The notes under the pieces were generated by a model. It had not been told where the DNA came from and searched no databases. It worked only from the letters and a program-made list of their open reading frames with translations. Positions 1 to 45,296 of a stretch of 45,296 nucleotides of DNA are shown here, one piece after another. The stretch is taken from positions 1 to 45,296 of the IMG/VR virus record IMGVR_UViG_3300020165_000035; one strand, 5' to 3'. Position 1 is the first letter of the stretch; each line of letters starts with the position of its first letter. This DNA is from a virus. A program made the translations under genes and the position numbers.

Positions 1-1
1 C

Positions 2-1177
2 AGTCCAAACACCAGCACCCAGTGCATAAAAATAATCAGCAGTATCTTCGGTTGGAGCAGACAATCTCTTGGTTGCCCAACAGACAGGTCTTGCGCTTAA
101 TCCGATAGCATTTGTTTGCCATCCAATGTCAGTTCGATTACTCATATCCATTTCGTGACAGATAATTCGTTCACCGTTGATGATAATACCCCAACGAATA
201 GAACCTCCCGCCAAAACTTGATAATCGTAGAAATATTGGTTTGCCGTTGTGACATCAAGTGTCACACCTGATCTGTTGCTGTTGCCACCAGCACCATCCA
301 GACGATCTCCGTTCCAATTTGCCTGTGATATGACTGTTTCGGATTGAACACCGTCAAAGGTTCTACGGTGTACGACAGAAAGACCTGACCCAGTAAGACG
401 GAACATAAATCCATCGGTTGCATCAAATGGTCCCCAGTTTCTCACACAGGTTGCTTTACCAGTATCAGGAACCACAGTACCCATAATAACGAAGACGCCA
501 GAACCATATGATAATGGGTGATAGAGATGCGAAGTGTTTGTTGCAAGGTCTCCAGAAGCGCCATTGCCGAGATTGCCTTCTAAACCAAGACGTATCCATT
601 TCTTACCTGGATCCCAAACTGCTGTGCCAGAACCTAAAAGAGAGTTAGCAAATTGATCAGGCATTGCGCTAACATCAAAATTGTATCTGGCAAGAACTTT
701 AGAGTTAGCAATACGCAACTGACCATAAGCAGCAAGTTCTGGTTGTCCTTCCGAAAACCTAATGTTTGCCGCGCCGAAACGATCAATTTCTAATCCATAC
801 TCTGGATTGTCGTATCCCATAAGGTGTGTTGTAGGAACATAAACATCGTATGCAACTCCTACTTTACAGATGGGAGTACCGTTATAAGAAATTACTGCAA
901 GCGCTTCGGGTACTGCATTTTCAAATTTAGCAGATGCGTTGTAGTGAACCGCAAGAATACCTGTACCATCACCTTTATCATAAACACCGTGAACGTGAAC
1001 ATCACCACCTAAAAATCCAACAATGTCATATCGTTTACCAATATTCCAAACGTGACCGGTATCTCCACCTTGTGCATCTAATTTTTGAACAAATTCGATC
1101 TCGGCAGTATGGACCATGTACAAACGGTCACCCGTACTCTCCGGTGGTATCCTAGTAAATCGTTTTTCGCCTGCCAT
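2..1177 (-). CDS. Uncharacterised virion-type protein, 3'-truncated by the window edge (392 codons visible); absent from the ORF track
   Basis: ATG at 1177-1175 with AGGA upstream and a TATAAATA box at 1214-1221. The frame reads MAGEKRFTRIPPESTGDRLY...QANWNGDRLDGAGG...YDYQVLAGGSIRWGIIING...GAGVWT with no stop before position 2. Confidence 0.85.
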   Translation of the reverse strand, partial: MAGEKRFTRIPPESTGDRLYMVHTAEIEFVQKLDAQGGDTGHVWNIGKRYDIVGFLGGDVHVHGVYDKGDGTGILAVHYNASAKFENAVPEALAVISYNGTPICKVGVAYDVYVPTTHLMGYDNPEYGLEIDRFGAANIRFSEGQPELAAYGQLRIANSKVLARYNFDVSAMPDQFANSLLGSGTAVWDPGKKWIRLGLEGNLGNGASGDLATNTSHLYHPLSYGSGVFVIMGTVVPDTGKATCVRNWGPFDATDGFMFRLTGSGLSVVHRRTFDGVQSETVISQANWNGDRLDGAGGNSNRSGVTLDVTTANQYFYDYQVLAGGSIRWGIIINGERIICHEMDMSNRTDIGWQTNAIGLSARPVCWATKRLSAPTEDTADYFYALGAGVWT

Positions 1178-1213
1178 TATTGAATCCTGTTAATAATTTT
1201 TTCTTAATAGTTC

Positions 1214-1221
1214 TATTTATA
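1214..1221 (-). promoter_or_regulatory. T4-type late promoter TATAAATA
   Basis: TATTTATA on + at 1214-1221, intergenic, 37 nt upstream of the ATG at 1177. Confidence 0.75.
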
Positions 1222-1225
1222 CTGG

Positions 1226-3058
1226 TTATGGGTTAGAAAACACCCTATCTGCACGTTGTGATATTTGAATGTTCTGTGATGTTGTGTATGAATCGACAAT
1301 AGTATCCGCAATAAAACCTGTATTGAATGCTTTAATGTATAAAGTCGCACCACTATTTGCATTAAACGTGAAAGTATTTGCGTTCGTGGTTCCACCCGCA
1401 GTACCGTTGACCGCAGTACTACCGACATCTACACCACCTGTTAAATTTTCTACTCTCGAAATGACGGTGGGTGCATCGTATGGCGTAACGTCATCCCTAG
1501 AATCAAGAACTACTATTTCAGTACCATCAAGTATATTTGTCAACGTCAGTGCAACGGAATTGATTATGTTTACAGTCAACGATCCACCACCAGTAATCCC
1601 TGTAATATCGGTTTCTACTGTGGGAATTGTTGCGCTATTCAATACATTAATATCTACTACAATAGTGTTTCCACCTGTTGCAGTAATCTTTATTGCACCG
1701 TTCGCGGTAGTTGAAATACCGTTTCCTGCAACACCAGTCCATCTATTACTTGGAGAAACAAGTTCATTACCATTCCAGTCTACCGTTGCACTTGATGTCA
1801 CTGTTCCCAAATCAACAGCATTTCCTGTTGCTGAAATTGTACTGAATAGTGAATTAGTCGCTAAATTAATAGTAGAAGGTGTTGATATAAGTCCAGCAGA
1901 ACTTTGAGGATTTTCAAACGTACACGATGTAAACGTACCACCACCCTGTGTTACATCATTACATCTACGAAAGGTTGTATCAACCAACGTGCTATTGGAT
2001 TGAAAGATGAACGAATCCATTGCCGTGAAAGAACAACCAGTAAAGTTTACGGTAGCATTATCAACGACAGTTATACTTCCTAATGATCTAATTGCATTAG
2101 AAACAAACTGTACGGTTTCCCAGTTAACAGTGCTACCTGTGCCTCTGATTTCTATCAAGTTGAACTGATCAGTAATTTTTCTCGTATCGTCTATACTGAT
2201 GTTTTCATTAGCGGCATCAAAGTAGACGTTAGTTCCCGTCAATCCTAAATTCAACAACCCTTTGTATATGTAACCGCCCGTTACTGCCTGAAAGATTCCA
2301 AGACGATGAAATCCAGTATCTACTGAAGTCCAAGTTGCTCCACCTGACCCAGTAGTCGCACTACCACCACCATTGTAATCGTTAAACTCTGCAATCTGTG
2401 CAAAGTTGGCGGCAGAACTAGAAAGTGCACCAGATGCGGTATTATCTACTGCGGTGTTGGTTCCACCAGTGACTTCAATATCACACCTTCCGTAACGAAT
2501 AACATCTACCTTGTAACCCTGACCTTTACCTGGTGTTGTTGTAGTTGCCGCCGCCCATCCTACATGAGTATAGTTTTCATTAGCAGGGGTGCCGTTTGGA
2601 ATTTCATCTTCATTAATGACAGGATTTGTTAGAGTGACGTTAGCAAGTTGGTCATGGTTGCTTTGGGCAAGATTTTTCCAACCACCGTAAGTATAGTTCT
2701 CTTGTCCAAAATGATAGTATGCATAGAAGTTACTAGTTCCGGTTCCAATACACATTCTAACACCGTTGTTGGCGTTTAGACCAACCGATGCATCGTATTT
2801 AATCCACGTTAAAATAGCACCATCTGTAGGAACAGTTAATGCGGTGCCGACACCAAGTAAGGCACTTACACCCGCGCCGTTTGCAGGACCTGGTTGACCA
2901 GAAGTACACTCAGCACCTTGAATGAAATCGTCGGTATCACCTTCCGTGGTTGCCGCTCGCATATCATTGTAGCCGGTATTGTTTGCGGGTTCGCTCCAAG
3001 TCTCAGAGGAGAGACCTTCGAGGAATGTGGTCAGATTTGTTGAGTATGTTCCTGCCAT
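1226..3058 (-). CDS. Putative virion structural protein (610 aa, Thr/Gly/Asn-rich, central beta-helix-like segment)
   Basis: Long ORF in operon orientation. The segment VNFTGCSF/LVDTTFRRC/TFTSCTFEN resembles short parallel beta-helix repeats. No family recognised. Confidence 0.6.
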   Translation of the reverse strand: MAGTYSTNLTTFLEGLSSETWSEPANNTGYNDMRAATTEGDTDDFIQGAECTSGQPGPANGAGVSALLGVGTALTVPTDGAILTWIKYDASVGLNANNGVRMCIGTGTSNFYAYYHFGQENYTYGGWKNLAQSNHDQLANVTLTNPVINEDEIPNGTPANENYTHVGWAAATTTTPGKGQGYKVDVIRYGRCDIEVTGGTNTAVDNTASGALSSSAANFAQIAEFNDYNGGGSATTGSGGATWTSVDTGFHRLGIFQAVTGGYIYKGLLNLGLTGTNVYFDAANENISIDDTRKITDQFNLIEIRGTGSTVNWETVQFVSNAIRSLGSITVVDNATVNFTGCSFTAMDSFIFQSNSTLVDTTFRRCNDVTQGGGTFTSCTFENPQSSAGLISTPSTINLATNSLFSTISATGNAVDLGTVTSSATVDWNGNELVSPSNRWTGVAGNGISTTANGAIKITATGGNTIVVDINVLNSATIPTVETDITGITGGGSLTVNIINSVALTLTNILDGTEIVVLDSRDDVTPYDAPTVISRVENLTGGVDVGSTAVNGTAGGTTNANTFTFNANSGATLYIKAFNTGFIADTIVDSYTTSQNIQISQRADRVFSNP

Positions 3059-3064
3059 TTTTTG

Positions 3065-3265
3065 TTATGCATCTTCTTGTTTGTCTAGCGCTTCTTGATC
3101 TTCGATTTGTTGTTTCAATTTTAAAACATCTTCAAGCACAAAAGTCCAAGCGAGGGTGTCATCATCAACCCCCGCTTGGATCTTGTTTAGTTGCACTGCA
3201 AACATCAATTCATCTTCACTCATGCTGAGAACATCAGCAGCATCTTTCTTACTTAATAAAGTCAT
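3065..3265 (-). CDS. Small acidic protein with a Xis/MerR-like winged-HTH pattern (66 aa)
   Basis: LLSKKDAADVLSMSEDELMFAV...I.A...W.F..EDV follows the excisionase-type HTH spacing. It fills the gap between two long ORFs. Confidence 0.55.
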   Translation of the reverse strand: MTLLSKKDAADVLSMSEDELMFAVQLNKIQAGVDDDTLAWTFVLEDVLKLKQQIEDQEALDKQEDA

Positions 3266-3287
3266 ATTATATTCCAGTTATGTAAAA

Positions 3288-5879
3288 TTATACAGGATCA
3301 GAGTAGTTTCTTTCCTTAGCAGCAACGAGACTGATTGTAATCGGAGCAGTAGACTTCGGTATATTTGTAGGAGCAGATTCTACAAACTGTCCTTCTTCAA
3401 GACCAATTGCTCTTGCAACCACTACTGCGTCATACACGTTATCACCAGTGCCTACATTACCACCAGAATTGGTCGAACCTGCTTGGGTTCTACCGCCCTG
3501 CACGTTTGTCGTATATGCAAAACCCTTGGTGATTGTTGCGGCATTAATATCTACTGCAATATCAGCACCAGTATCATCCTGCACCACAATTGTTTGTGGT
3601 GAGTTGATGGGGTTCTCACGCATAATACAATTACCTATACCAGAAGCTTCAGGAACAATCGTGGCACCATCAACCTTGAAGAGTGTGAAATCCGTTGCAG
3701 TTGCAATTGATTCTACTCTCCACAATCCATTGTTTGATGCTGTTGGAAACCCTTGAATATCCAAATAGTCATCAACAACAAGACTTGTACTTGGGAAGTT
3801 TACAGCACCACTGGTAGTGGTAAACTGTGCGGCACCAGCACTAGGGTTTCCAATCGTCACAGTATTAGTCACGTTGAACTGTTTGGTGTATTGGAAGAAC
3901 AACCAAACCTTACCGTCATTAACGCCACCTGAACTAAACAAGTTATCGTTAAATGAAAGTATGATTGACGTTACGAACGGGAATGCTCTAGCTTCCCCTC
4001 CGTTATCAACGAAAGTTAAAATGTTGAGATCTTCTGGTTTGAATCCTTCAATGATTACACCATTACCAGCAGAACTGGTAACAGGGTTTTCAGAAGCGCC
4101 AGATTCTGAACCAGATCTTAAATTGTCACCCGTAAAGAACAGAAGTTCTGTTGCGAGCGAACCTGTGACCGCATCAGCAGCAACGCTTGTTGCGTTAATA
4201 TCAGAATTTTGTCGCAATTGATACTGAACAGATTCAAAAATCTCTTGAGTCGTTGCAACAACGGGCGTTGCTCTCTGCAATGTAAAGGAAGCACCAGTAT
4301 CTGCTGTTGCTGTTGCGTCAAGCACGATAGTGTTTGCATCAGTAACGCTGACAATACCATAACTGGCTTTTGCATTACCCTCATGAATTGTTAATGTTCC
4401 ACCTACAAAGGTAGCATCAGTTGCCCATGGAGAGTCAGCACTAGTGAAAGTGGTTGTTCCGTTTGTTACACCATCAACACCAGAAACCGTACCTACGTCA
4501 ATTACAACACCAAAACTTCGTGGGCTACCACCCTCGACATCTACTTCTCGGGTAAATGCATTAGTGTTGAAGTAACGGATTTTAACCTCAGTCCATGGAG
4601 AGGTTACTGCAATCGTTGCATCTTCTTCACTAATTTTAAGATCGGTTGCGTTGGTAAGGGGGAATCGGAATACTTTGTTGTCAAGACCCGATGCATCAGC
4701 ACCAATTGCCGCAAGATCAGAAAACCCGAATGTCTTACCGTTTGTATCACCACCATTTTCTGGTTCACGCAAGAAGATGTTCAGAATGTTTCTGTTATTC
4801 ACTGCCGCAGTAAACGTGGTATTGGTCGCATCATTCGCAAGCAAACCATTAGTCAACGTTATTGTATCATTCGTCGTAGAAACAGTCGTAATGGTGTCAA
4901 TGGTGTATGTTCCACCGACAGCAGCAGTTAAGTCACCAGCAGTATCAGATGTTACAACTGTAATCTGACCACCTTCTTTGAAACCTAGTGTTTTGAAGTT
5001 AACAACACCAGCACCGCTTGAGGTAATAGTGTTAGCACTACCATTTCCTGCAATAGCAATGTCGCCCAATGAAGTTTTGTAACTGTAAGTAGTAACAACT
5101 TCGTTAACGGGACCAAAGAATGAGAAGTCTGTTGGGGCAGTGGTGTCAGTAATATCGTCACCCTGCTGGAAGTATGCTTTGTCATTCGTAGCGTCTTCAA
5201 ACGTACCCAAAGATACGATAGAAGCAAATTCGTCGTTAAGAGTTCCGTTTACTGCAACTTCTCGGAAACCACCAGTACGGATTAACTGAGTTGCCTCATA
5301 CGTGGTGCCTTTACCAACTGCTCCACGGTGGAATGTCCACCCAGAACTTAATTCGAACTGTTCTGGTGTAATAGCAGTGAAAGGGAATGGGTGCACGATA
5401 AGAGTGTTGTCGTTTTTCCATTCTTCTTTTGCAAATGAGTATAAGAACTGGAGAATAACACCAGTATCCGTAGCATTGACACCGCCTGTTAAACTACCTT
5501 GACCTGGGATTAACCAGATCTCACGTTTAATAGTGTCAAAGAATACTGATTTTTCTTCTGTTACGGTTCCATCGTCATGAAGCGCACTAGCGCCAGTGTT
5601 ATCTACCGCAGAGTTTTGAGGATCAGCAGCAGAACCGCCTACTTTAGAAGCAGTGACAGATCCCGTAGTAGGCGACCCGCCGTCTTCTAAATAGAGTCCA
5701 TTGTTTTCGGGGTTAATTGCCCCACGAATTTCGAAATAATCTCCCGCAGTAATGGTCGGAAGAGAAGTACCTGCTGATGTAATCGTGACTTGCGCTCCGG
5801 TTTGACCGGAGAATCGCATATCTGCAACGGCAGTTTCTAAACCCTGACTTAACTGATCGGGATCGTTAATGATCGCCAT
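3288..5879 (-). CDS. Putative virion structural protein (863 aa, beta-rich)
   Basis: Long ORF downstream of a late promoter (5943-5950), with T/G/A/V-rich composition typical of virion appendages. No family recognised with certainty. Confidence 0.6.
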   Translation of the reverse strand: MAIINDPDQLSQGLETAVADMRFSGQTGAQVTITSAGTSLPTITAGDYFEIRGAINPENNGLYLEDGGSPTTGSVTASKVGGSAADPQNSAVDNTGASALHDDGTVTEEKSVFFDTIKREIWLIPGQGSLTGGVNATDTGVILQFLYSFAKEEWKNDNTLIVHPFPFTAITPEQFELSSGWTFHRGAVGKGTTYEATQLIRTGGFREVAVNGTLNDEFASIVSLGTFEDATNDKAYFQQGDDITDTTAPTDFSFFGPVNEVVTTYSYKTSLGDIAIAGNGSANTITSSGAGVVNFKTLGFKEGGQITVVTSDTAGDLTAAVGGTYTIDTITTVSTTNDTITLTNGLLANDATNTTFTAAVNNRNILNIFLREPENGGDTNGKTFGFSDLAAIGADASGLDNKVFRFPLTNATDLKISEEDATIAVTSPWTEVKIRYFNTNAFTREVDVEGGSPRSFGVVIDVGTVSGVDGVTNGTTTFTSADSPWATDATFVGGTLTIHEGNAKASYGIVSVTDANTIVLDATATADTGASFTLQRATPVVATTQEIFESVQYQLRQNSDINATSVAADAVTGSLATELLFFTGDNLRSGSESGASENPVTSSAGNGVIIEGFKPEDLNILTFVDNGGEARAFPFVTSIILSFNDNLFSSGGVNDGKVWLFFQYTKQFNVTNTVTIGNPSAGAAQFTTTSGAVNFPSTSLVVDDYLDIQGFPTASNNGLWRVESIATATDFTLFKVDGATIVPEASGIGNCIMRENPINSPQTIVVQDDTGADIAVDINAATITKGFAYTTNVQGGRTQAGSTNSGGNVGTGDNVYDAVVVARAIGLEEGQFVESAPTNIPKSTAPITISLVAAKERNYSDPV

Positions 5880-5942
5880 ATCATTTTCCTTTTTTTAGTC
5901 TTTAAAAATCGCTGTATACATAAAGCAAGTTAGTAACGCTAT

Positions 5943-5950
5943 TATTTATA
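5943..5950 (-). promoter_or_regulatory. T4-type late promoter TATAAATA
   Basis: TATTTATA on + at 5943-5950, intergenic, upstream of the 863-aa gene. Confidence 0.75.
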
Positions 5951-5954
5951 AGAA

Positions 5955-7059
<1,105 letters not shown>

Positions 7060-7073
<14 letters not shown>

Positions 7074-8766
7074 TCAATTTGCTCATAAACCGAGTCATGT
7101 TTTCGAGAAGTTCATCTTCTTGTGACGGGATATAGGTTTCTTTCTTGTCAGTTTTTTTCTTTTCTACCTCACCGCCATTAACGTTAATGTTAATAGGCGC
7201 TGCCTGTGGCGATTCTGGTGCCGCTGGTGCCTCAGGAGGACCATCAGCAGCAGCAGCAGGTTCTTCTGCATCCATGCCGCCCTCATTATCTTCGCCTTCC
7301 ATTTGTTTCTGAACTTCTTTTATTTCATCGTCGTCCATTCTAAGAACATTTTTCCATATCCATTCTTTAGATATATACTCACCCGCAAATTGAGTTGCCT
7401 CACTCATAAGACCTAAACGCTCACGCATTATTTCGGATTCTTTTAATTCGACATAATGATTGTCTTTAATAAAATCTACTTGAATGTCACCTTTCCATTG
7501 ATCCCAATCTTGCTCAGTAATAACACCTTTAAGAATCAATTGTTTTTTGAGGATATTTAGGAAAATGTGTGAGAATTTTCTGCGAAGTCTGTCGATAAAT
7601 TTTTGGAATTTAATCTCATCCCTAGTAATTTCATTTGATCGACCAAGAGAAAAATTGTTTTCTTGTTCTAACCTCTGGGCAGGAACGTTTAATGAACGGT
7701 ATAATCTTTTTTGGAAATAAAGTATATCATCAATCTGACCTAAGTTATCTCCCCCAGGAAGTGTTGAGATTTCGGTTCCTCGTCCACCTTCTCGTCTTGG
7801 CAACCAAAAGTCTTCGAGCATAGACATATGTTTACGATCATCTTTGAGTTCGCCGGTGTTTGCATCGTAGACTAATTTGTTACGATACTTTGCCATGATG
7901 TCTTTCATGTACTGCTCTGCCTTACCGCGAGGTAAGTTACCTACGTCGATATAGAAAATTCTACGTTCTGGCGCACGAGCAAGACGATAGATGACTAACG
8001 AGTCTTCCATCATTCGTAATTGATTAATAGGTTTAAGTGCCTTATGTAAGTGGGACACAACTTTCTTTTTTGTTTCGTCTAAAAGACCAGACGTTACATA
8101 GGTAATAGAATCGGTAGAGAATTTTACTGCACCAGCTTGTTGATTTATGCCGGGTTTTTCTTCGTAGATATAAAACTCGTCCACGTTGTCAATAATTTTT
8201 ACCCCAGTCTTGGGGTCTTTCTTAGTAGAAATATTTTTAACTTTTCGAATTTTGGCAGCATCGATGTTTCTAATTTCTTTAACACCTTGCTTTGGGTTTG
8301 CTTCGTCGATAAGAAGATGATAAAATATCCTACCATCAATATACCACGAGCGAAAAATATCATGACCTAAATCTGTAAAGTTTAGCATGTTCAGAATCTG
8401 CTTAAACTCTTCTGTCATAGTTTTTTTAATTTTAGTTGTTGCATCTATATCGTCCAGATTAATTTGGACGTTCATTTCTAACTCTGATGAGGTGATGCTT
8501 TCGTTTACAATTTCTTCAACTGCCATATCTACTTCTGAGTTCTGTGAAACTCCTCGATATCGCATAATTAATTGGTGCACATCTTTGGCATTATCTCCAT
8601 CGATGTTAACATACTGACCAAAATAACCAGCAGATGATGTTACATATCCTGCTCCATCATTGTCAGTAGGAGGAACCACAGATTTAAGGTCAGGTGTTTT
8701 AGCAACACCCTTACCCGATTTTTTGATTTCAAAACCAAAAAGTTTAAATAAAGTATCGTCCGACAT
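7060..8766 (-). CDS. gp20: T4-like portal vertex protein
   Basis: Hallmark motifs LRMMEDSLVIYRLARAPERRIFYIDVGNLP, MSMLEDFWLPRREGGRGTEISTLPGG and EITRDEIKFQKFIDRLR. It follows the tail tube gene as in T4. Confidence 0.97.
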
Positions 8767-8784
8767 GTGATCCTCATAGGAAAT

Positions 8785-8812
8785 TAAACAAAGGGAGCCT
8801 TAAAGACTCCCT
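8785..8812 (-). terminator. Rho-independent terminator after the tail tube gene
   Basis: The minus strand reads AGGGAGTC-TTTAA-GGCTCCCT followed by TTGTTT, 16 nt past the gp19 stop. Confidence 0.75.
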
Positions 8813-8813
8813 A

Positions 8814-8821
8814 TATCTATA
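8814..8821 (-). promoter_or_regulatory. Possible variant late promoter (TATAGATA) upstream of the portal gene
   Basis: One mismatch to TATAAATA, intergenic. It lies immediately before the hairpin, which weakens the call. Confidence 0.3.
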
Positions 8822-8827
8822 ACGCTA

Positions 8828-9355
8828 TTAACTAGTTGTATTTGACTCCCAGTATTGAACTGCGAATTCAACGTCGAACTGCTCAATAGTAGTTGCTTGG
8901 TCGTAATCCAAAGCAATAGCACCTACACTGATGGGGAAGCATCCACGAAAAGTGTATTTTTTCAACACAGATTCGTCTCTATCAAGTTGTTCTACAATAA
9001 GATCCGCTTGATAGTCTGCGGGATTAACAAGACCTGTATTAGCAGAATGCGAGTTAATACCATTTATCCATCGTTCGAAAGAATCTCGTGATACAAATCC
9101 TGTATCATTCATGATGGTAACAGTCCAGTTTTCAAAAGTTCTGTCTCCTGCCATCTTGAGTATTCTTCCACGAAATGGAACTTCAATTACACCCGTAGTA
9201 GAAGCAGGTAATTGTGCAGTTCTGCAAAGGAAAGATGTCAGTTCGACATCTCCCCCAGCATATCCCGGAAAGTTCAGTGTAACCTTAAAAAGATTAGCAC
9301 GTGCACCACCACCGGTTAGTTTTGACTTAAAGTCATCGACTCCTAAAATTGCCAT
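8828..9355 (-). CDS. gp19: T4-like tail tube protein
   Basis: DDFKSKLTGGGARANLFKV, EVPFRGRILKMAGDRTFENWTVTIMND, and a C-terminal F.VQYWE. Located between sheath and portal. Confidence 0.96.
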   Translation of the reverse strand: MAILGVDDFKSKLTGGGARANLFKVTLNFPGYAGGDVELTSFLCRTAQLPASTTGVIEVPFRGRILKMAGDRTFENWTVTIMNDTGFVSRDSFERWINGINSHSANTGLVNPADYQADLIVEQLDRDESVLKKYTFRGCFPISVGAIALDYDQATTIEQFDVEFAVQYWESNTTS

Positions 9356-9366
9356 CTAGACTCTCC

Positions 9367-11091
9367 TTATACTGTGCCAGTAACTTCTTCAAACTCAACA
9401 CCTGATCTAACTGCCACGAAATTAAGCGTGATAAAGTTGATCGAACGTGCGGGTTTGACAAAGATACTTGCCACAAAACGGTTGCTATCGATTACGTTTG
9501 CCGTGTTGTTTGTTTCGTCACAAACTACTCGGAAATCTGTAATCCCTCTTCGCCCTTGAATCTCTCGTAAGAAAGGTTCTACAATACCTACAAACTCTGA
9601 TCGAGTAAACTCGTCGTTGAACTCAAACAGAACATTTGATGATGCTGCTTTGATTGCTCTTTCAATTACAAGGAACAACCTACGAACATTGATTCTGTCA
9701 AACGCCGAAGGTCTTGACTCTTTGGTCTTGTCGCCGTATAATAGAATGCCCTGTCCTGGCAGATTAACAATTGGATTAATCCCTTTCTTGTATAAAAGAT
9801 CGCGCTTGCTTCTATCTGCATTCCACGCAAGAGAAGTAACACCAAAGTATTGTCCTCTTCGTTGTCCTGCGGGTGAGAACCATGGAGCAGATACTTGATC
9901 TGTCAATGCCATCAAACCAGCAGTAGAACTTGCAGCAGGAATCATTAAATACTGATCGTTATACTTATCGTATACTTTCAGAAAGTTATTATCGCAGATT
10001 AGATATGAAGATGGAGCATAATTTAAAGTACTAGCAAGAATTGCATTCGTAATATCTGTTGCGTTTGCTTGATTAAGAACAGCGTCTCTGCTTGGAGAAG
10101 TTACCACCACACAATCTTTTCTCGTTGAAGCAGCAATACCTACCATATAATCGACAACAGTTTTATGGTCTGCATCACTAACCATAGAAGGTGCGATGAG
10201 GAAGTCTACCGTAATGTTTTCTGGATCATTAAATGTATCGAAACCAGTTTGATAATCGCCAGTGTCTAACGCGGGTGATTGTACCCCTCCGGAAAGTGCC
10301 AGACTAGCAACCGCATTGCCTCCTGCACTAGCAAAAGATGCTGATAAAACACCAACATCGGTGTAATCAGTAATATCAGATGCTCTTACAAAGTTAGATT
10401 TGTTGTTTAATACATTAATTATGAAATTGTCTGTACCATCAGGAGTTTTAGCGTCTCCTGCTAAAGAAAGATAAGCAAATGATTCAAGGACAGTTCCTGG
10501 AACACCAGAAAATACACCGTCAGAGTCTATGACCAAAGCATGAACTTCATCTAGTGGATTAGTAAGACCAGAAGCATTTTTCACATAAGAAGAAGATCCG
10601 GGAGCAGTATCAAATTGATCTTGATATGCAGAATCCCATGAAGCAAAAGCAGTATCGGTAGTGCTTGCAGGGCAAAGTTTTACTGCTATGCTATTACCTG
10701 CGGCACCTGGATATTTTGCTAAAATTTCTTGTGTTAATAACCCTGATTTTTTGAAGTCCCAATCAACATCGTTTTTAATTAATGTAGCTGATCCAGCATG
10801 TGATGCGTTCACGGCATTTGTGTTTACTGTTCGAGTTACGTAAAGTGTGCTTGCATATTTAAGGAAGTAAGATGCTGATAAAAAATCAACAGCACTACTA
10901 TCTTTAATTAATGAGGGCGAACCAAACGCTTCTACTAATCCTGCTTCGTTACTAATTAAAATCGGTTGTTCAACTGGTCCCCAATTAAAGTCTCCCACAA
11001 ACGCTCCAGTAGAGGTATCGACTGCTGGCACTACGCCACTAAGATCGATTTCCTTTACGGTTATGTTTGGAGACGCGAATTGATTTGCCAT
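9367..11091 (-). CDS. gp18: T4-like contractile tail sheath protein
   Basis: FASPNITVKEIDLS, G.F.WGP, WFSPAG..RG, SAFDRINVRRLFL, FEFNDEFTR, and KPARSINFITLNFVA.RSGVEFEEV. Confidence 0.97.
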   Translation of the reverse strand: MANQFASPNITVKEIDLSGVVPAVDTSTGAFVGDFNWGPVEQPILISNEAGLVEAFGSPSLIKDSSAVDFLSASYFLKYASTLYVTRTVNTNAVNASHAGSATLIKNDVDWDFKKSGLLTQEILAKYPGAAGNSIAVKLCPASTTDTAFASWDSAYQDQFDTAPGSSSYVKNASGLTNPLDEVHALVIDSDGVFSGVPGTVLESFAYLSLAGDAKTPDGTDNFIINVLNNKSNFVRASDITDYTDVGVLSASFASAGGNAVASLALSGGVQSPALDTGDYQTGFDTFNDPENITVDFLIAPSMVSDADHKTVVDYMVGIAASTRKDCVVVTSPSRDAVLNQANATDITNAILASTLNYAPSSYLICDNNFLKVYDKYNDQYLMIPAASSTAGLMALTDQVSAPWFSPAGQRRGQYFGVTSLAWNADRSKRDLLYKKGINPIVNLPGQGILLYGDKTKESRPSAFDRINVRRLFLVIERAIKAASSNVLFEFNDEFTRSEFVGIVEPFLREIQGRRGITDFRVVCDETNNTANVIDSNRFVASIFVKPARSINFITLNFVAVRSGVEFEEVTGTV

Positions 11092-11157
11092 AATCGTGTC
11101 CTTTTTTTCGTTTACCTATGATAAGAAAACATAATGCGGTATTAATCTCAATGCTTT

Positions 11158-11165
11158 TATTTATA
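11158..11165 (-). promoter_or_regulatory. T4-type late promoter TATAAATA
   Basis: TATTTATA on + at 11158-11165, between gp17 and gp18. It shares the context AATTGTTATAAATAAAA with the 38876 site. Confidence 0.8.
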
Positions 11166-11176
11166 ACAATTGAGAT

Positions 11177-12808
11177 TTACCAATATTCCAAAGTGTCTAC
11201 TTCTGACCACACTTGCCATTGTTTTCTTTCCCAGTCTTCACGAGATTCTATTTCGTCGATAACATCGCTGCCATCATCTATAAAACCAAAAGGTACCACG
11301 TCTGCTTCAATTTGCTTCATACGTTCCTGATACATTAAATCTTTAAGATTAATGTCTGTCAAGTTATGGAAGAATTCCGTATGTATAAAGTACCCCATCA
11401 TGACCAAGTTCATCATAAGATCGTCATGGTTACCTTCGCTTGCCTCATAGGACTGACCTTTCAGAACAAAGGTAGAAATTTCCATGATGGTTTGCTCATC
11501 TACTATCTCTAATTTTCGAGACTCCATGAGATCTTTGATACCAGAACAACCGAGACGTTTAGTTCTTCGGTTCATCTCAACACCTATATGAGATGATTTT
11601 ATTGTTGATGATACGTGTACATTTTCATATTCGATGTCGTAGTATAAACCATTACAGACTACTGCACCCTGATCATTTGCTTCAATTACCACATATGCAT
11701 CATTGTAAACAGTCGCGTACTTATATATAATATTAGGGAAGAGTATTGGAGAGATAGTGTTGTTCCGGTACACAGCAACCTGTTTAAAGGGTCTGGTCGT
11801 TATGTCAATAACAGTGAACGTAGAATAGTCCTGTCCTCTTCCTTTCGAGACATCAACGGTCATGATGTACTCGTGACTCGGCCGAGTTTCATCGTAAACT
11901 AACATAAGACCACCCTCTAGTACCCGCAGGGGCGCTTTTGATCTTAACGACAAAAGTGTCTCTGCGTTTATTAGGGTGTCCCCTGTTCCGAAAAAAGTAT
12001 TACCAAATTCTTGATCGAATTGCAATTGCGAAGTGTTGGCAATTGTCATTTGTTTCCATGCTTCGTCTCGACTTGGAACGTCCCACCAATCTACTCGAAA
12101 GGATTTAAACTCGTTCGTTCCTTGCTCTGCTCCTTCCCAGATTTTGTGGAAAATGTTTCCGATACCGTTTGCCGTAGACGTGATAATAACCTTCGTGTCT
12201 TTACCGGAAGAGATAACCGGATAGGTGGAAGTATAGAATTCACCTGCTCGCTCAACAAAAGCAAACTCATCGAGATAGAGCAAATTAACAGACATACCAC
12301 GAATAGAAGACCCGCTGGTAGAAGCAGCAACAATCCTAGAATTATTAGAAAATTCAATAGACCCTTTGTTAAGAGATTTGCAACCGGGCTGCAAAAAGAA
12401 AGGAAGGTTCTCCAACATGAGAGTAACACGTCCAAGCATCTCTCTCGAAGTGGAACCTTTGTTTGCGAGGACTGCGATTGTTTTTTCGGGATTGAAGATT
12501 GCATACCAGAGTAAGTAGGCGACAGACGAAATAGATTTGCCACTCTGTCTACAAGCAAGAATAATAGTAAAACGATTGCTATTAAAATGCTCGAACATCT
12601 TTTCTTGATAGGGGTAAAGATCGAACGGAACGAGACCTTTATCGAGTGATATAATTTTGACATATGTTTCCGCAAAATACGAAGGACTTGCCATACACTT
12701 TGCATATTCTTGGACCTCCTCTGTGGTCCACTCCTGAACTACACCATCTCTTTTTACTAGTGAGTTATATTGATATGTTTCATTCTGCATTCGAATTGCT
12801 TGAGTCAA
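11177..12808 (-). CDS. gp17: T4-like terminase large subunit
   Basis: Walker A RQSGKS, Walker B LYLDEFAF, IITSTANG, nuclease motif VDVSKGRGQDYS and HDDLMM. The true start may be Met7. Confidence 0.97.
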   Translation of the reverse strand: MTQAIRMQNETYQYNSLVKRDGVVQEWTTEEVQEYAKCMASPSYFAETYVKIISLDKGLVPFDLYPYQEKMFEHFNSNRFTIILACRQSGKSISSVAYLLWYAIFNPEKTIAVLANKGSTSREMLGRVTLMLENLPFFLQPGCKSLNKGSIEFSNNSRIVAASTSGSSIRGMSVNLLYLDEFAFVERAGEFYTSTYPVISSGKDTKVIITSTANGIGNIFHKIWEGAEQGTNEFKSFRVDWWDVPSRDEAWKQMTIANTSQLQFDQEFGNTFFGTGDTLINAETLLSLRSKAPLRVLEGGLMLVYDETRPSHEYIMTVDVSKGRGQDYSTFTVIDITTRPFKQVAVYRNNTISPILFPNIIYKYATVYNDAYVVIEANDQGAVVCNGLYYDIEYENVHVSSTIKSSHIGVEMNRRTKRLGCSGIKDLMESRKLEIVDEQTIMEISTFVLKGQSYEASEGNHDDLMMNLVMMGYFIHTEFFHNLTDINLKDLMYQERMKQIEADVVPFGFIDDGSDVIDEIESREDWERKQWQVWSEVDTLEYW

Positions 12809-13163
12809 TTTCTATCACCTTTTCATCTTCTACTTTATGTAGCAACCTTTGTAAGTCTGTTGTGCTACCGAGAAATACATTGTTATTGGTGATCTGCTTT
12901 GCTTGATTCTTGCTTGGTTCTAACATTTCTTTTTGTTTCTTATTCAGATCCATCAGTCTATCGTTGACATCAGATATGTTTTTGACCATACCTGATAACA
13001 CTTCAAACGCACGAGGGTGTTCTGATTCACGAGCAACTTCGATCATAAGATCAAGAGACTCTTTACCCTTCTCTATAAGTTCATAGTATGTAGCGCGAGA
13101 GTAATCGTAGTCATACTCTACTTTTTCTTCGGGTGTTTTTTTATCTTTATCGTGGTTTTTCAT
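12780..13163 (-). CDS. gp16: T4-like terminase small subunit
   Basis: DYDYSRATYYELIEKG..SL, ESEHPRAFEVLS, TNNNVFLGSTTDLQ. Overlaps the gp17 start. Confidence 0.92.
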   Translation of the reverse strand: MKNHDKDKKTPEEKVEYDYDYSRATYYELIEKGKESLDLMIEVARESEHPRAFEVLSGMVKNISDVNDRLMDLNKKQKEMLEPSKNQAKQITNNNVFLGSTTDLQRLLHKVEDEKVIEIDSSNSNAE

Positions 13164-14383
13164 TATGATGGACCATCCGATGCTTCTACTTTATGTTCAA
13201 AATTTCCAGTCAGGACAGTTGTTCCGGTTCCCAGAACCCCCGAGTATTGTTTGATAGTATATTTAACGTAGTTTGTGATCGCAGAGGAACCAGCACCAGA
13301 ACCATCGCCCGTTCCACCTTCGGCTCTGGTTGCTTGTAGTCTAACGATATCACTCAATTGAATCCACGTATTTGCTGTGGATTGTGTCCAAGAAGTTGCT
13401 ACACCTCCTTTTAGAACTTCATAAGCGTCACCTGCCACAGAACCTCTTGTAGAGCTTGTTAATATCGTTAAACCAGAATTCTCATAAACTTGGAACAAAA
13501 TTTGATAACTATCTCCAAAAATAGAATTTTGAGTGCTAGACCAGTTATTTCCTGTATCAAGAGCAGGAGTAATGGTCTCCACGTTTTCAGTCCCAAATCC
13601 AGTACTCTGTATAGCAGTCGAACCATTTCTTAAGAAATCTATTTGAGAAGTTGTGGTACACCCAAGGAACGGATTGTTAGTAAACCTTCTATGTCTAACT
13701 AATGTAGGATCGAATGCGAATGTGAGTGCTGTAGGATCATCTGCCACAGTAATCGTTGCAGTGGTTGCTACTTCAGTTCCGCCAGTCACAGCATCAAACA
13801 ATTTACCAGTAAATTGTTCACCATCATCTACACCGTCTGCGCCTCCTGCTCCCGCAAGTGTCACATCAACAGTGGCAGGAGAGAATGATGTTCCATTCCA
13901 TGTAACAGTAGTTCTTGCAGTCGCACCATTACCAGGAGGATCAGCAGTAAAGTCAGCATTAGACGTGGTGCCATGAGTGATATTGAAGTAATATGTTTGT
14001 GCGGCAGACCCTGCTGCTTCACCGAATGTAAAGGTAACAGTATTGCCTTCTGTGGGTGTCGTAGTACTGGGCGTAACAGTCGGAGCATTTGCAGGAATAA
14101 CTGTGCCATCTATTACATTAAAAGAATGAGTTTGTTTTCCGATATAACTAGCATTGGTTGCTACTTCTAAAACATATCCCCTTGTTCCGCTGGTAGCATT
14201 TTCTTCCACTTCTAATTCTATACTAGAATTTCTAGTACCGTCCGTGGTTTCAGTTCCGCTGTCTCTGCTCGGAAAATCTACTGCTATATTTCCGCCGGTG
14301 CCATTAACAATTCTCCAATACAGCGTAGATGCATTGGGCATATTTGAATGAAGCACACTAAATTGATATGTTGGATTAGCCAT
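13163..14383 (-). CDS. Putative virion adhesin with Calx-beta/Ig-like modules (406 aa)
   Basis: TVTPSTTTPTEGNTVTF...Y...HGTTSNADF...EQFTGKLFD..TGG resembles a Calx-beta-type module. Its TAA overlaps the gp16 ATG (TAATG). Confidence 0.55.
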   Translation of the reverse strand: MANPTYQFSVLHSNMPNASTLYWRIVNGTGGNIAVDFPSRDSGTETTDGTRNSSIELEVEENATSGTRGYVLEVATNASYIGKQTHSFNVIDGTVIPANAPTVTPSTTTPTEGNTVTFTFGEAAGSAAQTYYFNITHGTTSNADFTADPPGNGATARTTVTWNGTSFSPATVDVTLAGAGGADGVDDGEQFTGKLFDAVTGGTEVATTATITVADDPTALTFAFDPTLVRHRRFTNNPFLGCTTTSQIDFLRNGSTAIQSTGFGTENVETITPALDTGNNWSSTQNSIFGDSYQILFQVYENSGLTILTSSTRGSVAGDAYEVLKGGVATSWTQSTANTWIQLSDIVRLQATRAEGGTGDGSGAGSSAITNYVKYTIKQYSGVLGTGTTVLTGNFEHKVEASDGPS

Positions 14384-14396
14384 AGTATCTTATCTA

Positions 14397-17300
14397 TTAC
14401 TGTTCATAAGTTGCTGTCATAGTGACAGTTATGGCATCTAAAAGATCTAGTGTTGTGCCATCTCTTATACTAAGAGTGCCGAACACATTGCCATTTGCTT
14501 GCGTAAGTGATTCGTCCCGCGAGACCCAAACATGACTACCGCTTGCGTCTAACCATGATCCGGTGGTGCCTGAAAATAATGCCGATGATGAACCGTCGAG
14601 ATCGAATCTGATATCGTAATCGCTTGACGATCCTGCAAGCAACCATGTTCTGGTGATCGGAAGGTTGCTACTACCGAAACCGGTGCTTGTATCAGTGAAT
14701 CTGAAATCACCGTCTGATAGAGAGTTCCAACTAAATGTAACTTCTGCTTTGTCCGGTCCAGGTGCAGGTCCGGATTGCGCAGCAGCATTTACTTGTGCGC
14801 CAAGATCAACCAAAGTCGTTGCTCCTCCATCATTAATCTCAGTAGGACCAGAAACACTATTGATTGCTGCTGCCTGATCTGTAATAGTCACAGTTTGTTG
14901 TGGTGCTGAATTACCGTAAGTATCACCAACCGCATCGATGGTGACATTTTCGTCCCCTTGATATACAGGATCGCTTATTACACTGTAATTCTTTGTTACC
15001 GTACCGCTACCCGAAGTAAATTCTGCTGCGGTGATTGCAAAATTACCAGCGGTGACCCTGTTCGAAGCAGTGCCCGTAATTGTAACCGTAACATCTTCAT
15101 ACGAACCACCGTTTACTTCCGTTGCTACAATAGTATATTCTATTGGGAAACCTTCTGTTACCGGCGTATTGGTTGACGCAGTGTAAGTAACAGTAGGAAC
15201 AGCATCAGTAATATCAACCGTATCGGATTGACCACCCGCAGTCAAAGTTAGAGTTTCGTTTTCAATCGCAACATTATCATAGACAGCAGTGACATCAATA
15301 AATCCACTGTTACTGCCACCCATTGTAATGTTTCCAGTCAATGCTACATCAATATCTGCTGCTTGAACACCTGTAATTGTATATGGAACAAGAGTACCGT
15401 TTGGAATATTGGTGCCCGAAAGGGTGAACCTAGCAACACCGCCTTGTTCTGCAATACTTGATACATTGAACGATCCAGCATTGTAAACAGTTGCAGCATC
15501 TACAAGACTAAACGTATCACTTGTTCCAGTTCCAGAAATTGTAATCGTCTGTGGACCTTCATAAACATCACTAGAAGTCGTGGTAGGACTGATTGTAACC
15601 ACACCGCTATTAGATGCAAATGTAGCAGCAGTAATAGTAGTCGATCCAACATTAGCACGTGTATCACCAGTAATCTCATATGCAAAATCCGCATAAGTGG
15701 CGGTGTTCTGTAATGTTTGAGTGACAGTGAAACTGTAACCATCGCCTTCTGTTACGGTTGTAGCAACCATGTCGATTACATTAGTTCTTACTATTCCTGC
15801 TTCATTGACGGTAACTGTTTGTTGTGCTGTTTGACCACTGTCATCACCAGTAACGGTGAACGTCCAAACTTCGGGACCAACAAACCCTGTGTTTTCTGTT
15901 GTACCGACAACAACGTCATCATAAGTCGGTGCGGTAAAGTCACCACTCGAAGCACTAGCACGTCCTTGAGTATCTCCGGTCAATGCCCAACTAACGGTTT
16001 CGCCAACAGAATTGGTTACACTCAAATCTAGTGTTATGTCATTGCCTTCCGTTACAGGTGAGGCAATAGTCAATCCATATGTTGGAACAAGGTCTGTCAA
16101 ATCGAATTCAACTGTATCTTGTATTCCTGTGCTCTGACCTGTAACCGTAATGGTGATAGTCTGAGTCTCCTCTTCCGTTGCAAGAACAGTTGTAGGAAGA
16201 TTTAGATTTGCATAACTTGATCCGTTCCAGACGAAAGTTCCTCCAGCAACACTGTATCTTCCAGTGCCATCATCTTCAATTGCGTAGTCTACATTTTCTC
16301 CAACAGAGTTAGTAACATTCAAACCAATAACAACAGTGCTACCTTCTGTGTATGATCCTGCCGAGGTTAAAACTTCATATACAGGAACAACATCAGTAAT
16401 CGAAGAGTCGAAGGTTGCTATCGCGGCACCGCCAACAGTATCGGAAACATTCACAGTGAATGCTTGTGTGCCTTCCGGAGGAAGTTGATCTAAGACAGCA
16501 GTAAGATCCATGGTGGATGTCATGATCATGGTATCGCCGCCAGCAGTAATACTAGCAGCAGTTGTGCCTACTGTCAAGGTTGATCGTGAACCTGTCCTTG
16601 GAACAGAAGAAAAATCTGCGTCTTCTGCCCCAGTAACCCACCAATAATAAGTTGTTCCGGGCGCAGTATTCTTTCGAGTAAATGTCCACGAACCAGATGC
16701 TCCTTCTGATATAGCAGTAGGTCCGGTGATTACAGCAGCACTAGGAGCAGCATCAACCATGTTAAAAGTATTCGTAGATATTTGAGCAGGAACATCGTGG
16801 TTTGTAATTCTAATCGTTGAAGTTTGTGTTCCTCTATAATACCCATCTACTGTGGTTGCAGATAATGTTGGTGTTTGCGATGCTGCATTAAAAGCAATTC
16901 TTCCGCTGGTAGTTGTAATTCTTCCATCCAAGTCATCAAGGATTTCCCAAAGCACTCCATCAGAGGTAAGTGTTTCTGTGCTTTGATTGTAAAAATAATC
17001 ACCGTTTGGATTGTGTTCGTTTGTTACAGTGATTGTCGGAACAATAGAACCGCCCTCAGTAATATTATTTTGAGAAACAGCATACTGTGGATAAACCGAA
17101 GTGTCCTTAATTGTAATCAACTGTCCTTGCTGAACTGATTCTTCTTGTGTTGGTGTTAAATTGTCTAAACCAGTAGCAGGAGGTTGTAAGTATGCAAGAA
17201 GTTCAACTGTATTCGCATCGTTATGATAATCACTGTAAGATGCTGGTCCTACTAAGAAAACACGAAAAGTTTGATCCCCTTCTGTTATATAATCTTTTTT

Positions 17301-18887
17301 AGGATATACTGTAAAACTTGCAGCATTTGATGATACTACAATAGGTTGTCTGTTATTAAATCCAAAGGCATTGGGTTGTGCAGCATCCCAGTCGTTTGGA
17401 TTTGCAGTCAAATTAGCATCTGCGACCTGATTTATTCCGCTGCTAGTATTTTCGTCTGTTAGATAGTAATAAATGGTTCCATCTGGTAAATTAGTTCCTG
17501 TTATGTTAATTGAAGTACCAACAGAACCAACTTCGTTGACTTCCGTAGTAGATACGATGTAATGAACATCTGCAATACCATATAAGTTATCAAGTACTTC
17601 ATTTCTTACAGGAGCATTACACCAATCCAGTATATGAATCCTATATGTTTCTAAACCTTCTGCTGCTAAAAAGAAATCGTTTGCTATTTGAAACGAAAGC
17701 GATCCAGAAGTAGGGGTGTCGTAAACTTTACCAGGAACATCAGCAGGAGGAGTCGAACCCAATTCAGTTTTAACGGTTACTTCTAAATCTTCCCAACCTC
17801 CTGTAACTGTAAACGCTGTCAATGCAGGAAGATCAGAAGTAATACCATCAGACAATTGAATAGTGTTTGTACCACCGCCTACAACAGATACGATACTAGT
17901 ACCACGAAAAATCCCTGGACCTGTGATATCAAATCCTTCCCAACCAGTCGGATCAGAATTGATTGACAGTATTCGATCTCCTTTGGTAGCAAAACTTGAT
18001 GCTTCAATGGAAGGAGTATGTGTCTCTATCTGTGGAGGTACCACAACAAAGTCATCATCTACCGTCGATACATGTTCTAAGTACCATTTATATGTTCCGG
18101 GATATAGGTAGGTTTGTTCGGTTGCTCCTGCTCCATTCAACGAGGTTCCTGCACCTACGGTGTAAGTAACAGTAATACCTTCTGGCACAGGTTCATGTGA
18201 TGGCGCGAGAGTTATAACTGGTGATTCTAATGTAGTAGTTTCGCCAGAACCCTGCGAGGTCAGGTTCAAATCAGCAACACTTTCTAACAACACCTCTCCA
18301 CCCAAATACATACCGGCAGGATGAACAAATAATTTAAATAATTTTTTCCATTCGTTTACTGGAATTCCAGCACGAACAAGAATAGCAAACGTCTGATAGA
18401 GTTTATCATTAGTGATATATCTTAATGACGATGGACCAATTTTAGATATCAACGACGAAGGATTGTTTTCATCGGCAATAAGAAAAACGTTTTCTTTGGT
18501 ATAGATTACTTCTGGATCAAGGTTAAAGAAAGATCTGAAAAACCATTCGATAGAATATTTAGAACCCTTTGCACGAAACAACACACTAGAAAAGTTTGCT
18601 GCTGCCCGTTTGTCACCAGACCCTTCGAAGTAACTTCCACCTAACAACAACTCATCTTCGATAAAGTTAAGAAGCGTCAGGTCTGTTTCGGTAATATCAC
18701 GCGCAGCAAATAAATGATTCAACAACTCAGTTGCGTCATATTGGTTTTGCCATTCGTAATATCTTTCTAAAAGATTGATAAACTTTGGGTATGACGAACC
18801 AAAATGTTCAGGCAAAACGTTTTCAATATGCACATCACGCAGATTGATTCTTCGTCTTTTCTTGTCTATGAAATTATCGTGTGCCAT
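14397..18887 (-). CDS. gp7-like baseplate wedge protein core fused to tandem Ig/Calx-beta-like repeats (1496 aa)
   Basis: The first ~200 aa carry ENVLPEHF...YPKFINLLERYYEW, LFRAKGSKYSIEWFFR and EWKKLFKLFVHPAGM, motifs of gp7-like wedge proteins of aquatic T4-like phages. The remainder has repeated (V/I)xEG-starting beta modules. Confidence 0.65.
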   Translation of the reverse strand: MAHDNFIDKKRRRINLRDVHIENVLPEHFGSSYPKFINLLERYYEWQNQYDATELLNHLFAARDITETDLTLLNFIEDELLLGGSYFEGSGDKRAAANFSSVLFRAKGSKYSIEWFFRSFFNLDPEVIYTKENVFLIADENNPSSLISKIGPSSLRYITNDKLYQTFAILVRAGIPVNEWKKLFKLFVHPAGMYLGGEVLLESVADLNLTSQGSGETTTLESPVITLAPSHEPVPEGITVTYTVGAGTSLNGAGATEQTYLYPGTYKWYLEHVSTVDDDFVVVPPQIETHTPSIEASSFATKGDRILSINSDPTGWEGFDITGPGIFRGTSIVSVVGGGTNTIQLSDGITSDLPALTAFTVTGGWEDLEVTVKTELGSTPPADVPGKVYDTPTSGSLSFQIANDFFLAAEGLETYRIHILDWCNAPVRNEVLDNLYGIADVHYIVSTTEVNEVGSVGTSINITGTNLPDGTIYYYLTDENTSSGINQVADANLTANPNDWDAAQPNAFGFNNRQPIVVSSNAASFTVYPKKDYITEGDQTFRVFLVGPASYSDYHNDANTVELLAYLQPPATGLDNLTPTQEESVQQGQLITIKDTSVYPQYAVSQNNITEGGSIVPTITVTNEHNPNGDYFYNQSTETLTSDGVLWEILDDLDGRITTTSGRIAFNAASQTPTLSATTVDGYYRGTQTSTIRITNHDVPAQISTNTFNMVDAAPSAAVITGPTAISEGASGSWTFTRKNTAPGTTYYWWVTGAEDADFSSVPRTGSRSTLTVGTTAASITAGGDTMIMTSTMDLTAVLDQLPPEGTQAFTVNVSDTVGGAAIATFDSSITDVVPVYEVLTSAGSYTEGSTVVIGLNVTNSVGENVDYAIEDDGTGRYSVAGGTFVWNGSSYANLNLPTTVLATEEETQTITITVTGQSTGIQDTVEFDLTDLVPTYGLTIASPVTEGNDITLDLSVTNSVGETVSWALTGDTQGRASASSGDFTAPTYDDVVVGTTENTGFVGPEVWTFTVTGDDSGQTAQQTVTVNEAGIVRTNVIDMVATTVTEGDGYSFTVTQTLQNTATYADFAYEITGDTRANVGSTTITAATFASNSGVVTISPTTTSSDVYEGPQTITISGTGTSDTFSLVDAATVYNAGSFNVSSIAEQGGVARFTLSGTNIPNGTLVPYTITGVQAADIDVALTGNITMGGSNSGFIDVTAVYDNVAIENETLTLTAGGQSDTVDITDAVPTVTYTASTNTPVTEGFPIEYTIVATEVNGGSYEDVTVTITGTASNRVTAGNFAITAAEFTSGSGTVTKNYSVISDPVYQGDENVTIDAVGDTYGNSAPQQTVTITDQAAAINSVSGPTEINDGGATTLVDLGAQVNAAAQSGPAPGPDKAEVTFSWNSLSDGDFRFTDTSTGFGSSNLPITRTWLLAGSSSDYDIRFDLDGSSSALFSGTTGSWLDASGSHVWVSRDESLTQANGNVFGTLSIRDGTTLDLLDAITVTMTATYEQ

Positions 18888-18896
18888 AGTTTATAT

Positions 18897-20852
18897 TTAG
18901 CTCGTCGGAAATGCTTGTGTTGGAACAGAGAAGTTCGCAGTATATCGTGCGACACCTTTTGTGATTCTGAAATCTTCGATGAATCCTTCCCAGGCACTGC
19001 CTGACCCATTACGGGATGCATCCATTATCTGCAAAAAGTTTGAACTATAATTTTGAGTATCGTTCGTTACAGTACGTCCCAGAACACCGTTGACAAAAAT
19101 TCTTAGGTCAGTGCCTTCTCGTGTTACTGCTACGTGATTCCATGCGTTAAGATTTAATGGAGTCCCAGAAGTATCAAAATTACTAAATCCTCTAATCACT
19201 CTTACTTCGTGAGTAACTGCGATTTGTTGTAACCCTAAACCGTCATTCACCCCTTCATTTGAATGGGTAGATGCCATCTCGTAGTTACCTGACTGTAACG
19301 TGTAAAACCACCCTTCCATGGTGAAATCACCAGCACCTAATACTCCGCCTGTGCCTGTGAACGTACTTTCAATTCTGCCATTAGTGCCATTTCCTTCCAT
19401 TGACTTTGCTTGGAATAATGTAGTCAATCCCGCTTCCGCTTGGACACCATTAACTGTGACTAGTGAATTATTAAAAGTAGAAACATCACTTGCGTATGTT
19501 GTAGGACTACTCTCACCATCAACAGCATTGACTAAGAATACTACGTTAGCAAAGTCGTCATCTATATTACTAGTGTCTGTAACGACTATTGTAACATCGC
19601 CCACTTCTGCTGAGTTTTCTGCACCGTCTGGGATTGCTCTATACTGCCAAGTAACAGTACCGCCGAAGGGTGCTGCTGGTGGAGTGTATAAAAAAGTCCC
19701 TGCAAGAGAGTCGATAATAGTAACTGTTCCCTGTGCGGGTTGTGACTGCACCGTATGGGTGATATCACCTACAGTTTCAAACAAATCGTTGCTTGCAACA
19801 TTCATTGTCAAGGTTTCTGCGCCAGAGTAATTCAGTGTGAACGAATCGTCTACTGCATCATCAACCCCAGCATTAACCGGACCATTGATAGCAATGTTAA
19901 TATTTTCTATTACATTTTGCCCTACATCTACTCCAACAACAAAAGCGTCTGGTCCATAAGCATCTGGATTGGGTGTATACGTCCACGTTCCATCAGAGTC
20001 TATAATTGCTGTGCCAAACTCTGGCGCGGTTATTATTGAGTAACCTTGTATATCATTGAGGGTATTTTTTAACGATATAGTATTAGTCGCAGTCTGCCCC
20101 GCATCTTCTAATATATTAGAAGGAAGACTTGCGCTATCTCCACTCAAAATATTAGACTCGACTTTACAGAACGCAAGCAAACCACCGGTATCGAAATCCA
20201 AGAGACTTGTTTCGACTGTTCTGATAATAGATGATGCCGATTCGACGACTTTATACATGTTAATTTTCATTTCAAAATCGAGCGTGTATATAATAGTTCT
20301 TCGCGTTTCGATTGCCCCTTCATAATCGTCTTGCATTACCACACCATCAAGTTTAATAGGCGTGTCTTCTGTGATATCGTATCCGGTAAGAGGTTTTACT
20401 GTTACAGTATATTGTGGAGTAAAGTAAGGTATAATTTGTTCGACTACTTGAAGCGCGTCATCTTGACTTCTAGCATATACATTTAATTGAAATTGTAAAT
20501 TATAAGGAACAGGATTGTACATCCTTCGTGCCTTTGTGGAGTCGGACGTTCCCGCAATAGTTCTTGCACCTACCTTAGATAACTGTCGAGCAGCATCATA
20601 TTGTATTGCTAAAATTTCAAAAGACATCCTTGGAAGTTTGATCGCAATCTGTCGCTCTTGTTGCTCACCGATTTCCATGCCAGAAATTCTGTCCATGAAA
20701 TCTCGACGAGGTGCGTAAGATAAAGGAACTTTGGTCTCGTTAATAACATCACCCGCGCTATTATGGCGAACGACATATATGTTATTGAACAATGATCCGA
20801 ATACCGCAACTGCTTTACGAATTCTTTCGTGATAAAACCAATTACCTAACAT
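18897..20852 (-). CDS. gp15: Tail sheath stabiliser/terminator gp15 with C-terminal Ig-like (Big_9/cadherin-like) and LamG/ConA domains (651 aa)
   Basis: N-terminal FYHERIRKAVAVFGSLFNNI, KVPLSYAP, LPRMSFEI, PVPYNL, QVVEQIIPYF, DDYEG..RRTIIYTLDF. The extension has WTYTPNPDAYGPDAF and DFTMEGWFY...WNHVAVTR..LRIFVNG...IEDFRITKGVARY. Confidence 0.9.
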   Translation of the reverse strand: MLGNWFYHERIRKAVAVFGSLFNNIYVVRHNSAGDVINETKVPLSYAPRRDFMDRISGMEIGEQQERQIAIKLPRMSFEILAIQYDAARQLSKVGARTIAGTSDSTKARRMYNPVPYNLQFQLNVYARSQDDALQVVEQIIPYFTPQYTVTVKPLTGYDITEDTPIKLDGVVMQDDYEGAIETRRTIIYTLDFEMKINMYKVVESASSIIRTVETSLLDFDTGGLLAFCKVESNILSGDSASLPSNILEDAGQTATNTISLKNTLNDIQGYSIITAPEFGTAIIDSDGTWTYTPNPDAYGPDAFVVGVDVGQNVIENINIAINGPVNAGVDDAVDDSFTLNYSGAETLTMNVASNDLFETVGDITHTVQSQPAQGTVTIIDSLAGTFLYTPPAAPFGGTVTWQYRAIPDGAENSAEVGDVTIVVTDTSNIDDDFANVVFLVNAVDGESSPTTYASDVSTFNNSLVTVNGVQAEAGLTTLFQAKSMEGNGTNGRIESTFTGTGGVLGAGDFTMEGWFYTLQSGNYEMASTHSNEGVNDGLGLQQIAVTHEVRVIRGFSNFDTSGTPLNLNAWNHVAVTREGTDLRIFVNGVLGRTVTNDTQNYSSNFLQIMDASRNGSGSAWEGFIEDFRITKGVARYTANFSVPTQAFPTS

Positions 20853-21769
20853 TATGGGTTCCCAAACGGATTAGATTCTGAAAAATCAAGGATACCATCA
20901 GCAACATCTTCGAAAACATCATTTTGATTCTGACTCATTTCTTTCTCAATAACAGTAACAGGAATACCTACTGCATTACTTTCTAAACCTATTACACTTG
21001 CGACTGTGCTAAACGAATGAAACAGTCCATCCGAAGTGCTCATGTTAGTTATACTTAGCACTATTGCATCTGGGTCCGAAGCGTCATAACTAACAACGTC
21101 ACCAAAAACATAATAAGCAGTAAGACCTTCACCTTGAACTTGTCGAACTCTTTCACCGACTTCAAAAGCACCCGGAAGATTCATATTCTCTGTTGTGAAA
21201 ACTTCGGCAAATGTCATTTGATGTTGGTGACCAAAAATTTCTACATTATCTATTTCTGCAATATTAGTTTCAAAATTTTCACCACTGAATTCGAACAGTT
21301 CACATGAAAGTCTAAACACTGGAAGATTTTTTAATTGATAGAAAGGAGTTTCGTCAAACACCTTTTGTATTTCGAATATAGAACCAGACAACGGAAGGAA
21401 AATAAGATCTCCTTCTCTTGGTCTGAAAAATTGTTTAGTGTCTTCTTCGTGCTCGTATGGTGCTACTTGTTGTAACCATCTACGTCGAGCAACTACAAAG
21501 GTTGCTTGGTCACGAATCTCTACTCCGAACTTCGTAAACAAGTCGCCCTCGCCATCGAATCCTTCTACATTTTCGATGTACATTTCAATCTTGTAGGCGT
21601 CATCGAAAATAGCAGAAGTTTCGTCACCAAAAATAGTGTCGGTATTGACAGCATCTCTTGGCATGTAATAGACATCTTGCCCATACATTTTTAAAGACTC
21701 GACAATCAAGTCTTCATACAAGAGTTGCTCTGATCTGGCACCCTGAGAAAAATATTTATTTGTTGCCAT
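20852..21769 (-). CDS. gp14: T4-like neck protein
   Basis: EQLLYEDLIVESLKMYGQDVYYMPR, EGDLFTKFGVEIRDQATF, RPREGDLIF, FYQLKNLPVF.L.CELFE, DFSESNPFG. Confidence 0.95.
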   Translation of the reverse strand: MATNKYFSQGARSEQLLYEDLIVESLKMYGQDVYYMPRDAVNTDTIFGDETSAIFDDAYKIEMYIENVEGFDGEGDLFTKFGVEIRDQATFVVARRRWLQQVAPYEHEEDTKQFFRPREGDLIFLPLSGSIFEIQKVFDETPFYQLKNLPVFRLSCELFEFSGENFETNIAEIDNVEIFGHQHQMTFAEVFTTENMNLPGAFEVGERVRQVQGEGLTAYYVFGDVVSYDASDPDAIVLSITNMSTSDGLFHSFSTVASVIGLESNAVGIPVTVIEKEMSQNQNDVFEDVADGILDFSESNPFGNP

Positions 21770-21772
21770 TTG

Positions 21773-22531
21773 TTAACCTACAAAAAAATCAGGTGGTAAC
21801 TCTTGTTCGATTCTCAATTTCTCTTCTAGTTTTTCTAATTCTGCATTAGCATCTTCAAATATCTGTCTACCGTTAACGGTAACCCCACCTGGTAATTGCA
21901 TGCCCTCAAACTTAGACATGTTAATACCCCATTGTTGTTTGATAGAAGCAGTAAGGTAATTTTTTACAAACATGTCATTAAAAATGCTTGTATGAACAGT
22001 AGGGTCTACTATGGAATATATTTCTGCAACGACATAGTCGCCTACTTGAAGATCCTTGTTAGACCATTCACCCCAAATATACAAACGATCTTGATGCCGT
22101 GACCAAGTAGTTTGCGGAGTGCCTTGAAGCAGTTGATCTAAAAAACTTAGATACTGTTCGAACTGATAGTAGTATGACATTCCACCACCAAAGTTCAAAA
22201 AATCACCCATACTATTCAACATCATTTGATACTTAACATCAAACATTCCGATAGATGACGTGCCTCCAACTTGATTAATCGGAAACATTTGTGAGATATA
22301 AAGAACGTTAGTAGATATTGGGATATATCCATTATCTTTATCTTCCTGAGTAATCAAATGTTTCAGATAAGTTCTGTATGTTGCATCACTATGAAATTCC
22401 TGATACATCTGCAAAGTGTCATCGACCTTGTCTTGTATCTGGTCTTCATCGACATTAATTTCGATTACAGGATCGCCCAACCTACGTAGGCAGTGATCGA
22501 TCAAAGTTTGTCTAGAATTTGGTAACGCCAT
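21773..22531 (-). CDS. gp13: T4-like neck protein
   Basis: PNSRQTLIDHCLRRLGDPVIEINVDEDQI.D...D.LQ.Y.E.H.D, K.QWG.N.SKFEG.QLPGGVT.NG, and a C-terminal ELPPDFFVG. Confidence 0.95.
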   Translation of the reverse strand: MALPNSRQTLIDHCLRRLGDPVIEINVDEDQIQDKVDDTLQMYQEFHSDATYRTYLKHLITQEDKDNGYIPISTNVLYISQMFPINQVGGTSSIGMFDVKYQMMLNSMGDFLNFGGGMSYYYQFEQYLSFLDQLLQGTPQTTWSRHQDRLYIWGEWSNKDLQVGDYVVAEIYSIVDPTVHTSIFNDMFVKNYLTASIKQQWGINMSKFEGMQLPGGVTVNGRQIFEDANAELEKLEEKLRIEQELPPDFFVG

Positions 22532-22549
22532 TTAACTACCCTTTTCGTT

Positions 22550-22557
22550 TATTTATA
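22550..22557 (-). promoter_or_regulatory. T4-type late promoter TATAAATA
   Basis: TATTTATA on + at 22550-22557, overlapping the stop of the 2456-aa gene, 19 nt upstream of gp13. Confidence 0.75.
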
Positions 22558-25500
22558 CGTTACCCCAGAGGACATCCCCTGCTGAATCGTAAATAACCAG
22601 ATTTGCTCCTGCGGCATCTTGTAGTTGAACACCGGTTTGTAATTGCATTTTGTTAGCATCTAGTGACATTTTCAATCCACCAATATCAAATCCAAAAGTA
22701 GATTCGGTTTGGAAAGAATATGATTGAATAGTTCCGCTAATATCAAACAACTGTGAATTATATGTTACTGTATCACCAGCACCGCCCGAAGCATCTAATG
22801 TATTGATAAAATGTCTATGAATAGTTGTGTCCGTAGAAAACATCTTCGTTTCAATAACAGATTTCCAACCAGAAGCATTCCACGCTGCAGTCTTATTATT
22901 ATGAATCTGAATGGGTATTTGCGATGTTTTATTAATCTGAACATCCGCACCAACAGTATCATGAAAAACACTGAACTGTCCGTCTACTCTGACTGAATCC
23001 AGAGCAACCGACATCGTCTGAGTTTTAACACCAGACGAGTAATTATAAAAATTCATTGTGGCAGCAATGTCACCCGCGCTTTGTGTTCCCTCAGCTATTA
23101 CCTTTATTTCTGCGCCTGGTATTGATGCTACAGTTCCATCATTTCCACCAAAGGCGATGGTGCCTAAATTATCACCGCTGACGACAATAGCAGGGTTAAG
23201 TAAATTTGTCCCTCTGTTTTTAGACAAGAATAAATATGGTCCAAGAGCATTAGCACCGTGACGATGAATCTGTAATGCAGCGTTAGTCGCATCATCTCCT
23301 ACAATACCAGTCTTCGATATTACAGGAGTTATGTTATTTACTTTGAATGTATCGACACCGACATTTGCTCTGAAAGCATAACTACCGTCAGTATTAACTA
23401 CTGATAGATAATTATCACTAATCTCAATATCGTTGGTAGTCGTTGACCCAACATCTGTTACTGATTGCAGACTCGGAACATCATACATGTCACTGAAAGC
23501 AGTCTTACTTACAACATCACCGTTGATAGTAAGAACATCAGTGTTAGTAGTTTGAGTGCCAAGGTTCGGTATCGTTAATCCATTACCAAATGAACCAGCA
23601 TCTATCGCAGTTGAGTCTAGTGTGGTGATACCGTCAACTTGTAGACCCATGCCCTGTTGTAGTTTTAATGCGGAATCACCTACTGGACCACTCCAATCTA
23701 TTAAAACTCTTGATTTATCTGTAAAGTTAGGAAATGCTGGGAAACCTGTCCAATCATTAGCAAACCCCATTCTCTGATTATTTCTTTCATACCAAATACC
23801 ATATTGAGCATTGCTAACACCTGGTTGTTGGTGAGTTAAACTGAATCTGGATCCATTACCGCCCCATTGATAAATTGCCGAATCTTCAAGATTGGTATTA
23901 TAATGATTAAAATTGATAGTAGGACCATTGTCTTTTATATACAATGCAGGTCCACCAAGCGTTGGTGGTTTATCTATTGTAAGTGTATCAAAAGTTCTAA
24001 TTTCTTGTGCACGTAACAAAGTACTTACATATGCAGAGTCTGAAATGACAGCAATGTCAGTTGTAAGTTTGGTCTGTCTTCCCGCAGCAGGACCAACAAC
24101 AGAGAGAACCTCTGGATAGTCTCCGCTAAACCCAAGACCATCTGAGAATGCTACATCACCTAAGCGAAGTCTTACTCCACCAAATGCTGCTTCTGAACTT
24201 GTTTTGTCACCAACACTAACCGCATCATGTAACGAAACTTCACCCGAAATACTCGACACAGATCTTCGATATAGTTGTCCAGTAGTAGTATCGATACCTA
24301 TAATAGTATCAATCGTGTTTAAGTCACCGAGTCCACCGAGATAGAAATCCCCTTTAAAATTAACTGCGATACTTGTAGAGTCGATACCGTCTTGACTAAT
24401 ACTAGAACCATATGTTGTAACATCATTAAGATCTTTATTAACTACAACGTTAGTAATGTTACTGATGTTACCACGTTTAACGCTATCGGTATCAGTGTTG
24501 ATTACTAACATCTGTAAGAAATTAGATTGTTCTGGATCAGTTGCGTTCGGATTAGATATGATCGGAGTACCAGGTCCGCGTAAAACTAAACCACCACTTG
24601 TGACAATCTTAGAACTTGTCGAATCACCTTCGTCCGTAACAATTTGTAAAGTCGGATTTAAAAATGCAGCATCAGATAAGGTTCTATAACCTACTTGATT
24701 ACTAACCGAATCATACATTAATGCATCGTCAGTTGAAATTGCTGGCAGATTATTAAGAATCGTAATCGTATTACCCGCAAGCTTCAATGCATCCATAGTG
24801 ATTTCAGCAGTTGTGCTATCACCCCAATTCGTCACTTCTTGTAATGTAACTTGATCTCTGAAAGCGAACGCGCCGACATCTCTATAACCAACACTGTCCT
24901 GTGGACCTATGAACAGCGCATTACCGTCACCTACCGGTGCATATACACTTCCGGTGAACTCTGGGACGCCTGCTATCAGTTTACCAATTTTAATATTATT
25001 GGTTGTCGATGCGTAATTCTCAGATCCTATTAGAACCTGTTGGTTACCTGTAACAAAATCAAGAGTGATATCAGTTTGTGCAAGATTTGCGGCAGTGCCT
25101 AATGTTCTGTAACCTACACTATCGAGTGTTCCTGTTGTATTAAAAACAGGAACAATTAAACTAGTAGAGTAATTGGTAGTACTTGGAAGATTGTCTCTAT
25201 CGATCAATAAACCATTTTGAAAATAAGGTTGATTAATACCAGAAAGAGGACTGTTGTTTAGAACGAATGACCAAGTATAATCTTCTGCGGGTTTGACAGC
25301 ACCGGATTGTAGCGTAACTCGAAAAGCACTATCTGTTCCGCCAACATCAGCAAGCTTTATAACATCGAATGCACCGGTAGGAACCGCAGGAGTGTCTGTT
25401 GTAAGACTGGCAGTAAAACCACCATCTAAATCAAGCGCAGATGTTACATCTATTTGTTGGTTTAAAGTGTTGGATCCTGTTAGTGCTGCTTGATCTAATG

Positions 25501-28500
25501 TAAAATATGTTAATGCAGTATGAGCAGTTGTTTCTACTACTGTTGATACTACACTATCTCCGACCAAACCTAATAAAGTTAATTGGTCGTTTACGTTGAA
25601 AGCAGGGGAAAGTTTTAACCCACCCGTCAAAGTCAATTTGTTAGTAGTAGAAGCACCGTGATCTGTTACATATTGTAACGTGGCAATGTCTAGTATATTA
25701 CCAAGAGTTCTATCTACTACACTATCAAGTGCAGTAAGACCTAATATAACAGTATTATCTGATACTGCATCTGATAAATTAGACGTGCCTACCGTTAATC
25801 CACCGGCACCGATGTTTGCCCTATTTGTATTAAGTCTATCATTTGAATAAGTTAGACTGCCATTATCTTCTAACTCACCGTCTGTTCCTGCTAAAACTAT
25901 TCTAGTCGCAGTTAAATCAGATACTTTGGCGGTTCCTAATGTAGCAGAGTCGCCACTGAATCCCAACGCAACTATTGGTCTGGTTGTAACATAACCTTGA
26001 TCGGTAACGTTCTGTAAAGTTGGATCCGAGAAAGCAGAAGCAGATGCTTCGCGGGTTCCTACTGTCCCGTCTGCGGCAATAGTGACAACAGTAAATTCGG
26101 TACCTTGAGCGGTTAGTCCTGTAACAACCAACCCTGCGTTAGTTGCATCAATCGTAGTAGAGTCTAATGTTGTAATACCACCAACATCAAGATCCGTTGT
26201 GACATTAATATTGGTGGCAGTTAATGTGGTATTACTAAACGTTAAGTCAGCATCGTCTTCTAATTCACCATTAGTTCCAGCAATGACCACCCGACCACTG
26301 GTTAAATCTTCTACTTTAACTGATGAAGCTTCGATGCCAGCATTAGCATCAAGTAAACCGTCAATAGTTGTTTTATCGAGAGTAGTTTCTCCCGTTACAT
26401 CAAATCCTCCAACTATCGAAGTTGAGTCTAATGTTGTAATACCATCAACATCAAAATTTTGTTCGATGTTTACGCCTTTGTTAAAGGACCAGTCATCACT
26501 AACCGCATCGTATTGTATTGTTGCTACACCATCCGACCCTAACGAAAGTGTTATACCGCCTCCGTCAGCATCTTCTTTTTGAGTAGAACCGTCTGCAATC
26601 GTGATATTAATATCATCAACAGAAAGTTCTGTGGAGTTGACAGTAGTGGTTCCACCTTCGACTCTGAGGTTCCCTAATACTACAAGTTCTTGTCTTACGG
26701 TGACAGAATCAAGTGAGGATATACCCGAGACATCAAAATTTGCAACTAAGTTTAAATTAGTTCCATCGAAAGTGAAGTTGGCATCGTCTTCTAATTCACC
26801 AGAAGTTCCTGCGATCACTACCCGATTATCTGTCAGATCGCTCACTGCTGCACTTGCTAATGTTGCTTGGGTGCCAACACTCAAATTAGTCGCAAAGGTA
26901 GCACTATCGGCAGTTATCGCAGAAGTGCCGCCTAAAAGAATATCTAAATTCGAAGTATTACCAACTGTCAATACTTCGTTTAATCCCAAAGCAGACCCAT
27001 CAAGGATTGAACCATCAACTTCTAAAAATTCTACACTGTCTCCCGATGCACCTGATCCGAGATTCAACAGTTTATATGTTGCTTGTGTGTCCGTTGCGTT
27101 TGCTGCGAGAGAGATACCACCATTTAAATACAATGGTGTTGAGGTGACATCATATCCAACAGGTCTCGTAGGATCTGTGACAGTAGTTAATGTTTCGCCT
27201 GTAAAAGCAGTAGATTCAATTGTTCTTCGAGCAACTTCATTAGAACCATCGATTGTTAATACATCTAATGATTCAGTACCTATCAGTCCAGTTAGATTAA
27301 CCGCTCCTACTATCGTGGTAGAGTCTAATGTTGTAATACCACCAACATCAAGTGTACCTACTATTGAAGTTGAGTCTAATGTTGTAATACCATCTACGTT
27401 AAGATTTACACCAACTTGAAGTGCTGTTCCATCGAAAGTAAAATTAGCATCGTCTTCGAGTTCGCCATTAGTTCCAGCAATGACCACCCGACCACTGGTT
27501 AAATCTTCTACTTTAACTGATGAAGCATCAATTCCAGCATTAGCATCAAGTAAACCGTCAATAGTTGTTTTATCGAGAGTAGTTTCTCCCGTTATATCAA
27601 GTGTACCTACTATTGAAGTAGAATCAAGATTCGTTACTCCCTCGACATCAAGGTTGTTGAGTACGTTTAAATCACCATCCGCATCAATTCTTAACCGCTC
27701 TAAATTTCCGGTGAAGAACGACATTGGTTTGGCACTGATACCTCTGAAATTTACCGCACCACTTTCAGTTGTAATTTCTAATACGGTATTATCACCTGTG
27801 TTATCCAGACGTAAAGACACTGGAGTTGTTCGTTCAATCTCCAGTCCTCGTCCACTAAAAAAGGTGGGTGTGCTTGTTCCCATACCAAAGTTTGCTTCGG
27901 CGTTGGAAATTTCGCCATGAAAAAGTGCACCATTCAGATAGACATCGTCGCCATCGACAACGAGTCTTCCGTTAATTGTGGTGGAGTCTAATGTGGTGAG
28001 ACCATCTACGTTAAGATTTACACCAACTTGAAGTGATGTTCCGTCGAAAGTAAGATTAGCATCGTCTTCGAGTTCGCCAGCAGCACCAGAGAACACTACA
28101 CGATCCGTGGTCAAGTCTGTAACGCTTGCGCTTGCAAGAGTTGCCTGAGTAGTTGCTTCTAGGTTTTGGACGGTAGCACTATCCCCCACAAAACCTTGCG
28201 CGATAATTTCTAACGTAGTAGTTCTTCCGCGCTCGGTTGCGGTTTGAAGTGTTGTGTCATCACCGTCCAAGACTTGGTTGTCGAGTTCTCGGAGAATTAC
28301 CTGTCCTTCGCCAGAAGATTTATCGTAGACTAAGAACCTATTAACAGTCTCAGAAGAACCCATTACATCGGAATCTATACGGAGACCAACGCCTATACCA
28401 TCGATGGTCAAACCGCCGACATGTAATGATCTGTTAGTGCTATCACCAAACCCTGAAGCAGAACCAGCATCTACTTGATCGGTTACAGTTTGTAAAGTAT

Positions 28501-29923
28501 CTAATTCGGTGCCCGTAAAAGCAATTGTGTTAAGATTAACGAAACCTACCGAATCATTATCCTGAATAACTAAGACACGATCTTGGTTGCCGTTTCTATT
28601 AGTTTTGTTAGATAGTAATACGTCACCGTTCAAACTAACCTTGCGAGCAGTAGTATCGCCCTTACCTACAACGTAATCAAGAGTTACCAGATCGCCATTG
28701 AAAGCAATATCATCTGCAAGTCGTTTTGCTACAATCGCACTATCACCGCTCGCGGCAAGTTCTGCTACCAGAACATAATTCCCTACGCCATTGGCAAGCG
28801 TCAATCCGGTACCGTTGCCCCGAAGTTTTATGCTGTTACTGAATATTACTGGGTTTCCAGTTTCACCAGCTTCGAACCCATCTTCTGTTCTTCCCGAAAC
28901 ACTGTGTAATGTTTCAAAAGTGGTGTCGAGATTTTCAACCTCAATATCTACAACTTCATATTCTTTTGAGGTTTCGTTCCACGTGACCATTGGAATAAGA
29001 CCAGATGCCGGTAGTGTCGCAACAGTTGGATTTAATACATCAAGTTGCCCAACTCTGATATTACTATTGGTGCTATCGTAAAAAGCAAGATCTCTTAGTG
29101 ACCTGACACCTATTGAATCGTCTATACCATCAATTACCAATGCGTTTCTGTGTGTTACAAAATTGCCTCTTGTTTTAGGTTGTTCGTTGAATTGAAAAAA
29201 CTTAGCATTTAAACCGTATGTGGTAACCGCACCTTTCTGGAAAGAAGAGGTTTGATCGCCCGAAGAAATTGTTTCTTCTACTACTTGTTGTAAAGTAGGT
29301 GCAGTAAAATTAGTAAAATCGAAATTAGTAAAACCGACACTATCCTCTGCACCTTTTACCAGAAGCAGAGTAGATTGAATGCCCTGTATACCAGATACAT
29401 TTACAAGTGAGTTAAGATTTACTTGTCCATCAAATTTTGCCAAACCATCGATTTCCATCGAGTTAGCATCTTCAATTTTTAATCCATAACTGTTAGGAGA
29501 ACTTCCTTCCACACTGCCAAGAGTTTGAATTACAATACCTTGATCAGTAGTGCTTCCAGTAACGGTGACCGTCTGTAACGTAATTTCACTTTCATCGGTG
29601 AAAGCAAGATCACCTAACTTACGATAACCAACGCTATCTGCGTCAGAAGAGGTCGTAGGGTTTCCATTAAGAATTAATGCGTAATCATTATCACCAGCAT
29701 CATTAAGTTCACCATCATCAAACGCAAGACCCTCAAGTTGAGGTCTTTTAGTGAACCCACGAGTACCATCCGCATTGGAAAAGAACAGCGAGTTATCACT
29801 CGCTGGATTACCGGGATTCGGTTCTGCTTGTTCAAGAGACAGGTAAGTATAACGATCATCATCTAACTCATCATTAGATCTCCGAACTATCTTACCACTT
29901 AACGATATGAGTCTTTTAGCCAT
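22553..29923 (-). CDS. Very long repetitive fibre protein (2456 aa) in the gp12/wac syntenic slot upstream of gp13
   Basis: Multiple internal repeat families (TLQxVTxxG, VDGxTTLDSTxI, ELEDDANxTFDG), T/G/D/V-rich composition, and position directly before the neck genes. Confidence 0.75.
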   Translation of the reverse strand: MAKRLISLSGKIVRRSNDELDDDRYTYLSLEQAEPNPGNPASDNSLFFSNADGTRGFTKRPQLEGLAFDDGELNDAGDNDYALILNGNPTTSSDADSVGYRKLGDLAFTDESEITLQTVTVTGSTTDQGIVIQTLGSVEGSSPNSYGLKIEDANSMEIDGLAKFDGQVNLNSLVNVSGIQGIQSTLLLVKGAEDSVGFTNFDFTNFTAPTLQQVVEETISSGDQTSSFQKGAVTTYGLNAKFFQFNEQPKTRGNFVTHRNALVIDGIDDSIGVRSLRDLAFYDSTNSNIRVGQLDVLNPTVATLPASGLIPMVTWNETSKEYEVVDIEVENLDTTFETLHSVSGRTEDGFEAGETGNPVIFSNSIKLRGNGTGLTLANGVGNYVLVAELAASGDSAIVAKRLADDIAFNGDLVTLDYVVGKGDTTARKVSLNGDVLLSNKTNRNGNQDRVLVIQDNDSVGFVNLNTIAFTGTELDTLQTVTDQVDAGSASGFGDSTNRSLHVGGLTIDGIGVGLRIDSDVMGSSETVNRFLVYDKSSGEGQVILRELDNQVLDGDDTTLQTATERGRTTTLEIIAQGFVGDSATVQNLEATTQATLASASVTDLTTDRVVFSGAAGELEDDANLTFDGTSLQVGVNLNVDGLTTLDSTTINGRLVVDGDDVYLNGALFHGEISNAEANFGMGTSTPTFFSGRGLEIERTTPVSLRLDNTGDNTVLEITTESGAVNFRGISAKPMSFFTGNLERLRIDADGDLNVLNNLDVEGVTNLDSTSIVGTLDITGETTLDKTTIDGLLDANAGIDASSVKVEDLTSGRVVIAGTNGELEDDANFTFDGTALQVGVNLNVDGITTLDSTSIVGTLDVGGITTLDSTTIVGAVNLTGLIGTESLDVLTIDGSNEVARRTIESTAFTGETLTTVTDPTRPVGYDVTSTPLYLNGGISLAANATDTQATYKLLNLGSGASGDSVEFLEVDGSILDGSALGLNEVLTVGNTSNLDILLGGTSAITADSATFATNLSVGTQATLASAAVSDLTDNRVVIAGTSGELEDDANFTFDGTNLNLVANFDVSGISSLDSVTVRQELVVLGNLRVEGGTTTVNSTELSVDDINITIADGSTQKEDADGGGITLSLGSDGVATIQYDAVSDDWSFNKGVNIEQNFDVDGITTLDSTSIVGGFDVTGETTLDKTTIDGLLDANAGIEASSVKVEDLTSGRVVIAGTNGELEDDADLTFSNTTLTATNINVTTDLDVGGITTLDSTTIDATNAGLVVTGLTAQGTEFTVVTIAADGTVGTREASASAFSDPTLQNVTDQGYVTTRPIVALGFSGDSATLGTAKVSDLTATRIVLAGTDGELEDNGSLTYSNDRLNTNRANIGAGGLTVGTSNLSDAVSDNTVILGLTALDSVVDRTLGNILDIATLQYVTDHGASTTNKLTLTGGLKLSPAFNVNDQLTLLGLVGDSVVSTVVETTAHTALTYFTLDQAALTGSNTLNQQIDVTSALDLDGGFTASLTTDTPAVPTGAFDVIKLADVGGTDSAFRVTLQSGAVKPAEDYTWSFVLNNSPLSGINQPYFQNGLLIDRDNLPSTTNYSTSLIVPVFNTTGTLDSVGYRTLGTAANLAQTDITLDFVTGNQQVLIGSENYASTTNNIKIGKLIAGVPEFTGSVYAPVGDGNALFIGPQDSVGYRDVGAFAFRDQVTLQEVTNWGDSTTAEITMDALKLAGNTITILNNLPAISTDDALMYDSVSNQVGYRTLSDAAFLNPTLQIVTDEGDSTSSKIVTSGGLVLRGPGTPIISNPNATDPEQSNFLQMLVINTDTDSVKRGNISNITNVVVNKDLNDVTTYGSSISQDGIDSTSIAVNFKGDFYLGGLGDLNTIDTIIGIDTTTGQLYRRSVSSISGEVSLHDAVSVGDKTSSEAAFGGVRLRLGDVAFSDGLGFSGDYPEVLSVVGPAAGRQTKLTTDIAVISDSAYVSTLLRAQEIRTFDTLTIDKPPTLGGPALYIKDNGPTINFNHYNTNLEDSAIYQWGGNGSRFSLTHQQPGVSNAQYGIWYERNNQRMGFANDWTGFPAFPNFTDKSRVLIDWSGPVGDSALKLQQGMGLQVDGITTLDSTAIDAGSFGNGLTIPNLGTQTTNTDVLTINGDVVSKTAFSDMYDVPSLQSVTDVGSTTTNDIEISDNYLSVVNTDGSYAFRANVGVDTFKVNNITPVISKTGIVGDDATNAALQIHRHGANALGPYLFLSKNRGTNLLNPAIVVSGDNLGTIAFGGNDGTVASIPGAEIKVIAEGTQSAGDIAATMNFYNYSSGVKTQTMSVALDSVRVDGQFSVFHDTVGADVQINKTSQIPIQIHNNKTAAWNASGWKSVIETKMFSTDTTIHRHFINTLDASGGAGDTVTYNSQLFDISGTIQSYSFQTESTFGFDIGGLKMSLDANKMQLQTGVQLQDAAGANLVIYDSAGDVLWGNV
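26271..26397. repeat. 127-nt intragenic duplication, copy 1 (copy 2 at 27468-27594)
   Basis: Aligned by eye: 124/127 identical, offset 1197 nt (in frame). Confidence 0.85.
27372..27467. repeat. 96-nt intragenic duplication (partner at 27984-28079)
   Basis: Encodes GELEDDANxTFDGTxLQVGVNLNVDGxTTLD. About 6 mismatches between copies, by eye. Confidence 0.8.
27468..27594. repeat. 127-nt intragenic duplication, copy 2
   Basis: Matches 26271-26397 with 3 mismatches. Confidence 0.85.
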
Positions 29924-30287
29924 TTAACGATTCCAAGAAACTTAATGTCAGTTGGAGTTTACCCGCCGACTCTGCCCAAATTGCGATTTGGTTTCCTTCT
30001 TGCACAATCAATTTTCCTGTTAAAGAACCAACAGCATCGAATGCTTGACATGCAAAATCTTTTACTAGAAATGTAGTTGTATCTGTTCCCGCATCGTGAT
30101 GAACAAAATTAAAATCCCACGTCTGAGTATTATCTATATTGGTAATCTGTGCCATCAAAACAATTGCCGTGATGCCAGCAGGGACCGTGTATACTACATC
30201 TGTACCACGTGCTTTGATGGCATCAGTAGGATCTTTTGCCTGTATGATATAGGTTTTAGTTTTAAATGTATTTAATGGAGTTGCCAT
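29916..30287 (-). CDS. Small beta-rich virion protein (123 aa)
   Basis: MATPLNTFKTK...VYTVPAGITAIVLMAQITN. Tightly packed between the two giant fibre genes and overlapping the next start. Confidence 0.7.
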   Translation of the reverse strand: MATPLNTFKTKTYIIQAKDPTDAIKARGTDVVYTVPAGITAIVLMAQITNIDNTQTWDFNFVHHDAGTDTTTFLVKDFACQAFDAVGSLTGKLIVQEGNQIAIWAESAGKLQLTLSFLESLNG

Positions 30288-30288
30288 C

Positions 30289-33200
30289 TTATCCCTCTAA
30301 TGCTAGAATATAAGGTGTTAATACTGCGAACAAAGATCTATCGAAAGTCGTCCCTGTAATTGTTCCCGACTCACGGTTGATGGTTAAATCGCCACCAATT
30401 CGGAAGTCGCCTAATTCGTCTGTTGCTGTAAAGTAAACCAAACCAAAGTTAGGTTGTGCTGCATCCGCAGAATCAAAAACTACTTCTAAATCTTTCTTAG
30501 GAATACCACCGTTTTGTGGAACCGCCGCAAACATGTTAGTACCGGATCCCACAAATTCAAAGGTGTGAGAAGAAGCACTAATCAAAGATCTTTGATGAAA
30601 GTTCGATGTTTGTTCCCCTTTCATGTTTTTATTTAGGGGCGGAGCAATCGTTATATCGTAAGAACCTGTCTCTGGAAGGATAGAACTGTAAGTAAATGCT
30701 GCACCCCGGTAAGGAATGGATACGTCAGCAGTTCGCTCTGGTGCGCTAATAGCAAGATAGTCTGCACTTCCTCCAACTGCAACCCCTTCACCAAACCTGT
30801 CATCATTAAAGCTGGCATTAGTATCACCATTGAATTGTCGGTTTTGAGGTCTAAGAATATTAACCTCAGTCCAATTAGTGCCACCACGTTCGAATATATA
30901 TGCCCCAACAGTGTCGTTCGCAACTTCTGAGGCACTACTTCTGTTCGCTCCGACTACTACAATATCACCTTTATCATTGATATCAATAGAACGTCCCATC
31001 CTAGTACCTTCTCTACCATCAGAAGGATACAGAGTTTCTTGATGCGTCCAATTACCTTCTTTAAAAGCAAACATGTCTACGCCACCAGTCTCATCGGTGT
31101 AACCAAAGACATAGTTTGAACCGTCCCATGTACCAATATTAGGTGAACTAATGGTTAATTGATTTGATGCTGGAATATTAATAACAGTAGTCCCATCTGT
31201 CAAGTTAGCATCTCTGTCTTCATAGTTTGCATTTTCAAATGATCCAGAATATAAAGTTTGTCCGATTGTAAATTTTTCTGCACTATCGACTAAAATATTT
31301 GACACGCCTACACTAGATGCTTGTGCGCGAGAGACAACCGTATTACCCGAAGTAGGATTAGCAAATGCCGCATATGTAGCATCAGGATTCATTGCCACGA
31401 TGTGATCAGAGATCGTTCCATTATTTTGAAACTGTGGTAAACTAATGTTCTGCGAGATACTGTAAGTTCCGAATTGATTCTTAGTATAGTAGTATGCAAC
31501 ATCTCCTCTCCAAGCAGCAAGTATACTACCACCGTCATTGCTTATTGCCGTCGAAGGAGCAAAAGAAGCAGTTCCTTTGGGGAAGAGTAATTTCTGGGCA
31601 AAGGTGAACCCATCAGGGTCTAATGCGGAGTCTCTGTTAAAAACGTGAATCGCACCGCTAATAAAGTTTGTGTCAGAATCAAATTTATTAGAAATACAAA
31701 TAGTATTCCCGTCACCCGATATTGATGTTCTCTTTCCAAATTGTCTGGTTTGTCCATTTTTAGTAGGAGACGATGATACTGAATCTTCGAGGAAATGGGT
31801 TTGCGACCAAGTAGAACCATCCTTCTCGAAAACATAAGCAGCACCATGCAAGGTAGTCGTGTCACTATAACCTGTAACATATCGTGCATTCTCTGCACCG
31901 GTAACAACTACTTTGCCGTCAGCACTTATTCCGGATTGTTCTGGCGCATAACCAAAAGAACTTCCCGTCCCATTGTTTATTGGGTTAACAGGGGCGATAG
32001 ACTGAACAAACTGCCAAGTCTTAGATCCTTCTGCTCGTTCCCAAAACTCTTGATATGATGCGTCTCTATTTGCCCAAGTAAGTGTAGTGTCATCGCTCGA
32101 CATAGCAATACCAGCACTGTGATAATTCCCTCTGGGCGTGTCACCGGTTTCGTATACGATCTGATCAGTGTTACCACTAACACCCCAGTTCTGCAAAATC
32201 TCATCGGACACATCTAAAACGGTGTAGTAGTAATTATCGGAATCAAATTTAATCGCATCATTATAATTAGGTTTCTTAAAATCACCTAATTGTAAAGAGT
32301 AATTTGCGGCATCGGTGTTTGTGATTCCGTTGATACGAATAATGTCATCATTCAAATTGTAATCGGCATGTAAAGAACCATTGTAAATTGATTCGGAACC
32401 ACCGGTTGAAACCAAACCACGGTCACCAAAAGAAGAGTTCGAGTTCGTAACAGAACATTGCCCACCCGTTTCAGCAAGAATAGATGTTGAGGTAGAAATC
32501 GTGAAACAAGACACTAACTGAGCATATGCACGATTGGTTAAGTGAACACCAATACCGTCTGCATTAAACTGTGTGAACGCATCAAGCACCATTGATCGTA
32601 GACCAGACACCTTAGAACCATCGATCTTCATACCAATACCCGATGTTGTCAACGAAGTACAGTTTTGTACATATGGTGATTGGGTAATGAACGGACCTGT
32701 GATCGCATCGTTTCTCGGATCGAATGCTACACAAGCAGCACCGTTCTGATGGTCGCGGAAAGTAACCTCTTTCACATAACAACCATTGTCAACCCAGAAA
32801 ATATCACTATCTACATTACGTGGGCGAATTGTAGTTGCCCTCAAAGCATCACCAATGATAGAAGTCTTAGGTGGGAGTTTGATCGGATTGTTAACAGTGT
32901 AGTCACCAGACTTCAAAAAGATAGTAGTATCGGTCCCTTGGTTCTGAGCAGTCTCGGATGACTGACGAATAATAGTCTGTCTTTCTGGTGTCGGGACACT
33001 ACTTAAAGTAATGCCCTGCTCGAACTTAGACCATGCGGTATAGATCTCGGGTGTTGTCGTAGAAATCCCTATACTAACAAGGTCTGGAAACACTAACGAA
33101 TCGTAACCTACTGCAAGTCCTGTCGGGTAGTTGTATTGGTAGATAGCAGTTCCGTTAAAGAAATCACCTAATTGGAAAGTTCCTATACTAGATTGCTCAA

Positions 33201-36200
33201 CAGCATGAATAATAATATCTAAGAGGTTTTGGATCTTAGTAATATTACCTGAATCTGTTCCTGCCGTATAACCCGCAATAATAGATTTTAACTGTTCGTA
33301 TGCTGCAATCGTTGCAGTCAGTTCACTTTGACCAAGTCGATCAGCATAACCATTACCAAAGATAGAGAAGTATGCTCGCATCGCAATAGAGGTTGCGCTG
33401 TTACCACCGTACTTGAGATCATAGGTCAACGCATCCAGAATGTATCCCACGTCTCTGCGACAAGTTGCCTGATCGTAAGAGTATGTTGGGAAAACGCTAT
33501 TGGCATAAAATACTACTTGCTCTTGTAACGTAGATCTGATAGCATGAAAAGTACTGCTCTCGCCAGTGAAAGTAGGCACAACAACAGGAATTGCTGATCC
33601 ATCTGCGGCATTGATTGCGTCTCTAATCCTTTCGATTAAAGCAACAACCCGAGCTTCTTCCGTAGAAGTCGTGACGTAATTATTAATGATAGTTTTTAAC
33701 TGTTCGTATGCAGCAAGTGAGGCGGTAATTTCACCGGCACCTAATTGATTAGTCCAGATGTCTGCGAGACCATCTAAACTTTCGTATGCAGTTGTGGTGT
33801 TCTCGATGTTAAGGTCTTTACCGACCCAGTATGAACGAGCATTGGTATCAGTAGCAAAAGAACCGTCGAAAAGAATATCGTGAGTCACGGCATCTACAAT
33901 GTATCCAACGTCTCTTTGACACTTGTCTTGATCGTATTCTAACGAATCGAAATTGTTTTGAATCCAAGTGATCAACTGACCCTGAATGGTTCTTCGATTA
34001 ACGATCAGAGCGTTTGCTGCATTTCTCTTATCGGCACTCTCACTTCCAGTTCCGGTAAAGTCGATAGAGGTTCCGTCTTCTTTTCCGTATGCGGTGGACT
34101 CTTCAAGGAGTTCAGTGATCTGTTTGATACGTGCCGTAACGAAAGTCTGACTTGTTGCGTTAATACCAGATGCGTTGATCTGGTCTCGCAAGTAATTGAT
34201 AGAATCGATTGTGTATTGTAATTGATCGCTCTGAACTTTTTGTGCATTACCTCTTTGGTATGCGAGTCCAGCAGTGATGCTATTATAGTCTGTATTGTTC
34301 TGTAAGTCAAGAGCAATCGCATCAATTATTAAACCGGTGTCTCGTTCACACTTGTGTTGATCGAAACTGCCTACAATGTTTTGATCATTTACATAGTCGA
34401 TGACATCGTTCTGAATGATCAATCTGTTTGCAACGATGGCATCAAAATCTGTTGTTGTCAATCCCGCAGTATCCACTTCTACTTCCGCAGGAATACTATC
34501 GGTATTACCAGCAGTAATAACGCCAGTGACCAGACCCATGAGTTCATCAACTCTTGCATTTTCAGAAGTATAATTCTTAATCTCTCCTGCAAGAAAATTG
34601 TACGCCGCAACTGTAGGTGCGGTTTCTCCTGAACCTAACTGGGAATTTGTTCCTGCAAAATATGAAAGTGCAGCATTACGAGAGGCGGTGTTACCGCCAT
34701 ACAACAAATCAATATTTATTGCATCAATTACGAATCCTGTATCTCTTTCGCACTTGGCTTGATCATATGCCAGTCCAGAATAGTTAGCAGTAATGAAGTT
34801 AGTAGTTGCTGTGATCAAAGCACTTCTCTGTGATCGTATAGTTCCGTGGTCTATATCTCTAAACTGTGAAGATGCATACGTTCCGTTTGCGGGATAAGTA
34901 GCATAGGTTTGAACTGTTGTTACGGTTCCATCAAGAACATCTATCACACGTTCAAACAACGTGTCTACCGTTGCATCAAGTGCGCCAACTAATGCTTTAA
35001 CTTTTGACTTGGCAAAATTAACAGCATCAATAGTTGCTTGTTTCTGATCGCTCAACACATAAGCAGTATTTGCTCTTAGGTATGAATTACCTGCCGCAAT
35101 TGTCCAAAAATCTGATCCAAGTAAAAGATCACGTGCAACAGCATCAAGGATTAATCCAACGTCTCTTGCACACTTACCGGCATTATATCCACCAAGTTTA
35201 GTGGACCAATTCAGATCAACATAGTCAATCGTGGCAGCCTGAGCACCTACGATTCCTGCAACGATAGCATCATATTCGGTAGTAATCAATCCAGTAGTAA
35301 CGATATTTACTTCTGCGGAAAGACCCGTGGTATTACCCGCCGTGATAACACCGGTGATTTCATCCACAAGTCCACCAAGAACTGTTTGTTCCGGAGCAGT
35401 CGTAACCACTGCGTTAATCCGTGTTTTAAGATCATTGTATGCCGCAACAGTTGCAGTGCCTTCTCCGAAACCTAACTGAGATACTGTACCTGAGAAATAT
35501 GCCAGAGCATTTGTGCGAGTCGCAGTGTTACCACCATACTTGACATCATGGGATAAACCGTCTATGATATAACCAACATCTCTTTCACATTTTGCTTGAT
35601 CGTAACCAAGACCTGGATAGTTGGCATTGATGTAAACCGTGGTATCAGAAATTAATGTTGCACGATTTGCTTGAAGATTCGTAGTTGCCGCAATTCGATC
35701 TGCCGTCTGGTATGTTGCCCCTGCCGTAGTCACATAGTTGATTGTTGGGTAAACCGTTTGCGTTGCGTTAATGACATCGGTAACATTCTTGAAAAGGTTT
35801 TCGATGTCAGTATCGGAAGTAACACCAGCAAGAGCAATAATGTAATCTCTCGCAAAGTTGATACCCGCAATAGTTGCTTCGTTCTGATCGCTCAATACAT
35901 AAGCAGAGGAAGACCTATTGTATGCCCAACCAGCAGTAATCGTATTGTAGTCAGTGCCTAATAATAGATCACGTGCAACCGCGTTGACAATTAGACCGAC
36001 ATCCCGAGAACAAGTTGTCGCATCGTATGACCCTGTGAGGAAATCGTTTGCGGGGTTGTTCAGGTAATCTAGGACCGCATCCTGAATTGCTTCTTTGTTA
36101 GTCTGAATAGCATTAGATGCTGCATTCGCGTCAGTCTGTGCTTCGACAGGTGGATCAGGAAACTCTAATGCAGAGGCAGTGCCGCCCACAAGAATCTCAA

Positions 36201-36753
36201 TGATCTCATCGAAACCAGAAGCAACACGTAGTTTAGAAGTCGCGTCAGTTTTTACTGCGGGAACAGAAACCATACCGAGACGTTCTTCGTTGATTGCTCG
36301 TCTAGTCTGATAGAGTTGTTCTGCGGTAACTTTAATCGCGTTACCACGCTTATACGATTGTCCAGCAGTTACCGCACCATAGTTTGTGCCTAATGCCATG
36401 TCATAACGAACACCATCCATAATAAGGTTAAGGTCTCGTTCACATGTAGTTTCGTCAAACTTGAAGTTTTCTTTTGCATATACAACTGCTACTGCCGAAT
36501 CCAAAGAGGAGAAAGCATTCATCAAAGATTTGCCATCATTTCCAGGAACGCCCGACTTAGAAACATAATAGACGTTATCTACATCTTCGGCACCAATTGA
36601 ATTGATACTGACTTCGCCGTTCTTGTCTTTCTTAATATACGCTTTACCATCGTGCGTATTGATTGCAATCTCGCCGAAGTCTATTTCATTAAGAGTCGGA
36701 GCACGTCCTGGTATGTCGCTGCGCGGAAATAATATTTTTTTTCTGGATGCCAT
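30289..36753 (-). CDS. Giant multidomain virion protein (2154 aa): Mtd_N-like N-terminus, eight CxRD helical repeats, parallel beta-helix, FG-GAP-like propeller, C-terminal domain
   Basis: N-terminal ILFPRSDIPGRAP...GEIAINTHDGK. CxRD repeats at aa 104-1098. TIFLKSGDY..NNPIKLPPKTSIIGDALR and SPYVQNCTS beta-helix motifs. Repeated FGxxVxIS/GAxYVF blades at about aa 1525-2025. Confidence 0.8.
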   Translation of the reverse strand: MASRKKILFPRSDIPGRAPTLNEIDFGEIAINTHDGKAYIKKDKNGEVSINSIGAEDVDNVYYVSKSGVPGNDGKSLMNAFSSLDSAVAVVYAKENFKFDETTCERDLNLIMDGVRYDMALGTNYGAVTAGQSYKRGNAIKVTAEQLYQTRRAINEERLGMVSVPAVKTDATSKLRVASGFDEIIEILVGGTASALEFPDPPVEAQTDANAASNAIQTNKEAIQDAVLDYLNNPANDFLTGSYDATTCSRDVGLIVNAVARDLLLGTDYNTITAGWAYNRSSSAYVLSDQNEATIAGINFARDYIIALAGVTSDTDIENLFKNVTDVINATQTVYPTINYVTTAGATYQTADRIAATTNLQANRATLISDTTVYINANYPGLGYDQAKCERDVGYIIDGLSHDVKYGGNTATRTNALAYFSGTVSQLGFGEGTATVAAYNDLKTRINAVVTTAPEQTVLGGLVDEITGVITAGNTTGLSAEVNIVTTGLITTEYDAIVAGIVGAQAATIDYVDLNWSTKLGGYNAGKCARDVGLILDAVARDLLLGSDFWTIAAGNSYLRANTAYVLSDQKQATIDAVNFAKSKVKALVGALDATVDTLFERVIDVLDGTVTTVQTYATYPANGTYASSQFRDIDHGTIRSQRSALITATTNFITANYSGLAYDQAKCERDTGFVIDAINIDLLYGGNTASRNAALSYFAGTNSQLGSGETAPTVAAYNFLAGEIKNYTSENARVDELMGLVTGVITAGNTDSIPAEVEVDTAGLTTTDFDAIVANRLIIQNDVIDYVNDQNIVGSFDQHKCERDTGLIIDAIALDLQNNTDYNSITAGLAYQRGNAQKVQSDQLQYTIDSINYLRDQINASGINATSQTFVTARIKQITELLEESTAYGKEDGTSIDFTGTGSESADKRNAANALIVNRRTIQGQLITWIQNNFDSLEYDQDKCQRDVGYIVDAVTHDILFDGSFATDTNARSYWVGKDLNIENTTTAYESLDGLADIWTNQLGAGEITASLAAYEQLKTIINNYVTTSTEEARVVALIERIRDAINAADGSAIPVVVPTFTGESSTFHAIRSTLQEQVVFYANSVFPTYSYDQATCRRDVGYILDALTYDLKYGGNSATSIAMRAYFSIFGNGYADRLGQSELTATIAAYEQLKSIIAGYTAGTDSGNITKIQNLLDIIIHAVEQSSIGTFQLGDFFNGTAIYQYNYPTGLAVGYDSLVFPDLVSIGISTTTPEIYTAWSKFEQGITLSSVPTPERQTIIRQSSETAQNQGTDTTIFLKSGDYTVNNPIKLPPKTSIIGDALRATTIRPRNVDSDIFWVDNGCYVKEVTFRDHQNGAACVAFDPRNDAITGPFITQSPYVQNCTSLTTSGIGMKIDGSKVSGLRSMVLDAFTQFNADGIGVHLTNRAYAQLVSCFTISTSTSILAETGGQCSVTNSNSSFGDRGLVSTGGSESIYNGSLHADYNLNDDIIRINGITNTDAANYSLQLGDFKKPNYNDAIKFDSDNYYYTVLDVSDEILQNWGVSGNTDQIVYETGDTPRGNYHSAGIAMSSDDTTLTWANRDASYQEFWERAEGSKTWQFVQSIAPVNPINNGTGSSFGYAPEQSGISADGKVVVTGAENARYVTGYSDTTTLHGAAYVFEKDGSTWSQTHFLEDSVSSSPTKNGQTRQFGKRTSISGDGNTICISNKFDSDTNFISGAIHVFNRDSALDPDGFTFAQKLLFPKGTASFAPSTAISNDGGSILAAWRGDVAYYYTKNQFGTYSISQNISLPQFQNNGTISDHIVAMNPDATYAAFANPTSGNTVVSRAQASSVGVSNILVDSAEKFTIGQTLYSGSFENANYEDRDANLTDGTTVINIPASNQLTISSPNIGTWDGSNYVFGYTDETGGVDMFAFKEGNWTHQETLYPSDGREGTRMGRSIDINDKGDIVVVGANRSSASEVANDTVGAYIFERGGTNWTEVNILRPQNRQFNGDTNASFNDDRFGEGVAVGGSADYLAISAPERTADVSIPYRGAAFTYSSILPETGSYDITIAPPLNKNMKGEQTSNFHQRSLISASSHTFEFVGSGTNMFAAVPQNGGIPKKDLEVVFDSADAAQPNFGLVYFTATDELGDFRIGGDLTINRESGTITGTTFDRSLFAVLTPYILALEG
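33154..36471 (-). repeat. Eight tandem ~140-aa alpha-helical repeats with an invariant Cys-x-Arg-Asp
   Basis: Cys codons checked at 36444, 36012, 35589, 35172, 34752, 34350, 33921 and 33462 (aa 104, 248, 389, 528, 668, 802, 945, 1098). Spacing is 134-153 aa. Confidence 0.9.
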
Positions 36754-36779
36754 ACTTATTCTCTATCGTATCTTTTTAT

Positions 36780-38255
36780 TTAGGCGTATGTGCCACAGTC
36801 GATTACTTCAAATTCAAGCGATTGGGCATATATCTTGGGTGAAAATTCCCATCGTGCCGAATCGACTCCGTTGTTTGCATAACGAGCATACGCATAGGGA
36901 GATGCTGAATCTCCTATCGCAATACCGGCACCGTTAGCGAGAACAGCGGTTGGTGTTCCATTCGCAATAACAATCTGTTGATCTTCTACTAATAATTCTG
37001 TTGTTGAGATATTAGTCTGTTCGCCGTAAACAAAGAGATTTCTATTTACTATCAAGTCACCATCAATTGTGGTAGAGTCTAATGTCGTAAGACCATCTAC
37101 ATTAAAATCGACATCTACTTGAACATTCTGTTTGAAGGTTGCGCTTGCTGAATCAAACGTTGCAAGCAATGGGAAAGACGGTCCACCATTCCTAAATTCT
37201 ATTGCACCATTATCATCATCTGAGTATAGAACAACTTTTTGATTTGCTGTTTGAGTTCCTAGTTCTATTGCCCCGCCTTGACTTAATTCAAGTCGTGCCC
37301 TAGTTGATTGAATACCCCCACTTCTAAATTCAAGTGATTTATTATAAGTAACAAGACTAATTGACCCGCCTTCTGTTAACTCTTGCAATCGGATTTCTGA
37401 TCCAGGATTACCTTCTGGTCTGAATATTAATCCTCGATCATTAAAGGTAGGTCCAGTTGAACCATTTATAATTAACAAAGGGTCAATCGTAGTTGAGTCT
37501 AATGTTGTAAGACCATCTACGTTGAGATCTTCATTGATCTGTAAAATATCAAACGTTGCTGAGTCGAGGATGGCTTGTCTTACATGAAGAGTTCTCCATC
37601 TCTGCAAAGCAGTTCCGAGGTCATACGTATCTGTGATATTGGGTATAAGAGAAGAATTAATATCTGCACCGAAAACAACGTTATCGGTGTTCTGATCACC
37701 CACCGTAATCGTTCCGGAAGTTCCTGCTTTCAAGGTCGCTATACCATCAACAGTTAGAGTACCATCGATTTGTACGTTCTGTGTGACCTGCAGGTCGCCT
37801 GTGACCTTGGTTAAACCAGTGCCACCACGTAACACTAGGTCATTTGTTGCTTCTGTTGATACAGAGTCTTTGTTAAAATATAAAAAATCTACAAGAAGTT
37901 CGTTGAGTTTTTTATCGTCATCTACCAAAAGAGAGGATGCAGCAGTAACAATACCGCGCTGATGATTCATCATGTCGGTGAAATATTTACCGCCGATAGT
38001 ATGAATCTCAGACGAATAGTAATGCGATACCGAGTCGCCTTGGGAGTTTACATCTGGTTCATATAATATGTTACCAGCACCAATATAAAGACGATCACCG
38101 CCATTACCCAAACCGTCATCGTTAGTATCTGCTAATAAAGAATATGCTATCTCAGAAACTTGTATTAACGATTTTCCAGTACCATCTTCTACTGGCAGAC
38201 CCCTAGTTGTCGAGCGTCTTATTAATATTGTGGCATGAGAAGAATCGTGGGACAT
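36780..38255 (-). CDS. Fibre-like virion protein (491 aa) with an Mtd_N-like N-terminus and VDGLTTLDSTTI repeats
   Basis: ILIRRSTTRG.P...EIAYS...GNGGDRLYIG N-terminus. Shares the VDGxTTLDSTTI motif with the 2456-aa protein. C-terminal IDCGTY. Confidence 0.7.
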   Translation of the reverse strand: MSHDSSHATILIRRSTTRGLPVEDGTGKSLIQVSEIAYSLLADTNDDGLGNGGDRLYIGAGNILYEPDVNSQGDSVSHYYSSEIHTIGGKYFTDMMNHQRGIVTAASSLLVDDDKKLNELLVDFLYFNKDSVSTEATNDLVLRGGTGLTKVTGDLQVTQNVQIDGTLTVDGIATLKAGTSGTITVGDQNTDNVVFGADINSSLIPNITDTYDLGTALQRWRTLHVRQAILDSATFDILQINEDLNVDGLTTLDSTTIDPLLIINGSTGPTFNDRGLIFRPEGNPGSEIRLQELTEGGSISLVTYNKSLEFRSGGIQSTRARLELSQGGAIELGTQTANQKVVLYSDDDNGAIEFRNGGPSFPLLATFDSASATFKQNVQVDVDFNVDGLTTLDSTTIDGDLIVNRNLFVYGEQTNISTTELLVEDQQIVIANGTPTAVLANGAGIAIGDSASPYAYARYANNGVDSARWEFSPKIYAQSLEFEVIDCGTYA

Positions 38256-38464
38256 TAGTAATCCCCACCGTCAAAGGTTGCGACATTCAAAACGCTAGAT
38301 GCTTGCCATAGACCAAGTGTTCCGTTATAAACTAAAACATCTCCTTCTACCGCCCCAGTAGCATTTACACCCGGAATTCCTGCTGCTTGAACAGTTCTAA
38401 CAGGAGTTCCGACTACAATTTTATCAACAACAATGGTTTTATTATTGGTTAGTTTATAACCCAT
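38255..38464 (-). CDS. Small virion protein (69 aa)
   Basis: GDVLVYNGTLGLWQA and C-terminal DGGDY, motifs typical of small fibre-associated proteins. Its stop overlaps the next start. Confidence 0.6.
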   Translation of the reverse strand: MGYKLTNNKTIVVDKIVVGTPVRTVQAAGIPGVNATGAVEGDVLVYNGTLGLWQASSVLNVATFDGGDY

Positions 38465-38473
38465 GAGAACTCC

Positions 38474-38845
38474 TTACTTTGTCACTGAAGGTGTGACTTG
38501 AATATGACCTTCAAGTATTCTTTCAATAATATAAGTGAGGTTGCCACTACCATCTGATTCACTAACATATGCCATTTCTACATCATAAACGTATCGTTTT
38601 TTAGTGTTAAGTAAATCGGTTTGTTGGTTGGTCAGCGATAAATTTACAATACCATCTGTGGGCGGATCCGCAATTATTCCTGTGAAAAGTATCTTCTCAC
38701 TAGAATCTGCACCGTAACTCGGTTTCATTGAAGCATTGACTGTATAGTCAGTTAGGTTTTTAATGCTCTTATCTTTGTTTATTAAATGCAGTTCAATTGA
38801 AACATCGGTTCCTTGATCGATTGTGATGTCTTCGTAATACGCCAT
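38474..38845 (-). CDS. BppU-like/Ig-fold virion protein (123 aa)
   Basis: DITIDQGTD...NLTDYTVNASM...G.V.LSLT..QT.LL...RYVYDVE...RILEG.I.VTPSVT pattern. Late promoter upstream. Confidence 0.65.
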   Translation of the reverse strand: MAYYEDITIDQGTDVSIELHLINKDKSIKNLTDYTVNASMKPSYGADSSEKILFTGIIADPPTDGIVNLSLTNQQTDLLNTKKRYVYDVEMAYVSESDGSGNLTYIIERILEGHIQVTPSVTK

Positions 38846-38875
38846 TAGTACAGTCCGTGAGAATACTTATGGTTT

Positions 38876-38883
38876 TATTTATA
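38876..38883 (-). promoter_or_regulatory. T4-type late promoter TATAAATA
   Basis: TATTTATA on + at 38876-38883, intergenic, 31 nt upstream of the ATG at 38845. Confidence 0.8.
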
Positions 38884-38892
38884 ACAATTAGA

Positions 38893-39576
38893 TTACTGAT
38901 CCGAAGATATACCTTCAATAATCCATTTTTGGAGTTCTTTTGATCGATAAGTAGTATCTAAGGTAAAAGCAATCGTCATTCGCCAATCATCATTTCTTGC
39001 TGAATGATACATTAATTTTTTAGGATCTTCTTTGTATGAGGCAAAATACCCTACTTTACATTGCCATCCAGTTTTATCTGGAATTTTAACTATCTGTTTC
39101 TTTTCACGATCTAGAAATGAAAAATGTCCTTTTCCGCTTTCACTCCAAGTAAATATAATATTATATGCACTCGCGTTAGCATTATTATGCCAACCTATAA
39201 ATCCGCCTGGCGGATAAACTGAAAATAACGCATTAGATTTAAAAGCGTTTTTAAGTTTAAACTCTTCTAATCTACTCCAAACCTTTTCCAGTAGCGACAC
39301 ATATTCTTCGCCTTCTGAATCGGGATTTAATTTAAATGTATTAAGTTGTAAACTATAACTTTTAAGGTAATCAGGAAATCCTTTATGACTGTGACCTTCT
39401 TTTAATACTTCTTTAAGATAGTCTATTCCAGTCCAGTAATCTGCTTGTTTATAAGTAAAATTATGTCCTATACAATAAAAATGTTTTAAAAAATCAGATT
39501 CCTTGCATTGTTCAAAAAACGAAAGATCATTTAAAAGTTCCAGATTTCTAATAGGAACATCCGTCATTGTGGTCAT
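38893..39576 (-). CDS. 2OG-Fe(II) oxygenase-like (DSBH) protein (227 aa)
   Basis: YPPGGFIGWH130NN132, distal H191 and R199-x-T-I-A-F, the layout of the 2OG oxygenase double-stranded beta-helix. ATGA overlap with the upstream glycosyltransferase. Confidence 0.65.
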   Translation of the reverse strand: MTTMTDVPIRNLELLNDLSFFEQCKESDFLKHFYCIGHNFTYKQADYWTGIDYLKEVLKEGHSHKGFPDYLKSYSLQLNTFKLNPDSEGEEYVSLLEKVWSRLEEFKLKNAFKSNALFSVYPPGGFIGWHNNANASAYNIIFTWSESGKGHFSFLDREKKQIVKIPDKTGWQCKVGYFASYKEDPKKLMYHSARNDDWRMTIAFTLDTTYRSKELQKWIIEGISSDQ

Positions 39577-40343
39577 CTTAATCTACTTCTTGCTAAACTT
39601 TCTTTTTTAGGAACAGAATTAGAATAATGAAATACAACCGGTTCTTTATCGTTACAATGATCCCATTCATATCCATGAAAGTTATTCCATCTGCAATCGT
39701 ATTCGTCATCTAATCTACCTACCAAAATATCAGAATATTTAGGTTCTCGATTTAATAACCACCATAAAGAAAATTGATCCCATCTTGCTAACGATTTAGG
39801 ATAGTTGACGGTATCAGGTGTTCCGTCAGGAGCGGAAGGCCACCACTCGCCGCTATACTGTTTAACAGTAAGGTCATACCAATCGTTCATTAGGTCTTTA
39901 ACGAGAGGTTTGGTCATATCGTAGAGACAAACTGCTCCGCACCAATCAAATGATACACCATTGCCCCATTCATATTCAGCAAAAATATATGATCTTTCGT
40001 CTGTTAGAGCAGTGAACAATACGTGCTTATCTTTAAATAAATCGAATACAGTGGGCAAGTCACCATGAATAATTTCACAATCAGCATCTATATAAAAGGT
40101 CTGGTCAAAGGGAGTGTTTGCCATCCCCCATAACTTTGCTCTTGGATGATTATCACACGTTAAAATATGATCCGCAATATGGGATCCGCCGAGATCTAAA
40201 TATTTTTGTTCTGATACTAAACAAACTTTGGCATCTGGATCAAACTCTTTAATTGAAGAAATTAAATTTAAAGCACTATAATAATAAAACTCTAATCTAT
40301 TTGCTACTACTACATACCCTTTATTTACTTTCGTCATTATCAA
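39573..40343 (-). CDS. GT-A fold (GT8-like) glycosyltransferase (256 aa; start may be Met3 at 40337)
   Basis: N-terminal strand-helix GYVVVA...SALNLISSIK, KLW..A.TPFDQTFYID86AD88 (DxD), later DQFSL, RWN and VFHY motifs. Confidence 0.75.
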   Translation of the reverse strand: MIMTKVNKGYVVVANRLEFYYYSALNLISSIKEFDPDAKVCLVSEQKYLDLGGSHIADHILTCDNHPRAKLWGMANTPFDQTFYIDADCEIIHGDLPTVFDLFKDKHVLFTALTDERSYIFAEYEWGNGVSFDWCGAVCLYDMTKPLVKDLMNDWYDLTVKQYSGEWWPSAPDGTPDTVNYPKSLARWDQFSLWWLLNREPKYSDILVGRLDDEYDCRWNNFHGYEWDHCNDKEPVVFHYSNSVPKKESLARSRLR

Positions 40344-40779
40344 TTTCCAAAGACTTCAATAATACAACTGCAATCCAAGCGTTCATTTCAATATCGCTTT
40401 TAGATCCTCGAATTTTAGTTCGAAGTGCTTTATCTGTACATTCACGAACCTCTTTGATTTCGAAAGCTTTCAACTTGAGTCCAAACAAATGTTCTAACCC
40501 AGCAGATCTTTCTCTCTGATTTTTTTTCAAATCAGTCTCATTTTTTTCTTTGAGTTTAGTTTTACGGCGTATGTCCGTATTTTTAGTGATTCTGTCTTCA
40601 CCAATTTCTGCGAGTAGTTGTGTCCATAATGGATTGACGCTACCGTCAGGAAGATTTTTAGGAACAGGTTGCTGTCTATTTTCGACAGTGCCATCATCTT
40701 TCTCAATCGTATAGATTGACATTGCTTCTGTTTTTTCTTTATTGACCCAAAACGGGTTACTTTGGAAATATGCTTTCAT
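40321..40779 (-). CDS. Hypothetical charged helical protein (152 aa), possible fibre-assembly chaperone
   Basis: ORF in operon orientation directly after the repeat fibre and overlapping the GT start. Function inferred from position only. Confidence 0.6.
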   Translation of the reverse strand: MKAYFQSNPFWVNKEKTEAMSIYTIEKDDGTVENRQQPVPKNLPDGSVNPLWTQLLAEIGEDRITKNTDIRRKTKLKEKNETDLKKNQRERSAGLEHLFGLKLKAFEIKEVRECTDKALRTKIRGSKSDIEMNAWIAVVLLKSLEIDNDESK

Positions 40780-40827
40780 ATATCATCCTTTAAAAATACT
40801 CAATCATCTCATATATCTAGTAGTTTA

Positions 40828-43800
40828 TTATCTCTGTGTATCCACTTCGAAAGTAATCACGACATTAACATCATCACTTCCTGCACCGACCTTACGGATT
40901 TTAATTCGTGCTTGGTCTGTAAGTGATAGATTTGAGTTTGCGTTGGCGCTTCTTCCAAGAACAGTTCTAGTTGTTCCAAGAGAAACATAACCGGTTGTAG
41001 TTCCAGTTATGGTTCCAGACACCTGAGTTATTTCAACTTCATAGTCGCTTCCGCTTGCCACTTGTCGATCATCTGCTGTTAACCACTTATCTATAAGAAT
41101 ACTGCTAGGTGTCGTTCTGTAAAAATCTCCCTGTCCTGCAAATTGTAATTGACCACTGGAGTTTAACGCAATACCTGACTCTAACACGTCACTAGTGCCA
41201 ATTGCTGCTTGACTGTTTTGAGATTTTCTAACAGTAATTGCCGTCATCTGAGCATCCGGTTGATCAGCAGATGCTGTGCTAGTATCATTTATATAGACTG
41301 CTTGTGAAGTAGCAATTCTGCGTCCACCCGTAGCAGAATCCCAAAGTTCAATCCAGAAATATTCTTCGCCTTCGGTGAGAGTATCAGCAGCAATACCCTT
41401 GAAAAGAGTGGATGACGATACTGCACCGGTTAAATTAACAGCACCTCTGGACGTTTCTCCATTATTGAAACTAAGATCATTTGCATCAGCCGTTCCTAAT
41501 TCTCCGTTGATAGTGTTATATGCATAATAAACGGTTTCATCAAATCCTGTATTTGCTCTCGTAATTCTCGTATTTAGAGTTTCTCCTTCATCAATGCTAT
41601 ATCTTGGTCCAGTCAATGATGGGAAAGAAATATCCCACCCTTGATCATCGTCTACCTTACAATACAGGGTGTAGGTTTCTATTTTCGCAAATTCTGTTCC
41701 GACTAATAATTGATCATCACCGCCAAGAAAACTTTCAGTTCTCGTTACGGTTATAAAGTCGCCTATGAACGGAGTATCTTCTATGTACGATATGTTATCA
41801 ATAAACGGAGTATCTTGAATGAATGGAATATTATCGATATATTCTTGGGTGTCGATTGTTGGTGTATTTTGAATAAAAGGTACTGTCTCATTAGTGTTAG
41901 CAATGAAAGGGATTTGATCAGTGGTAACGGTATTTCGAATGAAAGGGGTATTCCTATCAAAGTTGGTATCCCCTATGAATGGAACATTTCCTATGAATCC
42001 ACCAGGTATATCAATATTGTCTTGGAAGTTACTATTACCGATGTAATCTATAGTAGTGTTGTAATCGAAGTTAAAAATAAAATTGGAAGTAAAGTTTATA
42101 TTACCTAAAAAAGAGACGTTCTCGATGTAATCCTTCTCAAAAATGAAACTTAAAAACCCTTCTACATCTCTAATATAATCACGATCAGTAATAAAATCAC
42201 CGATATAATCCGGAGTTGTAATAGTATCTCTAATATAATCCGGAGTTGTAATAACGTCACCAATAAATGGTGGCGTTGTAATAACGTCACCAATAAATGG
42301 TGGAGTTGTAATAACGTCACCAATAAATGGTGGCGTTGTAATAATATCTTGAATATAATCCGGAGTTGTAATAGTATCTCTAATATAATCCGGAGTTGTA
42401 ATAGTATCTCTAATATAATCCGGAGTTGTAATAGTATCTCTAATATAATCCGGAGTTGTAATAACGTCACCAATAAATGGTGGCGTTGTAATAATATCTT
42501 GAATATAATCCGGAGTTGTAATAACGTCACCAATAAATGGTGGCGTTGTAATAACGTCACCGATAAATGGTGGAGTTGTAATAGTATCTCTAATATAATC
42601 CGGAGTTGTAATAGTATCTCTAATATAATCCGGAGTTGTAATAACGTCACCGATAAATGGTGGAGTTGTAATAGTATCTTTAATATAATCCGGAGTTGTA
42701 ATAGTATCTTTAATATAATCCGGAGTTGTAATAACGTCACCAATAAATGGTGGCGTTGTAATAACGTCACCTATAAATGGCGTATTGCGAATAAAGGGAT
42801 TACGAACTTCTTGAATGTATTGCTGTTGAACGTTATCAATAAAATCTGCTGTACCTTTCGTGTTGCCAATGTAGTCAATTTCTGTATTGATATTGTCAAT
42901 GTAATCGATATTGTCAATATAATTACCAATGAAAGGTATATTATCAATATAATTTACGTTCCGGATATAATCTACATTTTTAATATACGGCGTTGCAGTA
43001 TTAACGTTATCGATGTAGTCAATGTTGTCTTGATAATTAATATTATCAATGTAGTCAATATTATCAGTAAACTCCGCAAGACCTTTCGTGTTGCCAATGT
43101 AGTCAATATTATCTTGATAGTTAATATTATCAACATAATTTACGTTCCGGATATATGGCGGAGTTGTAATAACGTCACCAATGTAGTCAATATTATCTAC
43201 ATAATTGATATTATCAATATAATCTACGTTTCTAATATACGGCGTTTCAGTATTAACGTTATCGATGTAGTCAATGTTGTCTTGATAGTTAATATTATCA
43301 ATATAATTTACATTTTTAATATACGGCGTTGCAGTATTAACGTTATCGATGTAGTTAATATTATCTTGATAGTTAACATTATCAATATAATCTACGTTTC
43401 TAATATATGGTGTAGTAGTATTAACGTTATCGATGAAGTTAATGTTGTCTTGATAGATAACATTATCAATATAATCTAGGTTGGCAATATACGGCGGAAA
43501 CGTAATGGCATCACCAATGTAGTCAATATTATCAATAAAAGGTTGAAGACCCTTCACGTTATCGATGTAGTCAACGTTCTCTTGATAGTTAACATTATCA
43601 ATATAATTTACGTTGTAGATATATGGCGTTGTAGTATTAACGTTATCGATGAAGTTAATATTATCTTGATAGTTAATATTATCAATATAATTTACATTTT
43701 TAATATACGGCGTTGCAGTATTAACGTTATCGATGAAGTTAATGTTGTCTTGATAGTTAATGTTGTCTTGATAGTTAACATTATCAATATAATTTACGTT

Positions 43801-45294
43801 CCGGATATACGGCGGAAACGTAATGGCATCACCAATGTAGTTAATATTATCTTGATAGTTAATGTTGTCTTGATAGTTAACATTATCAATATAATTTACG
43901 TTTCTAATATATCCTATATCGTCTTTCAACCCGCCGATGAAGTTGATGTTGTCTTGAAAGTTGACATTATCAATAAAATTTACGTTGTAGATATAATTTA
44001 CGTTGTAGATATACGGCGTTGAAGTAAGAACGTTATCGATGTAGTTAATGTTGTCTTGATAGTTAACATTATCAATATAATTTACGTTGTAGATATAATC
44101 TAGGTTTTGGACATATGGCGGAGTTGTAATAACGTCACCAATGTAGTTAATATTGTCTTGATAGTTAACATTATCAATATAATTTAGGTTTTGGACATAT
44201 GGCGGAAACGTAATGGCATCACCAATGTAGTTAATATTATCTTGATAGTTAACATTATCAATATAATTTAGGTTCCGGATATACGGCGGAGTAGTTGTGG
44301 TATTAGCAACATAAGAAATATCGTTAATATACGGCGTTGCAGTATTAATGTTATCGATGTAGTCAACGTTGTCTTGATAGTTAACATTATCAACATAATC
44401 TAGGTTTTGGACATATGGCGGAGTTGTAATAACGTCACCAATGTAGTTAATGTTGTCTTGATAGTTAACATTATCAATATAATTTACGTTCCGGATATAC
44501 GGCGGAAACGTAATGGCATCACCAATGTAGTTAATGTTGTCTTGATAGATAACATTATCAATATAATCTAGGTTTTGGACATATGGCGGAAACGTAATAC
44601 CATCACCAATGTAGTTAATGTTGTCTTGATAGTTAACATTATCAATATAATTTACGTTGTCAATATATGGCGTTGCAGTATTAACGTTATCGATGTAGTT
44701 AATGTTGTCTTGATAGATAACATTATCAATATAATCTAGGTTGGCAATATATGGTGTAGTACCTGTGGTATTACCAATAAAAGGAATATCATCTATAAAA
44801 GGAATATTATCAATAAAATCTAGGTTGGCAATATATGGCGGAAACGTAATGGCATCACCAATGTAGTTAATATTATCTTGATAGTTAATATTATCTTGAT
44901 AGTTAACATTATCAATATAATCGGGTGTATTCGGAATATCAGCTATAAACGGCGGGGTTGTAATAGTGTCACCTATGAAAGGAGTTTCAATTACTTGAGG
45001 CGTTATAACAGGAGTATTAGTAATAAAATTCCCGACAAAATCTATGTTTTGAATGAAATCTAAATTTTCTACGTAATTAGTTTCCGTATTGACATTATCA
45101 ATGTAATCAGTTTCCGTATTGACATTATCAATGAACGGTGTTTCCGTGTTAATATTATCAATGAACGGTGTTGTCGTATTGACATTATCAATGTAATCAG
45201 TTTCCGTATTGACATTATCAATGAACGGTGTTTCCGTGTTAATATTATCAATGAACGGTGTTGTCGTATTGACATTATCAATATAATCAGTTAC
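40828..45294 (-). CDS. Giant Asn/Asp/Ile/Tyr/Thr/Pro repeat protein with C-terminal Calx-beta-like and terminal beta domains; 5'-truncated (at least 1489 aa)
   Basis: The track start at 43929 is an internal TTG. I read every in-frame codon from 43930 to 45294 and found no stop, and the same repeats continue. Confidence 0.9.
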   Translation of the reverse strand, partial: VTDYIDNVNTTTPFIDNINTETPFIDNVNTETDYIDNVNTTTPFIDNINTETPFIDNVNTETDYIDNVNTETNYVENLDFIQNIDFVGNFITNTPVITPQVIETPFIGDTITTPPFIADIPNTPDYIDNVNYQDNINYQDNINYIGDAITFPPYIANLDFIDNIPFIDDIPFIGNTTGTTPYIANLDYIDNVIYQDNINYIDNVNTATPYIDNVNYIDNVNYQDNINYIGDGITFPPYVQNLDYIDNVIYQDNINYIGDAITFPPYIRNVNYIDNVNYQDNINYIGDVITTPPYVQNLDYVDNVNYQDNVDYIDNINTATPYINDISYVANTTTTPPYIRNLNYIDNVNYQDNINYIGDAITFPPYVQNLNYIDNVNYQDNINYIGDVITTPPYVQNLDYIYNVNYIDNVNYQDNINYIDNVLTSTPYIYNVNYIYNVNFIDNVNFQDNINFIGGLKDDIGYIRNVNYIDNVNYQDNINYQDNINYIGDAITFPPYIRNVNYIDNVNYQDNINYQDNINFIDNVNTATPYIKNVNYIDNINYQDNINFIDNVNTTTPYIYNVNYIDNVNYQENVDYIDNVKGLQPFIDNIDYIGDAITFPPYIANLDYIDNVIYQDNINFIDNVNTTTPYIRNVDYIDNVNYQDNINYIDNVNTATPYIKNVNYIDNINYQDNIDYIDNVNTETPYIRNVDYIDNINYVDNIDYIGDVITTPPYIRNVNYVDNINYQDNIDYIGNTKGLAEFTDNIDYIDNINYQDNIDYIDNVNTATPYIKNVDYIRNVNYIDNIPFIGNYIDNIDYIDNINTEIDYIGNTKGTADFIDNVQQQYIQEVRNPFIRNTPFIGDVITTPPFIGDVITTPDYIKDTITTPDYIKDTITTPPFIGDVITTPDYIRDTITTPDYIRDTITTPPFIGDVITTPPFIGDVITTPDYIQDIITTPPFIGDVITTPDYIRDTITTPDYIRDTITTPDYIRDTITTPDYIQDIITTPPFIGDVITTPPFIGDVITTPPFIGDVITTPDYIRDTITTPDYIGDFITDRDYIRDVEGFLSFIFEKDYIENVSFLGNINFTSNFIFNFDYNTTIDYIGNSNFQDNIDIPGGFIGNVPFIGDTNFDRNTPFIRNTVTTDQIPFIANTNETVPFIQNTPTIDTQEYIDNIPFIQDTPFIDNISYIEDTPFIGDFITVTRTESFLGGDDQLLVGTEFAKIETYTLYCKVDDDQGWDISFPSLTGPRYSIDEGETLNTRITRANTGFDETVYYAYNTINGELGTADANDLSFNNGETSRGAVNLTGAVSSSTLFKGIAADTLTEGEEYFWIELWDSATGGRRIATSQAVYINDTSTASADQPDAQMTAITVRKSQNSQAAIGTSDVLESGIALNSSGQLQFAGQGDFYRTTPSSILIDKWLTADDRQVASGSDYEVEITQVSGTITGTTTGYVSLGTTRTVLGRSANANSNLSLTDQARIKIRKVGAGSDDVNVVITFEVDTQR
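42211..42780 (-). repeat. Coding tandem repeat, 19 x 30 bp (PFIGDVITTP / DYI[RKQ]D[TI]ITTP)
   Basis: 570 nt equals 19 units of two types, in the order AABBABBAABABBBBAAAB. Confidence 0.92.
42850..44920 (-). repeat. Degenerate 18-bp (hexapeptide YIDNVN/YQDNIN) repeat region punctuated by TxTP/TFPP linkers
   Basis: Dozens of [YF][IQ][DRKG]N[VIL][ND] units visible in the translation and in the DNA. Boundaries are approximate. Confidence 0.85.
45079..45288 (-). repeat. Coding tandem repeat, 7 x 30 bp ([DY/PF]IDN[VI]NT[ET]T), with a 90-bp higher-order duplication
   Basis: 45109-45198 and 45199-45288 differ at one base. Confidence 0.9.
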
Positions 45295-45296
45295 CG

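What the first reader, a model, noticed from the sequence alone, without database searches (positions are those of the whole stretch)
33154..36471. Eight tandem phycobiliprotein-like globin repeats, each keeping the bilin-attachment Cys-x-Arg-Asp, in a virion protein
Seen: eight repeats 134-153 aa apart (e.g. NLQANRATLISDTTVYINANYPGLGYDQAKCERDVGYIIDGLSHDVKYGG; YNAGKCARDVGLILDAVARDLLLG; YDQDKCQRDVGYIVDAVTHD). They roughly alternate between two subtypes, and these Cys are the only cysteines in aa 1-1270. Established: phycobiliproteins have a globin fold and attach bilin to Cys84 in the C-x-R-D motif of helix E (alpha-phycocyanin KCARDIGYYLR.V.Y...GG, allophycocyanin L..NR.RI...A.TCLRD), with Arg86 and Asp87 contacting the chromophore. 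The downstream helices here (TIAGINFARDYI...IENLFKNVTDVIN) also match the spacing of helices G and H (YIEALKYIK...YLDYAINAL). Some marine T4-like phages encode bilin synthesis and attachment genes (ho1, pcyA, pebS, pcyX, cpeT). Inference: the virion may display up to eight covalently bound bilins per chain, making a pigmented particle for UV or oxidative protection, light sensing or host-antenna mimicry. That could give phage bilin pathways a virion substrate. Alternative: the same fold class occurs in colicin pore-forming domains, so the repeats might insert into membranes. I am not aware of a description of this, and a literature check is needed.
Basis: partly seen in the sequence, partly recalled or inferred. 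Interest (0 to 1): 0.92.

Follow-up and report, generated by a model that had tools for sequence, protein, structure and literature searches.

The report
Phycobiliprotein-like domain array in phage fibre
A giant tail-fibre protein of a marine T4-like phage carries eight tandem copies of the pigment-binding fold of cyanobacterial antenna proteins, each keeping the pigment-attachment motif, and the same phage genome encodes enzymes that make such pigments, so the particle may carry pigment, although attachment has not been shown.

Summary
The 2154-aa ORF at window 30289-36753 (-) has eight 134-153-aa repeats. Each has one C-x-R-D, and these are the only cysteines before aa 1325.

The fold claim also holds. 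Pfam PF00502 passes its cut-off, and a 76-unit profile hits almost only phycocyanins in the PDB, with Cys aligned on Cys84. The AlphaFold model (pLDDT 93.5) matches phycobiliproteins best (Z 16.3, against 7.6 for colicins). The units lack the phycobiliprotein X-Y hairpin.

The array is inserted into the N-terminal cap of a beta-helix fibre protein. The domain family is large: at least 1560 clusters and up to 37 units per protein. Among 50,697 phage records it is found only in cyanophages.

A 170-kb contig that is 99.9% identical to the window carries a coupled heme oxygenase and PcyA/PcyX-like bilin reductase cassette.

Bilin attachment itself is untested, and co-occurrence with bilin genes across phages is imperfect. 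The host of this phage is unresolved.

I found no paper describing this. The scan has noted the same kind of array on other genomes.

The parts
30289..36753 (-). Giant fibre gene, 2154 aa (P0001)
   Evidence: ORF. It matches PHROG tail-fibre families phrog_5342 (E 3.5e-83), phrog_17885 and phrog_4527. It lies in the late structural module between the neck/gp15 genes and the baseplate genes.
36580..36753 (-). N-terminal segment, aa 1-58
   Evidence: Conserved across the orthologues in alignment A3. Its role as an attachment segment is inferred, not tested.
36481..36579 (-). First half of the beta-helix N-cap (aa 59-91, NVYYVSKSG...LDSAVAV). It overlaps the start of unit R1.
   Evidence: It aligns with the contiguous cap of relatives P0115 and P0067 with scores of 80-92, against shuffles of 25 +/- 5. 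P0115 aa 88-145 matches DUF1565 and PF12708.
36148..36579 (-). Unit R1 (aa 59-202, subtype A). Cys104 codon at 36442-36444.
35725..36147 (-). Unit R2 (aa 203-343, subtype A). Cys248 codon at 36010-36012.
   Evidence: All-helical in the 4-domain model.
35308..35724 (-). Unit R3 (aa 344-482, subtype B). Cys389 codon at 35587-35589. This is the unit that was modelled.
   Evidence: PF00502 match at aa 346-455. AF2 pLDDT 93.5, pTM 0.88. Foldseek and VIA-align top hits are all phycobiliproteins.
34888..35307 (-). Unit R4 (aa 483-622, subtype A). Cys528 codon at 35170-35172.
34486..34887 (-). Unit R5 (aa 623-756, subtype B). Cys668 codon at 34750-34752.
34057..34485 (-). Unit R6 (aa 757-899, subtype A). 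Cys802 codon at 34348-34350.
33598..34056 (-). Unit R7 (aa 900-1052, subtype B, with a 21-residue insert after helix E). Cys945 codon at 33919-33921.
33130..33597 (-). Unit R8 (aa 1053-1208, subtype B). Cys1098 codon at 33460-33462.
31654..32931 (-). Resumed beta-helix body (aa ~1275-1700, starting TTIFLKSGDY...GDALR)
   Evidence: It aligns with the second half of the contiguous cap of P0115 and P0067 with scores of 133-137, against shuffles of 25 +/- 5. PF12708 profile positions 22-72 match at aa 1259-1313. phrog_17885 matches at aa 1356-1472.
30694..31653 (-). FG-GAP-type repeat region (aa ~1700-2020)
   Evidence: PF14312 at aa 1902-1954, E 2.7e-08, above its cut-off.
30295..30687 (-). Conserved C-terminal domain (aa 2023-2153)
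   Evidence: phrog_5342 and phrog_3442 matches at the C-terminus. Nearly invariant in the orthologues.
29916..30287 (-). 123-aa gene immediately downstream. Its start overlaps the next giant gene.
   Evidence: phrog_1276, function unknown. It is syntenic in all 10 contigs listed.
36780..38255 (-). 491-aa gene immediately upstream
   Evidence: phrog_15769, function unknown. Syntenic in the contigs.

Best explanation
Each repeat is a bilin-binding-globin domain of the phycobiliprotein/BBAG clade. It consists of the globin core (helices A, B, E, F, G, H) without the X-Y hairpin that joins alpha and beta subunits.

Eight such domains form a roughly 1185-aa array that loops out of the N-terminal cap of a beta-helix fibre protein and returns to it. 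The two ends of the array must therefore sit side by side.

Most likely mechanism (inferred):
- While the fibre folds in the infected cell, each domain binds one linear tetrapyrrole in the cleft beside helix E.
- Each domain then fixes the tetrapyrrole to its single Cys by a thioether bond.
- Arg(+2), Asp(+3) and Lys(-1) hold the propionates and pyrrole nitrogens, as in phycocyanin Cys84.
- Attachment is possibly lyase-free, as in BBAGs and ApcE.
- The bilin would come from the phage's own coupled heme oxygenase/FDBR cassette, or from the host in cyanophages.

The fibre would then carry 8 chromophores per chain. The most plausible use is light sensing at the adsorption apparatus.

Shown here: the repeats, the fold, the homology, the motif conservation, the insertion topology, the virion context, and the bilin genes in the same genome.

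Inferred: ligand binding, covalent attachment, and function.
For: Homology to phycobiliproteins:
- PF00502 scores 25.5 bits against a cut-off of 22.2.
- In the 8-unit profile search, the top 4 PDB hits are phycobiliproteins.
- In the 76-unit profile search, 30 of 32 hits are phycobiliproteins, all in one register with Cys on Cys84. The best E-value is 0.0024.
- The AF2 model has pLDDT 93.5.
- All 40 Foldseek rows shown but one ('Bacterial fluorescent protein') carry phycobiliprotein or phycobilisome titles, TM 0.60-0.75.
- VIA-align gives Z 16.3, 14.9 and 14.5 for allophycocyanin, ApcE and another phycobilisome chain. Globin sensors score about 12 and colicins 7.6.
- The top Atlas row is a phycocyanin beta cluster, TM 0.77.

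A ligand-site signature rather than a spacer signature:
- In 64 non-redundant units at about 21% mean identity, the invariant residues are C46, D49 and D60. R48 is kept in 61 of 64, Y76 in 63 of 64 and K45 in 38 of 64.
- C46, D49, I53, A56 and D60 fall on one face of helix E (helical periodicity).
- The motif is kept in 19 of 19 units of L007 and 31 of 34 units of L008.

Precedent: every characterised CXRD globin of this clade binds bilin, and BBAG-1 and BBAG-3 do so without lyases (PMC10151467).

Supply of bilin:
- Contig ERZ10646569:contig_27735 (170,429 bp) is 99.90% identical to window 1-13,060.
- It carries an exact window protein.
- It also carries heme oxygenase (195 aa) overlapping (ATGA) an FDBR (191 aa here; 227 aa in 5 of the 7 contigs shown).
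- This cassette lies about 49 kb from the fibre gene.

Relatives of this phage without the domain also lack HO and FDBR.
Against:
- Co-occurrence is not general. S-PM2 has 9 units but no HO or FDBR. Pelagiphage Mosig has HO and FDBR but no domain. P-SSM2 has HO but no domain.
- In the 9 fairly complete genomes examined, the domain and HO are not associated.
- Arrays of up to 37 units look more like a length or spacer module than a sensor.
- The HO-FDBR cassette is about 49 kb from the fibre gene, not clustered with it.
- No T-type lyase (PF06206) appears in the Pfam lists of the roughly 123 kb of this genome that was inspected.
- No report of coloured cyanophage particles was found. By my estimate, about 150 bilins per virion would give A550/A260 below 0.01, so colour could easily be missed.
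Confidence: 0.45

Rival explanations
1. The domains are purely architectural. A phycobiliprotein/BBAG-type globin was co-opted as a compact helical bead to build fibres of variable length. The domains carry no ligand, and C-x-R-D plus D60 and Y76 persist as a buried polar network needed for folding.
For: - Copy number varies from 2 to 37 per protein, as it does for Ig-like spacer domains.
- The 4-domain model has confident domains but pTM of only 0.52, as expected for beads on a string.
- The domain occurs in different structural proteins, including fibre, 'short tail fibre' and gp7-like wedge proteins.
- Domain presence does not track bilin genes across phages.
Against: - A structural role does not explain why a lone Cys is invariant in 64 of 64 units when almost nothing else is. 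Ser or Ala would normally substitute.
- Invariant buried acidic residues on the face that holds the bilin in relatives point to a ligand.
- All characterised CXRD members of the clade bind bilin.
Confidence: 0.35
2. The conserved Cys serves another chemistry. It could form inter-domain or inter-chain disulphides that staple the array after release into oxic seawater. With four A-type and four B-type units, the eight Cys could give four pairs. Alternatively it could bind a metal or a non-bilin ligand.
For: - There is exactly one Cys per unit and an even number of units.
- There are four A-type and four B-type units.
- The array ends are forced together by the insertion topology.
Against: - Relatives have odd numbers of units, for example 19 in L007.
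- Arg and Asp at +2 and +3, and Lys at -1, are not needed for a disulphide, but they are the bilin contacts in phycobiliproteins.
- No conserved His or second Cys is present for a metal site.
Confidence: 0.12
3. The repeats act like colicin pore-forming domains and insert into the host membrane.
For: Colicin S4 and colicin N appear in the fold search at Z 7.6 and 7.3.
Against: - These scores are far below those for phycobiliproteins (Z 14-16.3), and below the level the tool calls common for helical proteins.
- All sequence-level signals point to phycobiliproteins.
- The conserved residues are polar, not a hydrophobic hairpin.
Confidence: 0.02
4. The domains mimic the host antenna, docking onto or competing with host phycobilisome components.
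For: Among cultured phages the domain is found only in cyanophages.
Against: - Phycobilisomes are intracellular, whereas fibres act outside the cell.
- The X-Y hairpin needed for alpha-beta assembly is absent.
- This phage may not infect cyanobacteria at all.
Confidence: 0.03

Closest known systems
Phycobiliprotein alpha/beta subunits (Pfam PF00502), e.g. C-phycocyanin alpha, allophycocyanin
   Same: - Both have the globin-like core fold (Z up to 16.3, TM 0.60-0.77).
- The K-C-x-R-D-x-G-Y motif on helix E is in the same register as Cys84.
- The G-G turn after helix E is shared.
   Different: - The phage units have no X-Y N-terminal hairpin. About 45 residues precede the Cys, compared with 83 in phycobiliproteins.
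- The units are about 140 aa, compared with 160-175 aa.
- The position equivalent to Arg93 is Asp.
- There is an extra invariant Asp at +14 from the Cys.
- The units occur as covalently linked tandem arrays in a virion protein, not as free subunits in (alpha-beta)3 discs.
- Chromophore binding is unproven.
BBAGs, bilin biosynthesis-associated globins (BBAG-1/BBAG-3; Rockwell et al. 2023, PMC10151467)
   Same: - Both are phycobiliprotein paralogues outside the antenna and carry the CXRD motif.
- Both are encoded in genomes that also carry HO plus a PcyA-type FDBR.
- BBAGs self-attach bilins without lyases, which is the mechanism proposed here.
   Different: - BBAGs are single-domain cellular proteins clustered with their HO and FDBR genes. 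Here the domains are tandem, sit inside a fibre, and lie about 49 kb from the cassette.
- I had no BBAG sequences, so the phylogenetic position relative to BBAGs was not tested.
Phycobiliprotein-like domain of the core-membrane linker ApcE
   Same: - It is a phycobiliprotein-type domain embedded in a large multidomain protein.
- The structural match is strong (4xxi_A Z 14.9; 7eyd, 9wg7 and 7sc7 chains Z 13.7-14.0).
- By established knowledge, ApcE attaches its bilin autocatalytically.
   Different: ApcE has one such domain, uses a differently placed Cys, and works inside the phycobilisome core.
Photoglobins/photocobilins (bilin- and B12-binding globin photoreceptors, e.g. 8j2w)
   Same: It has a bilin-binding globin fold used for light sensing rather than light harvesting (Z 12.3).
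   Different: - That lineage lacks the CXRD motif, according to PMC10151467.
- It is fused to a B12 domain, not arranged in arrays.
Repeated spacer domains of phage fibres (Ig-like, collagen-like)
   Same: Both show variable copy number in giant virion proteins of the same phages.
   Different: Those folds are beta-rich or triple-helical and have no invariant ligand-type motif.

Membership tests
Phycobiliprotein (PF00502) | Sequence match above Pfam's gathering score | tested here: met
   The whole protein scores 25.5 bits against a cut-off of 22.2, E 1.4e-05. This is marginal: unit R3 alone scores 19.2 bits and the other units give no hit. Many relatives also carry precomputed PF00502 hits.
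Phycobiliprotein (PF00502) | Globin-like helical core (helices A, B, E, F, G, H) | tested here: met
   AF2 pLDDT 93.5, six helices. VIA-align Z 16.3, rmsd 3.4 over 124 residues to 8or7_A. Foldseek TM 0.60-0.75 to phycobiliprotein and phycobilisome chains in all but one of the rows shown.
Phycobiliprotein (PF00502) | Cys-x-Arg-Asp attachment motif on helix E at the Cys84 position | tested here: met
   Present in all 8 units. HMMER aligns it on K-C-A/V-R-D of phycocyanin alpha. C and D are invariant and R is kept in 61 of 64 units.
Phycobiliprotein (PF00502) | N-terminal X-Y helix hairpin that forms the alpha-beta monomer | tested here: not met
   Model residues 1-128 align to phycobiliprotein residues about 25-159. 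Only about 45 residues precede the Cys, and the next unit follows after a short linker.
Phycobiliprotein (PF00502) | Covalently bound bilin | not testable with these tools
   This needs expression with bilin synthesis genes or virion mass spectrometry.
Phycobiliprotein (PF00502) | Assembly into (alpha-beta)3 discs | not testable with these tools
   No informative computation was available. Absence of the X-Y hairpin argues against canonical assembly.
BBAG (bilin biosynthesis-associated globins) | Phycobiliprotein-paralogue globin with CXRD (BBAG-1/3 type) | tested here: inconclusive
   The fold and motif are met. Placement in a tree with BBAGs was not possible because I held no BBAG sequences.
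BBAG (bilin biosynthesis-associated globins) | Genomic association with heme oxygenase and a PcyA-type FDBR | tested here: inconclusive
   HO and FDBR are in the same 170-kb genome but about 49 kb away, not clustered. The association is not general across phages.
BBAG (bilin biosynthesis-associated globins) | Lyase-independent bilin binding | not testable with these tools
   Requires an experiment.
Phage tail fibre / beta-helix fibre protein | Match to fibre families and position in the late structural module | tested here: met
   phrog_5342 at 3.5e-83, phrog_17885 at 4e-74 and phrog_4527 at 4.5e-66. Neighbours are neck, gp15, sheath, portal and baseplate genes.
Phage tail fibre / beta-helix fibre protein | Contiguous DUF1565/PF12708-type N-terminal cap | tested here: not met
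   The cap is split. Its first half is at aa 59-91 and its second half at aa 1275-1320, while it is contiguous in P0115 and P0067. The array is therefore an insertion.
Colicin pore-forming domain | Closest structural match and a buried hydrophobic helical hairpin | tested here: inconclusive
   Colicins S4 and N score Z 7.6 and 7.3, well below phycobiliproteins. The hydrophobic hairpin was not examined separately.

The most novel reading that the evidence does not exclude
The CXRD globin arrays are virion-borne bilin photoreceptors. Fibres and baseplate proteins of marine T4-like phages would carry covalently bound bilins that gate adsorption by light.

This reading would explain two open puzzles together:
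- Why some cyanomyoviruses adsorb only in the light, independently of host photosynthesis.
- Why phages, including ones that probably infect heterotrophs, carry hemO-pcyX/pcyA cassettes with no known acceptor protein.

In the small sample testable here:
- P-HM1, P-HM2 and S-PM2 adsorb only in the light and have the domain.
- P-SSM2 and P-SSP7 adsorb in the dark and lack it.
Probability: 0.15. Interest if true: 0.95.

Novelty: new variant of a known kind. Interest (0 to 1): 0.85.

Why it matters
Two questions have stood open in marine phage biology.

First, the role of phage bilin-synthesis genes is unexplained.
- It 'remains a mystery' according to PMC3037559.
- For hemO-pcyA/X in phages of non-phototrophs, 'we can only speculate' (PMC11480375).

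Second, the cause of light-dependent adsorption of cyanomyoviruses is unknown.

A large and so far undescribed family of phycobiliprotein-type domains with intact attachment motifs, located in the adsorption apparatus, gives both questions a concrete candidate that is cheap to test.

If bilins are attached, this would be the first pigment-bearing virus particle and the first viral photoreceptor. It would also be a new source of small, self-contained bilin-binding modules.

If they are not attached, it is still a clear case of a pigment-binding fold recruited as a building block for virion fibres.

Tried and rejected
- Homotrimer test. Complex prediction with three copies of aa 203-482 gave 'no answer' (score 0.00). 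This is not evidence either way.
- Rigid rod test. The 4-domain AF2 model gave pTM 0.52, so no defined arrangement can be claimed.
- The search for related loci with the unit alignment failed because there was no conserved stretch to search with.
- Megablast of the region against phages found nothing.
- The language-model search of the Atlas gave no usable hit.
- Stand-alone single-domain homologues. Only 7 short proteins were found. Most lie on contigs under 5 kb and look like fragments, and none is named.
- A2 profile against 25 IMG/VR contigs carrying a related FDBR. There were no hits, but 24 are at most 35% complete and one is 53% complete, so this is uninformative.
- psbA was sought in fragments of related phages. 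It was absent, but that is uninformative for fragments.
- The C-terminal 946 aa against PDB sequences gave no hit.
- Literature searches for a prior description found nothing relevant.
- The PhiCpeT paper (PMC5336146) is not held. A search for 'C48C1' found nothing relevant.
- The colicin and antenna-mimicry readings were considered and set aside (see rival explanations).
- Canonical (alpha-beta)3 disc stacking was considered and dropped once the X-Y hairpin proved absent.

Full report
**1. The observation**

The flagged stretch lies on the minus strand inside a single 2154-aa ORF, window 30289-36753.
- C-x-R-D occurs eight times, at aa 104, 248, 389, 528, 668, 802, 945 and 1098, spaced 134-153 aa apart.
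- These are the only cysteines before aa 1325.
- None of 20,000 shuffles of the protein gave more than three such motifs.
- Cut around the Cys, the eight units align end to end at 19-49% identity.
- They fall into two subtypes in the order A A B A B A B B.

**2. What the repeat is**

Sequence evidence:
- Pfam's Phycobilisome family (PF00502) matches aa 346-455 at 25.5 bits, above its 22.2-bit cut-off. Unit R3 alone reaches 19.2 bits and the other units give nothing.
- A profile of the eight units, searched against all PDB sequences, returned four phycobiliproteins as its top four hits.
- A profile of 76 units from this and related loci (alignment A2) returned 32 hits, of which 30 were phycobiliproteins. 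All were in one register, with the phage Cys on Cys84 of K-C-A-R-D-I-G-Y.
- Individual E-values are modest (best 0.0024), but the agreement among hits is strong.

Structural evidence:
- AlphaFold2 on unit R3 with A2 gave pLDDT 93.5 and pTM 0.88, with six helices.
- Foldseek against the PDB listed almost only phycobiliprotein or phycobilisome chains (one of the 40 rows shown is a 'Bacterial fluorescent protein'), TM 0.60-0.75.
- The Foldseek-independent VIA-align search gave Z 16.3 for allophycocyanin, 14.9 for the ApcE phycobiliprotein domain and 14.5 for phycoerythrin.
- It then gave 12.3 for photocobilin, about 12 for globin-coupled sensors and 7.3-7.6 for colicins.
- The top ESM-Atlas row is a phycocyanin beta cluster at TM 0.77.
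- The model aligns to phycobiliprotein residues about 25-159. The X-Y hairpin that forms the alpha-beta monomer is therefore missing.

I conclude that the repeats are homologous to the bilin-binding globins (about 95% confidence) but are not complete phycobiliprotein subunits.

**3. The conservation pattern**

In 64 non-redundant units with a mean column identity of about 21%:
- The invariant residues are C46, D49 and D60.
- R48 is kept in 61 of 64 units and Y76 in 63 of 64.
- K45, G51, I53, D55, A56, G64-G65-N66, T69, A72-G73 and T92 are strongly conserved.

By helical periodicity, C46, D49, I53, A56 and D60 share one face of helix E. In phycobiliproteins this is the face that carries the bilin.

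The motif is kept in 19 of 19 units of a 4142-aa relative and 31 of 34 units of a relative longer than 5842 aa.

A lone invariant Cys plus invariant buried acidic residues is what a ligand site looks like. It is not what a spacer looks like.

**4. Architecture**

- The N-terminal cap of the beta-helix is contiguous in relatives P0115 and P0067, where it matches DUF1565 and PF12708.
- In this protein the cap is split. Its first half aligns to aa 59-91 and its second half to aa 1275-1320. The alignment scores are 80-137, against 25 +/- 5 for shuffles.
- The eight-unit array is therefore an insertion of about 1185 aa that leaves the cap and returns to it.
- Downstream of the array come the beta-helix body, FG-GAP repeats (PF14312) and a conserved C-terminal domain.
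- A model of four consecutive units has confident domains but pTM of only 0.52. I therefore claim no fixed arrangement.
- PHROG places the protein in tail-fibre families at E 1e-66 to 1e-83.
- The gene sits among the T4-type portal, tube, sheath, terminase, neck, gp15 and baseplate genes.

**5. Distribution**

- A profile search of 1.84 billion representative proteins found 1560 clusters with the domain. The top 150 listed are large proteins of 844-6382 aa, with up to 37 units in one 6382-aa protein.
- No credible stand-alone single-domain form was found.
- tblastn against 50,697 phage records found 169 records. All but one ('Marine') are named Synechococcus, Prochlorococcus or Cyanophage, although 2409 records carry a T4-type portal.
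- S-PM2 has 9 units in two giant proteins. P-HM1 and P-HM2 have 4 units each, two of them in 'gp7'.
- BFVD matches are cyanophage tail or structural proteins and unnamed uncultured-phage proteins.
- Near-identical DNA occurs in marine metagenomes from 13 studies.

**6. Which phage this is**

- The window is a 45-kb IMG/VR fragment.
- Its portal is 63.7% identical to phage C48C1, 52.8% to Methylophilales phage Melnitz, 51-52.6% to cyanophages and 51.2% to pelagiphage Mosig.
- C48C1 (complete) and three IMG/VR relatives that are 73-85% complete lack psbA, the domain, FDBR and HO.
- The host is therefore unresolved, and the phage lies outside the classical cyanophage clade.

**7. Bilin genes in the same genome**

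- I walked along metagenomic contigs through exact protein matches.
- ENA contig ERZ10646569:contig_27735 (170,429 bp) carries the exact 610-aa protein of window 1226-3058.
- The contig is 99.90% identical to window 1-13,060.
- It also carries a heme oxygenase (195 aa) whose stop overlaps (ATGA) the start of an FDBR. The FDBR is 191 aa on this contig and 227 aa in 5 of the 7 contigs shown.
- The cassette lies about 49 kb from the fibre gene.
- The FDBR is PcyA-like but well below the PcyA equivalog cut-off (74.5 against 206 bits).
- Its nearest cultured relative is the FDBR of pelagiphage Mosig at 38.6% identity. Cyanophage PcyA reaches only 25-26%.
[quoted passage not shown] It adds that their benefit to phages of non-phototrophs is unknown.
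- No psbA appears in the Pfam lists of the roughly 123 kb inspected. About 47 kb was not seen.

**8. How good the link is**

It is suggestive, not general. The table lists the genomes that could be tested.

| Genome | Domain | HO | FDBR |
|---|---|---|---|
| This phage | yes | yes | yes |
| P-HM2 | yes | yes | yes |
| S-PM2 | yes | no | no (it has CpeT) |
| Mosig | no | yes | yes |
| P-SSM2 | no | yes | not tested |
| C48C1 | no | no | no |
| G006, G007, G009 | no | no | no |

- Bilin genes are neither necessary nor sufficient for the domain.
- Cyanobacterial hosts supply bilins themselves, so S-PM2 is not a counter-example to attachment.
- Mosig and P-SSM2 show that the cassettes must have other uses too.

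**9. Precedent for the mechanism**

- Rockwell et al. 2023 (PMC10151467) describe BBAGs, which are phycobiliprotein paralogues in non-photosynthetic bacteria.
- BBAGs are associated with HO and pre-PcyA genes.
- BBAG-1 and BBAG-3 carry CXRD and bind bilins without lyases.
- The phage units match that description except for their tandem, virion-embedded context.
- By established knowledge, ApcE also attaches its bilin autocatalytically.

**10. Possible function**

- Liu et al. 2019 (PMC6628666) report that P-HM1 and P-HM2 do not adsorb in the dark.
- P-SSM2 adsorbs in the dark, though less well than in the light. Podovirus P-SSP7 adsorbs regardless of light.
- They cite earlier work showing that S-PM2 adsorption needs light but not host photosynthesis, and that dim red light has no effect.
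- Here the three light-dependent phages have the domain and the two dark adsorbers lack it.
- With five phages, two of them near-identical, this is a lead and not a result.

**11. Verdict**

- The fold and homology claims are well supported.
- The virion location is well supported by family and context.
- The presence of a bilin pathway in the same genome is shown.
- Covalent chromophore attachment is plausible (about 45%) but untested.
- The main rival is a ligand-free structural bead (about 35%).
- I found no published description.
- First readers of this scan, and one follow-up agent, have noted the same kind of array on other genomes. I checked two of their points here: the beta-helix cap insertion and the two subtypes.

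Noticed in passing
outside the window: L113:3001-4268 (ENA ERZ10646601:contig_20006) and L112:3001-4160 (ERZ10646569:contig_27735): There is a translationally coupled heme oxygenase and PcyA/PcyX-like FDBR cassette in this phage's genome. The FDBR is called at 227, 206 or 191 aa in different contigs of the same population, which could reflect frameshifts or assembly differences.
   Followed up: partly
L157:240-4567 (Pelagibacter phage Mosig, MT647606.1): In Mosig the hemO-FDBR cassette sits directly upstream of the neck genes. It follows a ferrochelatase, a DNA endonuclease V and three 2OG-Fe(II) oxygenase genes, with a fourth oxygenase upstream of the ferrochelatase. No phycobiliprotein-like domain is detectable anywhere in that genome.
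   Followed up: partly
L008:7055-24580 and proteins P0122-P0124: Relatives carry extreme arrays: an ORF of more than 5842 aa with 34 detected units, and proteins of 4799-6382 aa with 31-37 units.
   Followed up: partly
P0257, whose longest carrying contig is 117,713 bp (the length of ERZ10646601:contig_20006): P0257 is a 262-aa fragment only 67% identical to aa 462-701 of the fibre. Its longest carrying contig has the length of a contig whose flanks are 99.9% identical to this phage. The repeat array may therefore vary between otherwise near-identical strains, or the gene may be broken in that assembly.
   Followed up: no
window 18897-20852 (-): A gp15-type tail protein (annotated 'tail sheath stabilizer', phrog_227) is extended by Ig-like (Cadherin_5/Big_9) and Laminin_G_3 domains to 651 aa.
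   Followed up: no
window 5955-7073 (-): A collagen triple-helix repeat protein (PF01391, E 1.8e-28) is encoded right next to the portal gene.
   Followed up: no
window 40828-45294 (-), open at the window end: This is a giant repeat protein with internal repeats of about 640 nt at 74-76% identity and weak LED-repeat matches. It is called at 1950 to 2937 aa in different contigs.
   Followed up: no
window 22553-29923 (-): A 2456-aa protein downstream of the fibre gene has no Pfam or PHROG match at all.
   Followed up: no
window 33154-36471: Two marine metatranscriptome runs hold 74-76% of the sampled words of this stretch. This suggests the gene is transcribed in nature.
   Followed up: no
L011:562-13926 (P-HM2 gp7): In P-HM1 and P-HM2 two CXRD units sit inside the 4454-aa 'gp7 baseplate wedge initiator', not in a fibre. 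The domain is therefore used in several parts of the adsorption apparatus.
   Followed up: partly
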